Notes: a model not told the origin generated them from the letters alone. 64,000 bases of DNA from an uncultured virus (IMG/VR IMGVR_UViG_3300031992_000081) (IMGVR_UViG_3300031992_000081); one strand, 5' to 3'. Positions 1-64,000 are shown, numbered from the stretch's first letter. Numbers and translations: made by a program.

Positions 1-650
1 TAAACTTCAGTCGCTGGACTCTGATAATCCATATCTATTAAAATTTTATTTTTAAAGTAATCCAATTTTTTTATATTATTGTAATGATCAATAACTGGGT
101 AACTTCTAAATGGTTTGTATGATATATGCTCTTGCCTAAAAGCAGTTATGTCTTTATAAAATCCATTAGCTATAAAAACAGGAGCGTAATCAGACCAACA
201 ATCTCCAGGAGTTGCACTAAGTAAAATCCAATCATTATTTTTTGCTATTTTAATAAACGCCTTGGACCATGCACCATAGCCGACCACTCTTTGTTCATCA
301 AAAATAAAAAAGGCATCTTTAACTCCTACATATTTTTTAATATTATTCCAAGAGTCTACATAATAATTACAAATATAATTGCGATACTTATCATCTTCTT
401 TATTCAAAAGAAAAGGAATCGTTTCTTTTTCCCATTCCAAAGTATCTCGTTTTCTAGCAGTAGTTATTATGTATAAATCCTTAGATGTATAAAAATCCAT
501 TGGACTGTAAGGGTCTACACTGCCTCCTTGCCGAATATAATAGTATGCTAATGCAGTACGCGATTTGCCGGAACCGACCCCACCACAAAGGATGGAGCCA
601 GTTCTCAGCCTATTTATCGCATCTATTTGATAATCGTCAAGATTAATCAT
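1..650 (-). CDS. SF2 (SNF2/DEAD-like) helicase, N-terminal part; runs off the window start
   Basis: Not in the ORF track. Manual translation from ATG at 650: MINLDDYQIDAINRLRTGSILCGGVGSGKSRTALAYY (Walker A), FIFDEQR (motif II variant), ILLSATPG (motif III). Confidence 0.85.
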   Translation of the reverse strand, partial: MINLDDYQIDAINRLRTGSILCGGVGSGKSRTALAYYYIRQGGSVDPYSPMDFYTSKDLYIITTARKRDTLEWEKETIPFLLNKEDDKYRNYICNYYVDSWNNIKKYVGVKDAFFIFDEQRVVGYGAWSKAFIKIAKNNDWILLSATPGDCWSDYAPVFIANGFYKDITAFRQEHISYKPFRSYPVIDHYNNIKKLDYFKNKILIDMDYQSPATEV

Positions 651-1128
651 GAGTCTCCATATAATAGTCATTCGCGTCTGGTGCAAAGATAGACGGAACG
701 ATTGTCACCTGCATTTCCTTAAGATATGCAACCGGGTTTCCTGTTCCAAAACCATATGTCCAAGCAATGTCCGCAGTGCTGATCGAAACACTGTCCAAAC
801 CGTCAACCGTTACTTCATCGAGAAATGTTACGTTATCAGAATTTCCTGTCTTCTGAGCAATCTTCGGAGAGTTTCCAGGAAGCATCTTAACATTAATCCT
901 GATTGTATATTCTACTTCATTAGTACGAGGATTAATGCGCTCGTTGACACGGAATCCCTTAGATTCCATAAACGCTTTATCTTCAGCATCAATAAGAACA
1001 TTCACCGATCTAGATCCAGGATATTTTCCCTGCTTGCCGCTAAAGTTCTTATACTTAAGCTGCGCATTCTGAACCACATAAACATCTCTACCACCGTTTG
1101 CCGGTCTTAAAACTCTAACCTTTGACAT
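643..1128 (-). CDS. probable phage single-stranded DNA-binding protein
   Basis: 161 aa with KNFSG motif, beta-rich core and acidic/aromatic C-tail; lies between replicase and helicase; AGGAGG RBS. Confidence 0.55.
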   Translation of the reverse strand: MSKVRVLRPANGGRDVYVVQNAQLKYKNFSGKQGKYPGSRSVNVLIDAEDKAFMESKGFRVNERINPRTNEVEYTIRINVKMLPGNSPKIAQKTGNSDNVTFLDEVTVDGLDSVSISTADIAWTYGFGTGNPVAYLKEMQVTIVPSIFAPDANDYYMETHD

Positions 1129-1151
1129 ATTTTTTTCCTCCTAAATATAAT

Positions 1152-4100
1152 TTATACTGTAAAAGGTAAATCTATTTCTGGTGAATCCTCATTCAATTTA
1201 TTATTAGAATACACCACATTATTTACTATATAATCGTCATCTGAAACAAATAAATCGAAATCGCAGAAATCTTTAATATGATTCTTTGCTTCTTCCGCCA
1301 TATTATTATAGTAAGACATATCGATCTGAGATTTATAATTTTCTTTTAAAGCCTCAGCCTCTTTCCATCTATATCCTTTTGTTCCAGTAACAGCCGACAT
1401 TTTTGCTTCTTCATTTAATTCTGTTTCAACTTCAATCATGTCGTCGGCATTTACTTTTCTAAGTAATAGGCCTCCTCCACAACCTTCTTTTACAGGAATA
1501 AATGAACCAACTTTTCCCACAAAATGATATAAATGAGTGTTTTCTTTATTCTCATTAAAATCCAAATAAATTTCAGTTTGAACTTGCTTTGTTTCGCACA
1601 AATCCTTAAACTCTATTTGTTGTTTTGAGAATAGAGATTTAAATACGTAAGGACGTTTAAATTCGGCACCTGTTGCTGTCCAATAAAGTCCTTCATCATC
1701 CGGTTCCTTTAATTTGCCTACATAAACAGCATCATTAACGAGTAAAAGACGCTCAAATTCTTCCTCGACTTCAAATGTATAACCATATGATAATCCAAAA
1801 TCTTTTACAAAAGATATAATTTTATCATCTGGTTCTGCTATCTTAATTGAGTCTGTTTTGATATGAACAACCTTATAACCCATTTTCTGGACTTCATGTT
1901 TCAATGTACACATAAATAAAGCACCACGTTTCGCAACAATATTATCAATATTTCTTGGATCCCTAAATCTATTACTAAATGAAGCACATGTCAAACCATA
2001 TACACTATTGATGATAATCTTTAGTGCATATGCTAATTTTTTACATGATTCTTCGTCTTTCATATAAGGAACCAATATTCCATTTAATAATTTCTTTGCT
2101 GCTACTTTATCTTTATGCTTAACAGCGATTCTAGCATCAATAAGTTCATTAAATTTAGTTGTATATTTTCCAAAAAGATTTAATCGCTTGATACTATTTG
2201 GATGCATGGAAGCTACATCTAGACAAATAACATTACCATACGCACCCGGTTCTGCATATACATATCCGCCTTCTCCTACTAATTCGCCCATGTACATGCT
2301 TTTTCCATTATTAAATGTATATCCTGTAAACTGCTCAGCAAGATTTGTATAAACAAAACTCTGTTGCGGCTTTAGATCATCACCGAACATGAATTGTTCT
2401 GCACATACTCTTGTTGTGTCATTAGGACTCATTCCAGAGAGTTCAGCAATAATGCATCTAGCATTAAAATCTTCTTCTCTGTCGTGGAATGTTGCTTCTG
2501 TTGCGTCAACGTCATTTCCACAATACTCTTTTACTAAATCAATTTTATCATCGGGCACCGGTTGATTCCAGTCAAGAGGCAACTCCTGATGGTGCATACC
2601 CAAATCAATTTCAAATTTCTTTAGTGACTGCTTTATTGTGGAGAAGTCATAAATGTCAGCATATGACAATCCATAAGCGGCTCTTATGAAACCTTTCTGT
2701 TCTTTAATTATGGATTTACTTAGAGAATATAATTCATGAACTGTAAAACCACAGGCTGCAGCATACAAAATATGATTATCATATCTTCGGCAGTTAAAAC
2801 CGACTAACTTTAATCTTGTTAATCGTTTAATATCTTCTGCTGAAGGATTGACCAAATAATTCTTTTTATCTGATCCATCAAATTTCCATACTACAAGAAA
2901 CAAATTAGGAAATACTTCTATATCAAAGAATGCAATCCTATCATCTTCATATTTCCCTTTGGATTTGGGCTCATCTCGTTGTTCATATTCTTTGCAAATC
3001 CATTTCATTCCAACAACTTTTTTAACACAATAATCTGCATTATGTGAACTATTCTGAGCAAAATACATTACATCCGCATACCATTTACTCATATCATATT
3101 CCATTCCGCTCTTATATGCTTTTTCAAGAGCATCTGAAATATAATCAATCATTGGCTTAGTTGCATGAGGAGAATACTCTTTATGCAAACACTTACGAAT
3201 ATAAGTATCTAATGCCTGCTCATTAGCTAATACTGTAAAATCTACCATTTTGTCTACCGCCTTTTTTAATAAAGGCAATCCGGAAGATATAGTTGCGACT
3301 GGGATGTTATTACATTTTGTTAATTTTCTTCTAAGAGACGATCTTCCTTTAAATACTTTTACTTCAATATTTGTATCATAGATCGATGCCAGTTGTTCTG
3401 GGTCGCCTTGATAAATATAATGAAGATGTATTCCAGTTCCGCTTTTAGAAAGTTCCGCATAAGTTTTTGGCCATTTACTTGCTGCTTCCAAATTTAACAT
3501 AAAATCTTTTTCGCCTTTGTCATTCTTCAAATCGAAATCGATAACAATATGGTTTAACGGCGGCTTTACATAATGTAACTCTTTTGTATCTATATCTTTT
3601 AATTTATAGGTATTTTTACTCCAGGTTACAACTGGTGTGCCATCATCTTTTGCATACTGTGCAGGGCATTCTGCCAGCATGTTATCCAATAATGATTCTG
3701 TGCAATCAAGAACCAATGACAAGGGTTTTTCTGAATCTTTATTTTTATCAGATTTCTTAACATCCTTATAAACTTTATCTTTCTTAAAACCTTTATAAAT
3801 GGACCGAACCCATTTTCCATTTTTATCTTTTGCATAGTCTTCAAATGTTTTAAAATATTCAATCAATTCTTCTCTAAACTTATACTGAGGCATGTCATAC
3901 TTAATACTTGTCATTTGACAATAATCACGATAATCGTTCCATGCTTTCTGCAATGAAACTTCATCTTCTTCTGCATACTCAGTATAATATTCACGAATAT
4001 AATTGAAGAACACATCTGTCTTTTTCATCATTCTTATTGGTCTATAATCCTTATAATAATTCTTACCAAGTTCTCTATAAACCTTAAGACAATGATTTGC

Positions 4101-5060
4101 TATGCCACCTAATTCAAAATCTATTTGACTATACAAAGCATCATATTGCTTTACAGGTATTTTTACGCCGATCGGACTAACATCAATTAATCGTCTAATA
4201 ATACCAGACTGTGCATCTGTTATCTTAACCGGTTTATTAGTACCCATTATACACATAGATGTTATAGTATCCGTGTACATAGATTTATGCTTTAAGTTAA
4301 TTGTTATAGGCTCGTGTGACGTTATACTATTCAATCTTGTGTTATCTTCAATGTGTGATAGATCACCATCATGCTGAATAGCAATTAATGGATTTAAACG
4401 AAATGGCTCTAATGCAAATTCTGCATTGGCACTGCCTAAAGACTTTGCTACGAACGTACTATAATATCCATCAAATATTTTTTGAATGATATTTATAATT
4501 GTACTTTTACCCGTACCAGTACTTCCATAGAATACAAGAAACTTTTGAATCTTTCTTGAATCGCCGGCTATAATTGATCCTATGATCCATTCAAATTTCT
4601 CACGCTCTTCAGGCAAATATAATGAAGAGACAAGTTCATCATAAGCTGGTGTTTCTTTGTCTTCTAACATATACGGCAACTTTCTTGAAATATAATCTGA
4701 CTTTTTTGTATCGGTGTCATTAAACGTTATTGTTCTATCCAACAATTTATAATTGTCAGACAAACCGGATACATATTTCAAGAATGTGGACCACATGTTA
4801 GAACTATATGATGCCAAATATTTAATCTTTACTTTTTCGGTAAATGAACTCTTATTTTTGGCAACATAGTCGTCTAACTCTTTGTCGACCAATCTTTGTA
4901 CATCATATAAGTTAGTTGACCATAATCCAGCCTCTTCATCCCAAATAGCATAGAATTTAGAGCCTTTTACCATCAAATCTTTGGATGCGCAGACCTTAAA
5001 ATCGGGATAAACGACCAAATTTCCGCGTCCATTTGCAACTTTAATGGTGAAAAAATCCAT
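1152..5060 (-). CDS. fused replicase: SF3/D5-like helicase + primase (prim-pol type) + family B DNA polymerase with 3'-5' exonuclease
   Basis: Walker A YGSTGTGKST; primase motifs HIVIDFD and SKSGTGIHLHY; exonuclease FFDIE / GFNCRRYD / YCGNDV; PolB motifs LDVASMHPN, KIIINSVYG, HIKTDSI. Start moved to MDFF at 5060 (AGGAGG upstream). Confidence 0.85.
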   Translation of the reverse strand: MDFFTIKVANGRGNLVVYPDFKVCASKDLMVKGSKFYAIWDEEAGLWSTNLYDVQRLVDKELDDYVAKNKSSFTEKVKIKYLASYSSNMWSTFLKYVSGLSDNYKLLDRTITFNDTDTKKSDYISRKLPYMLEDKETPAYDELVSSLYLPEEREKFEWIIGSIIAGDSRKIQKFLVFYGSTGTGKSTIINIIQKIFDGYYSTFVAKSLGSANAEFALEPFRLNPLIAIQHDGDLSHIEDNTRLNSITSHEPITINLKHKSMYTDTITSMCIMGTNKPVKITDAQSGIIRRLIDVSPIGVKIPVKQYDALYSQIDFELGGIANHCLKVYRELGKNYYKDYRPIRMMKKTDVFFNYIREYYTEYAEEDEVSLQKAWNDYRDYCQMTSIKYDMPQYKFREELIEYFKTFEDYAKDKNGKWVRSIYKGFKKDKVYKDVKKSDKNKDSEKPLSLVLDCTESLLDNMLAECPAQYAKDDGTPVVTWSKNTYKLKDIDTKELHYVKPPLNHIVIDFDLKNDKGEKDFMLNLEAASKWPKTYAELSKSGTGIHLHYIYQGDPEQLASIYDTNIEVKVFKGRSSLRRKLTKCNNIPVATISSGLPLLKKAVDKMVDFTVLANEQALDTYIRKCLHKEYSPHATKPMIDYISDALEKAYKSGMEYDMSKWYADVMYFAQNSSHNADYCVKKVVGMKWICKEYEQRDEPKSKGKYEDDRIAFFDIEVFPNLFLVVWKFDGSDKKNYLVNPSAEDIKRLTRLKLVGFNCRRYDNHILYAAACGFTVHELYSLSKSIIKEQKGFIRAAYGLSYADIYDFSTIKQSLKKFEIDLGMHHQELPLDWNQPVPDDKIDLVKEYCGNDVDATEATFHDREEDFNARCIIAELSGMSPNDTTRVCAEQFMFGDDLKPQQSFVYTNLAEQFTGYTFNNGKSMYMGELVGEGGYVYAEPGAYGNVICLDVASMHPNSIKRLNLFGKYTTKFNELIDARIAVKHKDKVAAKKLLNGILVPYMKDEESCKKLAYALKIIINSVYGLTCASFSNRFRDPRNIDNIVAKRGALFMCTLKHEVQKMGYKVVHIKTDSIKIAEPDDKIISFVKDFGLSYGYTFEVEEEFERLLLVNDAVYVGKLKEPDDEGLYWTATGAEFKRPYVFKSLFSKQQIEFKDLCETKQVQTEIYLDFNENKENTHLYHFVGKVGSFIPVKEGCGGGLLLRKVNADDMIEVETELNEEAKMSAVTGTKGYRWKEAEALKENYKSQIDMSYYNNMAEEAKNHIKDFCDFDLFVSDDDYIVNNVVYSNNKLNEDSPEIDLPFTV

Positions 5061-5092
5061 GTGTTGAGCCTCCTTTCTTAAACGTGTAAATT

Positions 5093-5322
5093 CATTTCTC
5101 ATATCTCACAAATTTTTTTACTTTTTTTCTATATTTATTTTATTAACGTATTTTAAAATAAAGTGAAAACAGATATGAGATTGAGAAATTAAAAAAAAAC
5201 CTGGAAACGCCTGCGGCTGTAGGGTTTCCGGGTTTCGAAAATTTTAAAATTTCTCAAATCCATTTTGGGAATTTTTAAATGTCAAATATTTTTTAGGTTT
5301 TTTCGATTCAGATTTGAGAAAT
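5093..5322. other. candidate replication origin (AT-rich, palindromic)
   Basis: Non-coding gap upstream of the replicase. Long imperfect palindrome at about 5181-5260, four ATTTCTCA copies in alternating orientation, perfect 12-bp inverted repeat 5249-5260/5311-5322. Confidence 0.45.
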
Positions 5323-5347
5323 AAAATGCCATTTTTTGCCCTATTTT

Positions 5348-5929
5348 TCAGCAATTTTCGTTCAAAAATGCGTTCATTTGATACCAAATCGGTACATTTT
5401 TCTGATCATCGATCGGATTCTGTAATGGGAACAATCCTCCGGATCCATTATAGTCATAATTTCTTGATAAAATACGTCCGACGCATTCGTTTACATAGAA
5501 ATCATCCCACAATTTCCCATATGTAGCATCATCACAACGGTCTAAACACATGTTCGATATCATTTGCCAAAAATAGTCGCTTGTTTTGTCCATGCCAGGT
5601 TCGTACATAATATCGTTCGCCCTAGATGCCAATGCTATGAGAAATTCCAAAAATGTGCATCCATCAGGAAATGGAAATACTAAATTTTTATATTCTACAT
5701 GATGCGACTGAACATACACATCTCGTAGCATATTTCCATCAACCGCTCTATTTTTATCGTCAGGAAGTTGCCACACAAATGGATTTTCCCATAAGCATTG
5801 AATCAATTTAGAATAATTACTGCCAACATATACCGTGACTTTACTTGCAAGCCAATTTATATATTGATCGCGTTCTATCTCAGCACGAGACAAATATCTT
5901 GTTCCGCCCAAGATTACTCCTCCTTTCAT
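5348..5929 (-). CDS. hypothetical phage protein
   Basis: 193-aa ORF coupled to the upstream gene; true start may be slightly internal. Confidence 0.75.
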   Translation of the reverse strand: MKGGVILGGTRYLSRAEIERDQYINWLASKVTVYVGSNYSKLIQCLWENPFVWQLPDDKNRAVDGNMLRDVYVQSHHVEYKNLVFPFPDGCTFLEFLIALASRANDIMYEPGMDKTSDYFWQMISNMCLDRCDDATYGKLWDDFYVNECVGRILSRNYDYNGSGGLFPLQNPIDDQKNVPIWYQMNAFLNENC

Positions 5930-6459
5930 TCATCGGAAGAGTCATCGTAGCCAAGAACGTTCGAAACATAAGATCCAGGGTTGTAACGTACGCAATAAAA
6001 CGTTTCCGTATTTTTGTTATGCAAATATAATAGATCCGCCTTATCGGGACCAAAATATGTAAACATATCTTCAGGTATAGCAAACGGTTCATTGCTGTTA
6101 TACGTCTTCTCCTCGTCCTGATTGTACCATACTTTGTCCTTAGCAAAATATACTACATCCTCAAACGTATGTTCCAACGCTACAGACTCGCTTACAACTT
6201 CGATATGCCCAATATCATCAATATCCCCATTTGGCTTAAGCTTTTGTGCTACTCCGTCATCGGGCCCATCATCGAGCTGCTTAATGACTTCAGCACGTCC
6301 AGCTTTCTTTGCTTCATCGATCTTTTTCTGATACTCTTCTTTTAACGATGCAATGTCGGCTTCATATGCCTTAATTTCTTTTTGTCTTCCGTAATAAATA
6401 CCAGCTGCTAAACCGGTAAGTAAACCACTTAAACCGATCAATACTTTTAAGTATTTCAT
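5926..6459 (-). CDS. hypothetical protein, N-terminal TM helix + coiled coil
   Basis: VLIGLSGLLTGLAAGIYYG followed by a charged helix; ATGA overlap with neighbours. Confidence 0.8.
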   Translation of the reverse strand: MKYLKVLIGLSGLLTGLAAGIYYGRQKEIKAYEADIASLKEEYQKKIDEAKKAGRAEVIKQLDDGPDDGVAQKLKPNGDIDDIGHIEVVSESVALEHTFEDVVYFAKDKVWYNQDEEKTYNSNEPFAIPEDMFTYFGPDKADLLYLHNKNTETFYCVRYNPGSYVSNVLGYDDSSDE

Positions 6460-7448
6460 TCTTGTACCCCTCCAAGCTTTCTTAACGTACTATTTGCGAG
6501 AATACATCCTTCACAATTCAGGTCAATCCAGAATGCATCAGCGCTACGTACGTAACTTCCGTCAAATGGATCTTTCACATATGCTACATTATTGGGATCT
6601 CCGCCAATATGGTCGATAATTCTAATCTCGATACCGCCTTCTTCGGTCTTACCGCCATATTTCTTTAATCTCCAACCATCTACTTCACAATCCGGATCTT
6701 CATTTGATACATCAAATCCCAATCCATCATATACTTCTTTTCGGGTTATCTTTCCATCAACCTTTAGCTTTCTATTCGCCCACTCTTCGATCCTCTTTAC
6801 TCGAGCCATGTTGTAATCATTAGAACTATTACACCAATCTGCATCTCGACCAAGAGTATCTCTAGACATTAGTCGTGCATATTTGGAAAGCGGAGTTCCC
6901 TGAACAATATATGTCTTTTTACCTTGTTTTTCGACGGTTTGGCCATCATACAGCATCTGTTCCTTCTCTTCTCCAATTACTTCAGCATTTTTGGCTCTAT
7001 ATTTCTCGAGCTGATCATTTGCTGTCTGAAGTGCTGCTGCAAGTGCTATATTTGTTTTAGCCATAATATGATGTGCATGCAGAACGAGGAATGTACCACC
7101 CGCAAATGTTAAAACAGATGGGGCTACTGCTTTAGCGATTTTTCCTGTGGTACGTATCTTAAGCTTTCTTTTTGCTTTCTTGTAATCATTCTCGGTGAAA
7201 GGAACGATTTCCTGCTGATTATCCTTATATAGAGTAATCATACCTTCCGCCTTATGAACTTCACACTCTGAGGCAAGCTTATTATACTCGCTGATTTCTG
7301 CCTGGACTTTAATTCCGGCCTTTACACCAGCTGCAACCGATACAGCGAAGCATGCGATGCCTCCTCCAATCTCAAAGGCCGCCTGATGGTCACTAATAAA
7401 CAATCTCACAGGGGCTGTCTTAATTAATAATGTTTCTAAAAATGCCAT
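6456..7448 (-). CDS. hypothetical membrane-anchored phage protein; paralog-like to 20385..21143
   Basis: 330 aa, two hydrophobic segments, EVIGEEKEQMLY and a C-terminal GW motif, echoed in 20385..21143 (REIGQKKEEDLY, WGWD). Confidence 0.75.
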   Translation of the reverse strand: MAFLETLLIKTAPVRLFISDHQAAFEIGGGIACFAVSVAAGVKAGIKVQAEISEYNKLASECEVHKAEGMITLYKDNQQEIVPFTENDYKKAKRKLKIRTTGKIAKAVAPSVLTFAGGTFLVLHAHHIMAKTNIALAAALQTANDQLEKYRAKNAEVIGEEKEQMLYDGQTVEKQGKKTYIVQGTPLSKYARLMSRDTLGRDADWCNSSNDYNMARVKRIEEWANRKLKVDGKITRKEVYDGLGFDVSNEDPDCEVDGWRLKKYGGKTEEGGIEIRIIDHIGGDPNNVAYVKDPFDGSYVRSADAFWIDLNCEGCILANSTLRKLGGVQE

Positions 7449-7462
7449 AAATGTTACCTCCT

Positions 7463-8200
7463 TTAAATATCAACTGGCACTGGTTTTGGTAATGTAACGC
7501 GCCATGCTCCATTAGCTACTCTACGTTTGATAATTGTGTTGGGATTGAGAATATCCGGAGTCCAACCCCACTTTGTATCCTGGAACGTAGATGGCCAATC
7601 GAGTTTGGCGTATACATTTGCTACACTAATTGACTGATACTGATTTACTGTAAATAGCAGGTCGTCTATAAACGTCTCAGCTTCGCCACGATTTTCAAGA
7701 ATAATGTTATTATAACGATTGGGAATAGTAGGACTGCTAGGAGCAGGGACAACTTGATTATTAGGGTACATAGAGCTCCTATTATAGCCAGGACCAACAT
7801 TATAATAAGAATTATTATTAAAAACAGAAGAATAAGGAACATGATTATTATTACCTCCCATTCTCGAATATCGGCTAATTGGCATCCTATATGGGTCATC
7901 CTTAAATATAATTCTGTCTATCGATTCTTTAATAATATCGAAGAATGAACCGACAATATTTGATGTCAACTCTCTAATTGCTGGATTTACTACAGTTTCC
8001 ATGATAGTAGATCCGATAGATTCACCATCTTGATAGAATATACTATCTCTGGCGGCCGTTAACGCATTACTTTTACCCTCTATTGCTTTACCTTGAATCA
8101 CTTTTTTGGTTAACGCATCTTGTGATTTCATACTATCCGATAACTGGAAATCGCTGTTATCTGGAAAATTACCATTAATCGATGACTTTGGCAATGACAT
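7463..8200 (-). CDS. hypothetical phage protein
   Basis: 245-aa ORF with RBS, N/Y-rich linker, C-terminal KWGWT...LPKP. Confidence 0.8.
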   Translation of the reverse strand: MSLPKSSINGNFPDNSDFQLSDSMKSQDALTKKVIQGKAIEGKSNALTAARDSIFYQDGESIGSTIMETVVNPAIRELTSNIVGSFFDIIKESIDRIIFKDDPYRMPISRYSRMGGNNNHVPYSSVFNNNSYYNVGPGYNRSSMYPNNQVVPAPSSPTIPNRYNNIILENRGEAETFIDDLLFTVNQYQSISVANVYAKLDWPSTFQDTKWGWTPDILNPNTIIKRRVANGAWRVTLPKPVPVDI

Positions 8201-8223
8201 AATTTTACCTCACTTTCTACGAG

Positions 8224-8267
8224 AAAAAATATAAAGGATAGATGTTTCCATCTAATCCTCTATATTT
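8224..8267 (-). terminator. intrinsic terminator
   Basis: Hairpin with GAAA loop on the minus strand (GATG-GAAA-CATC) followed by a U-tract, just after 8284..8634. Confidence 0.7.
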
Positions 8268-8283
8268 AGTTTCCAAATCGATA

Positions 8284-8634
8284 TTACTCGATCGGAGTCT
8301 CCTCATCATTTCCGCCTTCTTCAATAGCCGGAACATCATCGTTTGATCCATTGATAGCGTTATTTGCCACACCGGCTCCTATAACTAGGATTCCACCGAC
8401 TACAACGGCTTCACCAATACCGATCAAGAGTCTCTTTACGGAACGGCAATCCACTTCCTCGTAAGTGCCATCGGGCTTCTTAACGACGACCTTGCCTTTC
8501 CAGTTCAAAGCCTCCTTGGTAATGATAACGTTTCCGTTTTCATCTCTGGTTTTCTTTCCGATGAGACTGTTTTTCACCACCAGTCCAATCTCCTTGATGT
8601 TTCTGAATCTTACCTTTTTTTCATTCTGTTCCAT
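8284..8634 (-). CDS. hypothetical membrane protein, stand-alone cassette
   Basis: 116 aa with C-terminal TM helix and AAGGAGG RBS; has its own promoter and terminator. Confidence 0.8.
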   Translation of the reverse strand: MEQNEKKVRFRNIKEIGLVVKNSLIGKKTRDENGNVIITKEALNWKGKVVVKKPDGTYEEVDCRSVKRLLIGIGEAVVVGGILVIGAGVANNAINGSNDDVPAIEEGGNDEETPIE

Positions 8635-8679
8635 TTGAGTTTCCTCCTTTAAAAATAATAAAATTAAGCATTTTCTGCT

Positions 8680-8710
8680 TTCTATAATATAGTTAACTTT
8701 TGACGCGAAT
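8680..8710 (-). promoter_or_regulatory. TTCGCG-N17-TATAGA phage promoter motif
   Basis: Same fixed-spacing motif as the eight copies at 29.26-31.55 kb. Confidence 0.65.
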
Positions 8711-8737
8711 TTTCGAGGTTTTTAAGCCATTTTTTGC

Positions 8738-9139
8738 TCATTTTTCGTCATTTTCATGATCAAATTGGTTAATTGTCATGCCGTAACGCTTATTAAGAGC
8801 ACCTCTCACATCGACCGCTAATGGCGTCTCTCCTGATTTAACGTCGAATATAATGGCCCTTACTACGGACTCCGGAAGGCGGAATAAATCTGTTATCATG
8901 CAGATTCTCCATCCTTTGGCATAAAGATAGCACATTGCGATGTAGTCCTCAAGATCAATCGGATCCTCAGTATTCATCTTTCTGCGTATCACACCGAATT
9001 CAAAACCCCGCTGCATCATACTACGTAAAGTATTACATGATGGGCAATATTTCAAAATATTAGCGCCAATCCCTTCAGGTTTAACAACATACTCTTTTCC
9101 GCATCTGTCACATTTACACTTCCACTCAAGTATTGCCAT
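8738..9139 (-). CDS. Zn-ribbon + HTH-like protein
   Basis: CDRC...CPSC, then GWRICMITDLFRLPESVVRAII (HTH-like). Start MAILEW follows GGAGG. Confidence 0.65.
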   Translation of the reverse strand: MAILEWKCKCDRCGKEYVVKPEGIGANILKYCPSCNTLRSMMQRGFEFGVIRRKMNTEDPIDLEDYIAMCYLYAKGWRICMITDLFRLPESVVRAIIFDVKSGETPLAVDVRGALNKRYGMTINQFDHENDEK

Positions 9140-9422
9140 TACTAGTTCCTCCATCAATCTGCTGTTTATACATCTTATTCATAGTGCTATTCTTAAGTGC
9201 ATTAAACGCTCTTATCAATGCTACATTCTGTTTCATCAAACCAATCTCACGTTTTCCATATTTAGCATTTAAATTAGTTTCAGATGAGGCGAAGTGGGCA
9301 ACCGATTTCTCTAAATCTCCGAAACCGGCTTCCTCAAGAACTTTAACACAATCTTCATTTGACATATTTAAAATGTCAGCTAGCGTTTCGTTCGTACCAG
9401 GTTTTTTACCATCAGACATCAT
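9126..9422 (-). CDS. hypothetical protein
   Basis: 98-aa ORF with RBS and coupled overlaps. Confidence 0.7.
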   Translation of the reverse strand: MMSDGKKPGTNETLADILNMSNEDCVKVLEEAGFGDLEKSVAHFASSETNLNAKYGKREIGLMKQNVALIRAFNALKNSTMNKMYKQQIDGGTSNGNT

Positions 9423-9823
9423 TTATCACCTCCTTTCGGATTAACCATTCTGCATCCGCATTTATCGCAGTAATCATAGCCGAGCTTATGATTGGGGTCA
9501 ATATTATGGGTATTGCCGCAATTTGTGCAGATCCAATCTTTCCAACCGTTATCGGCATCAACAATATTCCACTTGGCCTCTAGTCTGTCTCTTGAATCCG
9601 CATTTAGATTCATATCGTTAAGACTAATTTCTTCGATCCACCATTTGATATCGTAAATACCCTCGGATGCAAAGTATGATTTTTGTTTTTCATCTTCAGC
9701 AGCACGTTCTTTTCTGAATTCTTCTGCCGCCGGCTTAGATGCGAATGCGATGATCGGTTCCTGTGTTCTATGTCCTGCATCCCGGTTAAGACATCCTGTG
9801 AATACTATGAATATTCGTTCCAT
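9419..9823 (-). CDS. hypothetical protein with C-terminal Zn ribbon
   Basis: WICTNCG...YCDKCGCRM; AGGAGGTG RBS. Confidence 0.75.
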   Translation of the reverse strand: MERIFIVFTGCLNRDAGHRTQEPIIAFASKPAAEEFRKERAAEDEKQKSYFASEGIYDIKWWIEEISLNDMNLNADSRDRLEAKWNIVDADNGWKDWICTNCGNTHNIDPNHKLGYDYCDKCGCRMVNPKGGDK

Positions 9824-9856
9824 TTGTTATCACCTCCTTAAATATAATTTTATTTT

Positions 9857-11230
9857 TTACGCGTCAATGAAACGACCAATACGGAAAGCAATATATCTGG
9901 GATCGTAGACATATACCATCTCGGAGCACGGCAATTCTACGAGATCCTGAGTCTGAATGCATACACACCAAACACCTGACTTCTCATTTGCTTTTAAGCG
10001 ACTCTTAACCGGATAAATATTTACGACCATGTAAATGAGCCGCTCCTCGTCCGTGGCAATTCTGATAAAATCGCCGGTCTCAGCGTCTTCAAGTCTAAAC
10101 AACTTACGATCAGTTTCGTCGTAGTTTCTCTCAATTGCAAATGTGTGATTCTGGTTCTTTGTTTCGTTTACGTTTTTCATTTTACGTTCCTCCAATTTAT
10201 TTTTTAATTTTTCATAAGCATACATTGCGGCATCAGCCATGTCGTCTTTGTTACTACCCCATAGATCGTATAAAAATGGAGCGTATAGACGCAGGTCTTC
10301 TTCACGTATCTTAAATTGCTCTTGCTTTGCATCTCCATAAGACTTACCTTTGATGTAAACTGGTAACTTATCATGTAACTCATTTAATGCAATAGAATAC
10401 GGTTCCAACTTGAGTCTCCGTGATTCATTACACAGATATTCATGACAAAGGCCACTGTAACATTGAGGACATACTTTTACGTATGCGGATCTAGATAATA
10501 TATCTAGAAAAGATTGTTTCTTAGATTTTGGCCATCTAAGAAAATAATCATCTGGATTCGTTAGTATATCACTAGCAATATAATGCTCGGGTTGTATATC
10601 AACGAACTCATGCTTAGGCAATTCCTTATGGCATATTTGACAATTACACATAGGAATATTGAGTTGCTTAGCAAGAAAATCCTGATGCTCTGTGTTAAAG
10701 TACTGTCCGAATCTTTCATTCATAAATGCCACGCAATCTGAACATACCATAGGGCCATCGGGTGAATAAATGCTATTTAAAAACTGTTGTGTTTGTTTTT
10801 TATCCCGAGTATATATAGTAGATCTCATGACAAAACTATGTACAACATGATCTGGCACTTTATAGAAATCACCTTTTGGCTTATGCTCGTTACAAAACGG
10901 GCACAAACGCATAGGAATGTTGAGTTGCTTGGCAAGAAAATCAGGACGCTCTGATGCATGGCCAACAGTCAGTTTATCAACCTGCTCATTTGCATCGATA
11001 AGATTAACAACATCAGCATAGCACGAAGGACATACATCCACTTTAATTGCTTCGCCAACAGCCCAATCACTCAGTTTCCATTTAAAACCAAACTGTGACT
11101 CTTTGTCTTTAATAGCATTTAATTGATCACAGTTTAATCTAGTCAAACGTAACCCGTCAAACTGATGTCCGCATCTTGAACAACTTTTAAGTCTATGTCC
11201 GCGAAATTCTGAACAATCATCTATTAACAT
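9857..11230 (-). CDS. multi-Zn-finger protein with internal repeat and fused C-terminal module
   Basis: Three CxxC...CxxC units; DFLAKQLNIPM occurs twice; in-frame internal RBS + ATG at 10180. Confidence 0.75.
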   Translation of the reverse strand: MLIDDCSEFRGHRLKSCSRCGHQFDGLRLTRLNCDQLNAIKDKESQFGFKWKLSDWAVGEAIKVDVCPSCYADVVNLIDANEQVDKLTVGHASERPDFLAKQLNIPMRLCPFCNEHKPKGDFYKVPDHVVHSFVMRSTIYTRDKKQTQQFLNSIYSPDGPMVCSDCVAFMNERFGQYFNTEHQDFLAKQLNIPMCNCQICHKELPKHEFVDIQPEHYIASDILTNPDDYFLRWPKSKKQSFLDILSRSAYVKVCPQCYSGLCHEYLCNESRRLKLEPYSIALNELHDKLPVYIKGKSYGDAKQEQFKIREEDLRLYAPFLYDLWGSNKDDMADAAMYAYEKLKNKLEERKMKNVNETKNQNHTFAIERNYDETDRKLFRLEDAETGDFIRIATDEERLIYMVVNIYPVKSRLKANEKSGVWCVCIQTQDLVELPCSEMVYVYDPRYIAFRIGRFIDA

Positions 11231-11233
11231 CCA

Positions 11234-11638
11234 TCATTTATCCTCCTCTGTTTTAAAATTACTAATCAAGATCTCAGGTTCGTCATAAATGTATACCTGT
11301 GAACATCTTGGTACGTCATAAATATAACCATTATCCAGCCTAACAATACTACACGTAGCATCGTCAAAGGTTGCCGTAGTAAAGAATATATTGTAAGGTT
11401 TGTCTAGAATTGATTTAACTGACCAATCATCTAAAGTATTTCTATTGTACTCATTATCTATAAGTGTAATGAGCTGACCGGATTCAACGTCATCCAATCT
11501 AAATACCTTAGGCTGCTTTCCACTAGTATTTCTGACTTTCATAAGTTCCTCCATTCTATTCTTCTGTAGTGCATACGTAAGTAGCTTTTCCATAAACCTG
11601 TATTGCCATAAAGCATCCTTAATTTTAACATGTGTCAT
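11234..11638 (-). CDS. hypothetical protein, similar to the C-terminal module of 9857..11230
   Basis: KVFRLDDVESGQLI...PRCSQVYIYDEP versus KLFRLEDAETGDFI...PCSEMVYVYDP. Confidence 0.75.
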   Translation of the reverse strand: MTHVKIKDALWQYRFMEKLLTYALQKNRMEELMKVRNTSGKQPKVFRLDDVESGQLITLIDNEYNRNTLDDWSVKSILDKPYNIFFTTATFDDATCSIVRLDNGYIYDVPRCSQVYIYDEPEILISNFKTEEDK

Positions 11639-11655
11639 TCATTATTTATCCTCCT

Positions 11656-12078
11656 TTAACATCCATCGTCTATATCAATTTCATCAGGTGTGTCTGAATC
11701 TACGTGTTTACGGTATACTACGTCGCTCATCTTTTTACCACAGTTAGGGCAATACTTTGAGTTATCCCCTAATGAGGTTTCACGACAAGCAGTGCATAGG
11801 TAATTATAGCCACCATCAGAGAATATCTGTTTAATCCAGTGAGGCTCTTCTTCAGCAGTACCTTCCTTAGGATCATCAATAGGATCATTTTCGCACTGTA
11901 GTCGTCCGGTACTGGCATCTACTCGATTGCACTTCCGTTCTTTACTGTTGTAAAACGGGCAATAATCCTTTATACAGTCGCCGAATGTTATTACCTTTTT
12001 AACACCATATCCACAAACTTTATTCATCGTGTCTCGGTATTTGTACGTATCTTCTACTGTTTGCCATGGGCATTTCAT
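11656..12078 (-). CDS. Cys-rich/Zn-ribbon hypothetical protein
   Basis: MKCPW...FGDCIKDYCPFY and CTAC...YCPNCGKKM. Confidence 0.75.
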   Translation of the reverse strand: MKCPWQTVEDTYKYRDTMNKVCGYGVKKVITFGDCIKDYCPFYNSKERKCNRVDASTGRLQCENDPIDDPKEGTAEEEPHWIKQIFSDGGYNYLCTACRETSLGDNSKYCPNCGKKMSDVVYRKHVDSDTPDEIDIDDGC

Positions 12079-12082
12079 TTAA

Positions 12083-12289
12083 TCACTCCTTCCAAAAATT
12101 AGGGCATCTATAACAGTCATGATCGGAACAATCCGAGCACGGGTCACAGGCACGTTCCTTAAGCGCTTCAATCGCTAATTTAACTGCTTCTTCTGCTCTT
12201 TTTGACAACTTTGGGTCGTACGTTTCAGGATCCAGCAATGATTCTAACATCTCAATAGCTTCTTCATTACTCATATTAATTACCTCCAA
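12083..12289 (-). CDS. small hypothetical protein (MxNEEAI type)
   Basis: MSNEEAIEML...AVKLAIEALK; likely start at 12274. Confidence 0.7.
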   Translation of the reverse strand: MEVINMSNEEAIEMLESLLDPETYDPKLSKRAEEAVKLAIEALKERACDPCSDCSDHDCYRCPNFWKE

Positions 12290-12623
12290 ATTTCATTCCT
12301 AACTTGTAATCTGTCGGATATGGTGTTCCGCAATACTCGCAATATTCTAATCTAACAGGTGCTCCACAATTTCTGCAATTGCATTTAATTGGATGTGTAA
12401 GATCAAATATAATCTCATTGTTATCTACGTGAAAGCTGCCTGTTAATTCGATAGAATAATTCCCAGTGATCGTCACAATATCATCAACCGGATCAAGGCC
12501 AATCTCACTCCTAGCTTCGTTTATGGTTTTTATACCATCACATTTTATTACTGTACCATATACACCATTACCATTATCCTCCATAAAATATAATTCATTG
12601 TTCGTAACAGTTTCTGGTCCCAT
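12276..12623 (-). CDS. hypothetical protein with Zn ribbon
   Basis: NCRNCGAP...CEYCGT. Confidence 0.7.
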   Translation of the reverse strand: MGPETVTNNELYFMEDNGNGVYGTVIKCDGIKTINEARSEIGLDPVDDIVTITGNYSIELTGSFHVDNNEIIFDLTHPIKCNCRNCGAPVRLEYCEYCGTPYPTDYKLGMKFGGN

Positions 12624-12635
12624 GTTAAATCCCCC

Positions 12636-12869
12636 TTAAAGTACAAAAATTGGAATCGGATAATGACTATCCAATTCAGCTACCATCTTTTCAATCTCTT
12701 CCATCAAATCTTCTTTATCCAAATGAATTAACCTAGTTAACTCAAATTCATCTCGTCTCAACGTAACTAGCACATCATTAGACCAACGCGGTTCTATATC
12801 AGCTGATACCAGATGTCTTCTAAAATATAATGAAAGATCGGAAAATGTATAATTCAACTTAAGGCTCAT
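12636..12869 (-). CDS. hypothetical protein
   Basis: 77 aa, AGGAGGTG RBS. Confidence 0.7.
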   Translation of the reverse strand: MSLKLNYTFSDLSLYFRRHLVSADIEPRWSNDVLVTLRRDEFELTRLIHLDKEDLMEEIEKMVAELDSHYPIPIFVL

Positions 12870-12884
12870 TTTGCACCTCCTTCA

Positions 12885-13127
12885 TTATCTCTCAATTTCT
12901 TCGTATGCATTATCACCAACCTTCTCGAAATTCCGGGCCATGTTTACATAAGACGTATGATGACAATAATCATTACCTTTGTCTTTGCAAATATAAGTGA
13001 CTTTAGGTCTTTTCAAAGCCTTTATAGCAAGCTCAAGTGCATCCGGTAAGTCTGGCAGATATACCAAAGACCAATCATCAATTACCATGAACTCTTCTAT
13101 CAGTTTTATAGCTTCTTCATTTGTCAT
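12885..13127 (-). CDS. small hypothetical protein (MxNEEAI type)
   Basis: MTNEEAIKLI...ALELAIKALK. Confidence 0.7.
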   Translation of the reverse strand: MTNEEAIKLIEEFMVIDDWSLVYLPDLPDALELAIKALKRPKVTYICKDKGNDYCHHTSYVNMARNFEKVGDNAYEEIER

Positions 13128-13294
13128 TTTTTTTTCACCTTCTTTTCTTTGAACATGTCAATATCGCCAACAATACAAGCTCCATCGTCACTAAATATCC
13201 ATTCTTTCGTTGCGTGTTTGCAAATAGAGCACCGTACTTTATTACAGATAACTTCGCACCTATCACAGATTTCTGATTTAGGCTTTGCACTCAT
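13124..13294 (-). CDS. small Cys-rich protein
   Basis: Start MSAKPK after GGAGG; CDRC, CSIC. Confidence 0.6.
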   Translation of the reverse strand: MSAKPKSEICDRCEVICNKVRCSICKHATKEWIFSDDGACIVGDIDMFKEKKVKKK

Positions 13295-13431
13295 CACCAT
13301 TCCTCCCATCCATTTTTCACACAACATCTGTGACAATTTTTAAGTTTTCCGCAACACCCATATTTCTTACCAACAATTTTAGCGAGTATAGGATAAATCC
13401 AATCATTCCAAAAGTTGAATTTATGTTTCAT
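13294..13431 (-). CDS. small Cys-rich protein (45 aa, below ORF-track cutoff)
   Basis: MKHKFNFWNDWIYPILAKIVGKKYGCCGKLKNCHRCCVKNGWEEW; fills the gap with coupled start and stop. Confidence 0.55.
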   Translation of the reverse strand: MKHKFNFWNDWIYPILAKIVGKKYGCCGKLKNCHRCCVKNGWEEW

Positions 13432-13574
13432 TCTGCTTCTCCTTCGTCATAATCATCGCATTCAATAGTAAACTTTTCACTTTCACCGTCTAAGAAATGT
13501 CCTTCTTTGCATTCATAGTTACCAATGTCAAAATGCTTACAAGAATGACATAAATCTTCAACTCGTACCGGCAT
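13428..13574 (-). CDS. small Cys-rich protein
   Basis: MPVRVEDLCHSCKHF...ECDDY. Confidence 0.6.
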   Translation of the reverse strand: MPVRVEDLCHSCKHFDIGNYECKEGHFLDGESEKFTIECDDYDEGEAE

Positions 13575-13968
13575 CTTCTTTACCTTCTTTCCAATGTATA
13601 TACTCTTCACAGTAGTGGCCAACAAGACATCGACCGGTTATATCATCAATGCAAGTACACGTCATACACGGACCTGACTTTTCTGGTTTGCTCTCTTTGG
13701 TTCTCATAGCTGCACCGCAATTCGAGCAGAAGTTATTGTTCTTGCAACAAACTTCTTCGCCACATTTGGAACACTTCATAATCGAGCCATCACCGTTTAC
13801 ATCTATCCACTCTGCGAAATCGTTCGTTGTATCAAGTTTCGCAATAGGAATAGTGACTGTCGGTGCTTCATGTATCTTATCAAACATAAACGCTACACCC
13901 GCAATAAAGTCATCGCTTTTACCTTGCAAAGAAATTACACCAAATTGATCAGCGTCTATCAATCTCAT
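13558..13968 (-). CDS. MRLIDAD-type Zn-ribbon phage protein
   Basis: MRLIDAD...CSKCG...NFCSNCGAAM; paralog of 17891..18238. Confidence 0.75.
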   Translation of the reverse strand: MRLIDADQFGVISLQGKSDDFIAGVAFMFDKIHEAPTVTIPIAKLDTTNDFAEWIDVNGDGSIMKCSKCGEEVCCKNNNFCSNCGAAMRTKESKPEKSGPCMTCTCIDDITGRCLVGHYCEEYIHWKEGKEDAGTS

Positions 13969-14330
13969 TTCTCTTCACCTTCTTTCCAATGCTCGTCGCA
14001 ATCACTATGAAAAGAACAGAAATTACAATTAGTTGGACTTCTAAATTTACACGTTCGGCTTTTAAACTCTTTTTCTGCTTGCTCACATCTGGAGATAGCA
14101 TCTTCTAGTTCCTTTATTTTTGCTTGATATACGATTTTACTATACTGTATTTCTTCAGATAATTTTTTATTAAGAGCAATTAAATCCTGTACTTGTTCCG
14201 TTGTATATCCTTCTACTCTATAAGCACAATAAGTCTTTGCTGGATCATATATGCCTTCCATACCGCAAACATCGGCTTTTATACACTTGCCACAGTACGT
14301 ATCTGCTTCTTCATTTGTCATTTTCTTCAC
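13965..14330 (-). CDS. Cys-rich coiled-coil hypothetical protein
   Basis: MTNEEAD, CGKC...CNFC. Confidence 0.7.
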   Translation of the reverse strand: MKKMTNEEADTYCGKCIKADVCGMEGIYDPAKTYCAYRVEGYTTEQVQDLIALNKKLSEEIQYSKIVYQAKIKELEDAISRCEQAEKEFKSRTCKFRSPTNCNFCSFHSDCDEHWKEGEEK

Positions 14331-14487
14331 CTCCTCAACCGAGCCATCGAGTATCTATATTTACCATTTTTTCTAGGCATCATAAGATGGTAACTCGTAT
14401 AACCACAACAATCATAAATCTTAAAACGCTTCGGGATTGGATATGGAAGATTTGCTGCAATTGCAATCCTAGTCATGTACATTTCTT

Positions 14488-14712
14488 TTAATGCGTAGAG
14501 CACTCTTCGTCACCATCTTTCATGTTTTCCCAATTAATACCATCAATGAAAAGAATATGATTGATATTAACTATTACACCATCTGACAAACGTGTAAACT
14601 TGCTTGTATCAGAAGGGAATAGAGCACTTAAATTTATAACCTTACATATCTTTTTTGCATCTTCATCTGAAATCTGGAGTTCACTTTCTCCTACAAATAT
14701 AATTCTAGCCAT
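14488..14712 (-). CDS. hypothetical protein
   Basis: 74 aa, AGGAGG RBS. Confidence 0.7.
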   Translation of the reverse strand: MARIIFVGESELQISDEDAKKICKVINLSALFPSDTSKFTRLSDGVIVNINHILFIDGINWENMKDGDEECSTH

Positions 14713-14721
14713 ATAGCCTCC

Positions 14722-15009
14722 TTACTCATCTAAAAACATAACAAAAGTTACTACACCCATCGTTGCCATACGTATTGGTTTGTTAATAACTTCATTAGAA
14801 TATAATGACTTTTTCAAGAATGGAGGAAGTTCGCTAAAAGGGGCTAACTCTAATATGATGTTTTCAAATTCAGCCCCGCTGGAGTCGCAAATGTATAGCC
14901 AGTGATCCAGTTTTTCACATCGTTCCAATGCGTTTTTAAAATATATTGTATTACCTGTTATCATTTCACGTACGTTACCGCATTTAACAAATTTTACTAC
15001 ATCGCACAT
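14722..15009 (-). CDS. hypothetical protein
   Basis: 95 aa, GGAGG RBS; starts MCDVVK like 23921..24115. Confidence 0.7.
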   Translation of the reverse strand: MCDVVKFVKCGNVREMITGNTIYFKNALERCEKLDHWLYICDSSGAEFENIILELAPFSELPPFLKKSLYSNEVINKPIRMATMGVVTFVMFLDE

Positions 15010-15021
15010 ACCATACCTCCA

Positions 15022-15234
15022 TCACAAACTAAGAATAGCAAGAACTACAAAAAGAATAAATAGCAGAATGCCGCCAATGATGTATTTAAGTTTTTGACTT
15101 TCCATAAACTCATCTCCTTTAAAATATAATTTGTGGGTAAGGATTTTCACCTTACATGATACCCTTTCAAGGACAGTATGTATCTTTAACTGCCATAAGC
15201 GTCTACCTATTCCGCCACCACAAATATAACTCAC
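15022..15234 (-). CDS. small membrane protein (possible internal start at 15105)
   Basis: C-terminal TM helix; AAGGAG before MESQK. Confidence 0.5.
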   Translation of the reverse strand: MSYICGGGIGRRLWQLKIHTVLERVSCKVKILTHKLYFKGDEFMESQKLKYIIGGILLFILFVVLAILSL

Positions 15235-15464
15235 TTAACATCGTACAAATTGATGCAACGTATGTACCAGTTAGATGCAAAGATACCATTTCGCTCTAAC
15301 CGTTCTTTATCTTTTCTTTCTTCCTCGTTCTTTGAATTACAGTATCCAACCGCAGCCGAATGCGACTTGAATGCTATTGCTGAGTTTACTTCCCTACGCC
15401 CTAACGAGTTATTGTAATACTCATTTACAGCTAAGAAAATCTCACCTATCTTTTCCATATTCAT
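15231..15464 (-). CDS. hypothetical protein resembling the N-terminus of 9419..9823
   Basis: SAIAFKSHSAA...GIFASNWYI versus PIIAFASKPAA...GIYDIKWWI. Confidence 0.7.
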   Translation of the reverse strand: MNMEKIGEIFLAVNEYYNNSLGRREVNSAIAFKSHSAAVGYCNSKNEEERKDKERLERNGIFASNWYIRCINLYDVK

Positions 15465-15735
15465 TTCCCTCCGGAATATAATATTTCTTAAGATCTAGAT
15501 TGCATAGTCTTAAACTACTTACTAGTTCTTCGTATTTTTCATTCCTTTCTTTATTTGCATCGTATAACCAATTTACAAAGCGCAGCCAATGGCAATTATG
15601 AGCACGATAAAATGATAAAGCCTCATCATTTAACTTCTCAGACGGTTCAGTCCCCGTATAATTAATAAAGTTTTCGTACCAATCGCTATAAAAATCGAAT
15701 AAAACGTAATGCAAATTGTTACTCCACGTTCCCAT
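15442..15735 (-). CDS. hypothetical protein
   Basis: 97 aa, AGGAGG RBS. Confidence 0.7.
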   Translation of the reverse strand: MGTWSNNLHYVLFDFYSDWYENFINYTGTEPSEKLNDEALSFYRAHNCHWLRFVNWLYDANKERNEKYEELVSSLRLCNLDLKKYYIPEGNEYGKDR

Positions 15736-15765
15736 AAATTCGTACCTCCTATTAAAAATATAATT

Positions 15766-15933
15766 TATTTTAGAAACCTTAACGAGATGGCCGGTCGAAA
15801 TCTTTATAAGTGTAAGTATCGTTCAGGCACCACAGATACTTACTGGAGAACAACAAACCATGTTTAGCAATCAATTAGAAAGGAGATGATCAATTATGGT
15901 GAAACCGGCCACCTCACTAAGGCTTCTAAAATA
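15766..15933 (-). ncRNA. putative structured ncRNA, copy 1
   Basis: 30-bp closing stem (15766-15795 / 15904-15933) whose 4 mismatches are all G-U on the minus strand; internal hairpin 15812-15843; covaries with copy 2. Confidence 0.75.
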
Positions 15934-15968
15934 CAAAAAGGTCAAGAGACTAGAATATAATTCCAATC

Positions 15969-16328
15969 TCATAGTTTTTCACCTTTGTCTACATATCTGA
16001 ATTTTCCAAAATATACTTGTTGGGCTAATACAGGATCAAACATTTCTTCAAAGTCGACACAATCATTCTCTAATAGAAACTCGGCTAATTGCCTACACAT
16101 TCTTAATTTAACATTCTTTTTCGCCTCTTCAGGATATAATTCGAGTGCCCATCTATCGATAGCAATCCTTGAAGCAGCAACCTTAATTTTTGGATTCTCG
16201 ACACGTACAATTATTTGCCCCATGTCATCGACTTCCGTGCCACAATAATCGCAATGCCATCTGTAACCGTTTAATATCATAGCAGCACCGCAATTAGGGC
16301 AAGTGTTATGTTTCATCTTTTTCACCAT
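15969..16328 (-). CDS. Zn-ribbon hypothetical protein
   Basis: TCPNCGAA...CDYCGT. Confidence 0.7.
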   Translation of the reverse strand: MVKKMKHNTCPNCGAAMILNGYRWHCDYCGTEVDDMGQIIVRVENPKIKVAASRIAIDRWALELYPEEAKKNVKLRMCRQLAEFLLENDCVDFEEMFDPVLAQQVYFGKFRYVDKGEKL

Positions 16329-16633
16329 CTCCCCCCTGTCTTTTTACTTGATCTGTACATTTCTATGTGCTCTCTTAGAGTATCTTCTCCATAATCATGA
16401 CTGTCAAACCATTCTACCGAATGAATTACATCTTTTAATTGTTTTCTAAGTATGTCTACTTCGGTACGTGCAGATTTAATATATCCTACAAGCCTAAATA
16501 CGTCTTTTGATACATCCTCATATCCTTCTTTCTTTAATATAACAGCCATGTCGGTAAGACTATTTATACTGTCTAACCCAAAAAACTCTTCTGTGTCCTT
16601 ACAATACAAATAATCAAATGAACCACCACTCAT
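16322..16633 (-). CDS. hypothetical phage protein
   Basis: MSGGSFDYLY...HSVEWFDSHDYGED; ATGA coupling. Confidence 0.75.
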   Translation of the reverse strand: MSGGSFDYLYCKDTEEFFGLDSINSLTDMAVILKKEGYEDVSKDVFRLVGYIKSARTEVDILRKQLKDVIHSVEWFDSHDYGEDTLREHIEMYRSSKKTGGRW

Positions 16634-16971
16634 TCTCCTTCACCTTCTTCCCAAAATAGATTGTTCTTAATATTTTCAACCATATTTTTATCTGTAATCG
16701 CATATACTTTATCTGATTCTACCCAGTCAACATATATAATAGGGATCTTTTTTATACCTGCAGAAAATAATGCCTGTTCAACAGCTCCTTTATGTTCTGG
16801 ATTCATAACAAGTACCATATCGGATATAATTCCTTTGTCTCGAAGCTCTTTGTACTTAAGTTCCTCTTCCGCTTTAACTAAACTGTCTATCATTTTTTGC
16901 ATCATTGATTCATTATCAGATTCCAAAGCTTTCTTTGCCTCCTCCTCCTCTGACAGCATTTTATCTCTCAT
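16630..16971 (-). CDS. hypothetical protein
   Basis: Start MRDKML chosen from the RBS; in frame with the track ORF. Confidence 0.65.
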   Translation of the reverse strand: MRDKMLSEEEEAKKALESDNESMMQKMIDSLVKAEEELKYKELRDKGIISDMVLVMNPEHKGAVEQALFSAGIKKIPIIYVDWVESDKVYAITDKNMVENIKNNLFWEEGEGE

Positions 16972-17133
16972 TTTCTTCGCCTTCTTTCTTAATGTTATTG
17001 AACATGCAAAGCAAAATATAAATCCAAGCACAATTACTATCTATCTTAATCTCAGGAGGATCCGTTGATTGAGAAGATGGTCCAAAATACATCATTGGTA
17101 AATCATCATCAGTTCGATCCCTAAATATGAAAC

Positions 17134-17382
17134 TCATTTCTCGTCACCTACTCTCATATTCCATTGGTTAATTGCTTCCAAAGCCCCGTTTGCTTCAATG
17201 GTAACCTCACCTGTACTATCTTGATAAATTTTGCTTGTATATGCTCTTGTTGACGATTTACATTTACCGCATTGAATAGCATAACTATTCTCAATCGTTC
17301 CATTATGGTTAATGCCAGTTGATAGCTGAATAATATTAGCAGTACCACCGCAAAATGGACATTTTTTAATATTATTTTTCAT
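17134..17382 (-). CDS. Lar-like (restriction alleviation) Zn-finger protein
   Basis: KKCPFCGG...IQCGKC...EAINQWNMR matches the Lar-family pattern. Confidence 0.6.
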   Translation of the reverse strand: MKNNIKKCPFCGGTANIIQLSTGINHNGTIENSYAIQCGKCKSSTRAYTSKIYQDSTGEVTIEANGALEAINQWNMRVGDEK

Positions 17383-17594
17383 TCTTTTTTCCTCCTATCA
17401 ACTTTAAATATAACATAATCTTTACTCATGATTTGATCTAGTGTCGTATTTAGCTCTACGAATAAATATGGTTCTTCATCATCGTCTGCTCGCTTTAGAG
17501 TTCCAGATATGTTTTTGTATGCCCTTGCCTTAAGAACGTAAATACTAATGTTAAAACCAACTGAAACACCAGCTATAAAATATAACCAAATCAT
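17379..17594 (-). CDS. small membrane-anchored protein
   Basis: N-terminal TM, then GTL...EPYLFVEL. Confidence 0.7.
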   Translation of the reverse strand: MIWLYFIAGVSVGFNISIYVLKARAYKNISGTLKRADDDEEPYLFVELNTTLDQIMSKDYVIFKVDRRKKE

Positions 17595-17890
17595 TTTTCT
17601 TCACCTTCTTTCTTCATATTCAAATGGCATTCTGGACATTCATCAAATAGTTCAACGGAAAGAGCCTTACAATTCGAACACTCATACAAATCCATAAAAG
17701 GCGCAAATGCAGTTCCGTTTCCATACAGTCCTTTGTGTATCCAAGCTGCCTCACTCACTTTTCTTCACCCTCTTTCATTTTTCGCATAGCACTGCACTTT
17801 GTGCATCTTTGAAACAAAATACCATCTCTTTCAATAACTTTAAAAGAATGATCGCATGAGTACACTTTTGCAAACGCCTTATTTATATCG

Positions 17891-18238
17891 TCAGCTATCC
17901 TTTGATGCTTCGGTGTAAGTTTCATTCTGATCACCTTCTCTCTTACGAATTATTTCAAAGGCTTCTTCTGTTATAGGTACTCCGCAATTTGGACAGAAGT
18001 TAAACTCATAATGCGTTGATGGCTTCGAATATCCACATTTATTGCAGTTAAGTGTTTCAAAGTGTCCATCAAATCCTTCTATCCATTTACCGCGTGGTAT
18101 TTCTATTGTCTTTTCGCTTTTTATAACTCCGATACACCCATTTATTTCTGAAACCCGTTCAGTATTTCCAAAATAATTCGCCGTTTTTATGACTTCTAAT
18201 AAGTGGTCAATTAGTACATCCGCGTCAATCAACCTCAT
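17891..18238 (-). CDS. MRLIDAD-type Zn-ribbon phage protein
   Basis: MRLIDAD...GKWI...CNKCG...FNFCPNCG. Confidence 0.75.
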   Translation of the reverse strand: MRLIDADVLIDHLLEVIKTANYFGNTERVSEINGCIGVIKSEKTIEIPRGKWIEGFDGHFETLNCNKCGYSKPSTHYEFNFCPNCGVPITEEAFEIIRKREGDQNETYTEASKDS

Positions 18239-18244
18239 TTCTCA

Positions 18245-18526
18245 TCACCTTCTTTTCTTATTCAAACGTTCTACTGCTTTTTCTGCCCTGTCTTTATGGA
18301 TATAGATTGACTTGTCACCATACATTGACACTTTATACTTAACCTCTTCGATATATGCCTCGCAATGCTTCTCTCCATTACATCTAGAAGTTCCATATCC
18401 TCCACAATAAGGACAATATGTAGATGTTTCTTCACAGGGTGGAATAACCTCATATACAATAGTACCTACAGGAACAGGAAGTACAATTAACCTATTTTCT
18501 TTTTCAAGCCTTTCATAGTTTCTCAT
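18245..18526 (-). CDS. hypothetical phage protein
   Basis: RLIVLPVPVGTIVYEV...AEKAV, Cys cluster. Confidence 0.7.
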   Translation of the reverse strand: MRNYERLEKENRLIVLPVPVGTIVYEVIPPCEETSTYCPYCGGYGTSRCNGEKHCEAYIEEVKYKVSMYGDKSIYIHKDRAEKAVERLNKKRR

Positions 18527-18686
18527 TTTTCGTCACCTTTTTTCTTTACTGCTTCCATAAAACCGATTTTTGCAAGTATTCCACATTTCTTACATCTCAT
18601 ATTTGTGTGTCCATACTGTTCCCAGTCGTGTTTGCAGTTCCGTTGTTCTCTTTTAGCCAAAGAAGCCAACAAATCAGGGTTTACAA

Positions 18687-19322
18687 TCATCCTTTTTCAC
18701 CTTCTCTCTCTTTACGCAAAGCTTCCCAAGCTGCATCCGCATCTGGATCGTTGAAATACTTAACGATCATAGACAATGGAAGACGATCGTTCGTATACGG
18801 CTTCCACATTAAATGTTCCCACCAACAAGGCTCTCCGTCTTTAGACGTCCAACTAGGACTTTCATACATCTGTCGATAAGGATTGTTCCAACCGTACGTA
18901 TCAATAGTAATACTATCGCCACAACAGTCATGAATACGTACCAACACAGAATCCACTTCAAGTCTCTTAGCGAGCCGGCATAGCCAGTTCATGAATTCTC
19001 TATGAGTTTCATAGAACGTACAGTCACGAAGAGAACCTTTAACAGTAAGTACATATAATGACTGCTTTCTGAGCCACCCAGTTGCCCGATCTTTTTCTCC
19101 GTACCAATCAGTAAGGTTATTGGTTCGGTCACCATACTCATCCGCATTTGATGAAACATTGTGACCTTTTCGCCTATTCACATACACTTCCATATCACCT
19201 TCAGAGCCAATTACTCTAGGCAAATGATTAAGAACTGTTGTTAGAATATAATCTATTTCAGCCTGAGTTCTACCAGGAACATTAACCTCAATAGTACCAG
19301 AAATATAAGTCCAAAAACTCAT
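18687..19322 (-). CDS. hypothetical phage protein
   Basis: MSFWTYISGTI...GSLRD; AAGGAG RBS before 19322. Confidence 0.8.
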   Translation of the reverse strand: MSFWTYISGTIEVNVPGRTQAEIDYILTTVLNHLPRVIGSEGDMEVYVNRRKGHNVSSNADEYGDRTNNLTDWYGEKDRATGWLRKQSLYVLTVKGSLRDCTFYETHREFMNWLCRLAKRLEVDSVLVRIHDCCGDSITIDTYGWNNPYRQMYESPSWTSKDGEPCWWEHLMWKPYTNDRLPLSMIVKYFNDPDADAAWEALRKEREGEKG

Positions 19323-19336
19323 AGTATCACTCTCCT

Positions 19337-19687
19337 TTACCAAGCTTTTGTATCTTTGTCTATCACGTCCGTATCTACTATTTTAGCAAGAATACCATCA
19401 TCAGGTAACACAGTAAACTGCATGTTAAACTCGTGCGTAGCAGGACTGCTCATCATATATACAGGCTCATTATCACAATATGCTACACTAGTATCCGGAC
19501 TACCAACTGTGTATTGAGCACTTTGCAAACGCACTTTCATTCGTCTTATGATATTACCATCTTTGACTTTTATCCAAAACGGCTCTTTTAAATCTATGCA
19601 TGCGAAGTCGTAGAATAAAGTGCCACAATAAGGACACTTTTCTTCCGTTATCGCAGCACCACATTGCGGACATGTTTCACGTTCCAT
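19337..19687 (-). CDS. Zn-ribbon hypothetical protein
   Basis: TCPQCGAA...CPYCGT. Confidence 0.75.
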   Translation of the reverse strand: MERETCPQCGAAITEEKCPYCGTLFYDFACIDLKEPFWIKVKDGNIIRRMKVRLQSAQYTVGSPDTSVAYCDNEPVYMMSSPATHEFNMQFTVLPDDGILAKIVDTDVIDKDTKAW

Positions 19688-20361
19688 TATTTCTTTACCT
19701 CCATCATACTAACCGAATAATCAAAATATAATTTCTTGTTACGTTCACAGTACTCAGGATCATTTACACATTTATTACCATGCTTTGAAATGAGGTACTC
19801 TTTATCGTCTTTTATCATCTTAACAGACAGAGCTTCTTTTTCATTTCCATGATATTCGCATACTCCTATAACGGTTGTATAATCGTCATAAATCTTACTT
19901 GTTATATGAATCTCAGTATTACTAGCAAGTTTCTGCGATGAAATATAATCCACAGGACGATGTTCCGTTCGACATACAACAAGAACCTTTTGTTTTGGAA
20001 TTGTGGGCGGATCATTTGGCTTTTCGGTTTCTTGTACCGCAGGTTTTACCGTTAGCATAAAGTCGCTATTTGACCATCCACCATGTCCATGTATCTTAGT
20101 TATTGTTGCTGATAGCCAATCCGGATCTCCAACTTGTGATTTAATTTCACCGTGCGAGTATTCGACCGTGTATTTCTTATCCGGTGTTAGTTTATCTACA
20201 TCTCTTACATCTATAGTACCCCATTCACCGGATGCTTCTTTTAGAATAAAATCAATAAACTCTTGCACTGTAATGTCTTGTCTATTCAAACGAATATTAT
20301 ACACTCGTGTGCAGTCTCCAGCTTCTGGTCCGTACGTAACAAGAATATCATCCTTTTTCAT
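19687..20361 (-). CDS. hypothetical two-domain protein
   Basis: 224 aa; GHGGWSNSDF motif and a Pro-rich linker. Confidence 0.75.
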   Translation of the reverse strand: MKKDDILVTYGPEAGDCTRVYNIRLNRQDITVQEFIDFILKEASGEWGTIDVRDVDKLTPDKKYTVEYSHGEIKSQVGDPDWLSATITKIHGHGGWSNSDFMLTVKPAVQETEKPNDPPTIPKQKVLVVCRTEHRPVDYISSQKLASNTEIHITSKIYDDYTTVIGVCEYHGNEKEALSVKMIKDDKEYLISKHGNKCVNDPEYCERNKKLYFDYSVSMMEVKK

Positions 20362-20384
20362 TTATCTTATCTCACTTTCTGCGT

Positions 20385-21143
20385 CTATTTTATGTAACGT
20401 GGCTGAATTGTAAATACTACTCCTAAGAATGGTTTATTGTTATCAAGATCTCCTCTAAATGTAACATTTGGAGTGCCATCAAGTTCATAATCCCAACCCC
20501 AATTATCTAATGCTTTATTATCGGTTTCAACACCTTGGAAGCTATACCATTCAGCGACGCTTGCTTGTGCGTTAGTTATAACCGAATTCTTTACTTTTCG
20601 TATGAAGAAATTATTAAAATCTAATGTTGAAGTCATTATTTTGGTTGCATTTGATACGAAAACCGGTCCGCTTTTGTCCTCGTTAAATCCTGGAGACACA
20701 ACTTTACATAAAAAATCGCCATCTCCAAGGACTACAGACGGAGGAATTTCCTTAGGAAAGTTCTGTTGGATTAATTTTTGATACAAATCTTCCTCCTTTT
20801 TCTGTCCAATTTCTCTTCGTATGACGTCTCTGTAGGCGTTTGCAGTCATTGTTACACCCAACATACCGTCCGTAGCAAATTTAATCGCTTCCTGAGACCC
20901 CGTATAACATTCTGTAATTCCGAATATTGTGCCTGTTAATATAATCAAAGGTGGCACATAATACGGTATTCCTATCTTAAATTTTTCCCAAGCAGTTAAA
21001 TCTGTGAAGCTTGGATCCTGCTGTTGCCGTACTTGACGAACTTCATTAATCTTATCGCTAGCTAGTTTGGTACTAACTCCTACCGCTATGGTAGAAAGTA
21101 TAGCACCAAAACCAACTATAACGTGCATAGTTGACAGTTTCAT
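20385..21143 (-). CDS. membrane-anchored hypothetical protein; paralog-like to 6456..7448
   Basis: Two hydrophobic segments, YVPP, REIGQKKEEDLY, WGWD, QPRY. Confidence 0.75.
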   Translation of the reverse strand: MKLSTMHVIVGFGAILSTIAVGVSTKLASDKINEVRQVRQQQDPSFTDLTAWEKFKIGIPYYVPPLIILTGTIFGITECYTGSQEAIKFATDGMLGVTMTANAYRDVIRREIGQKKEEDLYQKLIQQNFPKEIPPSVVLGDGDFLCKVVSPGFNEDKSGPVFVSNATKIMTSTLDFNNFFIRKVKNSVITNAQASVAEWYSFQGVETDNKALDNWGWDYELDGTPNVTFRGDLDNNKPFLGVVFTIQPRYIK

Positions 21144-21479
21144 TCTTTATGTTCCTCAGCTTTCATACAGTGTTGATTAAAATACGTATCTTCGTAAAAG
21201 TAAGGACAATTTTTCCCATTGCATTCACCAAAATCCGTTTTTATTTCTTTTTCTCCATCATCCGATTCTGTTGATCGAATTACCTTCTTGAATGGGCATA
21301 CTGTGATCATAGTACATTAATCCTCGCTTTATCGTCTTTTGTTTTATCCTTTTCTTTTTCCTTGCCTAAAAACAGAACTATCTTAAGGATAACATACCAT
21401 CGTATAATGCATGTTAGCAAGTATACTGATGAAAATATAATTGATGCTAATACAACATCAGGCATAAATCATCACCTCC

Positions 21480-22562
21480 TTAATCATCGATGTAACCATA
21501 TTCCTTAGCCAGATCATACATCCAATCACCTTCTTTTGCTTCACGCAGACGATTGACGAATATATTAAGGGTCGAGTGAGGGATGCTAAGAACTGTGGCT
21601 ATCGCGTTCCAACTCATCCCATCTTTTCTGGCCTCAAACATCTCGCGGACAAGTTCTGGAGTGAACCGGTCTTCACTTTTAACAAGCTTACGAGAAACAA
21701 GACCAAATTCACGTTTAATAAGCCAAATAGTACTTCTGCTAACATTGAATTCTTTGCTAATTTCATCTTCTGTTTTTCCTGCTTTAATCGCGGTTATGAT
21801 TTCTCCTTTCGTGTCGCTATCAAGCCTATTAAACCCGGTAAATGGTCTTCTCTTTTTATACGGTTTTGCGTCTGAGAAGATATCACCATACATCTTGTTC
21901 CAACGAATATATTTCGTATTATCGCCAAGTACTTCTTTCGGACGTCGAACTTTATACAAGAAACTGGCATACTGCTTTCCTGTCAGTTTAAGTTCAGTAC
22001 AAATCTGCCTTTTGTTATAACCTTTCTTGATGAGATCGACAATCTTCTCGACAATATAATCGTCCCATACAATGCGTTCACGTTTCTTATCATTATAAGG
22101 ATCCCATTTGCGAATGATTGGCTCATTCTTAGGCTCCTCAGAATCAAGATCATCGTCTTCCTCAGATTCGTTGAAATCGATCTCTTCGAATTCCATCTCA
22201 TCCGGATCAGGTCCTTTTACATGCCAGGATCCTGTTGGGATTGTATCTTCATCCTCCGGCAGTTTCTTATACAGATTCAAATCTGGTTTCTCATCTTCCG
22301 GCGGTCTCTCGTTCTTCTCCATCATTTTAGGCAGAATATAATCCTCGCCTTCAATGATAGATTTAACAAGATCCATGCACTTGTCACAGAGATAGAAAGA
22401 ATCCCAAATAGCATTATGGTCAAGGCTAAGAACACGATATCTTTCATTAAGCGGAGCTGCTGTGAGTTTAACATTCGCTGCTCCAACATACGTAACATCA
22501 TCCACTATTGTTTCACATCCGCATCTGTTGCAGACCAACACCTTTTTACAAATAACTGACAT
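21480..22562 (-). CDS. Zn finger + acidic linker + three HTH repeats (putative regulator)
   Basis: CNRCG...LCDKC; KGYNKRQICTELKLT, AGKTEDEISKEFNVSRSTI, DGMSWNAIATVLSIPHSTL. Confidence 0.7.
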   Translation of the reverse strand: MSVICKKVLVCNRCGCETIVDDVTYVGAANVKLTAAPLNERYRVLSLDHNAIWDSFYLCDKCMDLVKSIIEGEDYILPKMMEKNERPPEDEKPDLNLYKKLPEDEDTIPTGSWHVKGPDPDEMEFEEIDFNESEEDDDLDSEEPKNEPIIRKWDPYNDKKRERIVWDDYIVEKIVDLIKKGYNKRQICTELKLTGKQYASFLYKVRRPKEVLGDNTKYIRWNKMYGDIFSDAKPYKKRRPFTGFNRLDSDTKGEIITAIKAGKTEDEISKEFNVSRSTIWLIKREFGLVSRKLVKSEDRFTPELVREMFEARKDGMSWNAIATVLSIPHSTLNIFVNRLREAKEGDWMYDLAKEYGYIDD

Positions 22563-22734
22563 ATTATCACACTCCTAACAAAAATATAATTATTTACTTT
22601 GTTCATCCATCGGCTTGTAGTTAATTGGGGTATGAGACTCTTCCCCATCTCTAGCTGGAGTATACAAGCACTCGTTGCAAGGATCTTCATCTTGCGGTAC
22701 ATTTCTATGCTGACAAGTCTTGCACATTCTAAAG

Positions 22735-23226
22735 TCAACCAGTTTGCTCAGTCCTTTTGTCATATCCATACACCTCCTTTATTTTTTCATCATGATAGAT
22801 CGTTTTGTAAACGTAATCATATGCAAGAGATCCGCATACAATTCCCGTTCCGATAGCTCCGAACAATGCCATGCTTTTAATCGGATATGGATTGCACATG
22901 ATAATGCCTTCAGATGCAATAACGATAGCAACCATTATAGCACTTGCAAAAAGAGTTGCTTTTCCTCGTCTCTTAACATCATTCCAGCATTCAGAGCCCA
23001 TATAGTGCTTAAGAGACTCTAAACTAAACTTAACAGTTATATTATAGGCTCTGTTATCGTCTCCTACTCTTGTGACTGTATAGCCGTCAATAAGAACCTT
23101 TTTAAGGAACTTAATTGCGAACTTGATAGCACTTTCCTCGTCTGCAGCATAGTCACTAAATTCTGTTAAAGCGTCTGCTACAACCTCGTTTAAAATGTCT
23201 TCGTTAAATACCTGTTTCATGATCAT
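22735..23226 (-). CDS. membrane protein (2 TM)
   Basis: Two hydrophobic helices in the C-terminal half. Confidence 0.7.
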   Translation of the reverse strand: MIMKQVFNEDILNEVVADALTEFSDYAADEESAIKFAIKFLKKVLIDGYTVTRVGDDNRAYNITVKFSLESLKHYMGSECWNDVKRRGKATLFASAIMVAIVIASEGIIMCNPYPIKSMALFGAIGTGIVCGSLAYDYVYKTIYHDEKIKEVYGYDKRTEQTG

Positions 23227-23232
23227 TCTCCT

Positions 23233-23460
23233 TTACTTTATTTGATCTTTCTCGTACTGTTCTTCTTTATTTGTTCCATCGACTTCATCATCAATGTACA
23301 TCTTAGCTTCTGCCTCGCTATCCCTTCTGGCAACTACAATTGACCTAATACTATTAAGCCCTCTGGAATTTGCCGGAAGATACTTTCGAACCTGATAACA
23401 GTTCTCGTAAGCACTCCACTGAATATAATAACCACGATATGACTTGCTCATGATAATCAC
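23233..23460 (-). CDS. hypothetical protein
   Basis: 75-aa ORF in the operon. Confidence 0.65.
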   Translation of the reverse strand: MIIMSKSYRGYYIQWSAYENCYQVRKYLPANSRGLNSIRSIVVARRDSEAEAKMYIDDEVDGTNKEEQYEKDQIK

Positions 23461-23924
23461 TTCCTTTCATCATTATCTTTAAGCCACTCATTATACAAAT
23501 AATACTTGCATACTTCACTTCCTTCCAAGATTAAGAAATTCCAAATATACTTCTCATTACTGACTACTTCACGATATTGAGCAACAATCTCACGTTCCAT
23601 CAATGGAGTATACTTAGTCAAATATACTCGTTCGTCAACAGCTCCATCACTAGCTACCAAATACTGATCACACAAATTACGAAGCGTTGTATCATCGTGC
23701 ATCTTTTCATTCTCGAAATGTTCTTTTAGCAGCTTACGCATGACTTTCATTTGCTTTTCGTCCTTTTTCTTCCTCTTTTCAGATTCGGCTTTTAATTGCT
23801 CATCAACGTTCGTAGCAAATTTGTCATCAAGCTTACCAAGACGACCCATGTACCAGAATCCTGATTTCATTCCAATTTTAACCATCTCTCCTGGATGTTT
23901 CTTAATATAATCTTTAAGTATCAT
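23457..23924 (-). CDS. hypothetical protein
   Basis: 155-aa ORF, ATGA coupling. Confidence 0.75.
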   Translation of the reverse strand: MILKDYIKKHPGEMVKIGMKSGFWYMGRLGKLDDKFATNVDEQLKAESEKRKKKDEKQMKVMRKLLKEHFENEKMHDDTTLRNLCDQYLVASDGAVDERVYLTKYTPLMEREIVAQYREVVSNEKYIWNFLILEGSEVCKYYLYNEWLKDNDERK

Positions 23925-24115
23925 TTTTTCGTCTGCTCCTTATACTTTTTTACCAGTTCACAATCAGGGTCTATTAAATTCTGATAAACAATATAATCGT
24001 CTATATCACCCTCTTTAAACGAACAAAAGTAAGAATCGTCAAATTCATGATGAAGAAATGAACAACTTGCACAACATGATGGGACTATTATGTCTACTTT
24101 AACTACGTCACACAT
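23921..24115 (-). CDS. small Cys-rich protein
   Basis: PSCCASCSF...PDCEL. Confidence 0.65.
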   Translation of the reverse strand: MCDVVKVDIIVPSCCASCSFLHHEFDDSYFCSFKEGDIDDYIVYQNLIDPDCELVKKYKEQTKK

Positions 24116-24127
24116 ATTCTTTCTCCC

Positions 24128-24427
24128 TCATAATACATCCTCCACTTTGATTTCTGTTTTATTAAGATCCATATTAACATTGTTAATTATGATGTCGATT
24201 ACTCTATCCCATAGGACGGGATTGTATACAGGATCATCACGAAGCAATAGAGGTTTTAAAACCATAGAAAAACGCATTTTATCGTACTTGCAATTTTTCC
24301 ATATCTGTGCCAGAATGACTCGCATTTCATGGTTCTTTTTGTCGCACCAAATTGCGTTTATTTCAACGATTGCTTTTTCTGTTGCCATCTCAATAACAGC
24401 ATTGTATATTTCATCTGACTCTCTCAT
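24128..24427 (-). CDS. hypothetical protein
   Basis: 99 aa, AAGGAG RBS. Confidence 0.7.
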   Translation of the reverse strand: MRESDEIYNAVIEMATEKAIVEINAIWCDKKNHEMRVILAQIWKNCKYDKMRFSMVLKPLLLRDDPVYNPVLWDRVIDIIINNVNMDLNKTEIKVEDVL

Positions 24428-24452
24428 ATCAAAACTCCTTTATATTGATATA

Positions 24453-24496
24453 GAAAAAGATCAAGAGACCAGATATTTCTATCTAGTCTCTCTTTC
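24453..24496 (-). terminator. intrinsic terminator, family A (AGAGACTAGA..TCTGGTCTCTTGATCTTTT)
   Basis: Near-identical to hairpins at 29070-29111 and 29291-29333. Confidence 0.75.
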
Positions 24497-24511
24497 TTAG
24501 ATTTTTTCCTG

Positions 24512-24829
24512 TCAGCCCTTATTTTTTTCTCTATGGGCTCTTTCAGAAATCTTGTCTGGGAGATCTGTCGCGCTCACAACGCAACCGCCGACCAGCCAAA
24601 GCAGCCAAGATCCGACTCTCATTACAATCTCACCTCTTGTTCGATCCTTTTGCAGCTGTTTTTCATATTCAGCACGCAAACGGGCTTGCTCAAGAGTGTT
24701 AAGATTCTTAACCTCCTCAGTTTGTCTATCTTGTTCTCCTTTTGCTTCGATCTCAGCGATTCTAAACTCGTGTTCGATCTCCTTAATAGATCGGATTTCA
24801 TCAAAATTTAATCCGTTATACTCTGACAT
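24512..24829 (-). CDS. coiled-coil protein with C-terminal TM
   Basis: 105 aa, AGGAGGTG RBS. Confidence 0.75.
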   Translation of the reverse strand: MSEYNGLNFDEIRSIKEIEHEFRIAEIEAKGEQDRQTEEVKNLNTLEQARLRAEYEKQLQKDRTRGEIVMRVGSWLLWLVGGCVVSATDLPDKISERAHREKNKG

Positions 24830-24848
24830 AGGTTTTCACCTCCTTTCA

Positions 24849-25079
24849 TTAAGTTACCGGATTCTCGTGCGAATCATCCATTTGTGTTTTGTTCCAGAAT
24901 ATAATAGCATCTCTTTCGCTGGTTTTGGTTTGAATGCTAACAGGATCTGGACAGCCATCTGTAGCACACCATATCTGGTAATGTATGGTACCACATTCTC
25001 CGTCTTTAAATCTAAACAAATGAGGCGGTTTTCCGCAAGCCTTACATGGTAGTGCTTTTATGATATCATCGTTATCCAT
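24849..25079 (-). CDS. Lar-like Zn-finger protein
   Basis: LPCKACG...IWCATDGC...DAIIFWNK. Confidence 0.55.
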   Translation of the reverse strand: MDNDDIIKALPCKACGKPPHLFRFKDGECGTIHYQIWCATDGCPDPVSIQTKTSERDAIIFWNKTQMDDSHENPVT

Positions 25080-25093
25080 GAAATATAATCCTC

Positions 25094-25279
25094 CTACATT
25101 ACCTTATTCCATTCTTTTACGGCAGATTCGTATCCAACAAAGGATATAATAGCCGGTTGATTGCAATTTTTATTTGGACAATAAATCTTCGTCATATTAT
25201 CGTCCTCGTACTTTTTTCTGAATCTGAGCTCTCGCTTAACGTTTGGTGTGGCTCCACATTTACATTTTTTAATTTCCAT
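25094..25279 (-). CDS. Lar-like Zn-finger protein
   Basis: KKCKCG...IYCPNKNC...SAVKEWNK. Confidence 0.55.
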   Translation of the reverse strand: MEIKKCKCGATPNVKRELRFRKKYEDDNMTKIYCPNKNCNQPAIISFVGYESAVKEWNKVM

Positions 25280-25305
25280 GATTAAAATCCTCCCTTAAAT
25301 ATAAT

Positions 25306-25662
25306 TTATCCCCAATCAACAAACTTGGGATAATCATCGTCGTACATTTCCGCAAGCCCTTTATATTCAGTCAGCGGATTATAGGTTGTTTCATAGCAGT
25401 ATGGCTCTGGCATAATCGTGTTATTAATATCGATCACGTATAAGTCAAACCACTCTCGAAACTCGTCAGCTAAAAATATAATTGTTTTTTCAAACATGAA
25501 CTCTGAGCTTGGGTCTTCTTCATTAAAGATTTTATGATGATCTAACAGATATCGAATTGATAAAAGATCTTTATATTGATCCTTATTCAAATATCCGTAA
25601 AACTTACCGAGTTCTATACCTCTATCGTCTCCCATGTATCTAATCGTAGGTCGGTATCCCAT
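25306..25662 (-). CDS. hypothetical protein
   Basis: MGYRPT after AGGAGG; ELGKFYGY motif. Confidence 0.7.
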   Translation of the reverse strand: MGYRPTIRYMGDDRGIELGKFYGYLNKDQYKDLLSIRYLLDHHKIFNEEDPSSEFMFEKTIIFLADEFREWFDLYVIDINNTIMPEPYCYETTYNPLTEYKGLAEMYDDDYPKFVDWG

Positions 25663-25663
25663 A

Positions 25664-25942
25664 TTAGTCCTCCTTTTTACAATATTCTTTAACATTACGA
25701 ATTTCTACCTCCTCAACCTGTCTCCACTCAGGAAGAGAAAATATAATTGGAGATGTAAGTCCATACACTATTGCATAGGATTTCTTTAGAAATTCTTTGT
25801 AAAGATCCTCATTATTAAGCGTTTTCCATGCGTGAATGCATATGTCTCTGAAATCGTTCTTATCTTCACTGTTCCATCGATCGTTAACCATAGAAATGAT
25901 ATTTTCTATGGATTTTTTAATTGTTTCTTCTGTATATGACAT
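25664..25942 (-). CDS. hypothetical protein
   Basis: 92 aa, AGGAG RBS. Confidence 0.7.
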   Translation of the reverse strand: MSYTEETIKKSIENIISMVNDRWNSEDKNDFRDICIHAWKTLNNEDLYKEFLKKSYAIVYGLTSPIIFSLPEWRQVEEVEIRNVKEYCKKED

Positions 25943-25971
25943 ATTATATCACACTCCTAACTTAAATATAA

Positions 25972-26160
25972 TTAGTCTTCAACCCAAACAGTCATTGTCA
26001 TATGCGGGTAGATCTTGTAATCGTGCCTACAAGGTTTACCGTCTTTATCAAGAATTGTTGTAGCGCCTTCTGTTTCTCGTCTAAATACTCGTTTGTCTCT
26101 TACTCGATTCAGTTTAAATTCATCTCCCGGATTTAAATTGTAATACTTAACTGCTCTCAT
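25972..26160 (-). CDS. small hypothetical protein
   Basis: 62 aa, AGGAGG RBS. Confidence 0.65.
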   Translation of the reverse strand: MRAVKYYNLNPGDEFKLNRVRDKRVFRRETEGATTILDKDGKPCRHDYKIYPHMTMTVWVED

Positions 26161-26324
26161 TGTTATCCTCCTTCATCTGATCCAATCGTTTTACGAACTG
26201 TTCTTTAAGACTGAGAGCAGCAGATGCAGTTGCCAAGGCTTCGATTTCTTTAATATCATTAGTCTTCGACATCATGTTAATAATGATAATCTGCGCTTCT
26301 CTATCAGTCATGTATTACACCTCC

Positions 26325-26606
26325 TCATGCATGATGGATTTTACCGTCGACTACGTACGTAACAGTTTCGATACCATCGTATTCATTAATCTCCCAATCT
26401 GTAGTCTCATCCGAGATTTCTTCAATGACAAGAGCTGCGTATCTTCCACTGCATTTCTCAGATCCGTATGTTTCAATAAGATCAATAAGCTTCTCATCGT
26501 TTCTCAAAAATGGGACATCGTAATCATATGGACGACAACCAAGCTTTTCGCATGCAAAATCACTAAGAGCGAAACCACCATATTCCTTATTAAGTACAAT
26601 TTTCAT
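26325..26606 (-). CDS. hypothetical phage protein
   Basis: MKIVLNKEYGGFALS...WEINEYDGIE; AGGAGG RBS. Confidence 0.75.
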   Translation of the reverse strand: MKIVLNKEYGGFALSDFACEKLGCRPYDYDVPFLRNDEKLIDLIETYGSEKCSGRYAALVIEEISDETTDWEINEYDGIETVTYVVDGKIHHA

Positions 26607-26625
26607 GTATTATACCTCCTTCAAC

Positions 26626-27150
26626 TTAATAATTTCTAGACCAGTCATACTTAATATCGTAATTAAATTCAATACGATCACACTTTTTATTAAAATCATG
26701 GTTAAGATGTATTTCTATTCGTGGGCATTCCTTCTTAAAATTAAAATACTGATCTAAGTGAAACCATCCGACATTTTTTGGATCTTCGGGTCCAAATTCA
26801 GATATTATGGATTCTTTTTTAATTTTTGCCCATTCAAATCCAACTGAATAAAGAGAATCATAAACGTCCAAAATTGTAATATCCCGTTCTTGCAACTCTT
26901 TATTTAATTTATCTTCTACGCGTCGCAATAAACAATAATCGTAATTGCTAAGTGCCGGTCTAATACGAATTGCAAATTTTGATTCCAATGTCGGTTCAAA
27001 CCCTTCACAATCATCGCTACCGCATTCATAATTTGTAAGAGCCGCAGCAAAATATTCGCAGCTAGCCGTGCTGTCATTATTGCTATCTTCGTAAAGTTCA
27101 TCGTCTTCGTAGTGTACACAAAAATGTCTACAATCTTCGCAACAAATCAT
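26626..27150 (-). CDS. Cys-rich hypothetical protein
   Basis: CCEDCRHFC N-terminus; 174 aa. Confidence 0.7.
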   Translation of the reverse strand: MICCEDCRHFCVHYEDDELYEDSNNDSTASCEYFAAALTNYECGSDDCEGFEPTLESKFAIRIRPALSNYDYCLLRRVEDKLNKELQERDITILDVYDSLYSVGFEWAKIKKESIISEFGPEDPKNVGWFHLDQYFNFKKECPRIEIHLNHDFNKKCDRIEFNYDIKYDWSRNY

Positions 27151-27153
27151 ACG

Positions 27154-27354
27154 TTAAACCTCCTCAACAACATCCATCTTAACAATCCTAAGGATTACCT
27201 TCTCATGAGCTGTAAGGTTAACATACTCGTCAGTATCCTTAAGAATCTTAACTTTTTCTTTAGCTGAATCCAAAGTAGCATGAAAGCTAATAATATCACA
27301 TTCATTATACTCCGGATTGTTAAAATTGAAATACTCACTAATTACGGCATACAT
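27154..27354 (-). CDS. small hypothetical protein
   Basis: 66 aa, AGGAGG RBS. Confidence 0.65.
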   Translation of the reverse strand: MYAVISEYFNFNNPEYNECDIISFHATLDSAKEKVKILKDTDEYVNLTAHEKVILRIVKMDVVEEV

Positions 27355-27356
27355 AG

Positions 27357-27695
27357 TTTTATTCCTCCTTCATTTTAGGCTCGCCTAAATACTCGTTTAA
27401 AGCATCGCGTGCTTTTTTTAAATATTCACATACATCTTTGTCCTTTGATATGCTCATTTCTGTGAGAACAAAATATCTAAAAGATGCTTTACCCTCTCGG
27501 TTTATATGTGTTTTTAATGAAATTTTTATTGTTTTTCCACACGGTCGATCCACAAATTCTCTTTTAAGAATTCTGCCACGCCCATAATACTTGCTGCTGT
27601 TCTTCAGTTCTTGAATTCGGTTCTCGATTTCCTTTTTCTGAAGTATCAATTTTTCTAATTCAGTCATATTTTTATTCCTCCTTCATTTTAGGCTC
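27357..27695. repeat. 26-bp perfect direct repeat bracketing one gene
   Basis: TTTTATTCCTCCTTCATTTTAGGCTC at 27357-27382 and 27670-27695. Confidence 0.85.
27359..27667 (-). CDS. hypothetical protein
   Basis: 102 aa; ends GEPKMKEE like the neighbouring gene. Confidence 0.7.
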   Translation of the reverse strand: MTELEKLILQKKEIENRIQELKNSSKYYGRGRILKREFVDRPCGKTIKISLKTHINREGKASFRYFVLTEMSISKDKDVCEYLKKARDALNEYLGEPKMKEE

Positions 27696-27998
27696 ACCAT
27701 AAGCCTTAATTACACGTTCTATAACATCATCCGCGGTTAGCCACCCTTTAACCAAATCGCCATCTTCCTCTTCATTCACGATCTCATCGCCCATTATCTC
27801 GAGAAGACCTTGCTCAAAACCATATGAAAAAGAGTGCCAAACTGCATCCCACAATAGTTCATCATCCTTGTCATATATAATTACTTGATACCAAGGAGAA
27901 AAAGAATAATGCGGATGGTGATCAAACTTTTCAATATCCCATCCATAAAAATCCTTGTGCTCCATCAGCCAATCGTATAACTTATTAATTTCATCCAT
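27672..27998 (-). CDS. hypothetical phage protein
   Basis: SYGFEQGLLEIMG...GWLTADDV. Confidence 0.75.
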   Translation of the reverse strand: MDEINKLYDWLMEHKDFYGWDIEKFDHHPHYSFSPWYQVIIYDKDDELLWDAVWHSFSYGFEQGLLEIMGDEIVNEEEDGDLVKGWLTADDVIERVIKAYGEPKMKEE

Positions 27999-28015
27999 AA
28001 TATCACACTCCTTAC

Positions 28016-28444
28016 TTAAAATCTGCCTTTCTTAAAATTTGTAAATGCGTAATTTAGTGCCATAACAAGCCAAAGAACTGTAGAAACCAGATATATTATA
28101 CTAAATATAATTCTCACCGGTTCTATCCATAGTATTGCGTTAATTGGCAAAATAAACTGAGAAGCTGCACAAATAACGGTATGTGTTGTATTAACGCCTT
28201 TATAATCTATCTCAAAATTTTCATAGATTTTGTTAACTATCTCAGTATTTGACTCAAGATCTGTTTCCGGATGCTCCTTTTTACGCCTGACACTAGCAAG
28301 TATTGTGTATGCAAATGTGAAACAAAAAAGAGCTGCGAATATCATACTTAATAAACGCAGTCCAATAAGTTCACTAACCGCTAATGCAAAAAAGAATGAT
28401 CCTGTCAAAAGATTCTCGAATTGATCCCTGTTTTCTTCACTCAT
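28016..28444 (-). CDS. multi-pass membrane protein (about 4 TM)
   Basis: Four hydrophobic segments. Confidence 0.75.
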   Translation of the reverse strand: MSEENRDQFENLLTGSFFFALAVSELIGLRLLSMIFAALFCFTFAYTILASVRRKKEHPETDLESNTEIVNKIYENFEIDYKGVNTTHTVICAASQFILPINAILWIEPVRIIFSIIYLVSTVLWLVMALNYAFTNFKKGRF

Positions 28445-28457
28445 CGTATTGTCCTCC

Positions 28458-28709
28458 TTAGTTTACGATTTCTTTAAGAACTTCAATTGGTATTTCAAAA
28501 TTGATAAGTGCCCATCCATGCCTATTAAAATAACGGGAATTCAGATAGGCTTCAATTGCATCGCTTGTTCCGTATCGTATAGCGTTTTTAATTAACGATT
28601 TTGGAACACGAGTCTTTTGAATTCTCTTTTTCCATGGAACCGTAAATTTAAGAACGATATAAAACGGGTTCTTTGTTATCACTTTTCCTTCAAATTCTGT
28701 TCTTACCAT
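28458..28709 (-). CDS. hypothetical protein
   Basis: 83 aa, AGGAG RBS. Confidence 0.7.
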   Translation of the reverse strand: MVRTEFEGKVITKNPFYIVLKFTVPWKKRIQKTRVPKSLIKNAIRYGTSDAIEAYLNSRYFNRHGWALINFEIPIEVLKEIVN

Positions 28710-28746
28710 AGTTTCACTCTCCTAACAAAAATATAATTTTATTTGA

Positions 28747-28824
28747 TGGTGGAACATCAGGGATTCGAACCCTGGACCGCCTGTTTATGAGACAGGTGCT
28801 GCTAACCTGCTGAGCTAATGTTCC
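28747..28824 (-). tRNA. tRNA with CAT anticodon (Ile2 or elongator Met)
   Basis: GGAACAT...ATGTTCC-A-CCA acceptor, CCTGT-CTCATAA-ACAGG anticodon arm, CAGGG-TTCGAAT-CCCTG T arm. Paired 1-72 and no 3 G-C anticodon pairs, so not initiator. Confidence 0.9.
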
Positions 28825-28832
28825 ATAAATGC

Positions 28833-28909
28833 TGGTGGAGTATATCGGATTTGAACCGATACTCTATAGATTTTAAGTCTACTGCCTCTGCCAATTGGGC
28901 TAATACTCC
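28833..28909 (-). tRNA. tRNA-Leu(TAA) with short variable loop
   Basis: GGAGTAT...ATACTCC-A-CCA, GTAGA-CTTAAAA-TCTAT, variable region AGAGT, ATCGG-TTCAAAT-CCGAT. Confidence 0.88.
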
Positions 28910-28917
28910 AAATATAA

Positions 28918-29063
28918 TATTCTAAAGACCTTAATGAGATGATCGACGTACGTAGCAAGTGCGAAAGCTCAGAAAAAACACATGCTACTGATGATGATAA
29001 AACAATGAATAAACACCTAAAAAGGGAGGATTTGTCGATCACCTCATTAAAGCCTTTAAAATA
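28918..29063 (-). ncRNA. putative structured ncRNA, copy 2
   Basis: 30-bp closing stem (28918-28947 / 29034-29063), 4 mismatches all G-U on the minus strand; internal hairpin 28952-28988; directly upstream of the tRNAs. Confidence 0.75.
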
Positions 29064-29069
29064 TAACAC

Positions 29070-29111
29070 AAAAAGATCAAGAGACCAGATTTTATTTCTA
29101 GTCTCTTTTTT
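29070..29111 (-). terminator. intrinsic terminator, family A
   Basis: AAGAGACTAGA..TCTGGTCTCTT hairpin + U-tract. Confidence 0.75.
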
Positions 29112-29135
29112 ATTAAATTTTCTTAGATCTCATGT

Positions 29136-29240
29136 TCACTTCATCCTTTTGAACATATTGACTATTTTTGTGATAACCCAAGCGCAGCAAGCCACGCCAA
29201 TAAGGTCAAAAAACAAATCGAAAAATATTGCAGTAAACAT
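29136..29240 (-). CDS. 34-aa hydrophobic peptide (cassette gene)
   Basis: MFTAIFFDLFFDLIGVACCAWVITKIVNMFKRMK, AAGGAGG RBS, between promoter and terminator. Confidence 0.65.
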   Translation of the reverse strand: MFTAIFFDLFFDLIGVACCAWVITKIVNMFKRMK

Positions 29241-29350
29241 AAAGTTACCTCCTTAAAATTTATTCTATATAATGATTAACTTTTCACGCGAAAAAAGATC
29301 AAGAGACCAGATATCTCTATCTAGTCTCTTTTTCATAGATTTTTAGTTTT

Positions 29351-29587
29351 TTACTTGATTTCTTCGGGGATGTAATTTCCCTTAGTTTCGTCTCTAATAA
29401 TCACCGTTTCATTGAAAACAACTGGAATGTGAATCCAGGTTTCCAGGTCTCTTGTACAGTCTTCACACAGTCTATAACTCCGGGTATTGTTCCCGATAGT
29501 TATACCATTGATTCTGAACATGGAGACCATCTCTCCACATTTCTCACATCTCATTTTCCCGAAATTTTTAATTACGTTAGGCATCAT
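29351..29587 (-). CDS. Zn-finger small protein (cassette gene)
   Basis: CEKCG...LCEDC; GGAGG RBS. Confidence 0.7.
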   Translation of the reverse strand: MMPNVIKNFGKMRCEKCGEMVSMFRINGITIGNNTRSYRLCEDCTRDLETWIHIPVVFNETVIIRDETKGNYIPEEIK

Positions 29588-29703
29588 CTCTAAAATCCTC
29601 CTGAAATATAATAATTTTAAAGCATCTCTGCTTCATATAATGACGTGTTTTTCACGCGAAAAAAATCAAGAGATCAGATTTTCATCTGAATCTCCGATTT
29701 TTG

Positions 29704-29904
29704 TTACCAATAAGTAATGTTCAAAGTCTCTTCTACAAGAGTTTCTTCCGGAACGACGTCTTCCCAATAGACGACGTTTTTGTTCTTCTTCGTTTCCTTT
29801 TTAGATGGCTTTGTTTCTTCTCCATCAAAGCATGATGTAAGAAGTGCTATACAAAGCACCATTCTAATCAATACGAAACGTTTTCCAATTACTACTTTAA
29901 TCAT
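29704..29904 (-). CDS. putative small lipoprotein (cassette gene)
   Basis: Basic N-terminus, hydrophobic stretch, lipobox-like LTSC. Confidence 0.6.
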   Translation of the reverse strand: MIKVVIGKRFVLIRMVLCIALLTSCFDGEETKPSKKETKKNKNVVYWEDVVPEETLVEETLNITYW

Positions 29905-29995
29905 AAAAACCTCCTATTTGTTTAATCGTTCTCATATAGAGAATAGGAGTTAACGCGAAAAAAAATAAAGAGGCCGGACTTTCGTCCGTAACCTC

Positions 29996-30253
29996 TTACC
30001 GGTGGAATTTACCGTTTAACCACCATACGTCCACAATTTTTGTTCTCTCGTCACAACTAAGTCGAGAATACAAAAAATCGTCTCTTAAAATCGAATCTGC
30101 CGTTTCTTTCACTGAGAGAAGGGCACCTGATATTCCTGATAAACCTATTTTATAGGTCTTTGTCAGAATCCATTTCAGATTCTTCCTTTCCACAGTCTTC
30201 CACAAAACCACGGCAAATACCTTAATTTTCATTCTTTCGATTTTCTGTTTCAT
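29996..30253 (-). CDS. basic hypothetical protein (cassette gene)
   Basis: Start MKQKIER after AGGAGG; the track's upstream extension runs through a junction element. Confidence 0.7.
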   Translation of the reverse strand: MKQKIERMKIKVFAVVLWKTVERKNLKWILTKTYKIGLSGISGALLSVKETADSILRDDFLYSRLSCDERTKIVDVWWLNGKFHR

Positions 30254-30347
30254 TTCTAAAATCCTCCTATATTTATTAGTTCTCATATAGAGAATAGGAG
30301 TTAACGCGAAAAAAAAATAAAGAGGCCGGACTTTCATCCGTAACCTC

Positions 30348-30533
30348 TTACCTTTTCCATTGCCCATAACTAGGGTAGACCTGGATCAAAAATATGCATT
30401 TTGTTTCTTTACTAGGGTTATCAATATTAATCCTCTGTATCATACACTTATACCCTTCCTTTTTCGGAAGAGCCTCATTTGCATCATATAAAGGTCCATA
30501 TGCACAATATTGACAATCAAAACAATTTGCCAT
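30348..30533 (-). CDS. small Cys-rich protein (cassette gene)
   Basis: MANCFDCQYC after AGGAGGTG. Confidence 0.7.
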   Translation of the reverse strand: MANCFDCQYCAYGPLYDANEALPKKEGYKCMIQRINIDNPSKETKCIFLIQVYPSYGQWKR

Positions 30534-30631
30534 TTTATCACCTCCTTTCATATTGTCAACAGAATATAATGCGAAAAAATAAAGAGGCCGGACTTTCGTC
30601 CGTAACCTCCATATTTTGGTTGAGTTTATTA

Positions 30632-30949
30632 TTACTCATCACCAAATTTGAGTTTCTCATCCAAATCATCCAGATCTGCTCGTTCCTTATTCATAGCTTC
30701 GCTGATCATTGTTATGCTTTCAGCACACGCTTTCATGCACACGTTACAATTGTCTAGCAACTCCAGGTATTTGTCCATGTACTGCTTAGCCTCTTCTGAG
30801 CCTGTTACCTCAGAAAGAGTGTCAAATGCAGCTGACATAGACAGCTCCCGTTGACTTCTAGCAACTGTGTACTTAACGATGCATACACATGCCGTTGCAA
30901 CGATCATAAATACTACTACCGCTACCATAAAATAAATAAATGTAATCAT
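30632..30949 (-). CDS. N-terminally membrane-anchored coiled-coil protein (cassette gene)
   Basis: TM helix then acidic helix; AGGAGG RBS. Confidence 0.75.
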   Translation of the reverse strand: MITFIYFMVAVVVFMIVATACVCIVKYTVARSQRELSMSAAFDTLSEVTGSEEAKQYMDKYLELLDNCNVCMKACAESITMISEAMNKERADLDDLDEKLKFGDE

Positions 30950-31033
30950 TTCAAATCCTCCTAAAAATTTGATATTTGAGCTTTTATCTCATATAGAGAT
31001 ACGTTTTTCACGCGAAAAAATATAAGGAGCAGA

Positions 31034-31213
31034 TTACTCTGCTACCTTACGTTCGTCTATCGCATCATAGATTTTCTCTACAAGGTTATCAAGATCCTCT
31101 TCAAATCCTTCTACATCATAACCGATACCATTCTTCTCAGACATGGCTACATTCGAAGCCAAATCCGATAGCATGATCATTAAGTTATACATTTTATTAT
31201 TTGAGCTTTTCAT
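31034..31213 (-). CDS. 59-aa acidic protein (cassette gene, below track cutoff)
   Basis: MKSSNNKMYNLMIMLSDLASNVAMSEKNGIGYDVEGFEEDLDNLVEKIYDAIDERKVAE; AAGGAGG RBS; stop codon lies in the terminator loop. Confidence 0.7.
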   Translation of the reverse strand: MKSSNNKMYNLMIMLSDLASNVAMSEKNGIGYDVEGFEEDLDNLVEKIYDAIDERKVAE

Positions 31214-31282
31214 ATCTAAATTCCTCCTTTATTCTTCTTATAATATGCCATGTTTTTCACGCGAAAAAATATAAGGAGCAGA

Positions 31283-31465
31283 TTACTCTGCGTCCTTATT
31301 TGCTCGTTTATAATGATGATTGTGACAGCAAAAGCAATCTCGTTGCCATTCCTCCATTTCGAAACCGTCATCATCACATCTGTAAATAACGAGTAGTCCA
31401 GATTTATCCTCTGATACTCGTCTACAGAATCTGCAGTTTCTACAACTTCTATCTTCTTTTGCCAT
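31283..31465 (-). CDS. small Cys-rich protein (cassette gene)
   Basis: MAKEDRSCRNCRFC after GGAGGTG; stop codon lies in the terminator loop. Confidence 0.7.
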   Translation of the reverse strand: MAKEDRSCRNCRFCRRVSEDKSGLLVIYRCDDDGFEMEEWQRDCFCCHNHHYKRANKDAE

Positions 31466-31550
31466 AAAAATCACCTCCATTTTTCTTCTTATAATGTGCC
31501 ATGTTTTCCACGCGAAAAAAATAAAGACACCAGATTTTCATCCGATGCCT

Positions 31551-32495
31551 TTATTCCTTTGTCATTAAAATATAAGGTTTATCGTTGAAATAGTTACTAT
31601 CTGGGAATAACGTTCCATCAAGTAACTGTAAACCTTCTACTACGACTGATTCGCCATTGTTAAAAGCATACTTGCCATAATCCTGAATAACGTTTTCAAA
31701 CTTTTCAAGATTCTTTCCAAAGTTCTTATCCTTATTTAATAAGTCTTTGTAATTAGGAAAGTGCTGTTTGAGATATTTGTTGAAGTCTTTAGATTGATAC
31801 TTCTCATAGCCTGGCTCAAAATAGAAATCTAAATGTATAACATTATTAGACATAGATAAAGCTTTAGAAGATTTTCCACTTCCTGCTTTACCAGAAATAT
31901 ATAATATGTTATTGTCTTTAGATTTGCCCCAAGAATTGACATTCTTTTGCTCTGAGTTATACCCGTCCGTACCAAGTTCGATAACATCTACCGACTTTCC
32001 GGATCCCTCTAATCTCTCAATATTTTTACGAGTCGCTTTAGCACCGTTTTCAATAGGAATCGCTAATCCAACATGCGCATCCTTAGCCATGGCTTTATCC
32101 TTATATACCTGTGAAGGGTTGTATCCGTCTACAATCTCCGATTCAGGAGCCTCGACTTTCTTAACTCCCCAACCTAAATCGTTCGTAGCTTGGAATCTAG
32201 GTTCGTTCTCAATCGTATAAATGGTAACATTTTTATGATTTTTCTTCGCCAGATATTTTTGGACTTCAGTATCGATACCCGGTGCATCTCCGATTAATAT
32301 GTGATAGTTATTCTGAATATAATTATCCAGTTTACTGGTTATCTCTTTCGGTAACTTACCTTTGAATTTAGATGTTCCGGATACAAATACTTTTCTAGGA
32401 TGCGAACCGATGGGGTATGGAGGACCATGTTTGATCCCCCATTTTTGCCCCTGGACACCATGATGAGCTAACCAATTAGGTATCTGTCGGTCCAT
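31551..32495 (-). CDS. HHG-tag protein with SLOG-like domain and P-loop NTPase domain
   Basis: WLAHHGVQGQKWGIKHGPPYP; KVFVSG...ILIGDAPGID...KDKAMA (SLOG-like); ISGKAGSGKS...VVVEG. Confidence 0.7.
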   Translation of the reverse strand: MDRQIPNWLAHHGVQGQKWGIKHGPPYPIGSHPRKVFVSGTSKFKGKLPKEITSKLDNYIQNNYHILIGDAPGIDTEVQKYLAKKNHKNVTIYTIENEPRFQATNDLGWGVKKVEAPESEIVDGYNPSQVYKDKAMAKDAHVGLAIPIENGAKATRKNIERLEGSGKSVDVIELGTDGYNSEQKNVNSWGKSKDNNILYISGKAGSGKSSKALSMSNNVIHLDFYFEPGYEKYQSKDFNKYLKQHFPNYKDLLNKDKNFGKNLEKFENVIQDYGKYAFNNGESVVVEGLQLLDGTLFPDSNYFNDKPYILMTKE

Positions 32496-32724
32496 TTTTA
32501 TTATCCTCGTCCTCTTTAAATCCTGCCGGTGCTTCAGGAAGACCTGTGATTACACTTGTAATGAGAGAATATAATCCTGCTACGAAAGCGGTAGAGAACA
32601 TCACTCCCCATTTGATGTCACTGATAGCAGCTCCTACGGTGATGAAACCGGCAGCTACCTGCAGGAATGTCTTGAGAGCACGAATTCCAGCTGCTTTAAA
32701 CCACTTTTTCTGATTGTCTGTCAT
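32476..32724 (-). CDS. holin (r1t-type)
   Basis: KWFKAAGIRALKTFLQ...SLITSVITGLPE, 2 TM; start MTDN after AAGGAGG. Confidence 0.8.
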   Translation of the reverse strand: MTDNQKKWFKAAGIRALKTFLQVAAGFITVGAAISDIKWGVMFSTAFVAGLYSLITSVITGLPEAPAGFKEDEDNKNGPTDT

Positions 32725-32737
32725 TGTTAGTCCTCCT

Positions 32738-33784
32738 TTAGTCATCCCAAGAAATATGTTTAGGGTTAAATACATCTTGCCCTGTTTTAGGATCTGTATG
32801 AACTTCGATTGTAAAATAATTTCCATGACCGTCTGTCCACGTATCTACCTTCATATCTGGATCATAATTAAGCCGTTTCAAATCGGACATTGGAGTATAG
32901 TCGGAATAAGAAGTACCATTTTTATCCTTTACGTCCCTCATATTGTCCATGATAGCGTTCTTTATTTTAGTATCACTGATTTTAGGTTTTGCAGAAGATG
33001 CTTTATTTGACCCAGAAGACTTTTTAGACGAAGAAACTTTTACTTTCTTTGACCCTAAATGTTCACCATCATAGGCATCATAATATTCTCTAGTAAACTT
33101 GCAACTTCGATCTAAATCATAGTTTCCGTCATTAAAAACAGGAACTTCAACCGAATCTACAGTATACACTTTACCTTCTACAGCTCCAGATTTCTTGTCA
33201 TTTTTAATTTCACTTCTTTCACTATTAAATGTAATTGAAGAATTTTTGTTTTTTGTATCGATAAATGCCGAGTTACTCTCTGTATACTTTTCGAAAGCAG
33301 GCCAATTATGGTCATTAGCCTCAGCAGCTTCATCCAAAATATATTCACCATAGCCTTTTGAAGTAATAAGTCTAGCTAAATTTTTATCCTCTTTTGTAGG
33401 ATTATTGTTCTCATATGATATATCACCTTCATGAACATCAAGTCTAGGCTTTTTGACAGTAATTTCATTTCCCTTCTTTTTTCTTGTACTTATAGCAGTA
33501 GCAATTGCAGATGCTCCAGCTGATGCTATCGAAGATAAACCCGCACTAACTGGGCCTCCTACAGCTCCTCCAACAACAGCGCCAAGTGCAGCTCCTTTAA
33601 CCGCCGCTTTAGCAATAGTCTTAGCTCTTGCACCCTTTCTAAGGCTAGAACCAGTTGAAACGCCACTACCAAGCGGATACGGTGGACCATGCTTTACACC
33701 CCACCGTTGCCCATCTATACCGTGGTGCATTAGAGTGTTCTTATTCTTTCTTATATCACTAGCTATGAGATAATCACTCTTCAC
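32738..33784 (-). CDS. HHG-tag protein with glycine-zipper segment
   Basis: TLMHHGIDGQRWGVKHGPPYP; GAALGAVVGGAVGG. Confidence 0.75.
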   Translation of the reverse strand: MKSDYLIASDIRKNKNTLMHHGIDGQRWGVKHGPPYPLGSGVSTGSSLRKGARAKTIAKAAVKGAALGAVVGGAVGGPVSAGLSSIASAGASAIATAISTRKKKGNEITVKKPRLDVHEGDISYENNNPTKEDKNLARLITSKGYGEYILDEAAEANDHNWPAFEKYTESNSAFIDTKNKNSSITFNSERSEIKNDKKSGAVEGKVYTVDSVEVPVFNDGNYDLDRSCKFTREYYDAYDGEHLGSKKVKVSSSKKSSGSNKASSAKPKISDTKIKNAIMDNMRDVKDKNGTSYSDYTPMSDLKRLNYDPDMKVDTWTDGHGNYFTIEVHTDPKTGQDVFNPKHISWDD

Positions 33785-34092
33785 CGGGTCCTCACCTCCA
33801 ATTTTGAAACTTTGTCCATTATCATTTTTGCGGTTCCATTACCGCCCATCTTCACATATGGCTGGTATAGGTAATCGTGGAGATTCTCATACTCATCTGC
33901 ATAAATATATCCACGCTTGATATACTCCTGTCCAAGGAAGCATATTCTGTCGTGCCCTAGTCCAATTAACATCTGCGTTCTAACGCTTTTGTCATCGAGA
34001 ATCCTAGCCACGATTGCCCATACACCCGATGATGCGAGGACGGAAGTAACAATAGTTAATATTGCTTGCACTCTCCAGTCCACGTCTATCAC
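33781..34092 (-). CDS. lysis-module membrane protein (holin-like)
   Basis: N-terminal TM, LGHDRI...YVKMGGNG; adjacent to the endolysin. Confidence 0.65.
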   Translation of the reverse strand: MIDVDWRVQAILTIVTSVLASSGVWAIVARILDDKSVRTQMLIGLGHDRICFLGQEYIKRGYIYADEYENLHDYLYQPYVKMGGNGTAKMIMDKVSKLEVRTR

Positions 34093-34093
34093 C

Positions 34094-34852
34094 TCACCAT
34101 TTGCATTCGGCGCCTAAAGCAGTAAGTGTACGCTTGCCAGCGAGACCATCCCATTCCTCAGGCCGGTTGGGCCAATATGCCTTCTGGAATGCGATTACAG
34201 CCTTCTGAGTAGCTCCACCAAAACTACCATCGGCGCCCCAGGATCCGCAAGAATACCCACGTTCAATGAGTCTCTTTTGCATCTCCTTTACATCGTCGCC
34301 CTTACATCCCTTTTTCAAGAGACGAGTAACGACCCATGTACTACCTTCTCCCTCGATCTCCTTCTTAAAGATCTTAGGTCTTCCATATACAGTCCAAGTT
34401 GTAGCGGCTAGGCCTCTCTTAACAACACCATCGTCTCTACCCTTCGCTTCGATTACATTGAGATTTGCATCTACAATATAACCAACATGCGAAATCTTGC
34501 CTGTGGAATCTTTCTTAAATACCCAGTCTCCACGCTTCAACTGTGATTTTGATATTGGCTCGCAAAGAGTCGTATACATACCATAAGCAGTCATATCCGG
34601 ATAAGGGAAATGTTTCTCAATCCAAGTCATACCAAGTCCTGAACAGTCAAATGCTCTAAGTACCTTAGCATAACCCAAATCACACTGTTTGTGCCAGAAG
34701 TTCTTAGCTCTAGTGGCATTCTTAGCAGACGTCTCCATCTGTTCGATCCACTTATCGCTAATTACGTTGTAGCCTTCTCCCTGGCCAGCCCAGACGTAAA
34801 TACTATGATTTACAACCTGCAATTCTAGATAATCAATAAATTCGTTAAGCAT
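34094..34852 (-). CDS. endolysin: NlpC/P60 (CHAP-like) peptidase + peptidoglycan-binding domain
   Basis: YVWAGQG, FDCSGL, SHVGY; C-terminal LKKGCKGDDVKEMQKRL...DGSFG...DGLAGKRT. Confidence 0.88.
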   Translation of the reverse strand: MLNEFIDYLELQVVNHSIYVWAGQGEGYNVISDKWIEQMETSAKNATRAKNFWHKQCDLGYAKVLRAFDCSGLGMTWIEKHFPYPDMTAYGMYTTLCEPISKSQLKRGDWVFKKDSTGKISHVGYIVDANLNVIEAKGRDDGVVKRGLAATTWTVYGRPKIFKKEIEGEGSTWVVTRLLKKGCKGDDVKEMQKRLIERGYSCGSWGADGSFGGATQKAVIAFQKAYWPNRPEEWDGLAGKRTLTALGAECKW

Positions 34853-35492
34853 TTGTGGTCACCTCCATCCAAGTATCATTTAATTTAACGTACGTAGCTT
34901 GAATCGAATTATTACTTACTAAATAATATGTATCACCATTCTTACCAAGTGTTGAATCTGGTGCAGAAGCCCCATTAAATACTCGGTTAGATGGCGTTTC
35001 CATCCACGTGCCACTAAGTTTTACGTACGTAACAGAGACTCCACCATTAGCCATAAGGTAGAATGTGTCTCCATCTGAGCCAAATGTTGATTCCGGAGCC
35101 TCGTTACCACTGTAAGACTTAGGTATTTTGAGCTGCTGAATTGCCGAATTATCGACCCATTTAGTCCAGGGAGACCATACCCCGGATGAGTATACTCTAG
35201 TATATAATAGAGTTCCTCCAACACTATAAGCTACTTGCAGAACAGCCGAACCTTCATTGTCAATAGGTGCTACTAACAAAATATAATTCGTGTTAGACGG
35301 TTTATTAGTCGCTGTTACCGGCATATAATAAATACCAGTATAAGTTAACGTATTGTAATCCGATTGCTCTTCGCCTTGTGTGGCATTTAATGACGCTTGC
35401 TTAGTATCAACTAATTCTTCCAATGCATCGAAGGCTACTGACGACGCTACTTCGTGCTTATTGTAACCTTCATCATAAGCGTAAATAGGCAT
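34845..35492 (-). CDS. tail fibre/baseplate accessory protein
   Basis: pyocin-knob-like DYNTLTYTGIY...LYTRVYSSGVWSPW; two P..G..GDT[FY]Y repeats. Confidence 0.65.
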   Translation of the reverse strand: MPIYAYDEGYNKHEVASSVAFDALEELVDTKQASLNATQGEEQSDYNTLTYTGIYYMPVTATNKPSNTNYILLVAPIDNEGSAVLQVAYSVGGTLLYTRVYSSGVWSPWTKWVDNSAIQQLKIPKSYSGNEAPESTFGSDGDTFYLMANGGVSVTYVKLSGTWMETPSNRVFNGASAPDSTLGKNGDTYYLVSNNSIQATYVKLNDTWMEVTTNA

Positions 35493-35507
35493 TTCAGGTC
35501 ACCTCCA

Positions 35508-36293
35508 TTAAGTGTATTCGAAGTTTAATCCTACTACGTAGAAATAATATGAGTTTGTTATTGTTGTTTCACCAATAGTAACTAATGTATAATTGTTATA
35601 CCTATCTACAGAGATATTTTTTGATCCATAAGCGTTTAAAAAATCGTCCTCTTCACTAACATTATTAATAAAAATAGTAGTGCAAGGCTGCGTTTCATCA
35701 CTGTTTCCAGTACAAGTTACGAACAAAATATAATCGTAATCATAGAATGTTTTACCTGTAGGAGGAGTAAAAGTTGTAGTTGAACTGCTAATACCTTCTC
35801 TGTTATAAAGTACAGTTTCGGTTTTGGTAGCATTAGTTAACGTCAATCCATGAATCGTTTTAATATTCAAATTTCTATAATTGTTTCTAGTCCATACAGT
35901 ATCCGATGTCTTTTTATAGCAAACATATTGATCTGAATTAAATTCATTAAAGTTCATAAGGTTTCTAGAATATGTAAAAGATGCTGTTACCATAGACGGT
36001 GTAACTAAAAACGAGGTTTCCTTTTGACTGGAAGAGTTGTACGTTACCATTTCAAGAAAATCGTAATTTGTATACGAATCTGTGAAAGTTAATGTGTTGG
36101 TTAACGATGTGTTATCCATGATTAATGTTTTTGTTGCTTGAGGATATAATTTCCCTCCGCCTCGGATAGTTAGAATTTCGTCTGCAAAATCAGAAACAGC
36201 AATAGGATCTGAACTTTCCTTTTTCTCTCTAATAGCATCTGCAATATCTTGCAACGTACTAGACTGAATAGAATACTTTGTTACTTCAGGCAT
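35508..36293 (-). CDS. tail fibre-associated protein with N-terminal 'IADAIR' module
   Basis: YSIQSSTLQDIADAIREK...DFADEILTI; internally duplicated YD[FY] domain. Confidence 0.65.
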   Translation of the reverse strand: MPEVTKYSIQSSTLQDIADAIREKKESSDPIAVSDFADEILTIRGGGKLYPQATKTLIMDNTSLTNTLTFTDSYTNYDFLEMVTYNSSSQKETSFLVTPSMVTASFTYSRNLMNFNEFNSDQYVCYKKTSDTVWTRNNYRNLNIKTIHGLTLTNATKTETVLYNREGISSSTTTFTPPTGKTFYDYDYILFVTCTGNSDETQPCTTIFINNVSEEDDFLNAYGSKNISVDRYNNYTLVTIGETTITNSYYFYVVGLNFEYT

Positions 36294-37903
36294 TAAAATT
36301 CCACCTCCTCAGCATCAGGATAATCTGAATAAATTGTTCTAATCTCATCAGCAAAATCTTCAACATTAATTGCGCCAACGGTTGACTTTTTAGTTCTAAT
36401 AGCATTCGCTATTCCGGATAAAGTACTTCCATGAATGATATATTGATCTACCGATGGAATCTCGTCAATGTATTTAACTGTTAATTCACCATTATTTAAA
36501 TACTTTGTACCTTCAGAAACAACCTGAATATAATTAAACCAAATGTTATTCAATCCATCTTTTAGATGAATATTCGGTGGAACAACAGTATAACCGGCTA
36601 CTGGATTCAAACGAGGTATGACAAAAGTTATAGTCAAATCAGGATACTTTTCCTTCCACTCAGTTTGTGTCATGTTATTGTATCTGGATTTTGGTAGAAA
36701 TATAATATCGTTATTACCGTTAGTATTGTAATTCCAATATTTAATGCAATTAGATATTCCGTCAGTAACATATGTAACCGGTGAATCCGCTCCTATGATA
36801 TCTCTAACACCACATCCACGCCATCCCGGATAATCCTCAGAATTATTCATGTCAGATATATTAAGCGATAGCATAGCATATTTGTCACTTATATCTCCAG
36901 TTAATAAGTTAATAAAGCCACCATAAATACCGGAATGAAATAATATTGAATGTGAAACAGCATTTGCTTCATGTTGCGTTGCTAACGTGCCTTTTTCTAG
37001 TTGATAACTTTGTATCGGATCGTCTTCCCAAGAAGGATTAGATCCCAATCTGTGAAATTCAATTTGATAAAAGCCATCTTCTTCTATTGAAAAGGTTCCT
37101 GTTTTAGCACTATAAAATGAAGCTTGATGCTGACTTGTCGTGGTTCTATTTACATTATTGACATAAATATAATTAGGAGCCCTATTTCTCTCAATTGAAA
37201 CCGTATATGTCCCTCTTTTCAATAAATTAAAGTATGTAGACTTATTAGTTTCACTACTAGTATTTATACTGGTTGCTAAATTCTTTCCAGAAGACACAAC
37301 ACATATACCTTGAAGCTGCTTAACAGTTCCAATATTTTCATATGGTTCATATGATGTCATCTCAGATCCGGCTTCTATCTGAACATCGTTTATCTTATAT
37401 CCACCATATGAACTAATTCTTATTTTGAAATCAGGACTTGTAGTTGTAACATATACTCTATGCATGCTTCTATCTGAAGTCGGTATTGTTGCAAGTACTT
37501 TTTGAACATCTCCACTAATTGCAGTAAATGTAGTAGTAGTACCACTCACATACTGCACAGACAAATTAAAAGATATGGTTCTAGGAGAGTTTCCAAATTC
37601 ATCGGATGCTTTATACAAATATGAATTTGACGTAAATTCTATATCGAAGGTACTAAATACGTTAACTACAATAGTTGTTGCATTTATTACTTGTACTAAG
37701 TCTGCATGAATGTTGTTTTTGTCTTCTGTTACAATTACCGGATATTTATTTTTACCAAATCCGCCAAGAGCTACATTATCATATCCGTTCATATCTACTT
37801 GAGGTTTAACTTCAATACTTAATTCCTGAGAATCAGAACCTGGTACTGGATTGTTGAATTTAAGCCATTTATCAGTTAAAGCCTTTGTTACATATTCACT
37901 CAT
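36293..37903 (-). CDS. tail fibre / receptor-binding-like protein
   Basis: GKN...QIEAGSEMTSYEPY and QLEKGTLATQHE repeats; C-terminal IANAIR module ending PDAEEVEF. Confidence 0.7.
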   Translation of the reverse strand: MSEYVTKALTDKWLKFNNPVPGSDSQELSIEVKPQVDMNGYDNVALGGFGKNKYPVIVTEDKNNIHADLVQVINATTIVVNVFSTFDIEFTSNSYLYKASDEFGNSPRTISFNLSVQYVSGTTTTFTAISGDVQKVLATIPTSDRSMHRVYVTTTSPDFKIRISSYGGYKINDVQIEAGSEMTSYEPYENIGTVKQLQGICVVSSGKNLATSINTSSETNKSTYFNLLKRGTYTVSIERNRAPNYIYVNNVNRTTTSQHQASFYSAKTGTFSIEEDGFYQIEFHRLGSNPSWEDDPIQSYQLEKGTLATQHEANAVSHSILFHSGIYGGFINLLTGDISDKYAMLSLNISDMNNSEDYPGWRGCGVRDIIGADSPVTYVTDGISNCIKYWNYNTNGNNDIIFLPKSRYNNMTQTEWKEKYPDLTITFVIPRLNPVAGYTVVPPNIHLKDGLNNIWFNYIQVVSEGTKYLNNGELTVKYIDEIPSVDQYIIHGSTLSGIANAIRTKKSTVGAINVEDFADEIRTIYSDYPDAEEVEF

Positions 37904-40125
37904 CAGAATTCCACCTCCTCAGCATCAGGAGCAGAGTCATCAATTGTCATGATATCGGTAATGAAATCGTTAACATTGATGGGACCTACTATTGATGTTT
38001 TCTCTCTAATAGCATCAGCAATATCAGTTAACGTTGATCCGGATATAAGATAACGTCCGTCTGTTTCAATGTATGAGTAATAAGAAACTGTTATGTCACC
38101 TTCCGTTGACCAAAGCGTATTACTGGAATTAGAGGTTAGATGAATCGGTGTGAATGTGAATGGTTCTTCTGCCTGTTCGTCTACTTTATAAATAAGAAAG
38201 GCTCCAATCTCTTGCAAGTACGCTTTAAACTCAGCACTTGTTTTAGACGCAAAAGCTTCTTTTTTAATAAATATTCTATAGCCATGATATGACGTATTAA
38301 AATAGGCATTAATTTGTCCTTCATTAGGACTTGCTTGTACAAACTCGAATGCATCTGAAACTCCTATTCCATAACGAGATATACCGCCCTCAGCTGGATA
38401 CCATAAATCGGTAACAGAATAAGAATAAAAATGTCCTTCGTTTTGATATTTAACCCAAGCTAGCGATCCTAAGTTTACTTTTTTGAACTGACTAATACCA
38501 GTGCCCTTAAATACGTTTACGGTTCCGCCATGAATTTCCCGATTAAGATTTAATATACTAACAGAAGGCTCCGCATATGATTCATATGTAGTAGGAGAAT
38601 CGTTTTCATCAAAAATGTATTCTAATTGAGGATTGTTCCAAGTTAAATAGTCAATATAATATCTCATACGAATATATGCTACATTATCTTCAATATAATA
38701 CTTTCCTTGCTCTAGATTAGAATACGATATGAAATTCATATTTTTGTCGTATTTAAAAATTCTAAGATACTCATTTGCTCCGGAATTTGTATATCCGCTT
38801 AAACAAAGTAAAACATTATTTCCGCCTTTTACCGGAATATAATATTTTGTTCTTTTTAGTGTATTACCAGTCGCATTTCTCCCGGTATTTACATTTATAC
38901 CTCCCAATTCCCACATATCATCCGTAATTGGAGGGAATAAATTTTTATTTGTACTATATATTTTAGTATGTTCATAGCTATAACCATATTTATAATAAGT
39001 TACAGCAGTATCGCCATTAAAACTCCATATACAATTGTTATCTAATTGCGACCTCATAGAGAGTGGCGTAACCGTGAAATCTTCCGGAGTATTTAATGGA
39101 TATACTAAATATTTTCCTTGTAAAGCAGCGGTTAATGCGTCAGCACCAGTATATCGTGTATCGCATATAATAAAACGCCGACTATTACCTGCTAATGCCA
39201 TAACCATATCTGTATAGTCACCTTTTGCAATGTTTCCTGATGGTATAGAAATATAATCTTCTGTATATCCGCTAAAAGCTATACTAGAAGTTCCTTTGAT
39301 ACTGTCGCTAGGCAAATAGCAATCGAAATAATCAGTATACACATCACCTGCTGGATGATACGTCCATTCCAAAGAACCCATATCAATGTAATTATGTGTA
39401 TCTTTACCATTTCCATTTAAAACATCAACTTCACCGCCATGAATTACACGCCCTAAATTAATTACGCTAGACAAAAATTCAGTTGACTTATAAAATGTAG
39501 GATCATAAAATGTTGATGGTCTAAACATAGGCTTGTATAAAAGATCTACTGTCTGTTCCGCATAAATATAAATTGAGATTTTAAAACCATTGGCATCAGG
39601 ACGAGTTGTCGATTTACACGTATAACCCAACCCAATTTCCTGCGAAGTTTGAACACCAGAGCCATCTTTTGTATATCTTACTATTTGTCTATAAGTAGAG
39701 TTACTTCCATTAGGAGGACATCCTGTTAAAACATAATCGGTATTAAGGGAACGTGTAACAGTCCCTAATACAAATTCTGTATTACTAGTAGCCGTTCCTG
39801 TCACTCTGATAGTTCCATCTGGGTTAACGGTAAGTGTCAATCCATTTTTTACTTGATTTTCTATGTTAAGAATAAGTAAATTGCTATTCATATGATGTAC
39901 ATCTACAGAAGAAATACCATCAAGTGTCGGAGGGACAGTAATGACGCATGATTTAAGTGGTACATTATCTGCACCGTCCGAAAAAGCTACAACAGAACCA
40001 GATGCGTTTCCAGTTTCAATCTTAGGAACGATGTCAACTTCACAGTTCGTAAGTGGCAGGCCGTCTTCAGCATCATCAAATCTGACTACACTTCCGCTTA
40101 CTGTTTTTATAGTGTATTCACTCAT
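37903..40125 (-). CDS. tail fibre / receptor-binding-like protein with nested duplicated module
   Basis: SGSVV.F.D twice, IHGG.V.V twice; C-terminal IADAIR module ending PDAEEVEF. Confidence 0.7.
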   Translation of the reverse strand: MSEYTIKTVSGSVVRFDDAEDGLPLTNCEVDIVPKIETGNASGSVVAFSDGADNVPLKSCVITVPPTLDGISSVDVHHMNSNLLILNIENQVKNGLTLTVNPDGTIRVTGTATSNTEFVLGTVTRSLNTDYVLTGCPPNGSNSTYRQIVRYTKDGSGVQTSQEIGLGYTCKSTTRPDANGFKISIYIYAEQTVDLLYKPMFRPSTFYDPTFYKSTEFLSSVINLGRVIHGGEVDVLNGNGKDTHNYIDMGSLEWTYHPAGDVYTDYFDCYLPSDSIKGTSSIAFSGYTEDYISIPSGNIAKGDYTDMVMALAGNSRRFIICDTRYTGADALTAALQGKYLVYPLNTPEDFTVTPLSMRSQLDNNCIWSFNGDTAVTYYKYGYSYEHTKIYSTNKNLFPPITDDMWELGGINVNTGRNATGNTLKRTKYYIPVKGGNNVLLCLSGYTNSGANEYLRIFKYDKNMNFISYSNLEQGKYYIEDNVAYIRMRYYIDYLTWNNPQLEYIFDENDSPTTYESYAEPSVSILNLNREIHGGTVNVFKGTGISQFKKVNLGSLAWVKYQNEGHFYSYSVTDLWYPAEGGISRYGIGVSDAFEFVQASPNEGQINAYFNTSYHGYRIFIKKEAFASKTSAEFKAYLQEIGAFLIYKVDEQAEEPFTFTPIHLTSNSSNTLWSTEGDITVSYYSYIETDGRYLISGSTLTDIADAIREKTSIVGPINVNDFITDIMTIDDSAPDAEEVEF

Positions 40126-41042
40126 CAGAATGCCCTCCCCTCCGCAATAGGAGCCTTCACTGACTTAAGAATCTTAACGTGAACTTTAGTACCCGTAAGT
40201 AGCAGGGTTTCGAACGTGACTTGTGTACCAGTAACATCAATAGTGTAATCATCTTCATTTAATGCAGCGCCATTAACCTCAATAAATATAACATCATTTA
40301 CAGTATCATAGTCATGAATGTTAATAGTGTCTGTATCTTCTTCGATATCTTCTACAATATTAATTTCCTGCAAAGTCATGCTCACATTAAGATCCTCTGT
40401 AAGATCACGTAAGAAAGCTTCTACTGTAGCTTTAGTTTGATTAAAGTAATCCTGGTACATCTGTGTCCACTGAGTAAACAGATCTTCTGTAGATAATGTC
40501 TGAATCAATGAGGCAATAAAGGGCGTTTCAATACCTCTCAAATCGACAATATCAGCATCCGTTATTTCAATAGCTAATGATTCTACATTAATGTTAGCAA
40601 CTCTCCACTCTCTGATATCACCTTCATTAACAAGTTCCGGAGCAACAGGTTCCTCAGCAGCAGCACCAGGACGATATAATACCTGTCCAATTCTGTTTCC
40701 TCGGTCAATCTGTATAATAATGCTATCAATGCGAGAATATTCTCCCATATTGTCATCGATATCAACAACCTGATCGGCCGTCAGTTCAAGCCACTTTGTC
40801 CAAAAGATTCCTTCACCTTTGGTTACCTTAACCTGTCTTGTTGACCCGGGAATTGATATTACTTTAAAGTCGCTATTCTCAGATCCAGCCTGAGAAGCGA
40901 ATATACCATCAGAAACGATACGCTTATATGGTTTACTCCAGGAATCCGCATCGTAAATTCTGTCATATACGCCAGGAGAAGTCTCAACGGCGTCAAAGAA
41001 ACCACATTGAATATAATCTGGATTTATGGGTGTATCAGCCAT
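40125..41042 (-). CDS. baseplate/minor tail protein
   Basis: GFFDA...YDRIYDA...RIDSII...ITDADIVDLR; position after hub genes. Confidence 0.65.
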   Translation of the reverse strand: MADTPINPDYIQCGFFDAVETSPGVYDRIYDADSWSKPYKRIVSDGIFASQAGSENSDFKVISIPGSTRQVKVTKGEGIFWTKWLELTADQVVDIDDNMGEYSRIDSIIIQIDRGNRIGQVLYRPGAAAEEPVAPELVNEGDIREWRVANINVESLAIEITDADIVDLRGIETPFIASLIQTLSTEDLFTQWTQMYQDYFNQTKATVEAFLRDLTEDLNVSMTLQEINIVEDIEEDTDTINIHDYDTVNDVIFIEVNGAALNEDDYTIDVTGTQVTFETLLLTGTKVHVKILKSVKAPIAEGRAF

Positions 41043-41060
41043 GTATTATTCCTCCTTTTA

Positions 41061-42263
41061 TTATGGTATTGCCTGAATATAATCAGCGTAACGAGACCAA
41101 TTCTCGTCTGATTTGTACAAATTTACACTTTCTTCTGGTACATAGATATTTGGGAATAGACATTCAGCAGTAGTCGTACCAACTACATTAACGCTATAAA
41201 AATATCCAGTAAGAGTAGGCGGAGTTACTGCTTTAATATACATATCTATCCACGCACCATATATGCTATGTCCATACGTTGGATCGGTTCCTCTAGGACC
41301 AAGGTCACTGGTTGTTAAGAAAATATTTCTATCTATACTTGTAAGATTTGGCCCAAATATAATAGTTGCATGATGATCCGCATCCGCGTTAAATTCGTTA
41401 CGGTCAAATGCCTGTACCCCGATTGTTTCTATCGCTTCTAATTCAATGTAATGAAAACTAAAGTGATAATTAGACATGTAAGATCTAAAAGCGGTATCAC
41501 CAATAGACGTGCATTTTGGAAGAATTAAATTATAATAATTTCCACCTTCCGGTAAAAAAGTAATAGAACCTGATTCAAAAAATGCACCTGTACCAATTGT
41601 CTCGACATTAGGTATATTCATTACGAATTTACCATCTAAGTCATGAATAGATCGAAAGGCATTACTATCTATCGTTTTAAGAGCTGGAAGATCCACAATC
41701 GTATTTGCTACCCAATCATCCGTATCAGCAAATGAATACTCCCATGCTCTCTCGAGCTTAGGCATACTGAGTTCCCTAATACTGGAGCCCTTAAAAGCGT
41801 ACTCATATACATTCTCGCACTCAGGCATGATTACTCGTCTTAGCAGATTGTTATTCTCAAATGCATGAGCCTTAACCGACTTAGCCATACTGATTACATC
41901 AAATGCTTCGCCGTTAAGGAACTTATTCCAGTTATCATCACTTATCTTAAACGGATACCATTCGCCATTCATTTTGAAATACGCAGACTCAACGGTTCTG
42001 CCATTAGTCTTAAAGTAAAGGTCACCGTCATTACCAACATCACTAGTCGGGTCGACAGTGTCAAAAATGTTTCTAGGAAACAGTGAAGTGCCAGTTGCAT
42101 CGGCTAGGAATTTATCTCTTAAAGCGCCAACTGTAATACCAACTGTTTGCCTTGTATTTGCATCTACTACATGAGTAGCTACTACCCGATCATCTGTGCT
42201 TATTTCTACATCTAGACTAACAATAGGTAGTTCTTTAGTTTTTATAGTATTGTTTTCTGCCAT
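41061..42263 (-). CDS. BspA-like leucine-rich-repeat virion protein
   Basis: Repeats P..(T/E).I...AF, KAVTPPTL, IYVPEESVNLYKSDENWS; start MAENN after AAGGAGG. Confidence 0.75.
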   Translation of the reverse strand: MAENNTIKTKELPIVSLDVEISTDDRVVATHVVDANTRQTVGITVGALRDKFLADATGTSLFPRNIFDTVDPTSDVGNDGDLYFKTNGRTVESAYFKMNGEWYPFKISDDNWNKFLNGEAFDVISMAKSVKAHAFENNNLLRRVIMPECENVYEYAFKGSSIRELSMPKLERAWEYSFADTDDWVANTIVDLPALKTIDSNAFRSIHDLDGKFVMNIPNVETIGTGAFFESGSITFLPEGGNYYNLILPKCTSIGDTAFRSYMSNYHFSFHYIELEAIETIGVQAFDRNEFNADADHHATIIFGPNLTSIDRNIFLTTSDLGPRGTDPTYGHSIYGAWIDMYIKAVTPPTLTGYFYSVNVVGTTTAECLFPNIYVPEESVNLYKSDENWSRYADYIQAIP

Positions 42264-42274
42264 ACGTTCCTCCT

Positions 42275-42598
42275 TTACAGATTCTGCCATTCTCCACTGT
42301 ATTTAACAAACATGGCAATAACCGTTTTGTTAGTGTCATATTGGAAATACAAGTCACCATCAGCACCAAGGGTTGGATTAGGATCTGCTAATCCGTAAAG
42401 ACGGTTGTTAACAGATCCATCATCCACTAATGTTTTTGCTAAACCCTTAGTAAAGGCTTCATGACGAATACTGTAGGAAGCTTCATCTTCGGTTTTCTTA
42501 ACCCGATAAACAAGCATCACTCGATCATCTGGATTAATAGCACTACCGGAGTTAATAACCGGTAAATCTTTTGTTCTAACACAGTTTTCACCAGCCAT
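42275..42598 (-). CDS. small tail protein, paralog of the 41061..42263 N-terminus
   Basis: MAGENCVRTKDLP...GADGDLYF versus MAENNTIKTKELP...GNDGDLYF. Confidence 0.7.
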   Translation of the reverse strand: MAGENCVRTKDLPVINSGSAINPDDRVMLVYRVKKTEDEASYSIRHEAFTKGLAKTLVDDGSVNNRLYGLADPNPTLGADGDLYFQYDTNKTVIAMFVKYSGEWQNL

Positions 42599-42614
42599 GC
42601 TAAATAGCCTCCTT

Positions 42615-45476
42615 TTACAGTATAATATAATTGCCATCATCCGATAATAAATAAACGGTATCAACAGCATCTGTAGCACAGAATATTGTAACTTCCTGAT
42701 TTTGCATAGAAGATGCCGTACTTAATGATACATCAACATGATAACCTGACGGATCTATTGTCTCTGTCACATCGGTTACCTGTACATCAGACTTAATACC
42801 ATAGTTATTGTAGATTCCGACATAATCCCCTAAAATATAATCTTCCTTGTACTTAACGGTAGCATTAGGATCAATTTCGGCAGAGAATGAAGTGTCTAAT
42901 GTTCCTTCCAAATATACTTTGTAACCTTCTTGTGTCAGCATTACTTCATACAAGGTATTCATCGCATATGCAGTAGGATTTGTCTTGTACCTAACTTCCT
43001 CATTAGCTACATCAGTATCTATGATTTCATTAGAATCTACTTCTGTTGGTGTTTCCTTCTCTGGTGGATCATATATAATATCTACATCAAATATAGCTAT
43101 ATCACAATTTTCAACACAAAAATATGTCATCTTTTGGCCATTTATTTCTTCGTTAGACAAATACCACCTTTTATCTTTATATATGTTTCTCAATTTTGTC
43201 AATTGATCAGCACCAAAACCGGTGTTAGATATAAGCGGTATTTTGAATACTTTCATATTGTAATACCATTTTCTAACTTTGTAATAATAACCAACTCTAA
43301 CTGTAGTATGTTCTACATCAGTATAAATAGCATTCGTTGATTCGCTTAGCTCAATTGTTATCTTTTTAACTTCTATTGTCTCCACATGATCTTTTAGAGT
43401 TCCATCCGAGTTATACTCGCTATATAGCTTGCCATTAACAAAGTCGAGATAACCACCGTAAAATTCGTGACCACTTGCGGTACCATCATCAATCTTAACA
43501 ATAGCACCTAATGCAGCTAATGTACCATGACCGCATACCGCATCCCATTGAGACGGGTCATCAGGCCATACCGTTTTCTGGAATTCGATAGCAGCAGCTG
43601 CCGTATTAGGTCCAAAGATACCATCAGCTCCTGTACTACCGCATGAGAAACCTCGTTCGATGAGTCTTCTCTGCATCTCTCGAACATCTTCACCACGATC
43701 TCCTTGTCTAAGTACTTGGTATACTTCCCAAGTATCATCGTAAACACCGCCACGGCATACTGCACCAAGAGCAGTAAGAGTTCCTTGACCGCAAATGCCA
43801 TCCCATTGAGATGGATCATCAGGCCATACTGTTTTCTGGAACGAAATAGCCCCCTCTTCAGTACGAGGACCAAAGATACCATCATCTGCTCTAGGACCAC
43901 AAGAATGACCTCTTGCGATTAACCTTCTTTGCATCTCGGCTACATCATCGCCTCGATCACCACGACTTAATACACGACGAACAACCCAAGCATCTTCTTC
44001 CAATTCCGGATCATCTCTATGCTCAAGATCTATCGTATATGTATGAGTGGTTTTAACACCGTCATCTATCTTAACTACGGCGCCAAGTGACCCTAATGTT
44101 CCTCGGCCACAAACACCATCCCATTGTGTTGGGTCGTCAGGCCATAATGACTGTTGATATTGTACTACAGCAGCCAATGTAAGATCACCATAAACGCCAT
44201 CTGCTCCCGGGTTGCCACAAGAATAACCTTTCTCTATAAGCCTGCGCTGCATTTCGGCTACATCATCGCCTCGGTCACCTTTGTAAATAATTCGTGTTAC
44301 AATCCACTCACTAGTATCTGGATTTTGTTCATCAGCGTAATTGCTGTCATGAGTAATCGTTACACTAGTATATGGCTCTTGGCGATAAGGGAATACTATT
44401 TCTCCTGTGGCTAAACTATTTGCGTCATAAGCATCTACAATCTTAGCTACCTCGCCAGAATCGTTTTGCAATGAATCACTTTTAAATGTTTCTTTTCTCG
44501 TTGTTCCACCAATGTTTTCATCTTTCTCAATGTCATGAACATTCTGTATTGGAGGATACTGTTTGAGAAAGTCATGCCATGGGATATTCCTTGACAACGA
44601 CGTTTTATCCAAATATGATTCATTACGATCTAATCCGGAAGCTAAACTACCGACTTCGATTTGTCTATTGTATCCGGTGTCTTTATCCACAGCTCCATTT
44701 ACAAATATAACATTTGATCCGGTTATGTATTCAGATGTAAAATTAGTATTTATGATATTGTCGAATTTCTTGTTAAATATAACATATGAAGAACGATTTG
44801 ATGGGCGATATACCTTTAATTTCAAAAGTGGAATGACACCGTCTTCAAATCGATAATCAGGCCATCGTTCAAGAGTCATTCGCATACCATAGCGCCAGTT
44901 ATTTAATATTGTTTCTATCAAATCCCCAACAGCATCATGATCGTATCCGAGTGTTAATTTTTCATCACCAGCATCGCCAACCCAAACAGTTTGAAGCATA
45001 TATTGGCCATCTGGTGCTATTAAATTTCGTTCTTTCTTCGAAGAAGCTTGAAAATTTTCTCTTATTAATGTATCTACATAACTTGTAACTGTACCCGAGT
45101 ATACTCCCTTTTTCCAAACAATTCTCTTATTGAGAATCTTTTTAGTAATATCTTCGGCTTTAATATAATACACGTCACCAGTTTCAGTTTCTCTGGTTTC
45201 TGTATATGTTATGACCGTAACCATTTCATCATCGGTTCTAATAATATAATGATTTCTAGTAAAGATAGAACGTTTTCCATCATCTTTATTCTTAGGATCA
45301 ATCTGATCGTTTGCTATATATTCGAGATCATAACCAGTGGTCAATGGTATTTCAATCTCAACTTCACCATCACCTAGCATATTTGGATGCCAGCTTAAGG
45401 ATAAGTAATAGTCTACAACGGCTATTAATCTAAATTTTTCATCTAATATGTATAAATCTATAACATGTGAGTTCAT
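42615..45476 (-). CDS. siphovirus tail hub (Gp37/Tal-like) with three inserted peptidoglycan-binding domains
   Basis: Follows Dit; N-terminal LYILD...SLSW, C-terminal YKEDYILGDYV...VTETID; three PGBD repeats at about 43500-44310. Confidence 0.75.
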   Translation of the reverse strand: MNSHVIDLYILDEKFRLIAVVDYYLSLSWHPNMLGDGEVEIEIPLTTGYDLEYIANDQIDPKNKDDGKRSIFTRNHYIIRTDDEMVTVITYTETRETETGDVYYIKAEDITKKILNKRIVWKKGVYSGTVTSYVDTLIRENFQASSKKERNLIAPDGQYMLQTVWVGDAGDEKLTLGYDHDAVGDLIETILNNWRYGMRMTLERWPDYRFEDGVIPLLKLKVYRPSNRSSYVIFNKKFDNIINTNFTSEYITGSNVIFVNGAVDKDTGYNRQIEVGSLASGLDRNESYLDKTSLSRNIPWHDFLKQYPPIQNVHDIEKDENIGGTTRKETFKSDSLQNDSGEVAKIVDAYDANSLATGEIVFPYRQEPYTSVTITHDSNYADEQNPDTSEWIVTRIIYKGDRGDDVAEMQRRLIEKGYSCGNPGADGVYGDLTLAAVVQYQQSLWPDDPTQWDGVCGRGTLGSLGAVVKIDDGVKTTHTYTIDLEHRDDPELEEDAWVVRRVLSRGDRGDDVAEMQRRLIARGHSCGPRADDGIFGPRTEEGAISFQKTVWPDDPSQWDGICGQGTLTALGAVCRGGVYDDTWEVYQVLRQGDRGEDVREMQRRLIERGFSCGSTGADGIFGPNTAAAAIEFQKTVWPDDPSQWDAVCGHGTLAALGAIVKIDDGTASGHEFYGGYLDFVNGKLYSEYNSDGTLKDHVETIEVKKITIELSESTNAIYTDVEHTTVRVGYYYKVRKWYYNMKVFKIPLISNTGFGADQLTKLRNIYKDKRWYLSNEEINGQKMTYFCVENCDIAIFDVDIIYDPPEKETPTEVDSNEIIDTDVANEEVRYKTNPTAYAMNTLYEVMLTQEGYKVYLEGTLDTSFSAEIDPNATVKYKEDYILGDYVGIYNNYGIKSDVQVTDVTETIDPSGYHVDVSLSTASSMQNQEVTIFCATDAVDTVYLLSDDGNYIIL

Positions 45477-45478
45477 AA

Positions 45479-46396
45479 TTAGATCCCCCAGTAAATAGGC
45501 CGATATTCTAATTCAATTTTCGAAAAAGAATGCTCGGTTGTAGTTTGCCCGTTTACCGTTACGACGAATGCATTTTGTCCGGGCTCTAATGAAGACCACG
45601 TAGATTCATATGGTGTATAGCAATTTAGCAGATTTAATACTTTACCATCGCTCTTTTTACATGTTATGCTCTTCTGACCGCTACGTGTATCGATTAGCAA
45701 CGAGTCTCCATTTTCCATAAATGTAGCTCCAGCGGCCTTCAAAAGCATATAGCTATTATCTCGATAATTGGTTATCTTAAACTGATTGATGTTTTTTATG
45801 ATATTAAACTTGAAATGTAAGCCTACACTTTCAGTTCCCATGTTTTCAATAGTAAATTTGTATTCGTTCATAAGGTATCCCATATACCCATTACTTGAAG
45901 CATTATTTGTTAGCGGAAAGTGTGTTCCTGCTTGACCTTGTGACGGCCAGATTAATGTAACTGGATTCACGTCATAGAAAGTAGGATCCATACACACAAT
46001 TGAAACCTGAACAGGGATGCCTTCTACATCTCCTCCACTAAATATTTCAGGTTCGTTTGATTCTACTATACCATTAATATAGCAGGTTCGTTCTGAAGTG
46101 TAAAATATAATTTTTACACTATCTCCAATTCTAAATATTTTTTCGATTTCATGCCGGGCTTCCTCTACGGTATCTTTCCACAATGCAACAAGATCGAAAA
46201 CAATATTTCTGGTAGGTTTGCGGCTTCCGGAATAAATAGAACCCGGTAAGCTAGCGTAATCGGTTGTTTTTAAATCTACCGCTCCCGGTCCTATACCAGA
46301 TATATTTCGAATGAGGAGACCAGATCTCTCCGGCCTCCCCAATTCGATCGTTCTCGTATATCCGGTTCGGGTGATTACTCTAACAGAGCTAATCAT
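45479..46396 (-). CDS. distal tail protein (Dit-like)
   Basis: Directly after the tape measure; ISGIG, RNIV, CMDPTFY, IENMG, LEPGQN. Confidence 0.75.
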   Translation of the reverse strand: MISSVRVITRTGYTRTIELGRPERSGLLIRNISGIGPGAVDLKTTDYASLPGSIYSGSRKPTRNIVFDLVALWKDTVEEARHEIEKIFRIGDSVKIIFYTSERTCYINGIVESNEPEIFSGGDVEGIPVQVSIVCMDPTFYDVNPVTLIWPSQGQAGTHFPLTNNASSNGYMGYLMNEYKFTIENMGTESVGLHFKFNIIKNINQFKITNYRDNSYMLLKAAGATFMENGDSLLIDTRSGQKSITCKKSDGKVLNLLNCYTPYESTWSSLEPGQNAFVVTVNGQTTTEHSFSKIELEYRPIYWGI

Positions 46397-46423
46397 GTAA
46401 CCAAACCTCCTTAAATGATAATA

Positions 46424-49400
46424 TCATCCCCTACGACGCCTATTAAGCAGAAGCTCATTCTGACGGTTAATTTCTCTTGTATTAAGAGCTGTAGGAGAAT
46501 TATTAGTTTGATTGTAACTATAATTATTAACATATGTTGATCCAATAGTAGACTGTCTGTATCCTCCAGCGACAGGAACAGAGTTTGCCAACCCTAAGGT
46601 TGTATTTTGATTTAAGAAATCATCCAACACTTGCTGATCCAAATCGATGTTTGTTTCCAAATCGATTGTATTGTTTGACATCCAATCATTGGCATCCCAG
46701 CCACCGAAACCATTATCGGCTCCAAATGTTTGACCAGATATGTCAATATTGAAACCTAAATCTGCTGGCTCAAGTCCACTTAAAGCAGTTTCATCTATAC
46801 CAAATAGTTTCATGAAATCAAGTCCATTTTCTCCACCAAAACCAAGGGATTCAGTTATACCATCAATACCGCCTTTCAGTTTGTCGCCAACGCCTTCAAA
46901 CAGCCAAGACGGATCAAAATTTCCAGATTCATCTGTGAATGAGGATTTTAAGGTTCCCCAGATTCCCTTTGCTACATCGATATTTCCACTTATTCCTTTA
47001 TCCCAACTAAATTCTGAGAATAAACTTTCCATATCCGGAATTCTATTCGACCAATTAGTTTTTACAGTATCGGCCATTGCTCCGATATCAAAGTTTTTCC
47101 CAAAAGCTTCGATTAAAGAATTAGCACCTTCTTTACCACTTTCAGCTGCAGCCGAATTAGCGGCCGATGTTCTAGCCTGATAGTAATCCATTGCCGGATT
47201 TTCATCCGAACTAGCAAATACATCATTAATTGAACCTATATATGTATCAGCTGTCATTCCTCCGGCCATAGAAATCTTAGACAAATCTGTAGAAGATAAC
47301 TGTGTAAGACCGCCTACAACATTTGTTGTGATTTCGTTATAGACTCTCTTAGCAGGAGAATTGATATTAAAACCTCTTTTCGATTTAAGAGCTTCTATTA
47401 CTGTATCCGATACTTTATAACCCGCCATTTTGAGTTTCATGATAGAAAACGGATCTAACATTCCTGCGTAGGTTCCTGCAGCAACTGCTTCACCAACCGG
47501 TATGGTTTTAGAGCGCATAGTATCAGCATTGTATTCCGAAGTAAAAGTAGAATATATCTTTGATACTACTTGCTTCATCATTCCAAGTATAGTTGGGCCG
47601 TCAATGTGTGCTAATGTATTTACTAAATTCTGGAATATCTGTTTACTAAACGGATTTGTCATTACGTCTAATCCATTAACTATAACATTATTTAATCCAG
47701 AATTCTCAGGATCTGTTAACAAAGAGCCAAATTTAGTATGCAAATTGCCCAAAGTATTAGTCATTTGTATTCCTAATTCGCCATTATTAACAGAACTATC
47801 GAGATAATTTGTGGATGACTTAACACTATCATTCCATACCGGGTTTCCAGTAGTTGCTAAAGCAGCAGCCTCACCTATAGCCGGATTGCTTAATGTACTC
47901 AGGAACAGACCATTGACATTATTTGCGCCATTAATAATTGCGCCGCCTAATTGTCCGCCATTAAGATCATTATCCAACTCGGTTATCGATTCTTCAGTAG
48001 TTTCTTTAAATAAATTTCTCCTTCTGCTCTTGCCATTATTCCAACTATTAAGAGAGGCTTTATCCCAAGCATCCACTGTTTGGTCATTAGCATCTTCCAT
48101 ATTAGATTTAATACCACCATTTGTGACTTCAGAAGAATATTCTTCGATTTCATCATTAGTGTTATCAACTAACTGGTTATTTTGATTTGCGGCTCTCTTT
48201 GCTGTTGCTACGTTGTAATTTTCAGTTTCATCAGGATTTAATTTATCGTTTATATCTTTAACAGGATTAAATGATGTATCTTCTGGCTGTTCTGTATTAT
48301 TGTCCCATTTTCTTTTTCTATTTTCATGAACACCAGAACCAGAACTAGAGCTTCCCTTGCCTTTATTATCGCCAGCATACCAGTTTTTCTTTATAGCACT
48401 GAATGTTGCCAAAGCAGCAATGGTTCCTTCTATTCCTCCACCGGCACTCAAAAACTCTTCAATAGGCTGTATAAGATCTTCAGAGAAGAAACCTTCAAGA
48501 AAACCAAACATTATTTTTCGGCCTATACTGCCCATCATTGTAGCCCATCTTTCGGCATTCGAATCTGCAAACACTAATATTGCGTCAATAATCGTAGCCA
48601 ATGACCCCATTATAGTTGGATTGGTAACTATTGCAGCGATACCGCCTAATAGGATAATTAACATCTGTGTTGCAAAATTAACGAAATTAGTAAGTCTTGT
48701 TAAAGTCCATTGCTGAAGTTTATCGATTATGGATCCTAAAAGTGTTAGTATTGTAGGCAAGTTCTGATCTAATTTCGTAAGGCCTTCTATTAAGCCTTCG
48801 ATCAATGCACCACCTAAAGCTTTCATTCCTTCATTAAGATCGTTCTTCTTATCTTTGCAACTTATTACTGTTTCGATAAATGTTTGTAGTGCATTTGCTA
48901 TATTTTCTACTGCTTCGGTAATAAGATACGCCAATACGCCTACGGCTACCATCATTAATGAGAAAGCTAAAATGGCTGCGCCAAAAGCTAATATAACACC
49001 AATTCCGTCGACACCGAAAAATCTAGCGGCGGCGGTTAATACCATTAATCCAGCTATAACTACACCAAGAACAACTATTATACCGGCAAATGCAGCCACT
49101 TGAGCTAACATTGTTTTAAACTTTATGTCCTTAAGTCTTTCCATAGCTCTAGCTATAATATAAATAGATGTAGCGCAACCAAGAACTGCACCCATTCCCG
49201 CTAGGGCACCCTTCCAATCAATGTCAGCTGCTATAAGAATAACGGTCGTCATAGCAGTTAATACTGCGCCTATAACAAGTATAGCACCAGTAGAGCTCCA
49301 TAGGCTAAGCTGATCAATTTTGGCCATCTTCATAACTACTTGAGCTACTAAACTAAGTGCCAAAGCAACTACGGCAACCATGCCTAATGTAGTTAATGCT

Positions 49401-52400
49401 TTTCCTACACTAGACGGCGCTCCGTTGGCAATAACATCGACTAATAGCCAGGTTATTAAAGTCAATACACCGCCAATTGCAGTTATGGTAAGTGCTGCCT
49501 TTGTGAGCGACCAGGCATCGAAATCAGTTAACGGAATTAATGATTTTGATAAACCATAAATAGCTGCTGAAACAATAATGAACGATGCTAACGTGGCTGC
49601 GAGTTTAACGCCCATTCCAGTGGAATATGCGCCATTCACAACATGTTTCATGATAAACCAAGTTAAAGCGCCCATGAAAGCGCCTAATGCTCCAACTATA
49701 ATTCCTGCAGCAATTAAACTACCGACATTAAGATTATCGTTGCTAGCTATTTTAACTGCTAAATTCGAAAATGCTGTGATTATTATCGCCAATCCTGCAC
49801 CGATGCCTAAAAGAACTGCAACCGCTGGTATGAAATTTCCGCCTACGGAAGATGCTATTAATAATCTTTCAGCGGCCCATGCTATAAGGTAAATCATTGC
49901 ACCGAAACCAAGCATAATAAGATCAGCTTGAAAAGCTCCAAAATCTGCTTTTGACATTGCTTCAATCAGCAAACTAAGAGCCGCGGCCATTGGGACCATC
50001 GCAATAGCCATAACTAATATTGCTGCACCGGCGGTTAAAGAATCTTCGAAATTTATATCAGCCATAAGATATGACATTAATACAGCTAATCCTGCTATAG
50101 CAGAGAATGCTATAACAAAACCGCCTAAAACACCTATGTATTCTAAGAAATTAATATTAGTGGCATCTACCGTTTTAATAAGCATGCTTATAGCGGCAAC
50201 CATAGGAATCATAGCCAAAGACATTAAAGCTATCATTCCTGCGGTCTTTATTGCTTCAGTCCCAATATCGGCCGAAGCAGCATTTAATCCTATTGCTATA
50301 GCGGCAAGTAAACCAACACTCGCTATCAATGCTATTCCGCCTTTTAACAATGTAGATAGTTTCATACTACCTAATAGGCTAATAGATACGGAAATTAATA
50401 ACGTAGATGCTATTAAAATAGACATAGTAATAGCAGCGGTCCATAATCCGTCAGTATTTACATTTGAAAGCAACCTTAAAATAATTGCCATTTCTCCAAA
50501 TAGTGCAGCAATTCCAATAAATGCTAATAATGTTTTTCCGAAATTGTTATCCGCGATTCTTGTTATTGCTTTACTAATCAATAATGAGGCAGCTCCAACG
50601 GCCATTATAACTAGAGCTATTTGTACTAATTGACTTTGGAAAAATGCACTTTTTATTCCTTGTGTAGCCGTTATCTCTCTATAAACAAGCAATAATGCAC
50701 TTGGAACTAGAATAAGAACCGCCATTATTCCGGATAATGCCAATATAGTTTTAGTCCAGTCGTCTACATCATCTACAACATTAGCTATTAACTTTAGTGC
50801 TTTAGCCATTATTAAAATACCGATAGCGGTAGATAATAACATAGATGATAGTCCGAATAATGCACCGCCTATTGCTACTCCGCCTAATCCACCAACGGAA
50901 GATATTATTCCGGTTATCACAATCATTGCGCCAACGCCGATTGCGATTGGCTTGACTAAAATCCAAATATTGTCCATTCCTCTCTTGAATATCGAAGTAG
51001 GAATTATACCTAATATAAATGTTGCTGCTGCTAATATCAATAATGCAGATGCAAATCCGATCATCATAGATGCTAAACCTGTTAATTCAGCAGCCATTTC
51101 TAAGCCTTTTAATCTAAGTAACTTAGTGCCTAACAGGCTATTAAATACAAAGTTAAGTGTTAACATTATAGCAGCTAAACCAATCATCATTTTTATAAGT
51201 TTCCGCAATGTAGCATAACCAGCATCTAGAATATCGATATCGAAGTGATCTTCGATCACACTAATTGCGCCCAATCCTATTATTACTAACGAAAGTGCTA
51301 CTATAGCCCCTATAAATGTTTTAAACATATTGGCTAATACAAATAGTGTATCAGTTGTAGTAGAAAGTGAGAGTTGTCCTGCTGCAATGTTTAAACTTGT
51401 ACTTAATTTTCCGGCAACTAAATATAATGCTACTAGCAAACCACCAATAGCAACTGATATTCCTAATAATATGTCTTTTGCTCGGTCTATAGCTTTTTCT
51501 AATTCACCTTCATGGGTTGCTTTTGCCAATGTAACCATAGCTATTGCTAATATTACAAATATACCGCCAACTATACCAATAGCTAATGCTACTTCTTTCA
51601 TAGAAGATGCATATTTTTCCACTTTTGCTGCTTTCATAGTTTTTCCCAATTCGAATAGTAAACTATTAAAATTGTTTAATATACCAGCAGCAATTTGAGG
51701 AAAATCAGCGTTAAATCGTGATAGTAATTTTGGTATTTTCCAAATCGCATATGCTATTGCACCTACAAGAAGAATCAAAACTATACCAAATGTGCTCAAT
51801 AAGGATTTTGCCCAATCGAAATCAAAGTCGGTAAGTGTTTTCTTTATATTGCCAAAGAAAGTTGCGATTCTTTCCGAAATGCTAGGCAGTTTTTCGGTTT
51901 CTTTATCAACATTATCTAATGCCTTAGAAAACGGGGATTCTTCTTCACCTTGTAACTGAGAAAATACGCCGCCAGACCAACTGGATTTAAATTCGGCGCC
52001 ATTTTCTTCATCTTCGTAACCTAATATTTTTTTCACTGTATGGCCTACACTTTCGATAGTAGATGATACAGTTTCGGCGTCTTCTTTTACCTTACCAATG
52101 GTTCTTGAAATAGGACCTAAAATAGATTCTTCCGGCTCTATTATTTCTTTACCTTTATTTAAACCAAATAAATCTTTTATTTTTTCTTTTACTTTATCAG
52201 CTACTTCACCAATCTTACCAAATATTTCTTTAGCTTTATCCCAACCCGGTAGCTCAAAATTGTCCGTGAAATACGCTTTAAAAGAATCCCATTTTTCTCC
52301 TAATGAAGTCTTTTCTAATATTATTTCTTTTGTCTTCGAGAACAAGTTACCTATTTTTCCAAATAGTTCTTTTGCTTTTTCCCAGCCAGGCATTTTAAAG

Positions 52401-54346
52401 TTTTCGGTAAAATATGATTTAACAGCTGCCCATTTTTCACTTAAAGATAACTTAGGATCAAAAATTATGTCTTTCACAGGTTTCCACCAGTTGATAACGC
52501 TGATAAAACCTTCTTTAATTTTTGGGCCTATGCTGGCGAAGAATTCTGCTATTTTATCTTTTGCCAGCTTTAACTTATCTTTTACGTTTTCAAAGAACGG
52601 ACCAAAATAGTCTCCGTTTCCGACTGTCTTTATTTTTTCATCGAATTCGAATATTAAATCGAAAAATCCAACAAAATAATCCCATACTCCAGCTTTTTGC
52701 ATAGCTGCTTTTCCGATATTAAATATTGGATCTATAATGTGTTTCTTAAACGATGATCCAAACTCTCGGATTATGTCTATTCCTGCGGCTAAACCTCTAA
52801 CGATATGATAAAGGTCACTATTTTTCCAACCTTCTCCATTTAAGAATTCTGAATTTTTAAATGCTTCGGAAATGTCGCGAACTTTTTGCGTTATTTTTAC
52901 TAAAATTCCAGCAAAACTTTCAGCATTAGGAAAAACCGCATGTATAGCACTACTGATATTGCTTCCTATCAGACTAACAATATCAAATAAGTTTACAAAA
53001 GTAACTCTTATGTTTTCTGCTATTTTTGCAGCTCTTGACATAGGCTCCTCATAAGCCATATATGTATGGGAGCTCATTCCAGGAATAGCTTTTTCAACCC
53101 AGGAACCTTCTGTCCATGGTTCTAAGAAATCTGAGAATAATCCTCCTTTTTTCTTAAGCACCCATTTTGATCCAGTTACTTCACCAGTTTCTTCATCTAT
53201 AATATCCTCTTTTTCGGCAAACCGACTTACAAATTTATCGATTACGCCAGCTACATTATAACCAAAAAGAGTTATTATAGGCTTAATTGCAGAGTTTAGA
53301 TCATTAATTGACAATCTGAGAATTTCAAAAGCATGAACTAATGGTCCACCATTCTCGATAATAGGAGTAAAGAAATTCTCACCAATTCTTGCTAAAGCTG
53401 ATCTAGTGTTCGCCATAACACCACTTAAAGTCTCATTAGCTTTAACAGCGTGTTCACCGAACTTCTCATACATTGCCTCAATTACCAGCATAGGGTCAAG
53501 AACTGAATTCTTATCTGAAGTTATTTCACTAATGTCTGCTTCAGTCCAGTCAGTCTTACCTTGATAACCAACTTTAGAAAAGTAATCGGCAACGATAGCT
53601 TTAGCACCTATACCATAGGTACCTAATTCGTTAAGCTGAGACGCATATACTTTACCGTATGACATCATCTTCATAAAGATACGACCGATATCAGCATAAT
53701 CAGCATTACCACCGGTTCCGGCAGCGGTACCAGAAATAGATCTTAATACCATTGCCATCGTATCGATATCAGATTCTACACCTGACAAATTGACATATGT
53801 TTGTCCAGGTTTCAAACCAGAAGCAGTTAACTGCGAAGCTACTATAGCCGCCTGGTCCAAAGAATATGCTGTGTTATTAACCGCGTATTCGATATCACTT
53901 TTAATTTCATTCCAACTAATTCCCATGCCTTCCAGCTGGAATTTAGCCGCTTGAATATTACTGGCTCTCTTGTAACCGCCTTGAATGATTCCATTTTCGG
54001 CATATGTTACAATTCGATCAACACCATCGAATACGTTTTTAATAACTTTGTAAATGTCATCAGCTATGTTCTGAACAATTCGTCCAGTAAACTGTCCCAA
54101 TGTGGACATTCTATATTCGATTCTATCTAAAACACTATTTATTTTAGCATCATCGATATCGCCAATAGAGTTAACATTTCTCTTGAAATCTGAAAGGTCA
54201 ATATCTCCAAGTTTATCTTGAACATCTTTAAAATTAAGGCTCTCTTTTAACTTATCAAGTGTCTTTAACGATTCTTCTGCATTCGCTTCGAAATTCTTAT
54301 TATCGAACTTCATAAACACAACGCGTTCGTCAATGCTAGCGCCCAT
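46424..54346 (-). CDS. tape measure protein
   Basis: 2640 aa; N-terminal IDERVV.MKFDN, tape-measure core (TAYSLDQAA), long Ala/Ile/Gly-rich hydrophobic repeats. Confidence 0.9.
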   Translation of the reverse strand: MGASIDERVVFMKFDNKNFEANAEESLKTLDKLKESLNFKDVQDKLGDIDLSDFKRNVNSIGDIDDAKINSVLDRIEYRMSTLGQFTGRIVQNIADDIYKVIKNVFDGVDRIVTYAENGIIQGGYKRASNIQAAKFQLEGMGISWNEIKSDIEYAVNNTAYSLDQAAIVASQLTASGLKPGQTYVNLSGVESDIDTMAMVLRSISGTAAGTGGNADYADIGRIFMKMMSYGKVYASQLNELGTYGIGAKAIVADYFSKVGYQGKTDWTEADISEITSDKNSVLDPMLVIEAMYEKFGEHAVKANETLSGVMANTRSALARIGENFFTPIIENGGPLVHAFEILRLSINDLNSAIKPIITLFGYNVAGVIDKFVSRFAEKEDIIDEETGEVTGSKWVLKKKGGLFSDFLEPWTEGSWVEKAIPGMSSHTYMAYEEPMSRAAKIAENIRVTFVNLFDIVSLIGSNISSAIHAVFPNAESFAGILVKITQKVRDISEAFKNSEFLNGEGWKNSDLYHIVRGLAAGIDIIREFGSSFKKHIIDPIFNIGKAAMQKAGVWDYFVGFFDLIFEFDEKIKTVGNGDYFGPFFENVKDKLKLAKDKIAEFFASIGPKIKEGFISVINWWKPVKDIIFDPKLSLSEKWAAVKSYFTENFKMPGWEKAKELFGKIGNLFSKTKEIILEKTSLGEKWDSFKAYFTDNFELPGWDKAKEIFGKIGEVADKVKEKIKDLFGLNKGKEIIEPEESILGPISRTIGKVKEDAETVSSTIESVGHTVKKILGYEDEENGAEFKSSWSGGVFSQLQGEEESPFSKALDNVDKETEKLPSISERIATFFGNIKKTLTDFDFDWAKSLLSTFGIVLILLVGAIAYAIWKIPKLLSRFNADFPQIAAGILNNFNSLLFELGKTMKAAKVEKYASSMKEVALAIGIVGGIFVILAIAMVTLAKATHEGELEKAIDRAKDILLGISVAIGGLLVALYLVAGKLSTSLNIAAGQLSLSTTTDTLFVLANMFKTFIGAIVALSLVIIGLGAISVIEDHFDIDILDAGYATLRKLIKMMIGLAAIMLTLNFVFNSLLGTKLLRLKGLEMAAELTGLASMMIGFASALLILAAATFILGIIPTSIFKRGMDNIWILVKPIAIGVGAMIVITGIISSVGGLGGVAIGGALFGLSSMLLSTAIGILIMAKALKLIANVVDDVDDWTKTILALSGIMAVLILVPSALLLVYREITATQGIKSAFFQSQLVQIALVIMAVGAASLLISKAITRIADNNFGKTLLAFIGIAALFGEMAIILRLLSNVNTDGLWTAAITMSILIASTLLISVSISLLGSMKLSTLLKGGIALIASVGLLAAIAIGLNAASADIGTEAIKTAGMIALMSLAMIPMVAAISMLIKTVDATNINFLEYIGVLGGFVIAFSAIAGLAVLMSYLMADINFEDSLTAGAAILVMAIAMVPMAAALSLLIEAMSKADFGAFQADLIMLGFGAMIYLIAWAAERLLIASSVGGNFIPAVAVLLGIGAGLAIIITAFSNLAVKIASNDNLNVGSLIAAGIIVGALGAFMGALTWFIMKHVVNGAYSTGMGVKLAATLASFIIVSAAIYGLSKSLIPLTDFDAWSLTKAALTITAIGGVLTLITWLLVDVIANGAPSSVGKALTTLGMVAVVALALSLVAQVVMKMAKIDQLSLWSSTGAILVIGAVLTAMTTVILIAADIDWKGALAGMGAVLGCATSIYIIARAMERLKDIKFKTMLAQVAAFAGIIVVLGVVIAGLMVLTAAARFFGVDGIGVILAFGAAILAFSLMMVAVGVLAYLITEAVENIANALQTFIETVISCKDKKNDLNEGMKALGGALIEGLIEGLTKLDQNLPTILTLLGSIIDKLQQWTLTRLTNFVNFATQMLIILLGGIAAIVTNPTIMGSLATIIDAILVFADSNAERWATMMGSIGRKIMFGFLEGFFSEDLIQPIEEFLSAGGGIEGTIAALATFSAIKKNWYAGDNKGKGSSSSGSGVHENRKRKWDNNTEQPEDTSFNPVKDINDKLNPDETENYNVATAKRAANQNNQLVDNTNDEIEEYSSEVTNGGIKSNMEDANDQTVDAWDKASLNSWNNGKSRRRNLFKETTEESITELDNDLNGGQLGGAIINGANNVNGLFLSTLSNPAIGEAAALATTGNPVWNDSVKSSTNYLDSSVNNGELGIQMTNTLGNLHTKFGSLLTDPENSGLNNVIVNGLDVMTNPFSKQIFQNLVNTLAHIDGPTILGMMKQVVSKIYSTFTSEYNADTMRSKTIPVGEAVAAGTYAGMLDPFSIMKLKMAGYKVSDTVIEALKSKRGFNINSPAKRVYNEITTNVVGGLTQLSSTDLSKISMAGGMTADTYIGSINDVFASSDENPAMDYYQARTSAANSAAAESGKEGANSLIEAFGKNFDIGAMADTVKTNWSNRIPDMESLFSEFSWDKGISGNIDVAKGIWGTLKSSFTDESGNFDPSWLFEGVGDKLKGGIDGITESLGFGGENGLDFMKLFGIDETALSGLEPADLGFNIDISGQTFGADNGFGGWDANDWMSNNTIDLETNIDLDQQVLDDFLNQNTTLGLANSVPVAGGYRQSTIGSTYVNNYSYNQTNNSPTALNTREINRQNELLLNRRRRG

Positions 54347-54729
54347 TATTTAACCGCCTCCTTCCAGACTTTATCAGCCATATTATCGAAGATGGGGCGA
54401 AGAGCCGGATTAATATAATCACGACCTTCAACCCAACCTCCGTTTCTAGTTGCATGGCCATATTGTAAAATGATGGCTATTGGCACACCACCATCTTTAT
54501 TTCGGTTCAAAAACGTTATGGTATACTTGCCATTTTGATTTTTTGTGATTTCATAGTACCAAGAGGTAGCTGTTTCACCACTGTCTTTAGGAGTGTATGC
54601 TTCTAAACTTTGTACGCCAAGTTCACCATATTGTCTAAGAACATTCAAATCTATGCTATTTTTAGATGTTCTTTCAAGAAGTTTAGTGGTTTTTTCCCAC
54701 TTTCCTGTTGAAGAAAAATAAATTCCCAT
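54346..54729 (-). CDS. HK97 gp10-like tail completion protein
   Basis: TPKDSGETATSW...ILQYGHATRNGGWVEGRDYINPA; start MGIY. Confidence 0.7.
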   Translation of the reverse strand: MGIYFSSTGKWEKTTKLLERTSKNSIDLNVLRQYGELGVQSLEAYTPKDSGETATSWYYEITKNQNGKYTITFLNRNKDGGVPIAIILQYGHATRNGGWVEGRDYINPALRPIFDNMADKVWKEAVK

Positions 54730-54733
54730 AAGC

Positions 54734-55300
54734 TCATCCTTTCGAGCCCATAGCCATCCTTCTAGCTTTATTAAGTGAAGAATTCCTGCTAAGAATGTCT
54801 TTCTTGGACATCTTAGAACCTCCTTCATTCTTTACACCACAAACTCTAATAAGAGTAAGTAAACGGTTAATATGCCATTTCTGAGCTTCCCAAGGAATAT
54901 CATTTGCTATCATGTAGTAATAGATTAATTCATTGGTTAAGACTTCAGATCTCATTTTAGAACCTCTCATACCTCCATTGGCTTTATCATTAAACCAAGT
55001 TGCAGTATGTGGATCATTAATGTATTCTTCTATAGCTTTTAAGTTTTCTGTAGTCAAAAACTTATAAACTTTAGGATCAACATTCGGAGTGACTGTCATA
55101 CATTTAATGTAATCCATAATATCTTCTGGTGTCTTTTTTGGCTCTTCAGAAAGATATGGTTTTTTATGAGTGGCTTCCCATTTACTAATAGATATTAAAG
55201 AATGCTCTAATTGAATGGTCCAATCACGATCCAAAGACTCAAAAGTCTCAGAAACCGGATCCCAGGCATCTTCTTTTGCTTTAATCGTAATTGTGAGCAT
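54734..55300 (-). CDS. tail assembly chaperone-like protein
   Basis: LEHSLISISKWE...WHINRLLTLIRVC; position between major tail and tape measure. Confidence 0.6.
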   Translation of the reverse strand: MLTITIKAKEDAWDPVSETFESLDRDWTIQLEHSLISISKWEATHKKPYLSEEPKKTPEDIMDYIKCMTVTPNVDPKVYKFLTTENLKAIEEYINDPHTATWFNDKANGGMRGSKMRSEVLTNELIYYYMIANDIPWEAQKWHINRLLTLIRVCGVKNEGGSKMSKKDILSRNSSLNKARRMAMGSKG

Positions 55301-55303
55301 TTT

Positions 55304-55732
55304 TTAAGACTCTACTTTCTTGATGGCTCCAGCATCAGTTTGTTTTTTAGCTTCCGCGGCTGCCTTCTCACGAAGTTCCTTAGGCATGCACTCAATAATA
55401 AACTGAGACGCCTTTTCGCCGTCGGTTACCAGCTCCATATAAAGCTGGTCGTATGCATTAGTGCTCTTAAACTCCTCAAAGATGGCATCAGATTTAACAA
55501 ACGTCTTACCATCAGGGGACTTAACACCATATGTAGCTTTGATGATCTCTTCGAATGTTTCCAAGAGTGTTTTGCCATCTTTTGCTTCAACTGCTCTTCT
55601 GATCCATTCTGTAAGACCGCCGCCATGAGAATACTCTAGCTTAGTCAATTCGGTCTTTGTGAGATTAAAATAAAAAGTTTCCTGTCTCTCTTCATCGTTA
55701 AAATCAGTGTATGTAATAGTTCTTTTATACAT
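55304..55732 (-). CDS. tail assembly chaperone
   Basis: TITYTDFN...FYFNLTK...YGVKSPDG; position after the major tail genes. Confidence 0.65.
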   Translation of the reverse strand: MYKRTITYTDFNDEERQETFYFNLTKTELTKLEYSHGGGLTEWIRRAVEAKDGKTLLETFEEIIKATYGVKSPDGKTFVKSDAIFEEFKSTNAYDQLYMELVTDGEKASQFIIECMPKELREKAAAEAKKQTDAGAIKKVES

Positions 55733-55739
55733 CTTATTA

Positions 55740-55960
55740 CTCCTCCATAAATTTTAAATAAAAAAGAAAGGGAGTTTCCCGCCACTATTCTCCCCTATGG
55801 ACGTTATCCGTATATTGGAAACGCGATTGCTAAATTAAAACGTCCTCCCAGCAATCCTTATTTTTTTTAATTTAAGAAGAGCCCACGCCGCCTCTCTTCT
55901 AACTGAACCTGTGACCTTGACCTAAGTACAAGTAGGTTCGCCCACTTCATTTTGATTTTT
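55740..55960 (-). promoter_or_regulatory. structured intergenic region (hairpins, H-type pseudoknot, terminator)
   Basis: Interleaved 7-bp stems 55799-805/55839-845 and 55825-831/55850-856; terminator-like hairpin at about 55760-55797. Confidence 0.5.
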
Positions 55961-55967
55961 CTACTAA

Positions 55968-56858
55968 TTAAGTGCTAGTAGATACAACAACTGTGTTACC
56001 GGCTACTGTATAAGTTTCACCACTAGTGAATGCTGCACCGTTAACTGTTACAGTACCGCCTGTTACAGAAATGGTAAGGACATCACCAGCTACGATATCG
56101 GCATTATTAGCCAAAGCAGTACCGTTACGGGTTACGGACAGAGTCGTATCATCGCCCTGCGTAAGTGTAAGCTTATAACCAGATGTTCCACTAAGAATAC
56201 CAATAAGTTCTGCTACTGTAGGAAGTGCAGGATCGGAATTAGTAGTTCCGTACAACTTGTCCTCCAACGTCTTCAAACGAGTCTTAAGTGCCTCAGTATT
56301 GAAATCTGTGGATTTAATCTCGAAGATAGCACACGGCTTAATACCAGTAATTCCAGTATCAACCGGAACTGTATTAAACTCGTAAGAGAATTCGATTGCG
56401 TTCGGATTGTCGTTTACTGTCTGATATTCTTCATCAGACGGAGAAGCAGTTGCTCCATAAACGATGTAGATCTTGTAACCATAATCAGTGCCTTCGGTAT
56501 CATTACCGATAAGAGTGCGGCAAGAGAAACCAAAAGTCTTTCTAGACTGCTGTCCAACATAAAGACCAACTGCTCCAGATATACCGCGCTTACCATTACA
56601 CTCTTCCCATTCTTTCGGGAAAGTGTAACATTTTATTGTACCCTTCTTATCTTCAGTAGCAATAAGATTCAGGTATTTAATGTTATCAGCATAAATGGCA
56701 TTAGCTGTACCGCCATCGGAAGATGTCTGGAAAGATGTGAGACCGTTCCACGCAACACCAGTACCATAATCAGTACCATCGTTAACATAGAGAACACCTC
56801 TATCTACACCAGTTGCATACAGCTTCTCGCCAGTCTGATCCCAAAGAAGCTTTGCCAT
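55968..56858 (-). CDS. major tail protein, copy 2, with C-terminal extension
   Basis: LWDQTGEKLY.TGVDRGVLY, AWNGLT, IYADNIKY; extra Thr/Val-rich beta domain of about 70 aa. Confidence 0.85.
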   Translation of the reverse strand: MAKLLWDQTGEKLYATGVDRGVLYVNDGTDYGTGVAWNGLTSFQTSSDGGTANAIYADNIKYLNLIATEDKKGTIKCYTFPKEWEECNGKRGISGAVGLYVGQQSRKTFGFSCRTLIGNDTEGTDYGYKIYIVYGATASPSDEEYQTVNDNPNAIEFSYEFNTVPVDTGITGIKPCAIFEIKSTDFNTEALKTRLKTLEDKLYGTTNSDPALPTVAELIGILSGTSGYKLTLTQGDDTTLSVTRNGTALANNADIVAGDVLTISVTGGTVTVNGAAFTSGETYTVAGNTVVVSTST

Positions 56859-56873
56859 AATCAGTTCCTCCTA

Positions 56874-57554
56874 TTAACCGTTGTTGCCACTAAGAATGTT
56901 AATAAGCTGAGTTACGGTAGGAAGCGTAGGAGCAGAATTAGCAGTACCATAAAGCAGATCTTCAAGAGTAGTAAGTCTAGACTCATTAGCACTTGTGAAA
57001 TCTGTAGACTTAATCTCAAAGATAGCACACGGTTTGATACCAGTAATACCTACGTCAACCGGAACTGTATTAAATTCGTAAGAGAACTCAATAGCATTCG
57101 GGTTATCGTTTACTGTCTGATATTCTTCATCAGACGGAGAAGCAGTTGCTCCATAAACGATGTAAATCTTGTAACCGTAATCAGTACCTTCAGTATCATT
57201 ACCGATAAGAGTACGACAAGAGAAACCGAAAGTTCTTCTAGACTGCTGGTTTACATAAAGACCAGTTGCGCCACTAATTGTGCGCTTACCGTTGCACTCT
57301 TCCCACTCATCCGGGTAAGTATAGCACTTAATTGTACCCTTCTTATCCTCGGTTGCAATGAGGTTGAGATACTTAATGTTATCGGCATAAATAGCGTTTG
57401 CCGTACCGCCATCAGACGACGTCTGGAAAGATGTAAGACCGTTCCAAGCTACGCCATCCTGGTAACCGTTTCCGTCATTTACATACAGAACACCACGGTC
57501 AACACCAGTGGAATAGAGCTTATCGCCGGTCTGATCCCAAAGAAGCTTTGTCAT
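56874..57554 (-). CDS. major tail protein, copy 1
   Basis: Highly similar to copy 2 over about 220 aa. Confidence 0.85.
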   Translation of the reverse strand: MTKLLWDQTGDKLYSTGVDRGVLYVNDGNGYQDGVAWNGLTSFQTSSDGGTANAIYADNIKYLNLIATEDKKGTIKCYTYPDEWEECNGKRTISGATGLYVNQQSRRTFGFSCRTLIGNDTEGTDYGYKIYIVYGATASPSDEEYQTVNDNPNAIEFSYEFNTVPVDVGITGIKPCAIFEIKSTDFTSANESRLTTLEDLLYGTANSAPTLPTVTQLINILSGNNG

Positions 57555-57568
57555 AAAGCAGTTTCCTC

Positions 57569-57910
57569 CTATTTAAAAAATATAATGTATACATCATGAT
57601 ACAATCCATCTGCGACATATTGCCTATCATATGTTGTATAAGGAAACAAGTTTAATAATAGTTCAACATTATCGTCATCAGGATCATCATGAATATAATA
57701 CAAAGTATACTTGGTGCCCTTCATATAGATTCCATTATCCGCATAATATCGAATATTAGGTTCACCTTTATAGAGAATACAAGGATACTTCATATCCATA
57801 GTTGGTGGGCGTTTAAAGTATATACCTTTAACGCGTGGAACTGTTCCCAATTTTGTATGGAACTCAAGTCTCTTCGTCAGCCTTGGGTTGTCGTTCGCCA
57901 TTGTAAACAC
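57569..57910 (-). CDS. tail terminator / head-tail joining protein
   Basis: YFKRP...MKYPCILY...YVADGLYHDVY; synteny. Confidence 0.65.
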   Translation of the reverse strand: MFTMANDNPRLTKRLEFHTKLGTVPRVKGIYFKRPPTMDMKYPCILYKGEPNIRYYADNGIYMKGTKYTLYYIHDDPDDDNVELLLNLFPYTTYDRQYVADGLYHDVYIIFFK

Positions 57911-58211
57911 CTCCCAAATATATTAATATACTGGGATAGTTTCGAATGTCGACCGTTTTTACAATCCAGCAAGAACCCATATGCTCAACGAATTTCATCC
58001 GCTGATAATTCAATTGAGCAAATGGATCTGCAACGATTTTTATTCGGTCATCAATCATTATGTCATGATTGGTAGTTTCCTCAGAAGAATATAATCGTCT
58101 AACTTCTTGCTGAATGTCACCTCTATAGAATTTCTCAACTATAGTAGGATTAAAAACGCCAGGGACTGTTTCATTAGGTATTTCAAACCCAATTATCCCA
58201 GCAAATTTCAT
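57864..58211 (-). CDS. head closure / head-tail adaptor
   Basis: KFAGIIGF...YRGD...IVADPFA; synteny after the capsid gene. Confidence 0.65.
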   Translation of the reverse strand: MKFAGIIGFEIPNETVPGVFNPTIVEKFYRGDIQQEVRRLYSSEETTNHDIMIDDRIKIVADPFAQLNYQRMKFVEHMGSCWIVKTVDIRNYPSILIYLGGVYNGERQPKADEET

Positions 58212-58214
58212 ATA

Positions 58215-59660
58215 TTAGTCCCTCTTAGCCTCAAGATTAACATACTTCAGACTATAAATTACGGTATTTGTGGAACCGTCCTTAGTCGTAATAGCACGAA
58301 CCTTCTGCTGCTTATTAGCAATCTTGCCAACCCAGAGACCATCGGATTCCAGAGTCGACGGACCAGAAGTACCGCCAATGATCTCGACGGTAGTTGTAGC
58401 ACCATCATCAGTATCAAACTTGAGAGTAAGGAAGTTGCCCTGAGCGCCCTGCTCAAATCCGTCGTAGTTCGTAACATACTTGAGAGTACCACGAATCTCA
58501 CCGAGATCATTGATACGAACACCAGACTGAAGTTCAGCAGCTGTCTTACCGAGAATATCAGTATTCGGAGCCGGAGCTTCAGCAACGATCTTGAGCATCG
58601 GATAATGAGAAGCCTCAACTACGATAGCAGATCTCAGCTTAACAAGAGCACCAGAGAAACGGCACTCCATCAGGTACTTATACTGGTTGAAGTCGATATC
58701 GAAATCGTCAAACATCTCAGTATTGCCACCACGATCAGCACCAACCTTGTAGTCAGCCAGGTTAACAAGAATAGCAACGAGATCATACTCATTGTTATCG
58801 GAATCTGTATAAACCTTACCGTCAAACTGCGGAACTTCAACGATCTTAGATACGCGAAGCGCAGCAGCCAGTTCGGAATCAGACTTATACAGCGGATGAT
58901 TAAATCCATCCTTAGCCAGAAGCATAGTTGTGAGCCAATCCGGGCTGCAGAACAGCGTCAGGTTACCAGAACCCTTGTAGTCCTTACGGGAACGGAGAAT
59001 TGTCTGACGGAGGATCTCTGTCTTATCCGTATCGCTAGCATTTTCCGGGAAATAAACCGGGCGACGAATTGTATACAGCTCATCATCCTTCCAAATCGGT
59101 CTGATATGATCTTCCGGAATCTTGTCGTCATCATACGGAGCACGACCGTCACCAGTAAGAATAGCCATAGCCTTCTCAAGATCAAGCATCATCTTCATTT
59201 CGTTCTTAATCCACGGAACGATATCGAAATCGGTGATATCAATGATATCATCACGATCCAGCTTCTGCTTCTTATAGATTGTGCACGGAGAAGTCTCTCT
59301 CTTAAGCAGCGAGAATACTTCTTCCTTCTTTCTGTTACCCTTGACGTAACCCTTCGCACGAGCCTCATCAGCAGTAATATCTGCAAAACGAGTACGGATA
59401 CGAGAGAACGGAGTATGAGATACACCGTTAAGTACTACAGGGACCCAAGCATTTTCGGGCTTTACCCACTCCGGCGGAATATTAACATCCTTCGGATCCG
59501 GGAACAGGGATTCAATATCCTGAATGCCGTAATCTTCGGCGTGCATCAGAATAGAATCGGACAGGGTAGCCTTATTAACTACAGCATCCTGAACGATCTG
59601 AGCGAAATCGGCATGGGCGATAGGCTCTCTTGTGTTGTCTTCGAAAACATTTCTCTTCAT
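58215..59660 (-). CDS. major capsid protein from in-frame internal start
   Basis: AAGGAGGAAACAACGAA-ATG (MKRNVFED) at 59660, in frame with the fusion. Confidence 0.6.
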   Translation of the reverse strand: MKRNVFEDNTREPIAHADFAQIVQDAVVNKATLSDSILMHAEDYGIQDIESLFPDPKDVNIPPEWVKPENAWVPVVLNGVSHTPFSRIRTRFADITADEARAKGYVKGNRKKEEVFSLLKRETSPCTIYKKQKLDRDDIIDITDFDIVPWIKNEMKMMLDLEKAMAILTGDGRAPYDDDKIPEDHIRPIWKDDELYTIRRPVYFPENASDTDKTEILRQTILRSRKDYKGSGNLTLFCSPDWLTTMLLAKDGFNHPLYKSDSELAAALRVSKIVEVPQFDGKVYTDSDNNEYDLVAILVNLADYKVGADRGGNTEMFDDFDIDFNQYKYLMECRFSGALVKLRSAIVVEASHYPMLKIVAEAPAPNTDILGKTAAELQSGVRINDLGEIRGTLKYVTNYDGFEQGAQGNFLTLKFDTDDGATTTVEIIGGTSGPSTLESDGLWVGKIANKQQKVRAITTKDGSTNTVIYSLKYVNLEAKRD

Positions 59661-60527
59661 TTCGTTGTTTCCTCCTTCATCGTTTTCGGTTTCTTCGGAA
59701 TCTTCTACGTCATCATCGTAGTCATCTTCATCATTTTGATTTTCGTCTTCATCTTCGTCATCATCTTCATACTCATCATCTTCATCTTCATCATCTTCAT
59801 CTTCATCTTCATCTTCATACTCTTCATCATCTTCATCATACTCATCTGTTTCTTCGTCAACTTCTTCGTCTTCATACTCATCTGGTTCTTCGTCAGCTTC
59901 TTCATCAGAATGAGCAATATTAAGATCCAGATCGCCGTTTGCGGCAGAAGTGACTAAAAACGCGAGAACCTTCTTCTGATCATCGTTCATACTAGCAATT
60001 ACAGATTGGACTGTGGGGTCCTTACCTTTGCTATCAGACTTCTCGCTTTCATCAGTGTCAGCATGAGACAATTCGAAATGGCACTCGTTTTCCGGCATGT
60101 AGATAATGGCGTCACTTTCGCCATCATCGTTATGCTCAATGTTGATATCTTCAATGTAAGCACCAATATTTGCACCAGAAAGTACAAGACTTACTTCTTT
60201 AATATCGCCATGGAATACTTCGAGAGCGTTATTCTGACGAAGATGATTTGCATAGATGGACAAACTTGTAATATCGCCATGCATAACGCATTCCTTCATA
60301 GCATCCCCACTAATGGTATCATTGAAACTTCCATAACAATACATACCATCACTTCTAGATTCAAGTAGGCAATTGCCAACTAAATTTGTAGGGTCATTAT
60401 GTCCGTGCTGAAACATGAGCGGTACTGTCAGACCATCGCAATGCTTAAAAGCATCATTTTTTATAGTTCTGCCATCGGTGCACTTAATATTATACCGAGT
60501 GGCATAACCACAAAAGTCATACTTCAT
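58215..60527 (-). CDS. prohead protease - acidic linker - major capsid protein fusion (HK97-like), with C-terminal extra domain
   Basis: Protease motifs FQHGH, LSIYA, EVSLVLSGAN; D/E linker; capsid region with AILTGDG and FDDFDIDFNQYKYLMECRFSG. Start MKYDF at 60527. Confidence 0.85.
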   Translation of the reverse strand: MKYDFCGYATRYNIKCTDGRTIKNDAFKHCDGLTVPLMFQHGHNDPTNLVGNCLLESRSDGMYCYGSFNDTISGDAMKECVMHGDITSLSIYANHLRQNNALEVFHGDIKEVSLVLSGANIGAYIEDINIEHNDDGESDAIIYMPENECHFELSHADTDESEKSDSKGKDPTVQSVIASMNDDQKKVLAFLVTSAANGDLDLNIAHSDEEADEEPDEYEDEEVDEETDEYDEDDEEYEDEDEDEDDEDEDDEYEDDDEDEDENQNDEDDYDDDVEDSEETENDEGGNNEMKRNVFEDNTREPIAHADFAQIVQDAVVNKATLSDSILMHAEDYGIQDIESLFPDPKDVNIPPEWVKPENAWVPVVLNGVSHTPFSRIRTRFADITADEARAKGYVKGNRKKEEVFSLLKRETSPCTIYKKQKLDRDDIIDITDFDIVPWIKNEMKMMLDLEKAMAILTGDGRAPYDDDKIPEDHIRPIWKDDELYTIRRPVYFPENASDTDKTEILRQTILRSRKDYKGSGNLTLFCSPDWLTTMLLAKDGFNHPLYKSDSELAAALRVSKIVEVPQFDGKVYTDSDNNEYDLVAILVNLADYKVGADRGGNTEMFDDFDIDFNQYKYLMECRFSGALVKLRSAIVVEASHYPMLKIVAEAPAPNTDILGKTAAELQSGVRINDLGEIRGTLKYVTNYDGFEQGAQGNFLTLKFDTDDGATTTVEIIGGTSGPSTLESDGLWVGKIANKQQKVRAITTKDGSTNTVIYSLKYVNLEAKRD
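59690..59910. repeat. low-complexity (TCA/TCT)n tract encoding the Asp/Glu linker
   Basis: Runs of tcatcttcatct; protein EDEDEDEDDEDEDDEYEDD. Confidence 0.85.
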
Positions 60528-61788
60528 TTTGATTTTCTCCTTCCTCTGGAATTTCTTCGGGTCCACCTAAGAATTGTTCATTGTGAGCAATATTCTTATT
60601 GAGTAACTTATTGGCTTGTGGATCGCTAGAAGGCGGATATCCAATCTTACCTCTAAGTTCATTACCAGTAAGAACCTCATTTCTAGAGAATTTATCAACG
60701 ATTTCTGCCATTTGAGTAACTGGCGCATCCTTGAATACGTCTCTAAAGTACATGATTCTATGGCCCTCAAGAATACTTACTTCACTGAAGAAAGTTCTTG
60801 TGAATCCCTCTGTGATGGCTCTAAGAATCGGCATAATAGCCGAGTTGTAATACGAAACTTTAGCAGAATCATCAGCGGTTCCATCGATTATAGATGGCGG
60901 AATACCAAGCTGCGTCAATAGATGGTTATTGAGATACTCGATTTCCTTAAGAATGTTGTTTTCAGCAGGACGATTAAGTTGTGTGATATGTTCTGTTGAG
61001 TCTATGTATCCAATTCCATATCGGGACTCATTCATCTGCTGTTCAAGATCTTTACGCCTTTCTTCTGCAAGTTTCCTCTTAGATTCACCTCTAATAGTAT
61101 ATGGTAACTGAATAATTACATCTAATTTGCCAGATCCAGCTTCTTCGTCAATTCCATCCAACAAAGTAAGCTTTCTTATTATGCGTTGAGCTGTAGAATT
61201 GTGTTCATTCATTACCGCGTAAAATGGATTTTCAATAATACATACATCATTTTTAGAAAGAATAACCCGATCCTGTCTCTGAGTATACTGATTATAGCAT
61301 TCTACTTCGACATCATTAGGATACCATTTGGTTACCTTACCAACTCTAAGTGCATAGATATCTCGTATTCCATCTTCATTTTCTTCGTCTTCTCTTTCAA
61401 CTGGTACAACAGCTACACAGCCTTCATCAAACATTGAAAGTATAAGGTCCTCGATAAATGCAGATGGGGTTTGATCAATGTTAGCCGAAATATGTAATCG
61501 AAAATCTATAGAGTCTCTAAAAACATTTAAAAAGTTTTCGTCTCTATCTAAAAGAACGTGTCTAATATCAATCTGAGACGCATCCACAGCCATTTTAGAA
61601 TAAATGCCTCCTAAAATGGTCTTTTCTATTCCTCTAGATAAACGTCTTCGGTTAGGCCTAGTATAACTAGGAGTTACGTATGATGTATACTTTGGATATT
61701 CAGGATTTAATACTATCGGTTCTTGTTCGACCTTATTACGATTAAAGAAGGCATTCCAGGCGCCTTTTATACGCTCTGTTATATTCAT
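60517..61788 (-). CDS. portal protein
   Basis: 423 aa upstream of the protease; EGCVAVVP, NEVLTGNELR; synteny. Confidence 0.85.
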   Translation of the reverse strand: MNITERIKGAWNAFFNRNKVEQEPIVLNPEYPKYTSYVTPSYTRPNRRRLSRGIEKTILGGIYSKMAVDASQIDIRHVLLDRDENFLNVFRDSIDFRLHISANIDQTPSAFIEDLILSMFDEGCVAVVPVEREDEENEDGIRDIYALRVGKVTKWYPNDVEVECYNQYTQRQDRVILSKNDVCIIENPFYAVMNEHNSTAQRIIRKLTLLDGIDEEAGSGKLDVIIQLPYTIRGESKRKLAEERRKDLEQQMNESRYGIGYIDSTEHITQLNRPAENNILKEIEYLNNHLLTQLGIPPSIIDGTADDSAKVSYYNSAIMPILRAITEGFTRTFFSEVSILEGHRIMYFRDVFKDAPVTQMAEIVDKFSRNEVLTGNELRGKIGYPPSSDPQANKLLNKNIAHNEQFLGGPEEIPEEGENQNEV

Positions 61789-61803
61789 AAATATAATACC
61801 TCC

Positions 61804-62394
61804 TTATTTCTTATCATTTGGGTCATAATAGTAGAAAGTTTCGAAATCACCAAAATCTGGTATTTTATTAAGCCGTTCAAGGTCTTTAATTGTTGCTTTT
61901 CCTAATTGGCCCTGTGTTCCTAAATATTTCGCTAATGTGGCATAATTGCCTGTTATTTGGTATTTGCCGTCACTAGTTTTTGTCCATTTAATATCTGGAG
62001 CCGATGGAAAAATAGCAGACGATAACTTCTTAAAAGCATTTTCAGAAAGAGTAATGATTCCTTTTCCTATAGTTTGTCCTAAATATTTCTTAATAGTATT
62101 AGACGCATCTTTTACACGATCTTTTCTATTTTCTTCCTTATCCTTACTTACTAGTTTTCTATAAGTTTCTTCCTTTTGAAGTCTTTCAATGGTTTTATTA
62201 AGATCCTCATCAGTCATTCTATGTGAATACTTCTTTGAACCTTTATATGTAAGATTTCGTTTTTCGGAAGCTTTTGCACTTCTAACTATTGCCCTATGCT
62301 GCGATCTAGTAAGAGGATACGGAGGGCCATGAGTAACACCCCAACGCTGACCATCTATTCCATGATGGTATAATTCGTTTTTCATAGGCGTCAC
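61804..62394 (-). CDS. HHG-tag protein
   Basis: ELYHHGIDGQRWGVTHGPPYP; MTDEDLNKTIERLQKE. Confidence 0.8.
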   Translation of the reverse strand: MTPMKNELYHHGIDGQRWGVTHGPPYPLTRSQHRAIVRSAKASEKRNLTYKGSKKYSHRMTDEDLNKTIERLQKEETYRKLVSKDKEENRKDRVKDASNTIKKYLGQTIGKGIITLSENAFKKLSSAIFPSAPDIKWTKTSDGKYQITGNYATLAKYLGTQGQLGKATIKDLERLNKIPDFGDFETFYYYDPNDKK

Positions 62395-62400
62395 CTCGTT

Positions 62401-63306
62401 TTATGAGCTCTTCTTTTTCTTCTTAGTCTTAGGACCTGCATATCTGGATATCGCGGCTTTGTCCGAATCACGGGAAGTCCATGCTCCATTATCACCTGAG
62501 CCGCCTCCATTAATATTATTATGATTATATCTTTTTCTAGCGTTTTCAAGAAAATCATGTACTCGAGCTCTATCTGCTTTATATTTATCTGCTCGAGACT
62601 TTCCTTTAGTCGGGTCATACTTAGATACGTTACCATCGTATTCAATATTTTTCTTCTTAAGCTTTTGTTTATTGTTCCTAGAAAGGGCATTAAAACCGCT
62701 TTCTTGACGACGTTTCATGTCACCTATAGGTCCAATGTCCTTTTTCTCTTTTACTTTAACACTATTAAGAGCCCGATCGCCAGCGGCCTTAATTCTAGCC
62801 GCTGCAGAATCGCTTACAGCTCTCTTTTTAGTATCTTTTACTTTCTGATCTACTAGCCTTCTTCTGGTATCTTCCGGATTACTATTAGGTCCTCCGTTGT
62901 CATATTCGGCTCTCTTCTTTTTAATTCTTTTAGATTCATTACCAAAATCATCTACTTTACTCGGACTTCCAATATCTCTAGATTTAATTCTAGCAATTCT
63001 AGCATGATTTTTTGCTATGGTTGCATTACGTGTGTCTAAAGATTTTCTACGAGAATCTTCGCCATTTTGTTCCCAATGAGTTGGTTCAGCATCCGAATTT
63101 TGTCTATTAGAATTAGAAGCCATTCTGCTATAATGCATTTGCGCACGTCTTTTATCATACAAACTGTTACTTCCGTTACGCTTATGATATCTCCATTTCA
63201 TTCCTTTTACGCCATAATGCATTAATACAAGATTATCATAATTTTTCAAGACAATCCCTCCTTTCTTATTTTTTCTTAAACTTTTTGTCGGTTTCGGTTT
63301 TATCAT
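62401..63306 (-). CDS. HYG-tag basic low-complexity protein (true start probably internal, near 63249)
   Basis: VLMHYGVKGMKWRY; K/R/N/S-rich. Confidence 0.75.
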   Translation of the reverse strand: MIKPKPTKSLRKNKKGGIVLKNYDNLVLMHYGVKGMKWRYHKRNGSNSLYDKRRAQMHYSRMASNSNRQNSDAEPTHWEQNGEDSRRKSLDTRNATIAKNHARIARIKSRDIGSPSKVDDFGNESKRIKKKRAEYDNGGPNSNPEDTRRRLVDQKVKDTKKRAVSDSAAARIKAAGDRALNSVKVKEKKDIGPIGDMKRRQESGFNALSRNNKQKLKKKNIEYDGNVSKYDPTKGKSRADKYKADRARVHDFLENARKRYNHNNINGGGSGDNGAWTSRDSDKAAISRYAGPKTKKKKKSS

Positions 63307-63925
63307 TCATCACATTCACACGGTTAACGCCATTAGCTTTATTAATAGCATTTTGCTGATATGTGTATTCTCGATCTCTTCTATTAATTTCTCTAAATTT
63401 ATCATTGTCGTTTTTCTTAATTGCCGGCTGCTTATTCGCGGTGGTAGTAGTTTCTTCAGTAGATTTTTCACCAGAATTACTACCTTTACTACTTCCGCCT
63501 CCATTTTTATTTTTAAGTTCATTAGCTCTTTCTTGAGCTTTTTTCAAAGCATTATCATAAGCATTTCTTATAGCTTCTTCCCTTTTCTCTCTATCTTCTT
63601 GATCCTTTTTAGCCGCTTCGCTTGCTTTCTTAGAAAACTCAGTATTTTCAGCCGGATTTTGAATGTCTCTTTCGCTTGAAGTAAACCGTTTATTAGCTCC
63701 TCCACTTAAAGAAATATTCTTTTCTTTTTCAACTCTTACCGAACCATTCGGTTTTCTCATTCGTATATTTTTGTTATTTGGATCTATTGTAATACCTTTT
63801 TTGTATCTCCATCGCATACCTCTTACACCGTAATGAGCTAGCTCATCGGACTTAAGATATCCTTGCCGTCTAGTTTCTGTATCACCATAACGTTTTAAAA
63901 AATATTCTAAATCGTAATCTCTCAT
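63266..63925 (-). CDS. HYG-tag basic protein
   Basis: ELAHYGVRGMRWRY; AGGAGG RBS. Confidence 0.8.
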   Translation of the reverse strand: MRDYDLEYFLKRYGDTETRRQGYLKSDELAHYGVRGMRWRYKKGITIDPNNKNIRMRKPNGSVRVEKEKNISLSGGANKRFTSSERDIQNPAENTEFSKKASEAAKKDQEDREKREEAIRNAYDNALKKAQERANELKNKNGGGSSKGSNSGEKSTEETTTTANKQPAIKKNDNDKFREINRRDREYTYQQNAINKANGVNRVNVMNDKTETDKKFKKK

Positions 63926-63947
63926 CTAAAACTGCCTCCTTCCTTAA

Positions 63948-64000
63948 TTATTCGAATTCTTCTTTATGTAACTTATAAGCTATCCAAGCGTCCATTAACG
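63948..64000 (-). CDS. large terminase C-terminus (partial)
   Basis: ...LMDAWIAYKLHKEEFE-stop; position upstream of portal. Only 17 codons are visible. Confidence 0.55.
   Translation of the reverse strand, partial: LMDAWIAYKLHKEEFE

What the first reader, a model, noticed from the sequence alone, without database searches (positions are those of the whole stretch)
15766..29063. Two paralogous structured ncRNAs 13 kb apart, with a covarying 30-bp closing stem (15766-15933 and 28918-29063)
Seen: each locus is a gene-free gap closed by a 30-nt inverted repeat. The minus-strand 5' arms are TATTTTAGAAGCCTTAGTGAGGTGGCCGGT and TATTTTAAAGGCTTTAATGAGGTGATCGAC (22/30 identical). Six differences (positions 8, 10, 25, 26, 29, 30) are fully compensated in the partner arm. 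All 8 arm-to-arm mismatches are G-U on the minus strand, two at the same positions (11, 22) in both copies. Inside, both have a 9-10 bp hairpin followed by the spacing TACTG-N14-ATG (plus strand), and both sit just downstream of a family-A terminator hairpin (degenerate at copy 1). Copy 2 is directly upstream of the tRNAs. Inference: a phage RNA family with a conserved scaffold, possibly an RNase III or protein-binding stem, and a variable loop, i.e. an sRNA or guide-like system. I do not recognise it as a named family.
Basis: partly seen in the sequence, partly recalled or inferred. Interest (0 to 1): 0.9.

Follow-up and report, generated by a model that had tools for sequence, protein, structure and literature searches.

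The report
Phage leader RNA with ribosome-mimic loop
Two copies of a long-stemmed RNA hairpin in this gut phage belong to an undescribed class of phage messenger-RNA leaders that display a copy of the ribosome's own mRNA-docking sequence, probably to control how the genes behind them are processed and translated.

Summary
Both loci (15766-15933, 28918-29063) fold on the minus (coding) strand into a 30-bp helix. All 8 non-Watson-Crick positions are G·U on that strand, and 6 differences between the copies are compensated. No Rfam family matches.

Each enclosed domain exposes a CUCC(U/C)UUU motif identical to the 3' end of 16S rRNA (anti-Shine-Dalgarno). The same architecture also recurs in related phages: 43 of 80 terminase-linked viral contigs, six near-complete relatives (one copy each) and cultured Lactococcus phages 1706/P092/P118/P078.

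In these relatives it usually sits between the cos end and the first late gene, right before a ribosome-binding site. The stem covaries strongly there, with 133 G·U on the coding strand against 13 on the other.

Best reading: a cis-acting operon-leader RNA whose helix is an RNase III substrate and whose loop masks or competes for Shine-Dalgarno sequences. That mechanism is inferred, not shown.

A sequence profile does not link c1/c2 to the wider class; the link rests on shared architecture and the motif. No transcript evidence was obtained.

The parts
15766..15933 (-). Element c1: a 30-bp closing helix enclosing a 108-nt domain
15904..15933 (-). c1 5' arm (minus-strand sense)
15766..15795 (-). 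c1 3' arm. The SD of the next gene follows 15 nt later in the minus sense
15877..15885 (-). c1 anti-SD motif CUCCUUUCU, in the 13-nt loop of a small hairpin (GAUCA/UGAUU)
15811..15845 (-). c1 inner hairpin (9-11 bp)
15935..15966 (-). Degenerate family-A terminator-like hairpin immediately 5' of c1 (approximate outer limit)
15442..15735 (-). First gene after c1 (97 aa, no family), with an AGGAGG ribosome-binding site
28918..29063 (-). Element c2: a 30-bp closing helix enclosing an 86-nt domain
29034..29063 (-). c2 5' arm (minus-strand sense)
28918..28947 (-). c2 3' arm, ending 8 nt before tRNA-Leu
29019..29030 (-). c2 anti-SD-like motif UCCUCCCUUUUU (a degenerate form of the class motif)
28952..28988 (-). 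c2 inner hairpin
29079..29107 (-). Family-A terminator-like hairpin immediately 5' of c2
28747..28909 (-). tRNA-Leu(UAA) and tRNA-Met(CAU), directly 3' of c2

Best explanation
c1 and c2 are two copies of a cis-acting leader RNA made as part of the phage's minus-strand polycistronic transcripts.

Shown: a 30-bp helix tolerant of G·U only on the coding strand; compensatory change between the copies; an enclosed domain that presents a 16S-3'-end-like CUCC(U/C)UUU motif in unpaired form; and a position at the head of a gene block, directly before a ribosome-binding site (c1) or a tRNA pair (c2).

The same architecture is found in related cos-type siphoviruses. There it is usually single-copy, between the cos end and the first late gene.

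Inferred: a 30-bp perfect duplex is a substrate for host RNase III, so the helix is cut. This separates the downstream message or tRNA precursor from upstream RNA and leaves the strong ribosome-binding site close to the new 5' end.

More weakly inferred: before cleavage, the exposed anti-SD pairs with the downstream Shine-Dalgarno sequence and damps translation. Cleavage releases that mask.
For: Structure and strand:
- Folds z -6.7 and -9.7.
- 8 of 8 non-WC pairs are G·U on the minus strand.
- 6 compensated pairs between the copies.

Wider class:
- My stem scan of 88 sequences (910,611 bases) found 47 long stems on the coding strand in 43 of 80 TerL loci plus the window. The 12 hits on the other strand were the same elements. 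L001-L007 were dropped before this count.
- In 36 unique elements the arms hold 908 WC, 133 G·U on the coding strand, 13 A·C and 46 other pairs.
- In 18 relatives (window excluded), 91.2% of cells are paired against 67.2% in shuffles, 25 of 26 pairs change on both sides, 0 of 500 shuffles reach this, and slid controls give 37-51%.

Loop motif:
- CTCCTTT is in 30 of 36 loops, against 0 on the opposite strand and a shuffle mean of 0.66.
- The motif is unpaired with P 0.79 against 0.51 for the rest of the loop, over 32 elements.

Position:
- An SD-like sequence lies within 20 nt of the 3' arm in most elements.
- There is one strong element per near-complete relative, 6 of 6. Four of the 6 lie beside the cos-like motif.

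Conservation:
- In a related strain's contig the c1-like element has 4 changed letters plus 6 gaps in 176, while the adjoining gene piece has 23 changes in 346.

Cultured phages 1706, P092, P118 and P078 carry such a stem with CCUCCUU/UCUCCUU loops.

That RNase III cuts duplexes of about two helical turns is established knowledge, recalled here and not tested.
Against: - No transcript, 5'-end or cleavage evidence was obtained.
- A terminator-like hairpin lies directly upstream of both copies. No copy of the window's TTCGCG-N17-TATNAN promoter motif lies between them, so expression needs read-through or an unseen promoter.
- c2 is followed by tRNAs, not an SD-led gene, which does not fit SD masking.
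- Loop-to-downstream complementarity is no better in cis than between unrelated elements: mean -27.1 vs -26.6 kcal/mol, and 2358 of 10,000 permutations do as well.
- A sequence profile of 18 relatives finds nothing in the window at E<=10, and pairwise similarity of c1/c2 to other elements is weak (z <= 4.5). Membership of c1/c2 in the wider class rests on architecture and the motif.
- The stem scan selected for pairing, so paired fractions are inflated. Only the strand asymmetry and the controls are free of that bias.
- In Arthrobacter phage Tribby the 3 G·U lie on the other strand.
Confidence: 0.5

Rival explanations
1. Trans-acting small RNA. The domain, excised by RNase III or otherwise stable, uses its exposed anti-SD as a seed to bind Shine-Dalgarno regions of host or phage mRNAs and reprogram translation. 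This is closest to the first reader's sRNA idea.
For: The motif is exposed and often sits in an apical loop. It stays CUCCUUU even where the downstream SD is the GAGGTG type, and cis pairing is no better than trans. c2 has no downstream SD to mask.
Against: The tight, conserved position right before a ribosome-binding site argues for cis action. No extended complementarity to any other site was found in the window. An 8-nt anti-SD would hit the phage's own strong SDs as well. No evidence of a stable small RNA was obtained.
Confidence: 0.2
2. Processive antitermination or rRNA-operon mimic. A leader-trailer-like helix with a 16S-3'-end-like sequence, and a U-tract/A-tract mid-stem reminiscent of boxA, makes RNA polymerase resistant to terminators across the long operon that follows, as with lambda nut, HK022 put or rrn leaders.
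For: The element sits at the head of long operons: the first late gene in relatives, and long gene arrays after c1 and c2. c2 is followed by tRNAs, as a 16S trailer is. The window uses many terminators. The boxA resemblance is recalled, not tested.
Against: The boxA-like stretch is base-paired, not single-stranded. The nearest terminator is upstream of the element, not downstream. There is no match to any Rfam family. No Nus-like or Q/N-like gene was recognised nearby.
Confidence: 0.1
3. DNA-level element: a packaging (cosB-like) site, a single-strand DNA hairpin near the genome end, or a mobile or recombination-prone inverted-repeat cassette at module boundaries.
For: About half of the unique elements lie 25-95 nt from a conserved cos-like end motif (my reading of the upstream sequences printed). 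In related strains a c1-like element adjoins a different gene, with the two genes and the tRNAs absent. The terminator and the element were duplicated together.
Against: The 133:13 excess of G·U over A·C on one strand is not expected for a duplex-DNA site. Loops of 39-171 nt do not favour cruciforms. c1, c2 and several relatives' elements are far from any cos motif. All copies have one orientation relative to the genes, and I saw no target-site duplication in the flanks.
Confidence: 0.08
4. The loop motif is simply the ribosome-binding site of a small gene on the opposite strand, as annotated in Arthrobacter phage Tribby (gp2).
For: GAAAGGAG followed by ATG at 5-10 nt occurs on the opposite strand in 16 of 36 elements, often at exactly 7 nt. 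Tribby gp2 starts this way, and there the G·U pairs lie on that strand. In c1 and c2 the frames agree across the arm.
Against: 20 of 36 elements have no such start. The ORFs are 2-46 aa with no shared peptide. G·U pairs favour the other strand 133:13. In cos-adjacent copies such an ORF would run into the genome end.
Confidence: 0.07

Closest known systems
RNase III processing hairpins of phage polycistronic mRNAs (T7 R-sites; Bacillus phage SP82 early-mRNA sites); recalled, not compared by sequence here
   Same: Paralogous long hairpins on the coding strand in intercistronic gaps, just upstream of ribosome-binding sites, in several copies per genome.
   Different: Here the helix is a near-perfect 24-37 bp that closes a 39-171-nt domain rather than a simple hairpin. 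The domain carries a conserved anti-SD motif. Cleavage is not shown.
Leader-trailer (RNase III) helix flanking 16S rRNA in rrn operons
   Same: A long-range helix enclosing an RNA that bears CCUCCUUUCU. tRNAs follow directly (c2).
   Different: The enclosed RNA is about 100 nt, not 16S. No rRNA homology beyond the motif was shown. The motif's position within the loop varies.
Phage P1 c4 / P4 CI antisense RNAs (recalled)
   Same: A small RNA processed out of the leader of the operon it controls, acting on a ribosome-binding region downstream.
   Different: Those RNAs are processed by RNase P and have specific extended target sites. Here only a generic 8-nt anti-SD is conserved, and cis-specific pairing was not detected.
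PeSL 'promoter-early stem-loop' cassettes of T4-type phages (recalled)
   Same: Repeated regulatory cassettes at gene-module boundaries. The window has 7-8 terminator-plus-promoter cassettes at 29.3-31.5 kb, and the terminator and element were duplicated together.
   Different: c1 and c2 carry a large structured RNA in the place where the other cassettes carry the promoter.

Membership tests
Any Rfam 15 family | cmscan score at or above the gathering threshold | tested here: not met
   In the window only the two tRNAs pass. E-value scans of both loci give only sub-threshold long-hairpin miRNA models. There are 0 hits in 16 related loci.
RNase III processing site | At least about 20 bp of duplex RNA on the transcribed strand | tested here: met
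   A 30/30-pair helix with G·U only on the coding strand.
RNase III processing site | Cleavage by RNase III in vivo or in vitro | not testable with these tools
   No end-mapping data. RNA-run contigs did not cover the loci.
Long-stem anti-SD leader class of cos-type siphoviruses (defined here) | 24-37-bp covarying closing helix with G·U on the coding strand | tested here: met
   c1 and c2. The class.
Long-stem anti-SD leader class of cos-type siphoviruses (defined here) | Exposed CUCC(U/C)UUU in the enclosed domain | tested here: met
   c1 has CUCCUUUCU in a hairpin loop. c2 has the degenerate CCUCCCUUUUU.
Long-stem anti-SD leader class of cos-type siphoviruses (defined here) | Detectable sequence homology to other members | tested here: not met
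   An nhmmer profile of 18 relatives gives no hit in the window at E<=10. Pairwise z <= 4.5. MAFFT aligns the loop motif but not the arms in register. A covariance model could not be built.
MITE / inverted-repeat transposon | Terminal inverted repeats with a target-site duplication, and copies in either orientation | tested here: not met
   No duplication is seen in the flanks. All copies share one orientation. Mismatches are strand-asymmetric.
Retron msr-msd RNA | Adjacent reverse transcriptase gene | tested here: not met
   No RT domain in 76 ORFs of the region scanned against Pfam.
Type I toxin-antitoxin or small-ORF locus | Conserved small ORF | tested here: not met
   Opposite-strand ORFs are 2-46 aa with no shared peptide, and 20 of 36 elements lack a start.
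rrn / lambda-type antitermination leader | Single-stranded boxA and associated Nus-dependent read-through | tested here: inconclusive
   The U-tract/A-tract motif is conserved but base-paired. No reference boxA was compared.

The most novel reading that the evidence does not exclude
A widespread phage RNA that mimics the 3' tail of 16S rRNA. It is cut out of operon leaders by RNase III and accumulates late in infection as a Shine-Dalgarno sponge, retuning which messages the ribosome can initiate on. This could mean host shut-off or timing of phage gene classes.
Probability: 0.15. Interest if true: 0.85.

Novelty: new variant of a known kind. Interest (0 to 1): 0.68.

Why it matters
This is a conserved structured RNA class, absent from Rfam, that sits at the entry to major operons in a large clade of siphoviruses of Gram-positive bacteria. 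The clade includes gut and rumen phages and cultured dairy phages. That would add a post-transcriptional control point to phage gene expression that genome annotation currently ignores.

The invariant 16S-3'-end mimic is unusual. It suggests either built-in masking of ribosome-binding sites that is relieved by processing, or competition with the ribosome for Shine-Dalgarno sequences.

Lactococcus phages 1706, P092, P118 and P078 carry the element and grow on a genetically tractable host, so the hypotheses can be tested directly.

The element also marks the cos-proximal start of the late operon. That makes it a practical landmark for orienting metagenomic phage contigs.

Tried and rejected
- **Public RNA runs.** Contigs of two metatranscriptome runs (X3, X4) laid on 14501-30500 cover many genes at low depth but neither element. 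No conclusion on expression is drawn.
- **Exact-pattern scans for the arms.** Viral contigs gave 0. Metagenome contigs gave one chance match without a partner arm. The three closest polymerase relatives gave 0 at up to 3 mismatches.
- **Protein-anchored searches** with two neighbouring genes found no relatives in viral contigs.
- **blastn of c1 against the phage collection:** no match.
- **Covariance model.** Smaller alignments put the arms in two registers, so no model was built. An nhmmer profile was used instead and did not link the window to the class.
- **Cis-specific loop-to-SD complementarity:** no signal.
- **Trans targets in the window** for the c1 and c2 loop sequences: none at up to 3 mismatches.
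- **Hammerhead reading of CUGAUGA in c2 (plus strand).** Rejected: c1 has CUGGAGA, there is no stem II/GAAA arrangement, and there is no Rfam hit.
- **Lactococcus phage sk1.** It has a homologous-looking cos end but no such stem.
- **Literature.** Three full-text searches, and passages of PMC8040213, PMC5737381 and PMC6316719, gave no description of this element. Their supplements were not read.
Full report
**Context.** The window is a phage contig with every sizeable gene on the minus strand. The DNA primase/polymerase is at 1152-5102, the tape-measure protein at 46424-54346, a capsid-protease fusion at 58215-60566 and the portal at 60517-61788. No whole genome is held for it. It has no near relative among deposited phages: the polymerase is below 60% identical to any record. 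The best-holding sequencing runs are labelled sheep gut metagenome. Between the lysis genes (holin 32476-32826) and the polymerase lie about 70 small ORFs, almost all without a family.

All four non-Watson-Crick positions in each copy are G·U on the minus strand: c1 at 11, 17, 18, 22 and c2 at 5, 11, 13, 22.
- Between the copies, 6 pairs changed on both sides and stayed paired, and 4 changed on one side through G·U.
- Both loci fold far better than shuffles, with z -6.7 and -9.7.
- The arm pattern occurs nowhere else in the window.
- In the direction of transcription each copy follows a terminator-like hairpin of a repeated family. It precedes either a ribosome-binding site (c1) or tRNA-Leu and tRNA-Met, which start 8 nt after the c2 3' arm.
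- No Rfam family matches.

On the minus strand c1 carries GAUCAUCUCCUUUCUAAU. The CUCCUUUCU is displayed in the loop of a small hairpin. c2 carries UCCUCCCUUUUU. This is the sequence of the 3' end of 16S rRNA (recalled). Equivalently, it is the complement of a strong Shine-Dalgarno site on the plus strand.

**Relatives.**
- Pattern scans and two neighbour-protein searches found nothing.
- The polymerase found three viral contigs at 63-73% identity.
- A G·U-tolerant stem scan of my own found an element in the 49-kb relative. It has a 30-nt arm beginning UAUUUUUAGAGGCUUA and a 120-nt loop with three CUCCU motifs. It lies on the coding strand directly before the first gene upstream of the large terminase, about 125 nt from the contig end.
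- Using that terminase I fetched 80 loci.
- Long stems (arms of at least 24 nt, at most 2 unpaired positions) occur on the coding strand in 43 of the 80. With the two in the window this makes 47 elements, 36 of them unique. The 12 hits on the other strand are the same elements with few G·U pairs.

**RNA-level evidence across the class.**
- Arms of the 36 unique elements hold 908 Watson-Crick pairs, 133 G·U on the coding strand, 13 A·C (which would be G·U on the other strand) and 46 other mismatches.
- The scan selected for pairing, but it treated both strands alike. The asymmetry therefore stands.
- In a MAFFT alignment of 18 relatives without the window copies, a 26-pair stem is 91.2% paired against 67.2% in shuffles and 37-51% when slid. 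25 of 26 pairs change on both sides, and 0 of 500 shuffles reach the observed values.

**The loop motif.**
- It is the only invariant block of that alignment.
- CTCCTTT is in 30 of 36 loops, never on the opposite strand, against 0.66 expected.
- It is predicted to be unpaired: 0.79 against 0.51 for the rest of the loop.

**Position.**
- Each of six near-complete relatives has exactly one strong element. Four of the six lie beside a conserved motif (AATTCTCCGGGGG) and two lie 1.7 kb from it.
- Many contigs begin at that motif. The deposited genomes of Lactococcus phages 1706 and sk1 begin with a similar sequence, so I read it as the left cos end. This is an inference.
- An SD-like site usually follows the 3' arm within 20 nt.
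- Other elements follow a terminator or the end of a gene instead. The common denominator is the start of a translated block, not cos.
- The window has no cos-like motif. Its region upstream of the terminase genes lies outside the window, so a third copy cannot be excluded.

**Cultured phages.**
- Lactococcus phage 1706 has an imperfect stem of about 35 bp at roughly 30-180. Its loop motifs are GUCCUCCUU, UUCUCCUUU and ACUCCCUC, and it lies ahead of orf1.
- P092, P118 and P078 share the stem, with some compensatory changes.
- Arthrobacter phage Tribby has 37-40-nt arms around CACUCCUUUCAAGAG. There the three G·U pairs lie on the other strand, and an annotated leftward gene starts in the loop.
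- Faecalibacterium phage FP_oengus has only a weak candidate, and sk1 has none.

**How firmly do c1 and c2 belong to the class?** Less firmly than the architecture suggests.
- A sequence profile of the 18 relatives finds nothing in the window.
- Pairwise scores against other elements reach z 4.5 at best, while c1 against c2 gives z 11.3.
- MAFFT aligns their loop motif with the class but not their arms in register.
- A covariance model could not be built.
- The link rests on four shared features: a coding-strand G·U helix of the same size, a U-tract/A-tract mid-stem with UAUUUUAG...CUAAAAUA ends like the closest relatives, the exposed anti-SD, and placement before a translated block, all in syntenic related phages.

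**Mechanism.** No RNase III, dsRNA-binding or reverse-transcriptase gene is nearby. The region 29.3-31.5 kb holds 7-8 cassettes of terminator plus TTCGCG-N17-TATNAN, each driving one small gene. c1 and c2 have the terminator but carry the structured element where the promoter would be. They are therefore reached by read-through or from a promoter I cannot see.

A 30-bp duplex should be cut by host RNase III (established knowledge). This would define the 5' end of the downstream message or tRNA precursor and free the anti-SD domain.

Whether the anti-SD masks the downstream SD in cis or acts in trans is open:
- Cis complementarity is no better than trans.
- The motif does not track GAGGTG-type downstream sites.
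- c2 has no SD behind it.
- On the other side, the tight placement before ribosome-binding sites argues for cis action.

**Opposite-strand ORF reading.** It has some support: an ATG lies 5-10 nt after the SD in 16 of 36 elements. But there is no conserved peptide.

**Variation in related strains.** Contigs from two other gut runs join a c1-like element directly to position 28017-28020. They lack the two genes and the tRNAs found there in the window. The element is better conserved than the adjoining gene piece. The elements thus sit at boundaries where gene content changes.

**Novelty.** No Rfam match. Three full-text searches and passages of three papers gave no description of it. Supplements were not read. 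Here the motif is conserved across 30 of 36 unique elements.

Noticed in passing
window 29265-31531 (minus strand): Seven to eight repeated cassettes: a terminator hairpin with a T-run, immediately followed by TTCGCG-N17-TATNAN and a strong RBS. Each drives one small gene. This looks like an immediate-early region with a phage-specific -35 (TTCGCG).
   Followed up: partly
window 29139-29243 (minus strand): An unannotatable 34-aa hydrophobic peptide gene (MFTAIFFDLFFDLIGVACCAWVITKIVNMFKRMK) with a perfect RBS, bracketed by two family-A terminators just upstream of c2.
   Followed up: no
window 28700-28918; joints 28017/15756 and 28020/15768: The tRNA-Leu/tRNA-Met pair is flanked by near-repeats of ATTATATTT. 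Related strains in two other runs lack the tRNAs and the two genes 28016-28709, and have a c1-like element directly next to gene 27672-27998.
   Followed up: partly
L011, L013, L016, L018, L036, L053, L077, L082 (starts); L008, L022, L026, L027, L041, L045, L046, L056, L073 (internal): Many viral contigs begin at, or contain, a conserved sequence C(C)T-AAAAATTCTCCGGGGGATATTTT, preceded where internal by ...ATCGCCGGCCTCC. Lactococcus phages 1706 and sk1 start with a similar sequence, so it is probably the cos site of this terminase clade.
   Followed up: partly
L055:1712-1943 and 3704-3809: One contig carries three long G·U-containing stems. Two abut each other, and only the first has the CUCCUUU motif.
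   Followed up: no
L113 (Arthrobacter phage Tribby) 372-702: The annotated leftward gene gp2 (372-569) starts inside the loop of a 37-40-bp inverted repeat and reads through one arm. Either the gene call is spurious, or this actinophage uses the element on the other strand.
   Followed up: partly
window 6456-7448 and 20385-21143: Two DUF6353 paralogues 13 kb apart. There is also a Lar-like restriction-alleviation protein at 17134-17382 and many small zinc-ribbon proteins.
   Followed up: no
L003:9831-9991: Nested perfect inverted repeats of AAATCTGACATATGACA just upstream of the primase/polymerase gene of a related contig.
   Followed up: no
window 24454-24490 (minus strand): A further clean family-A terminator is followed directly by an RBS, with neither a promoter cassette nor a structured element.
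   Followed up: no
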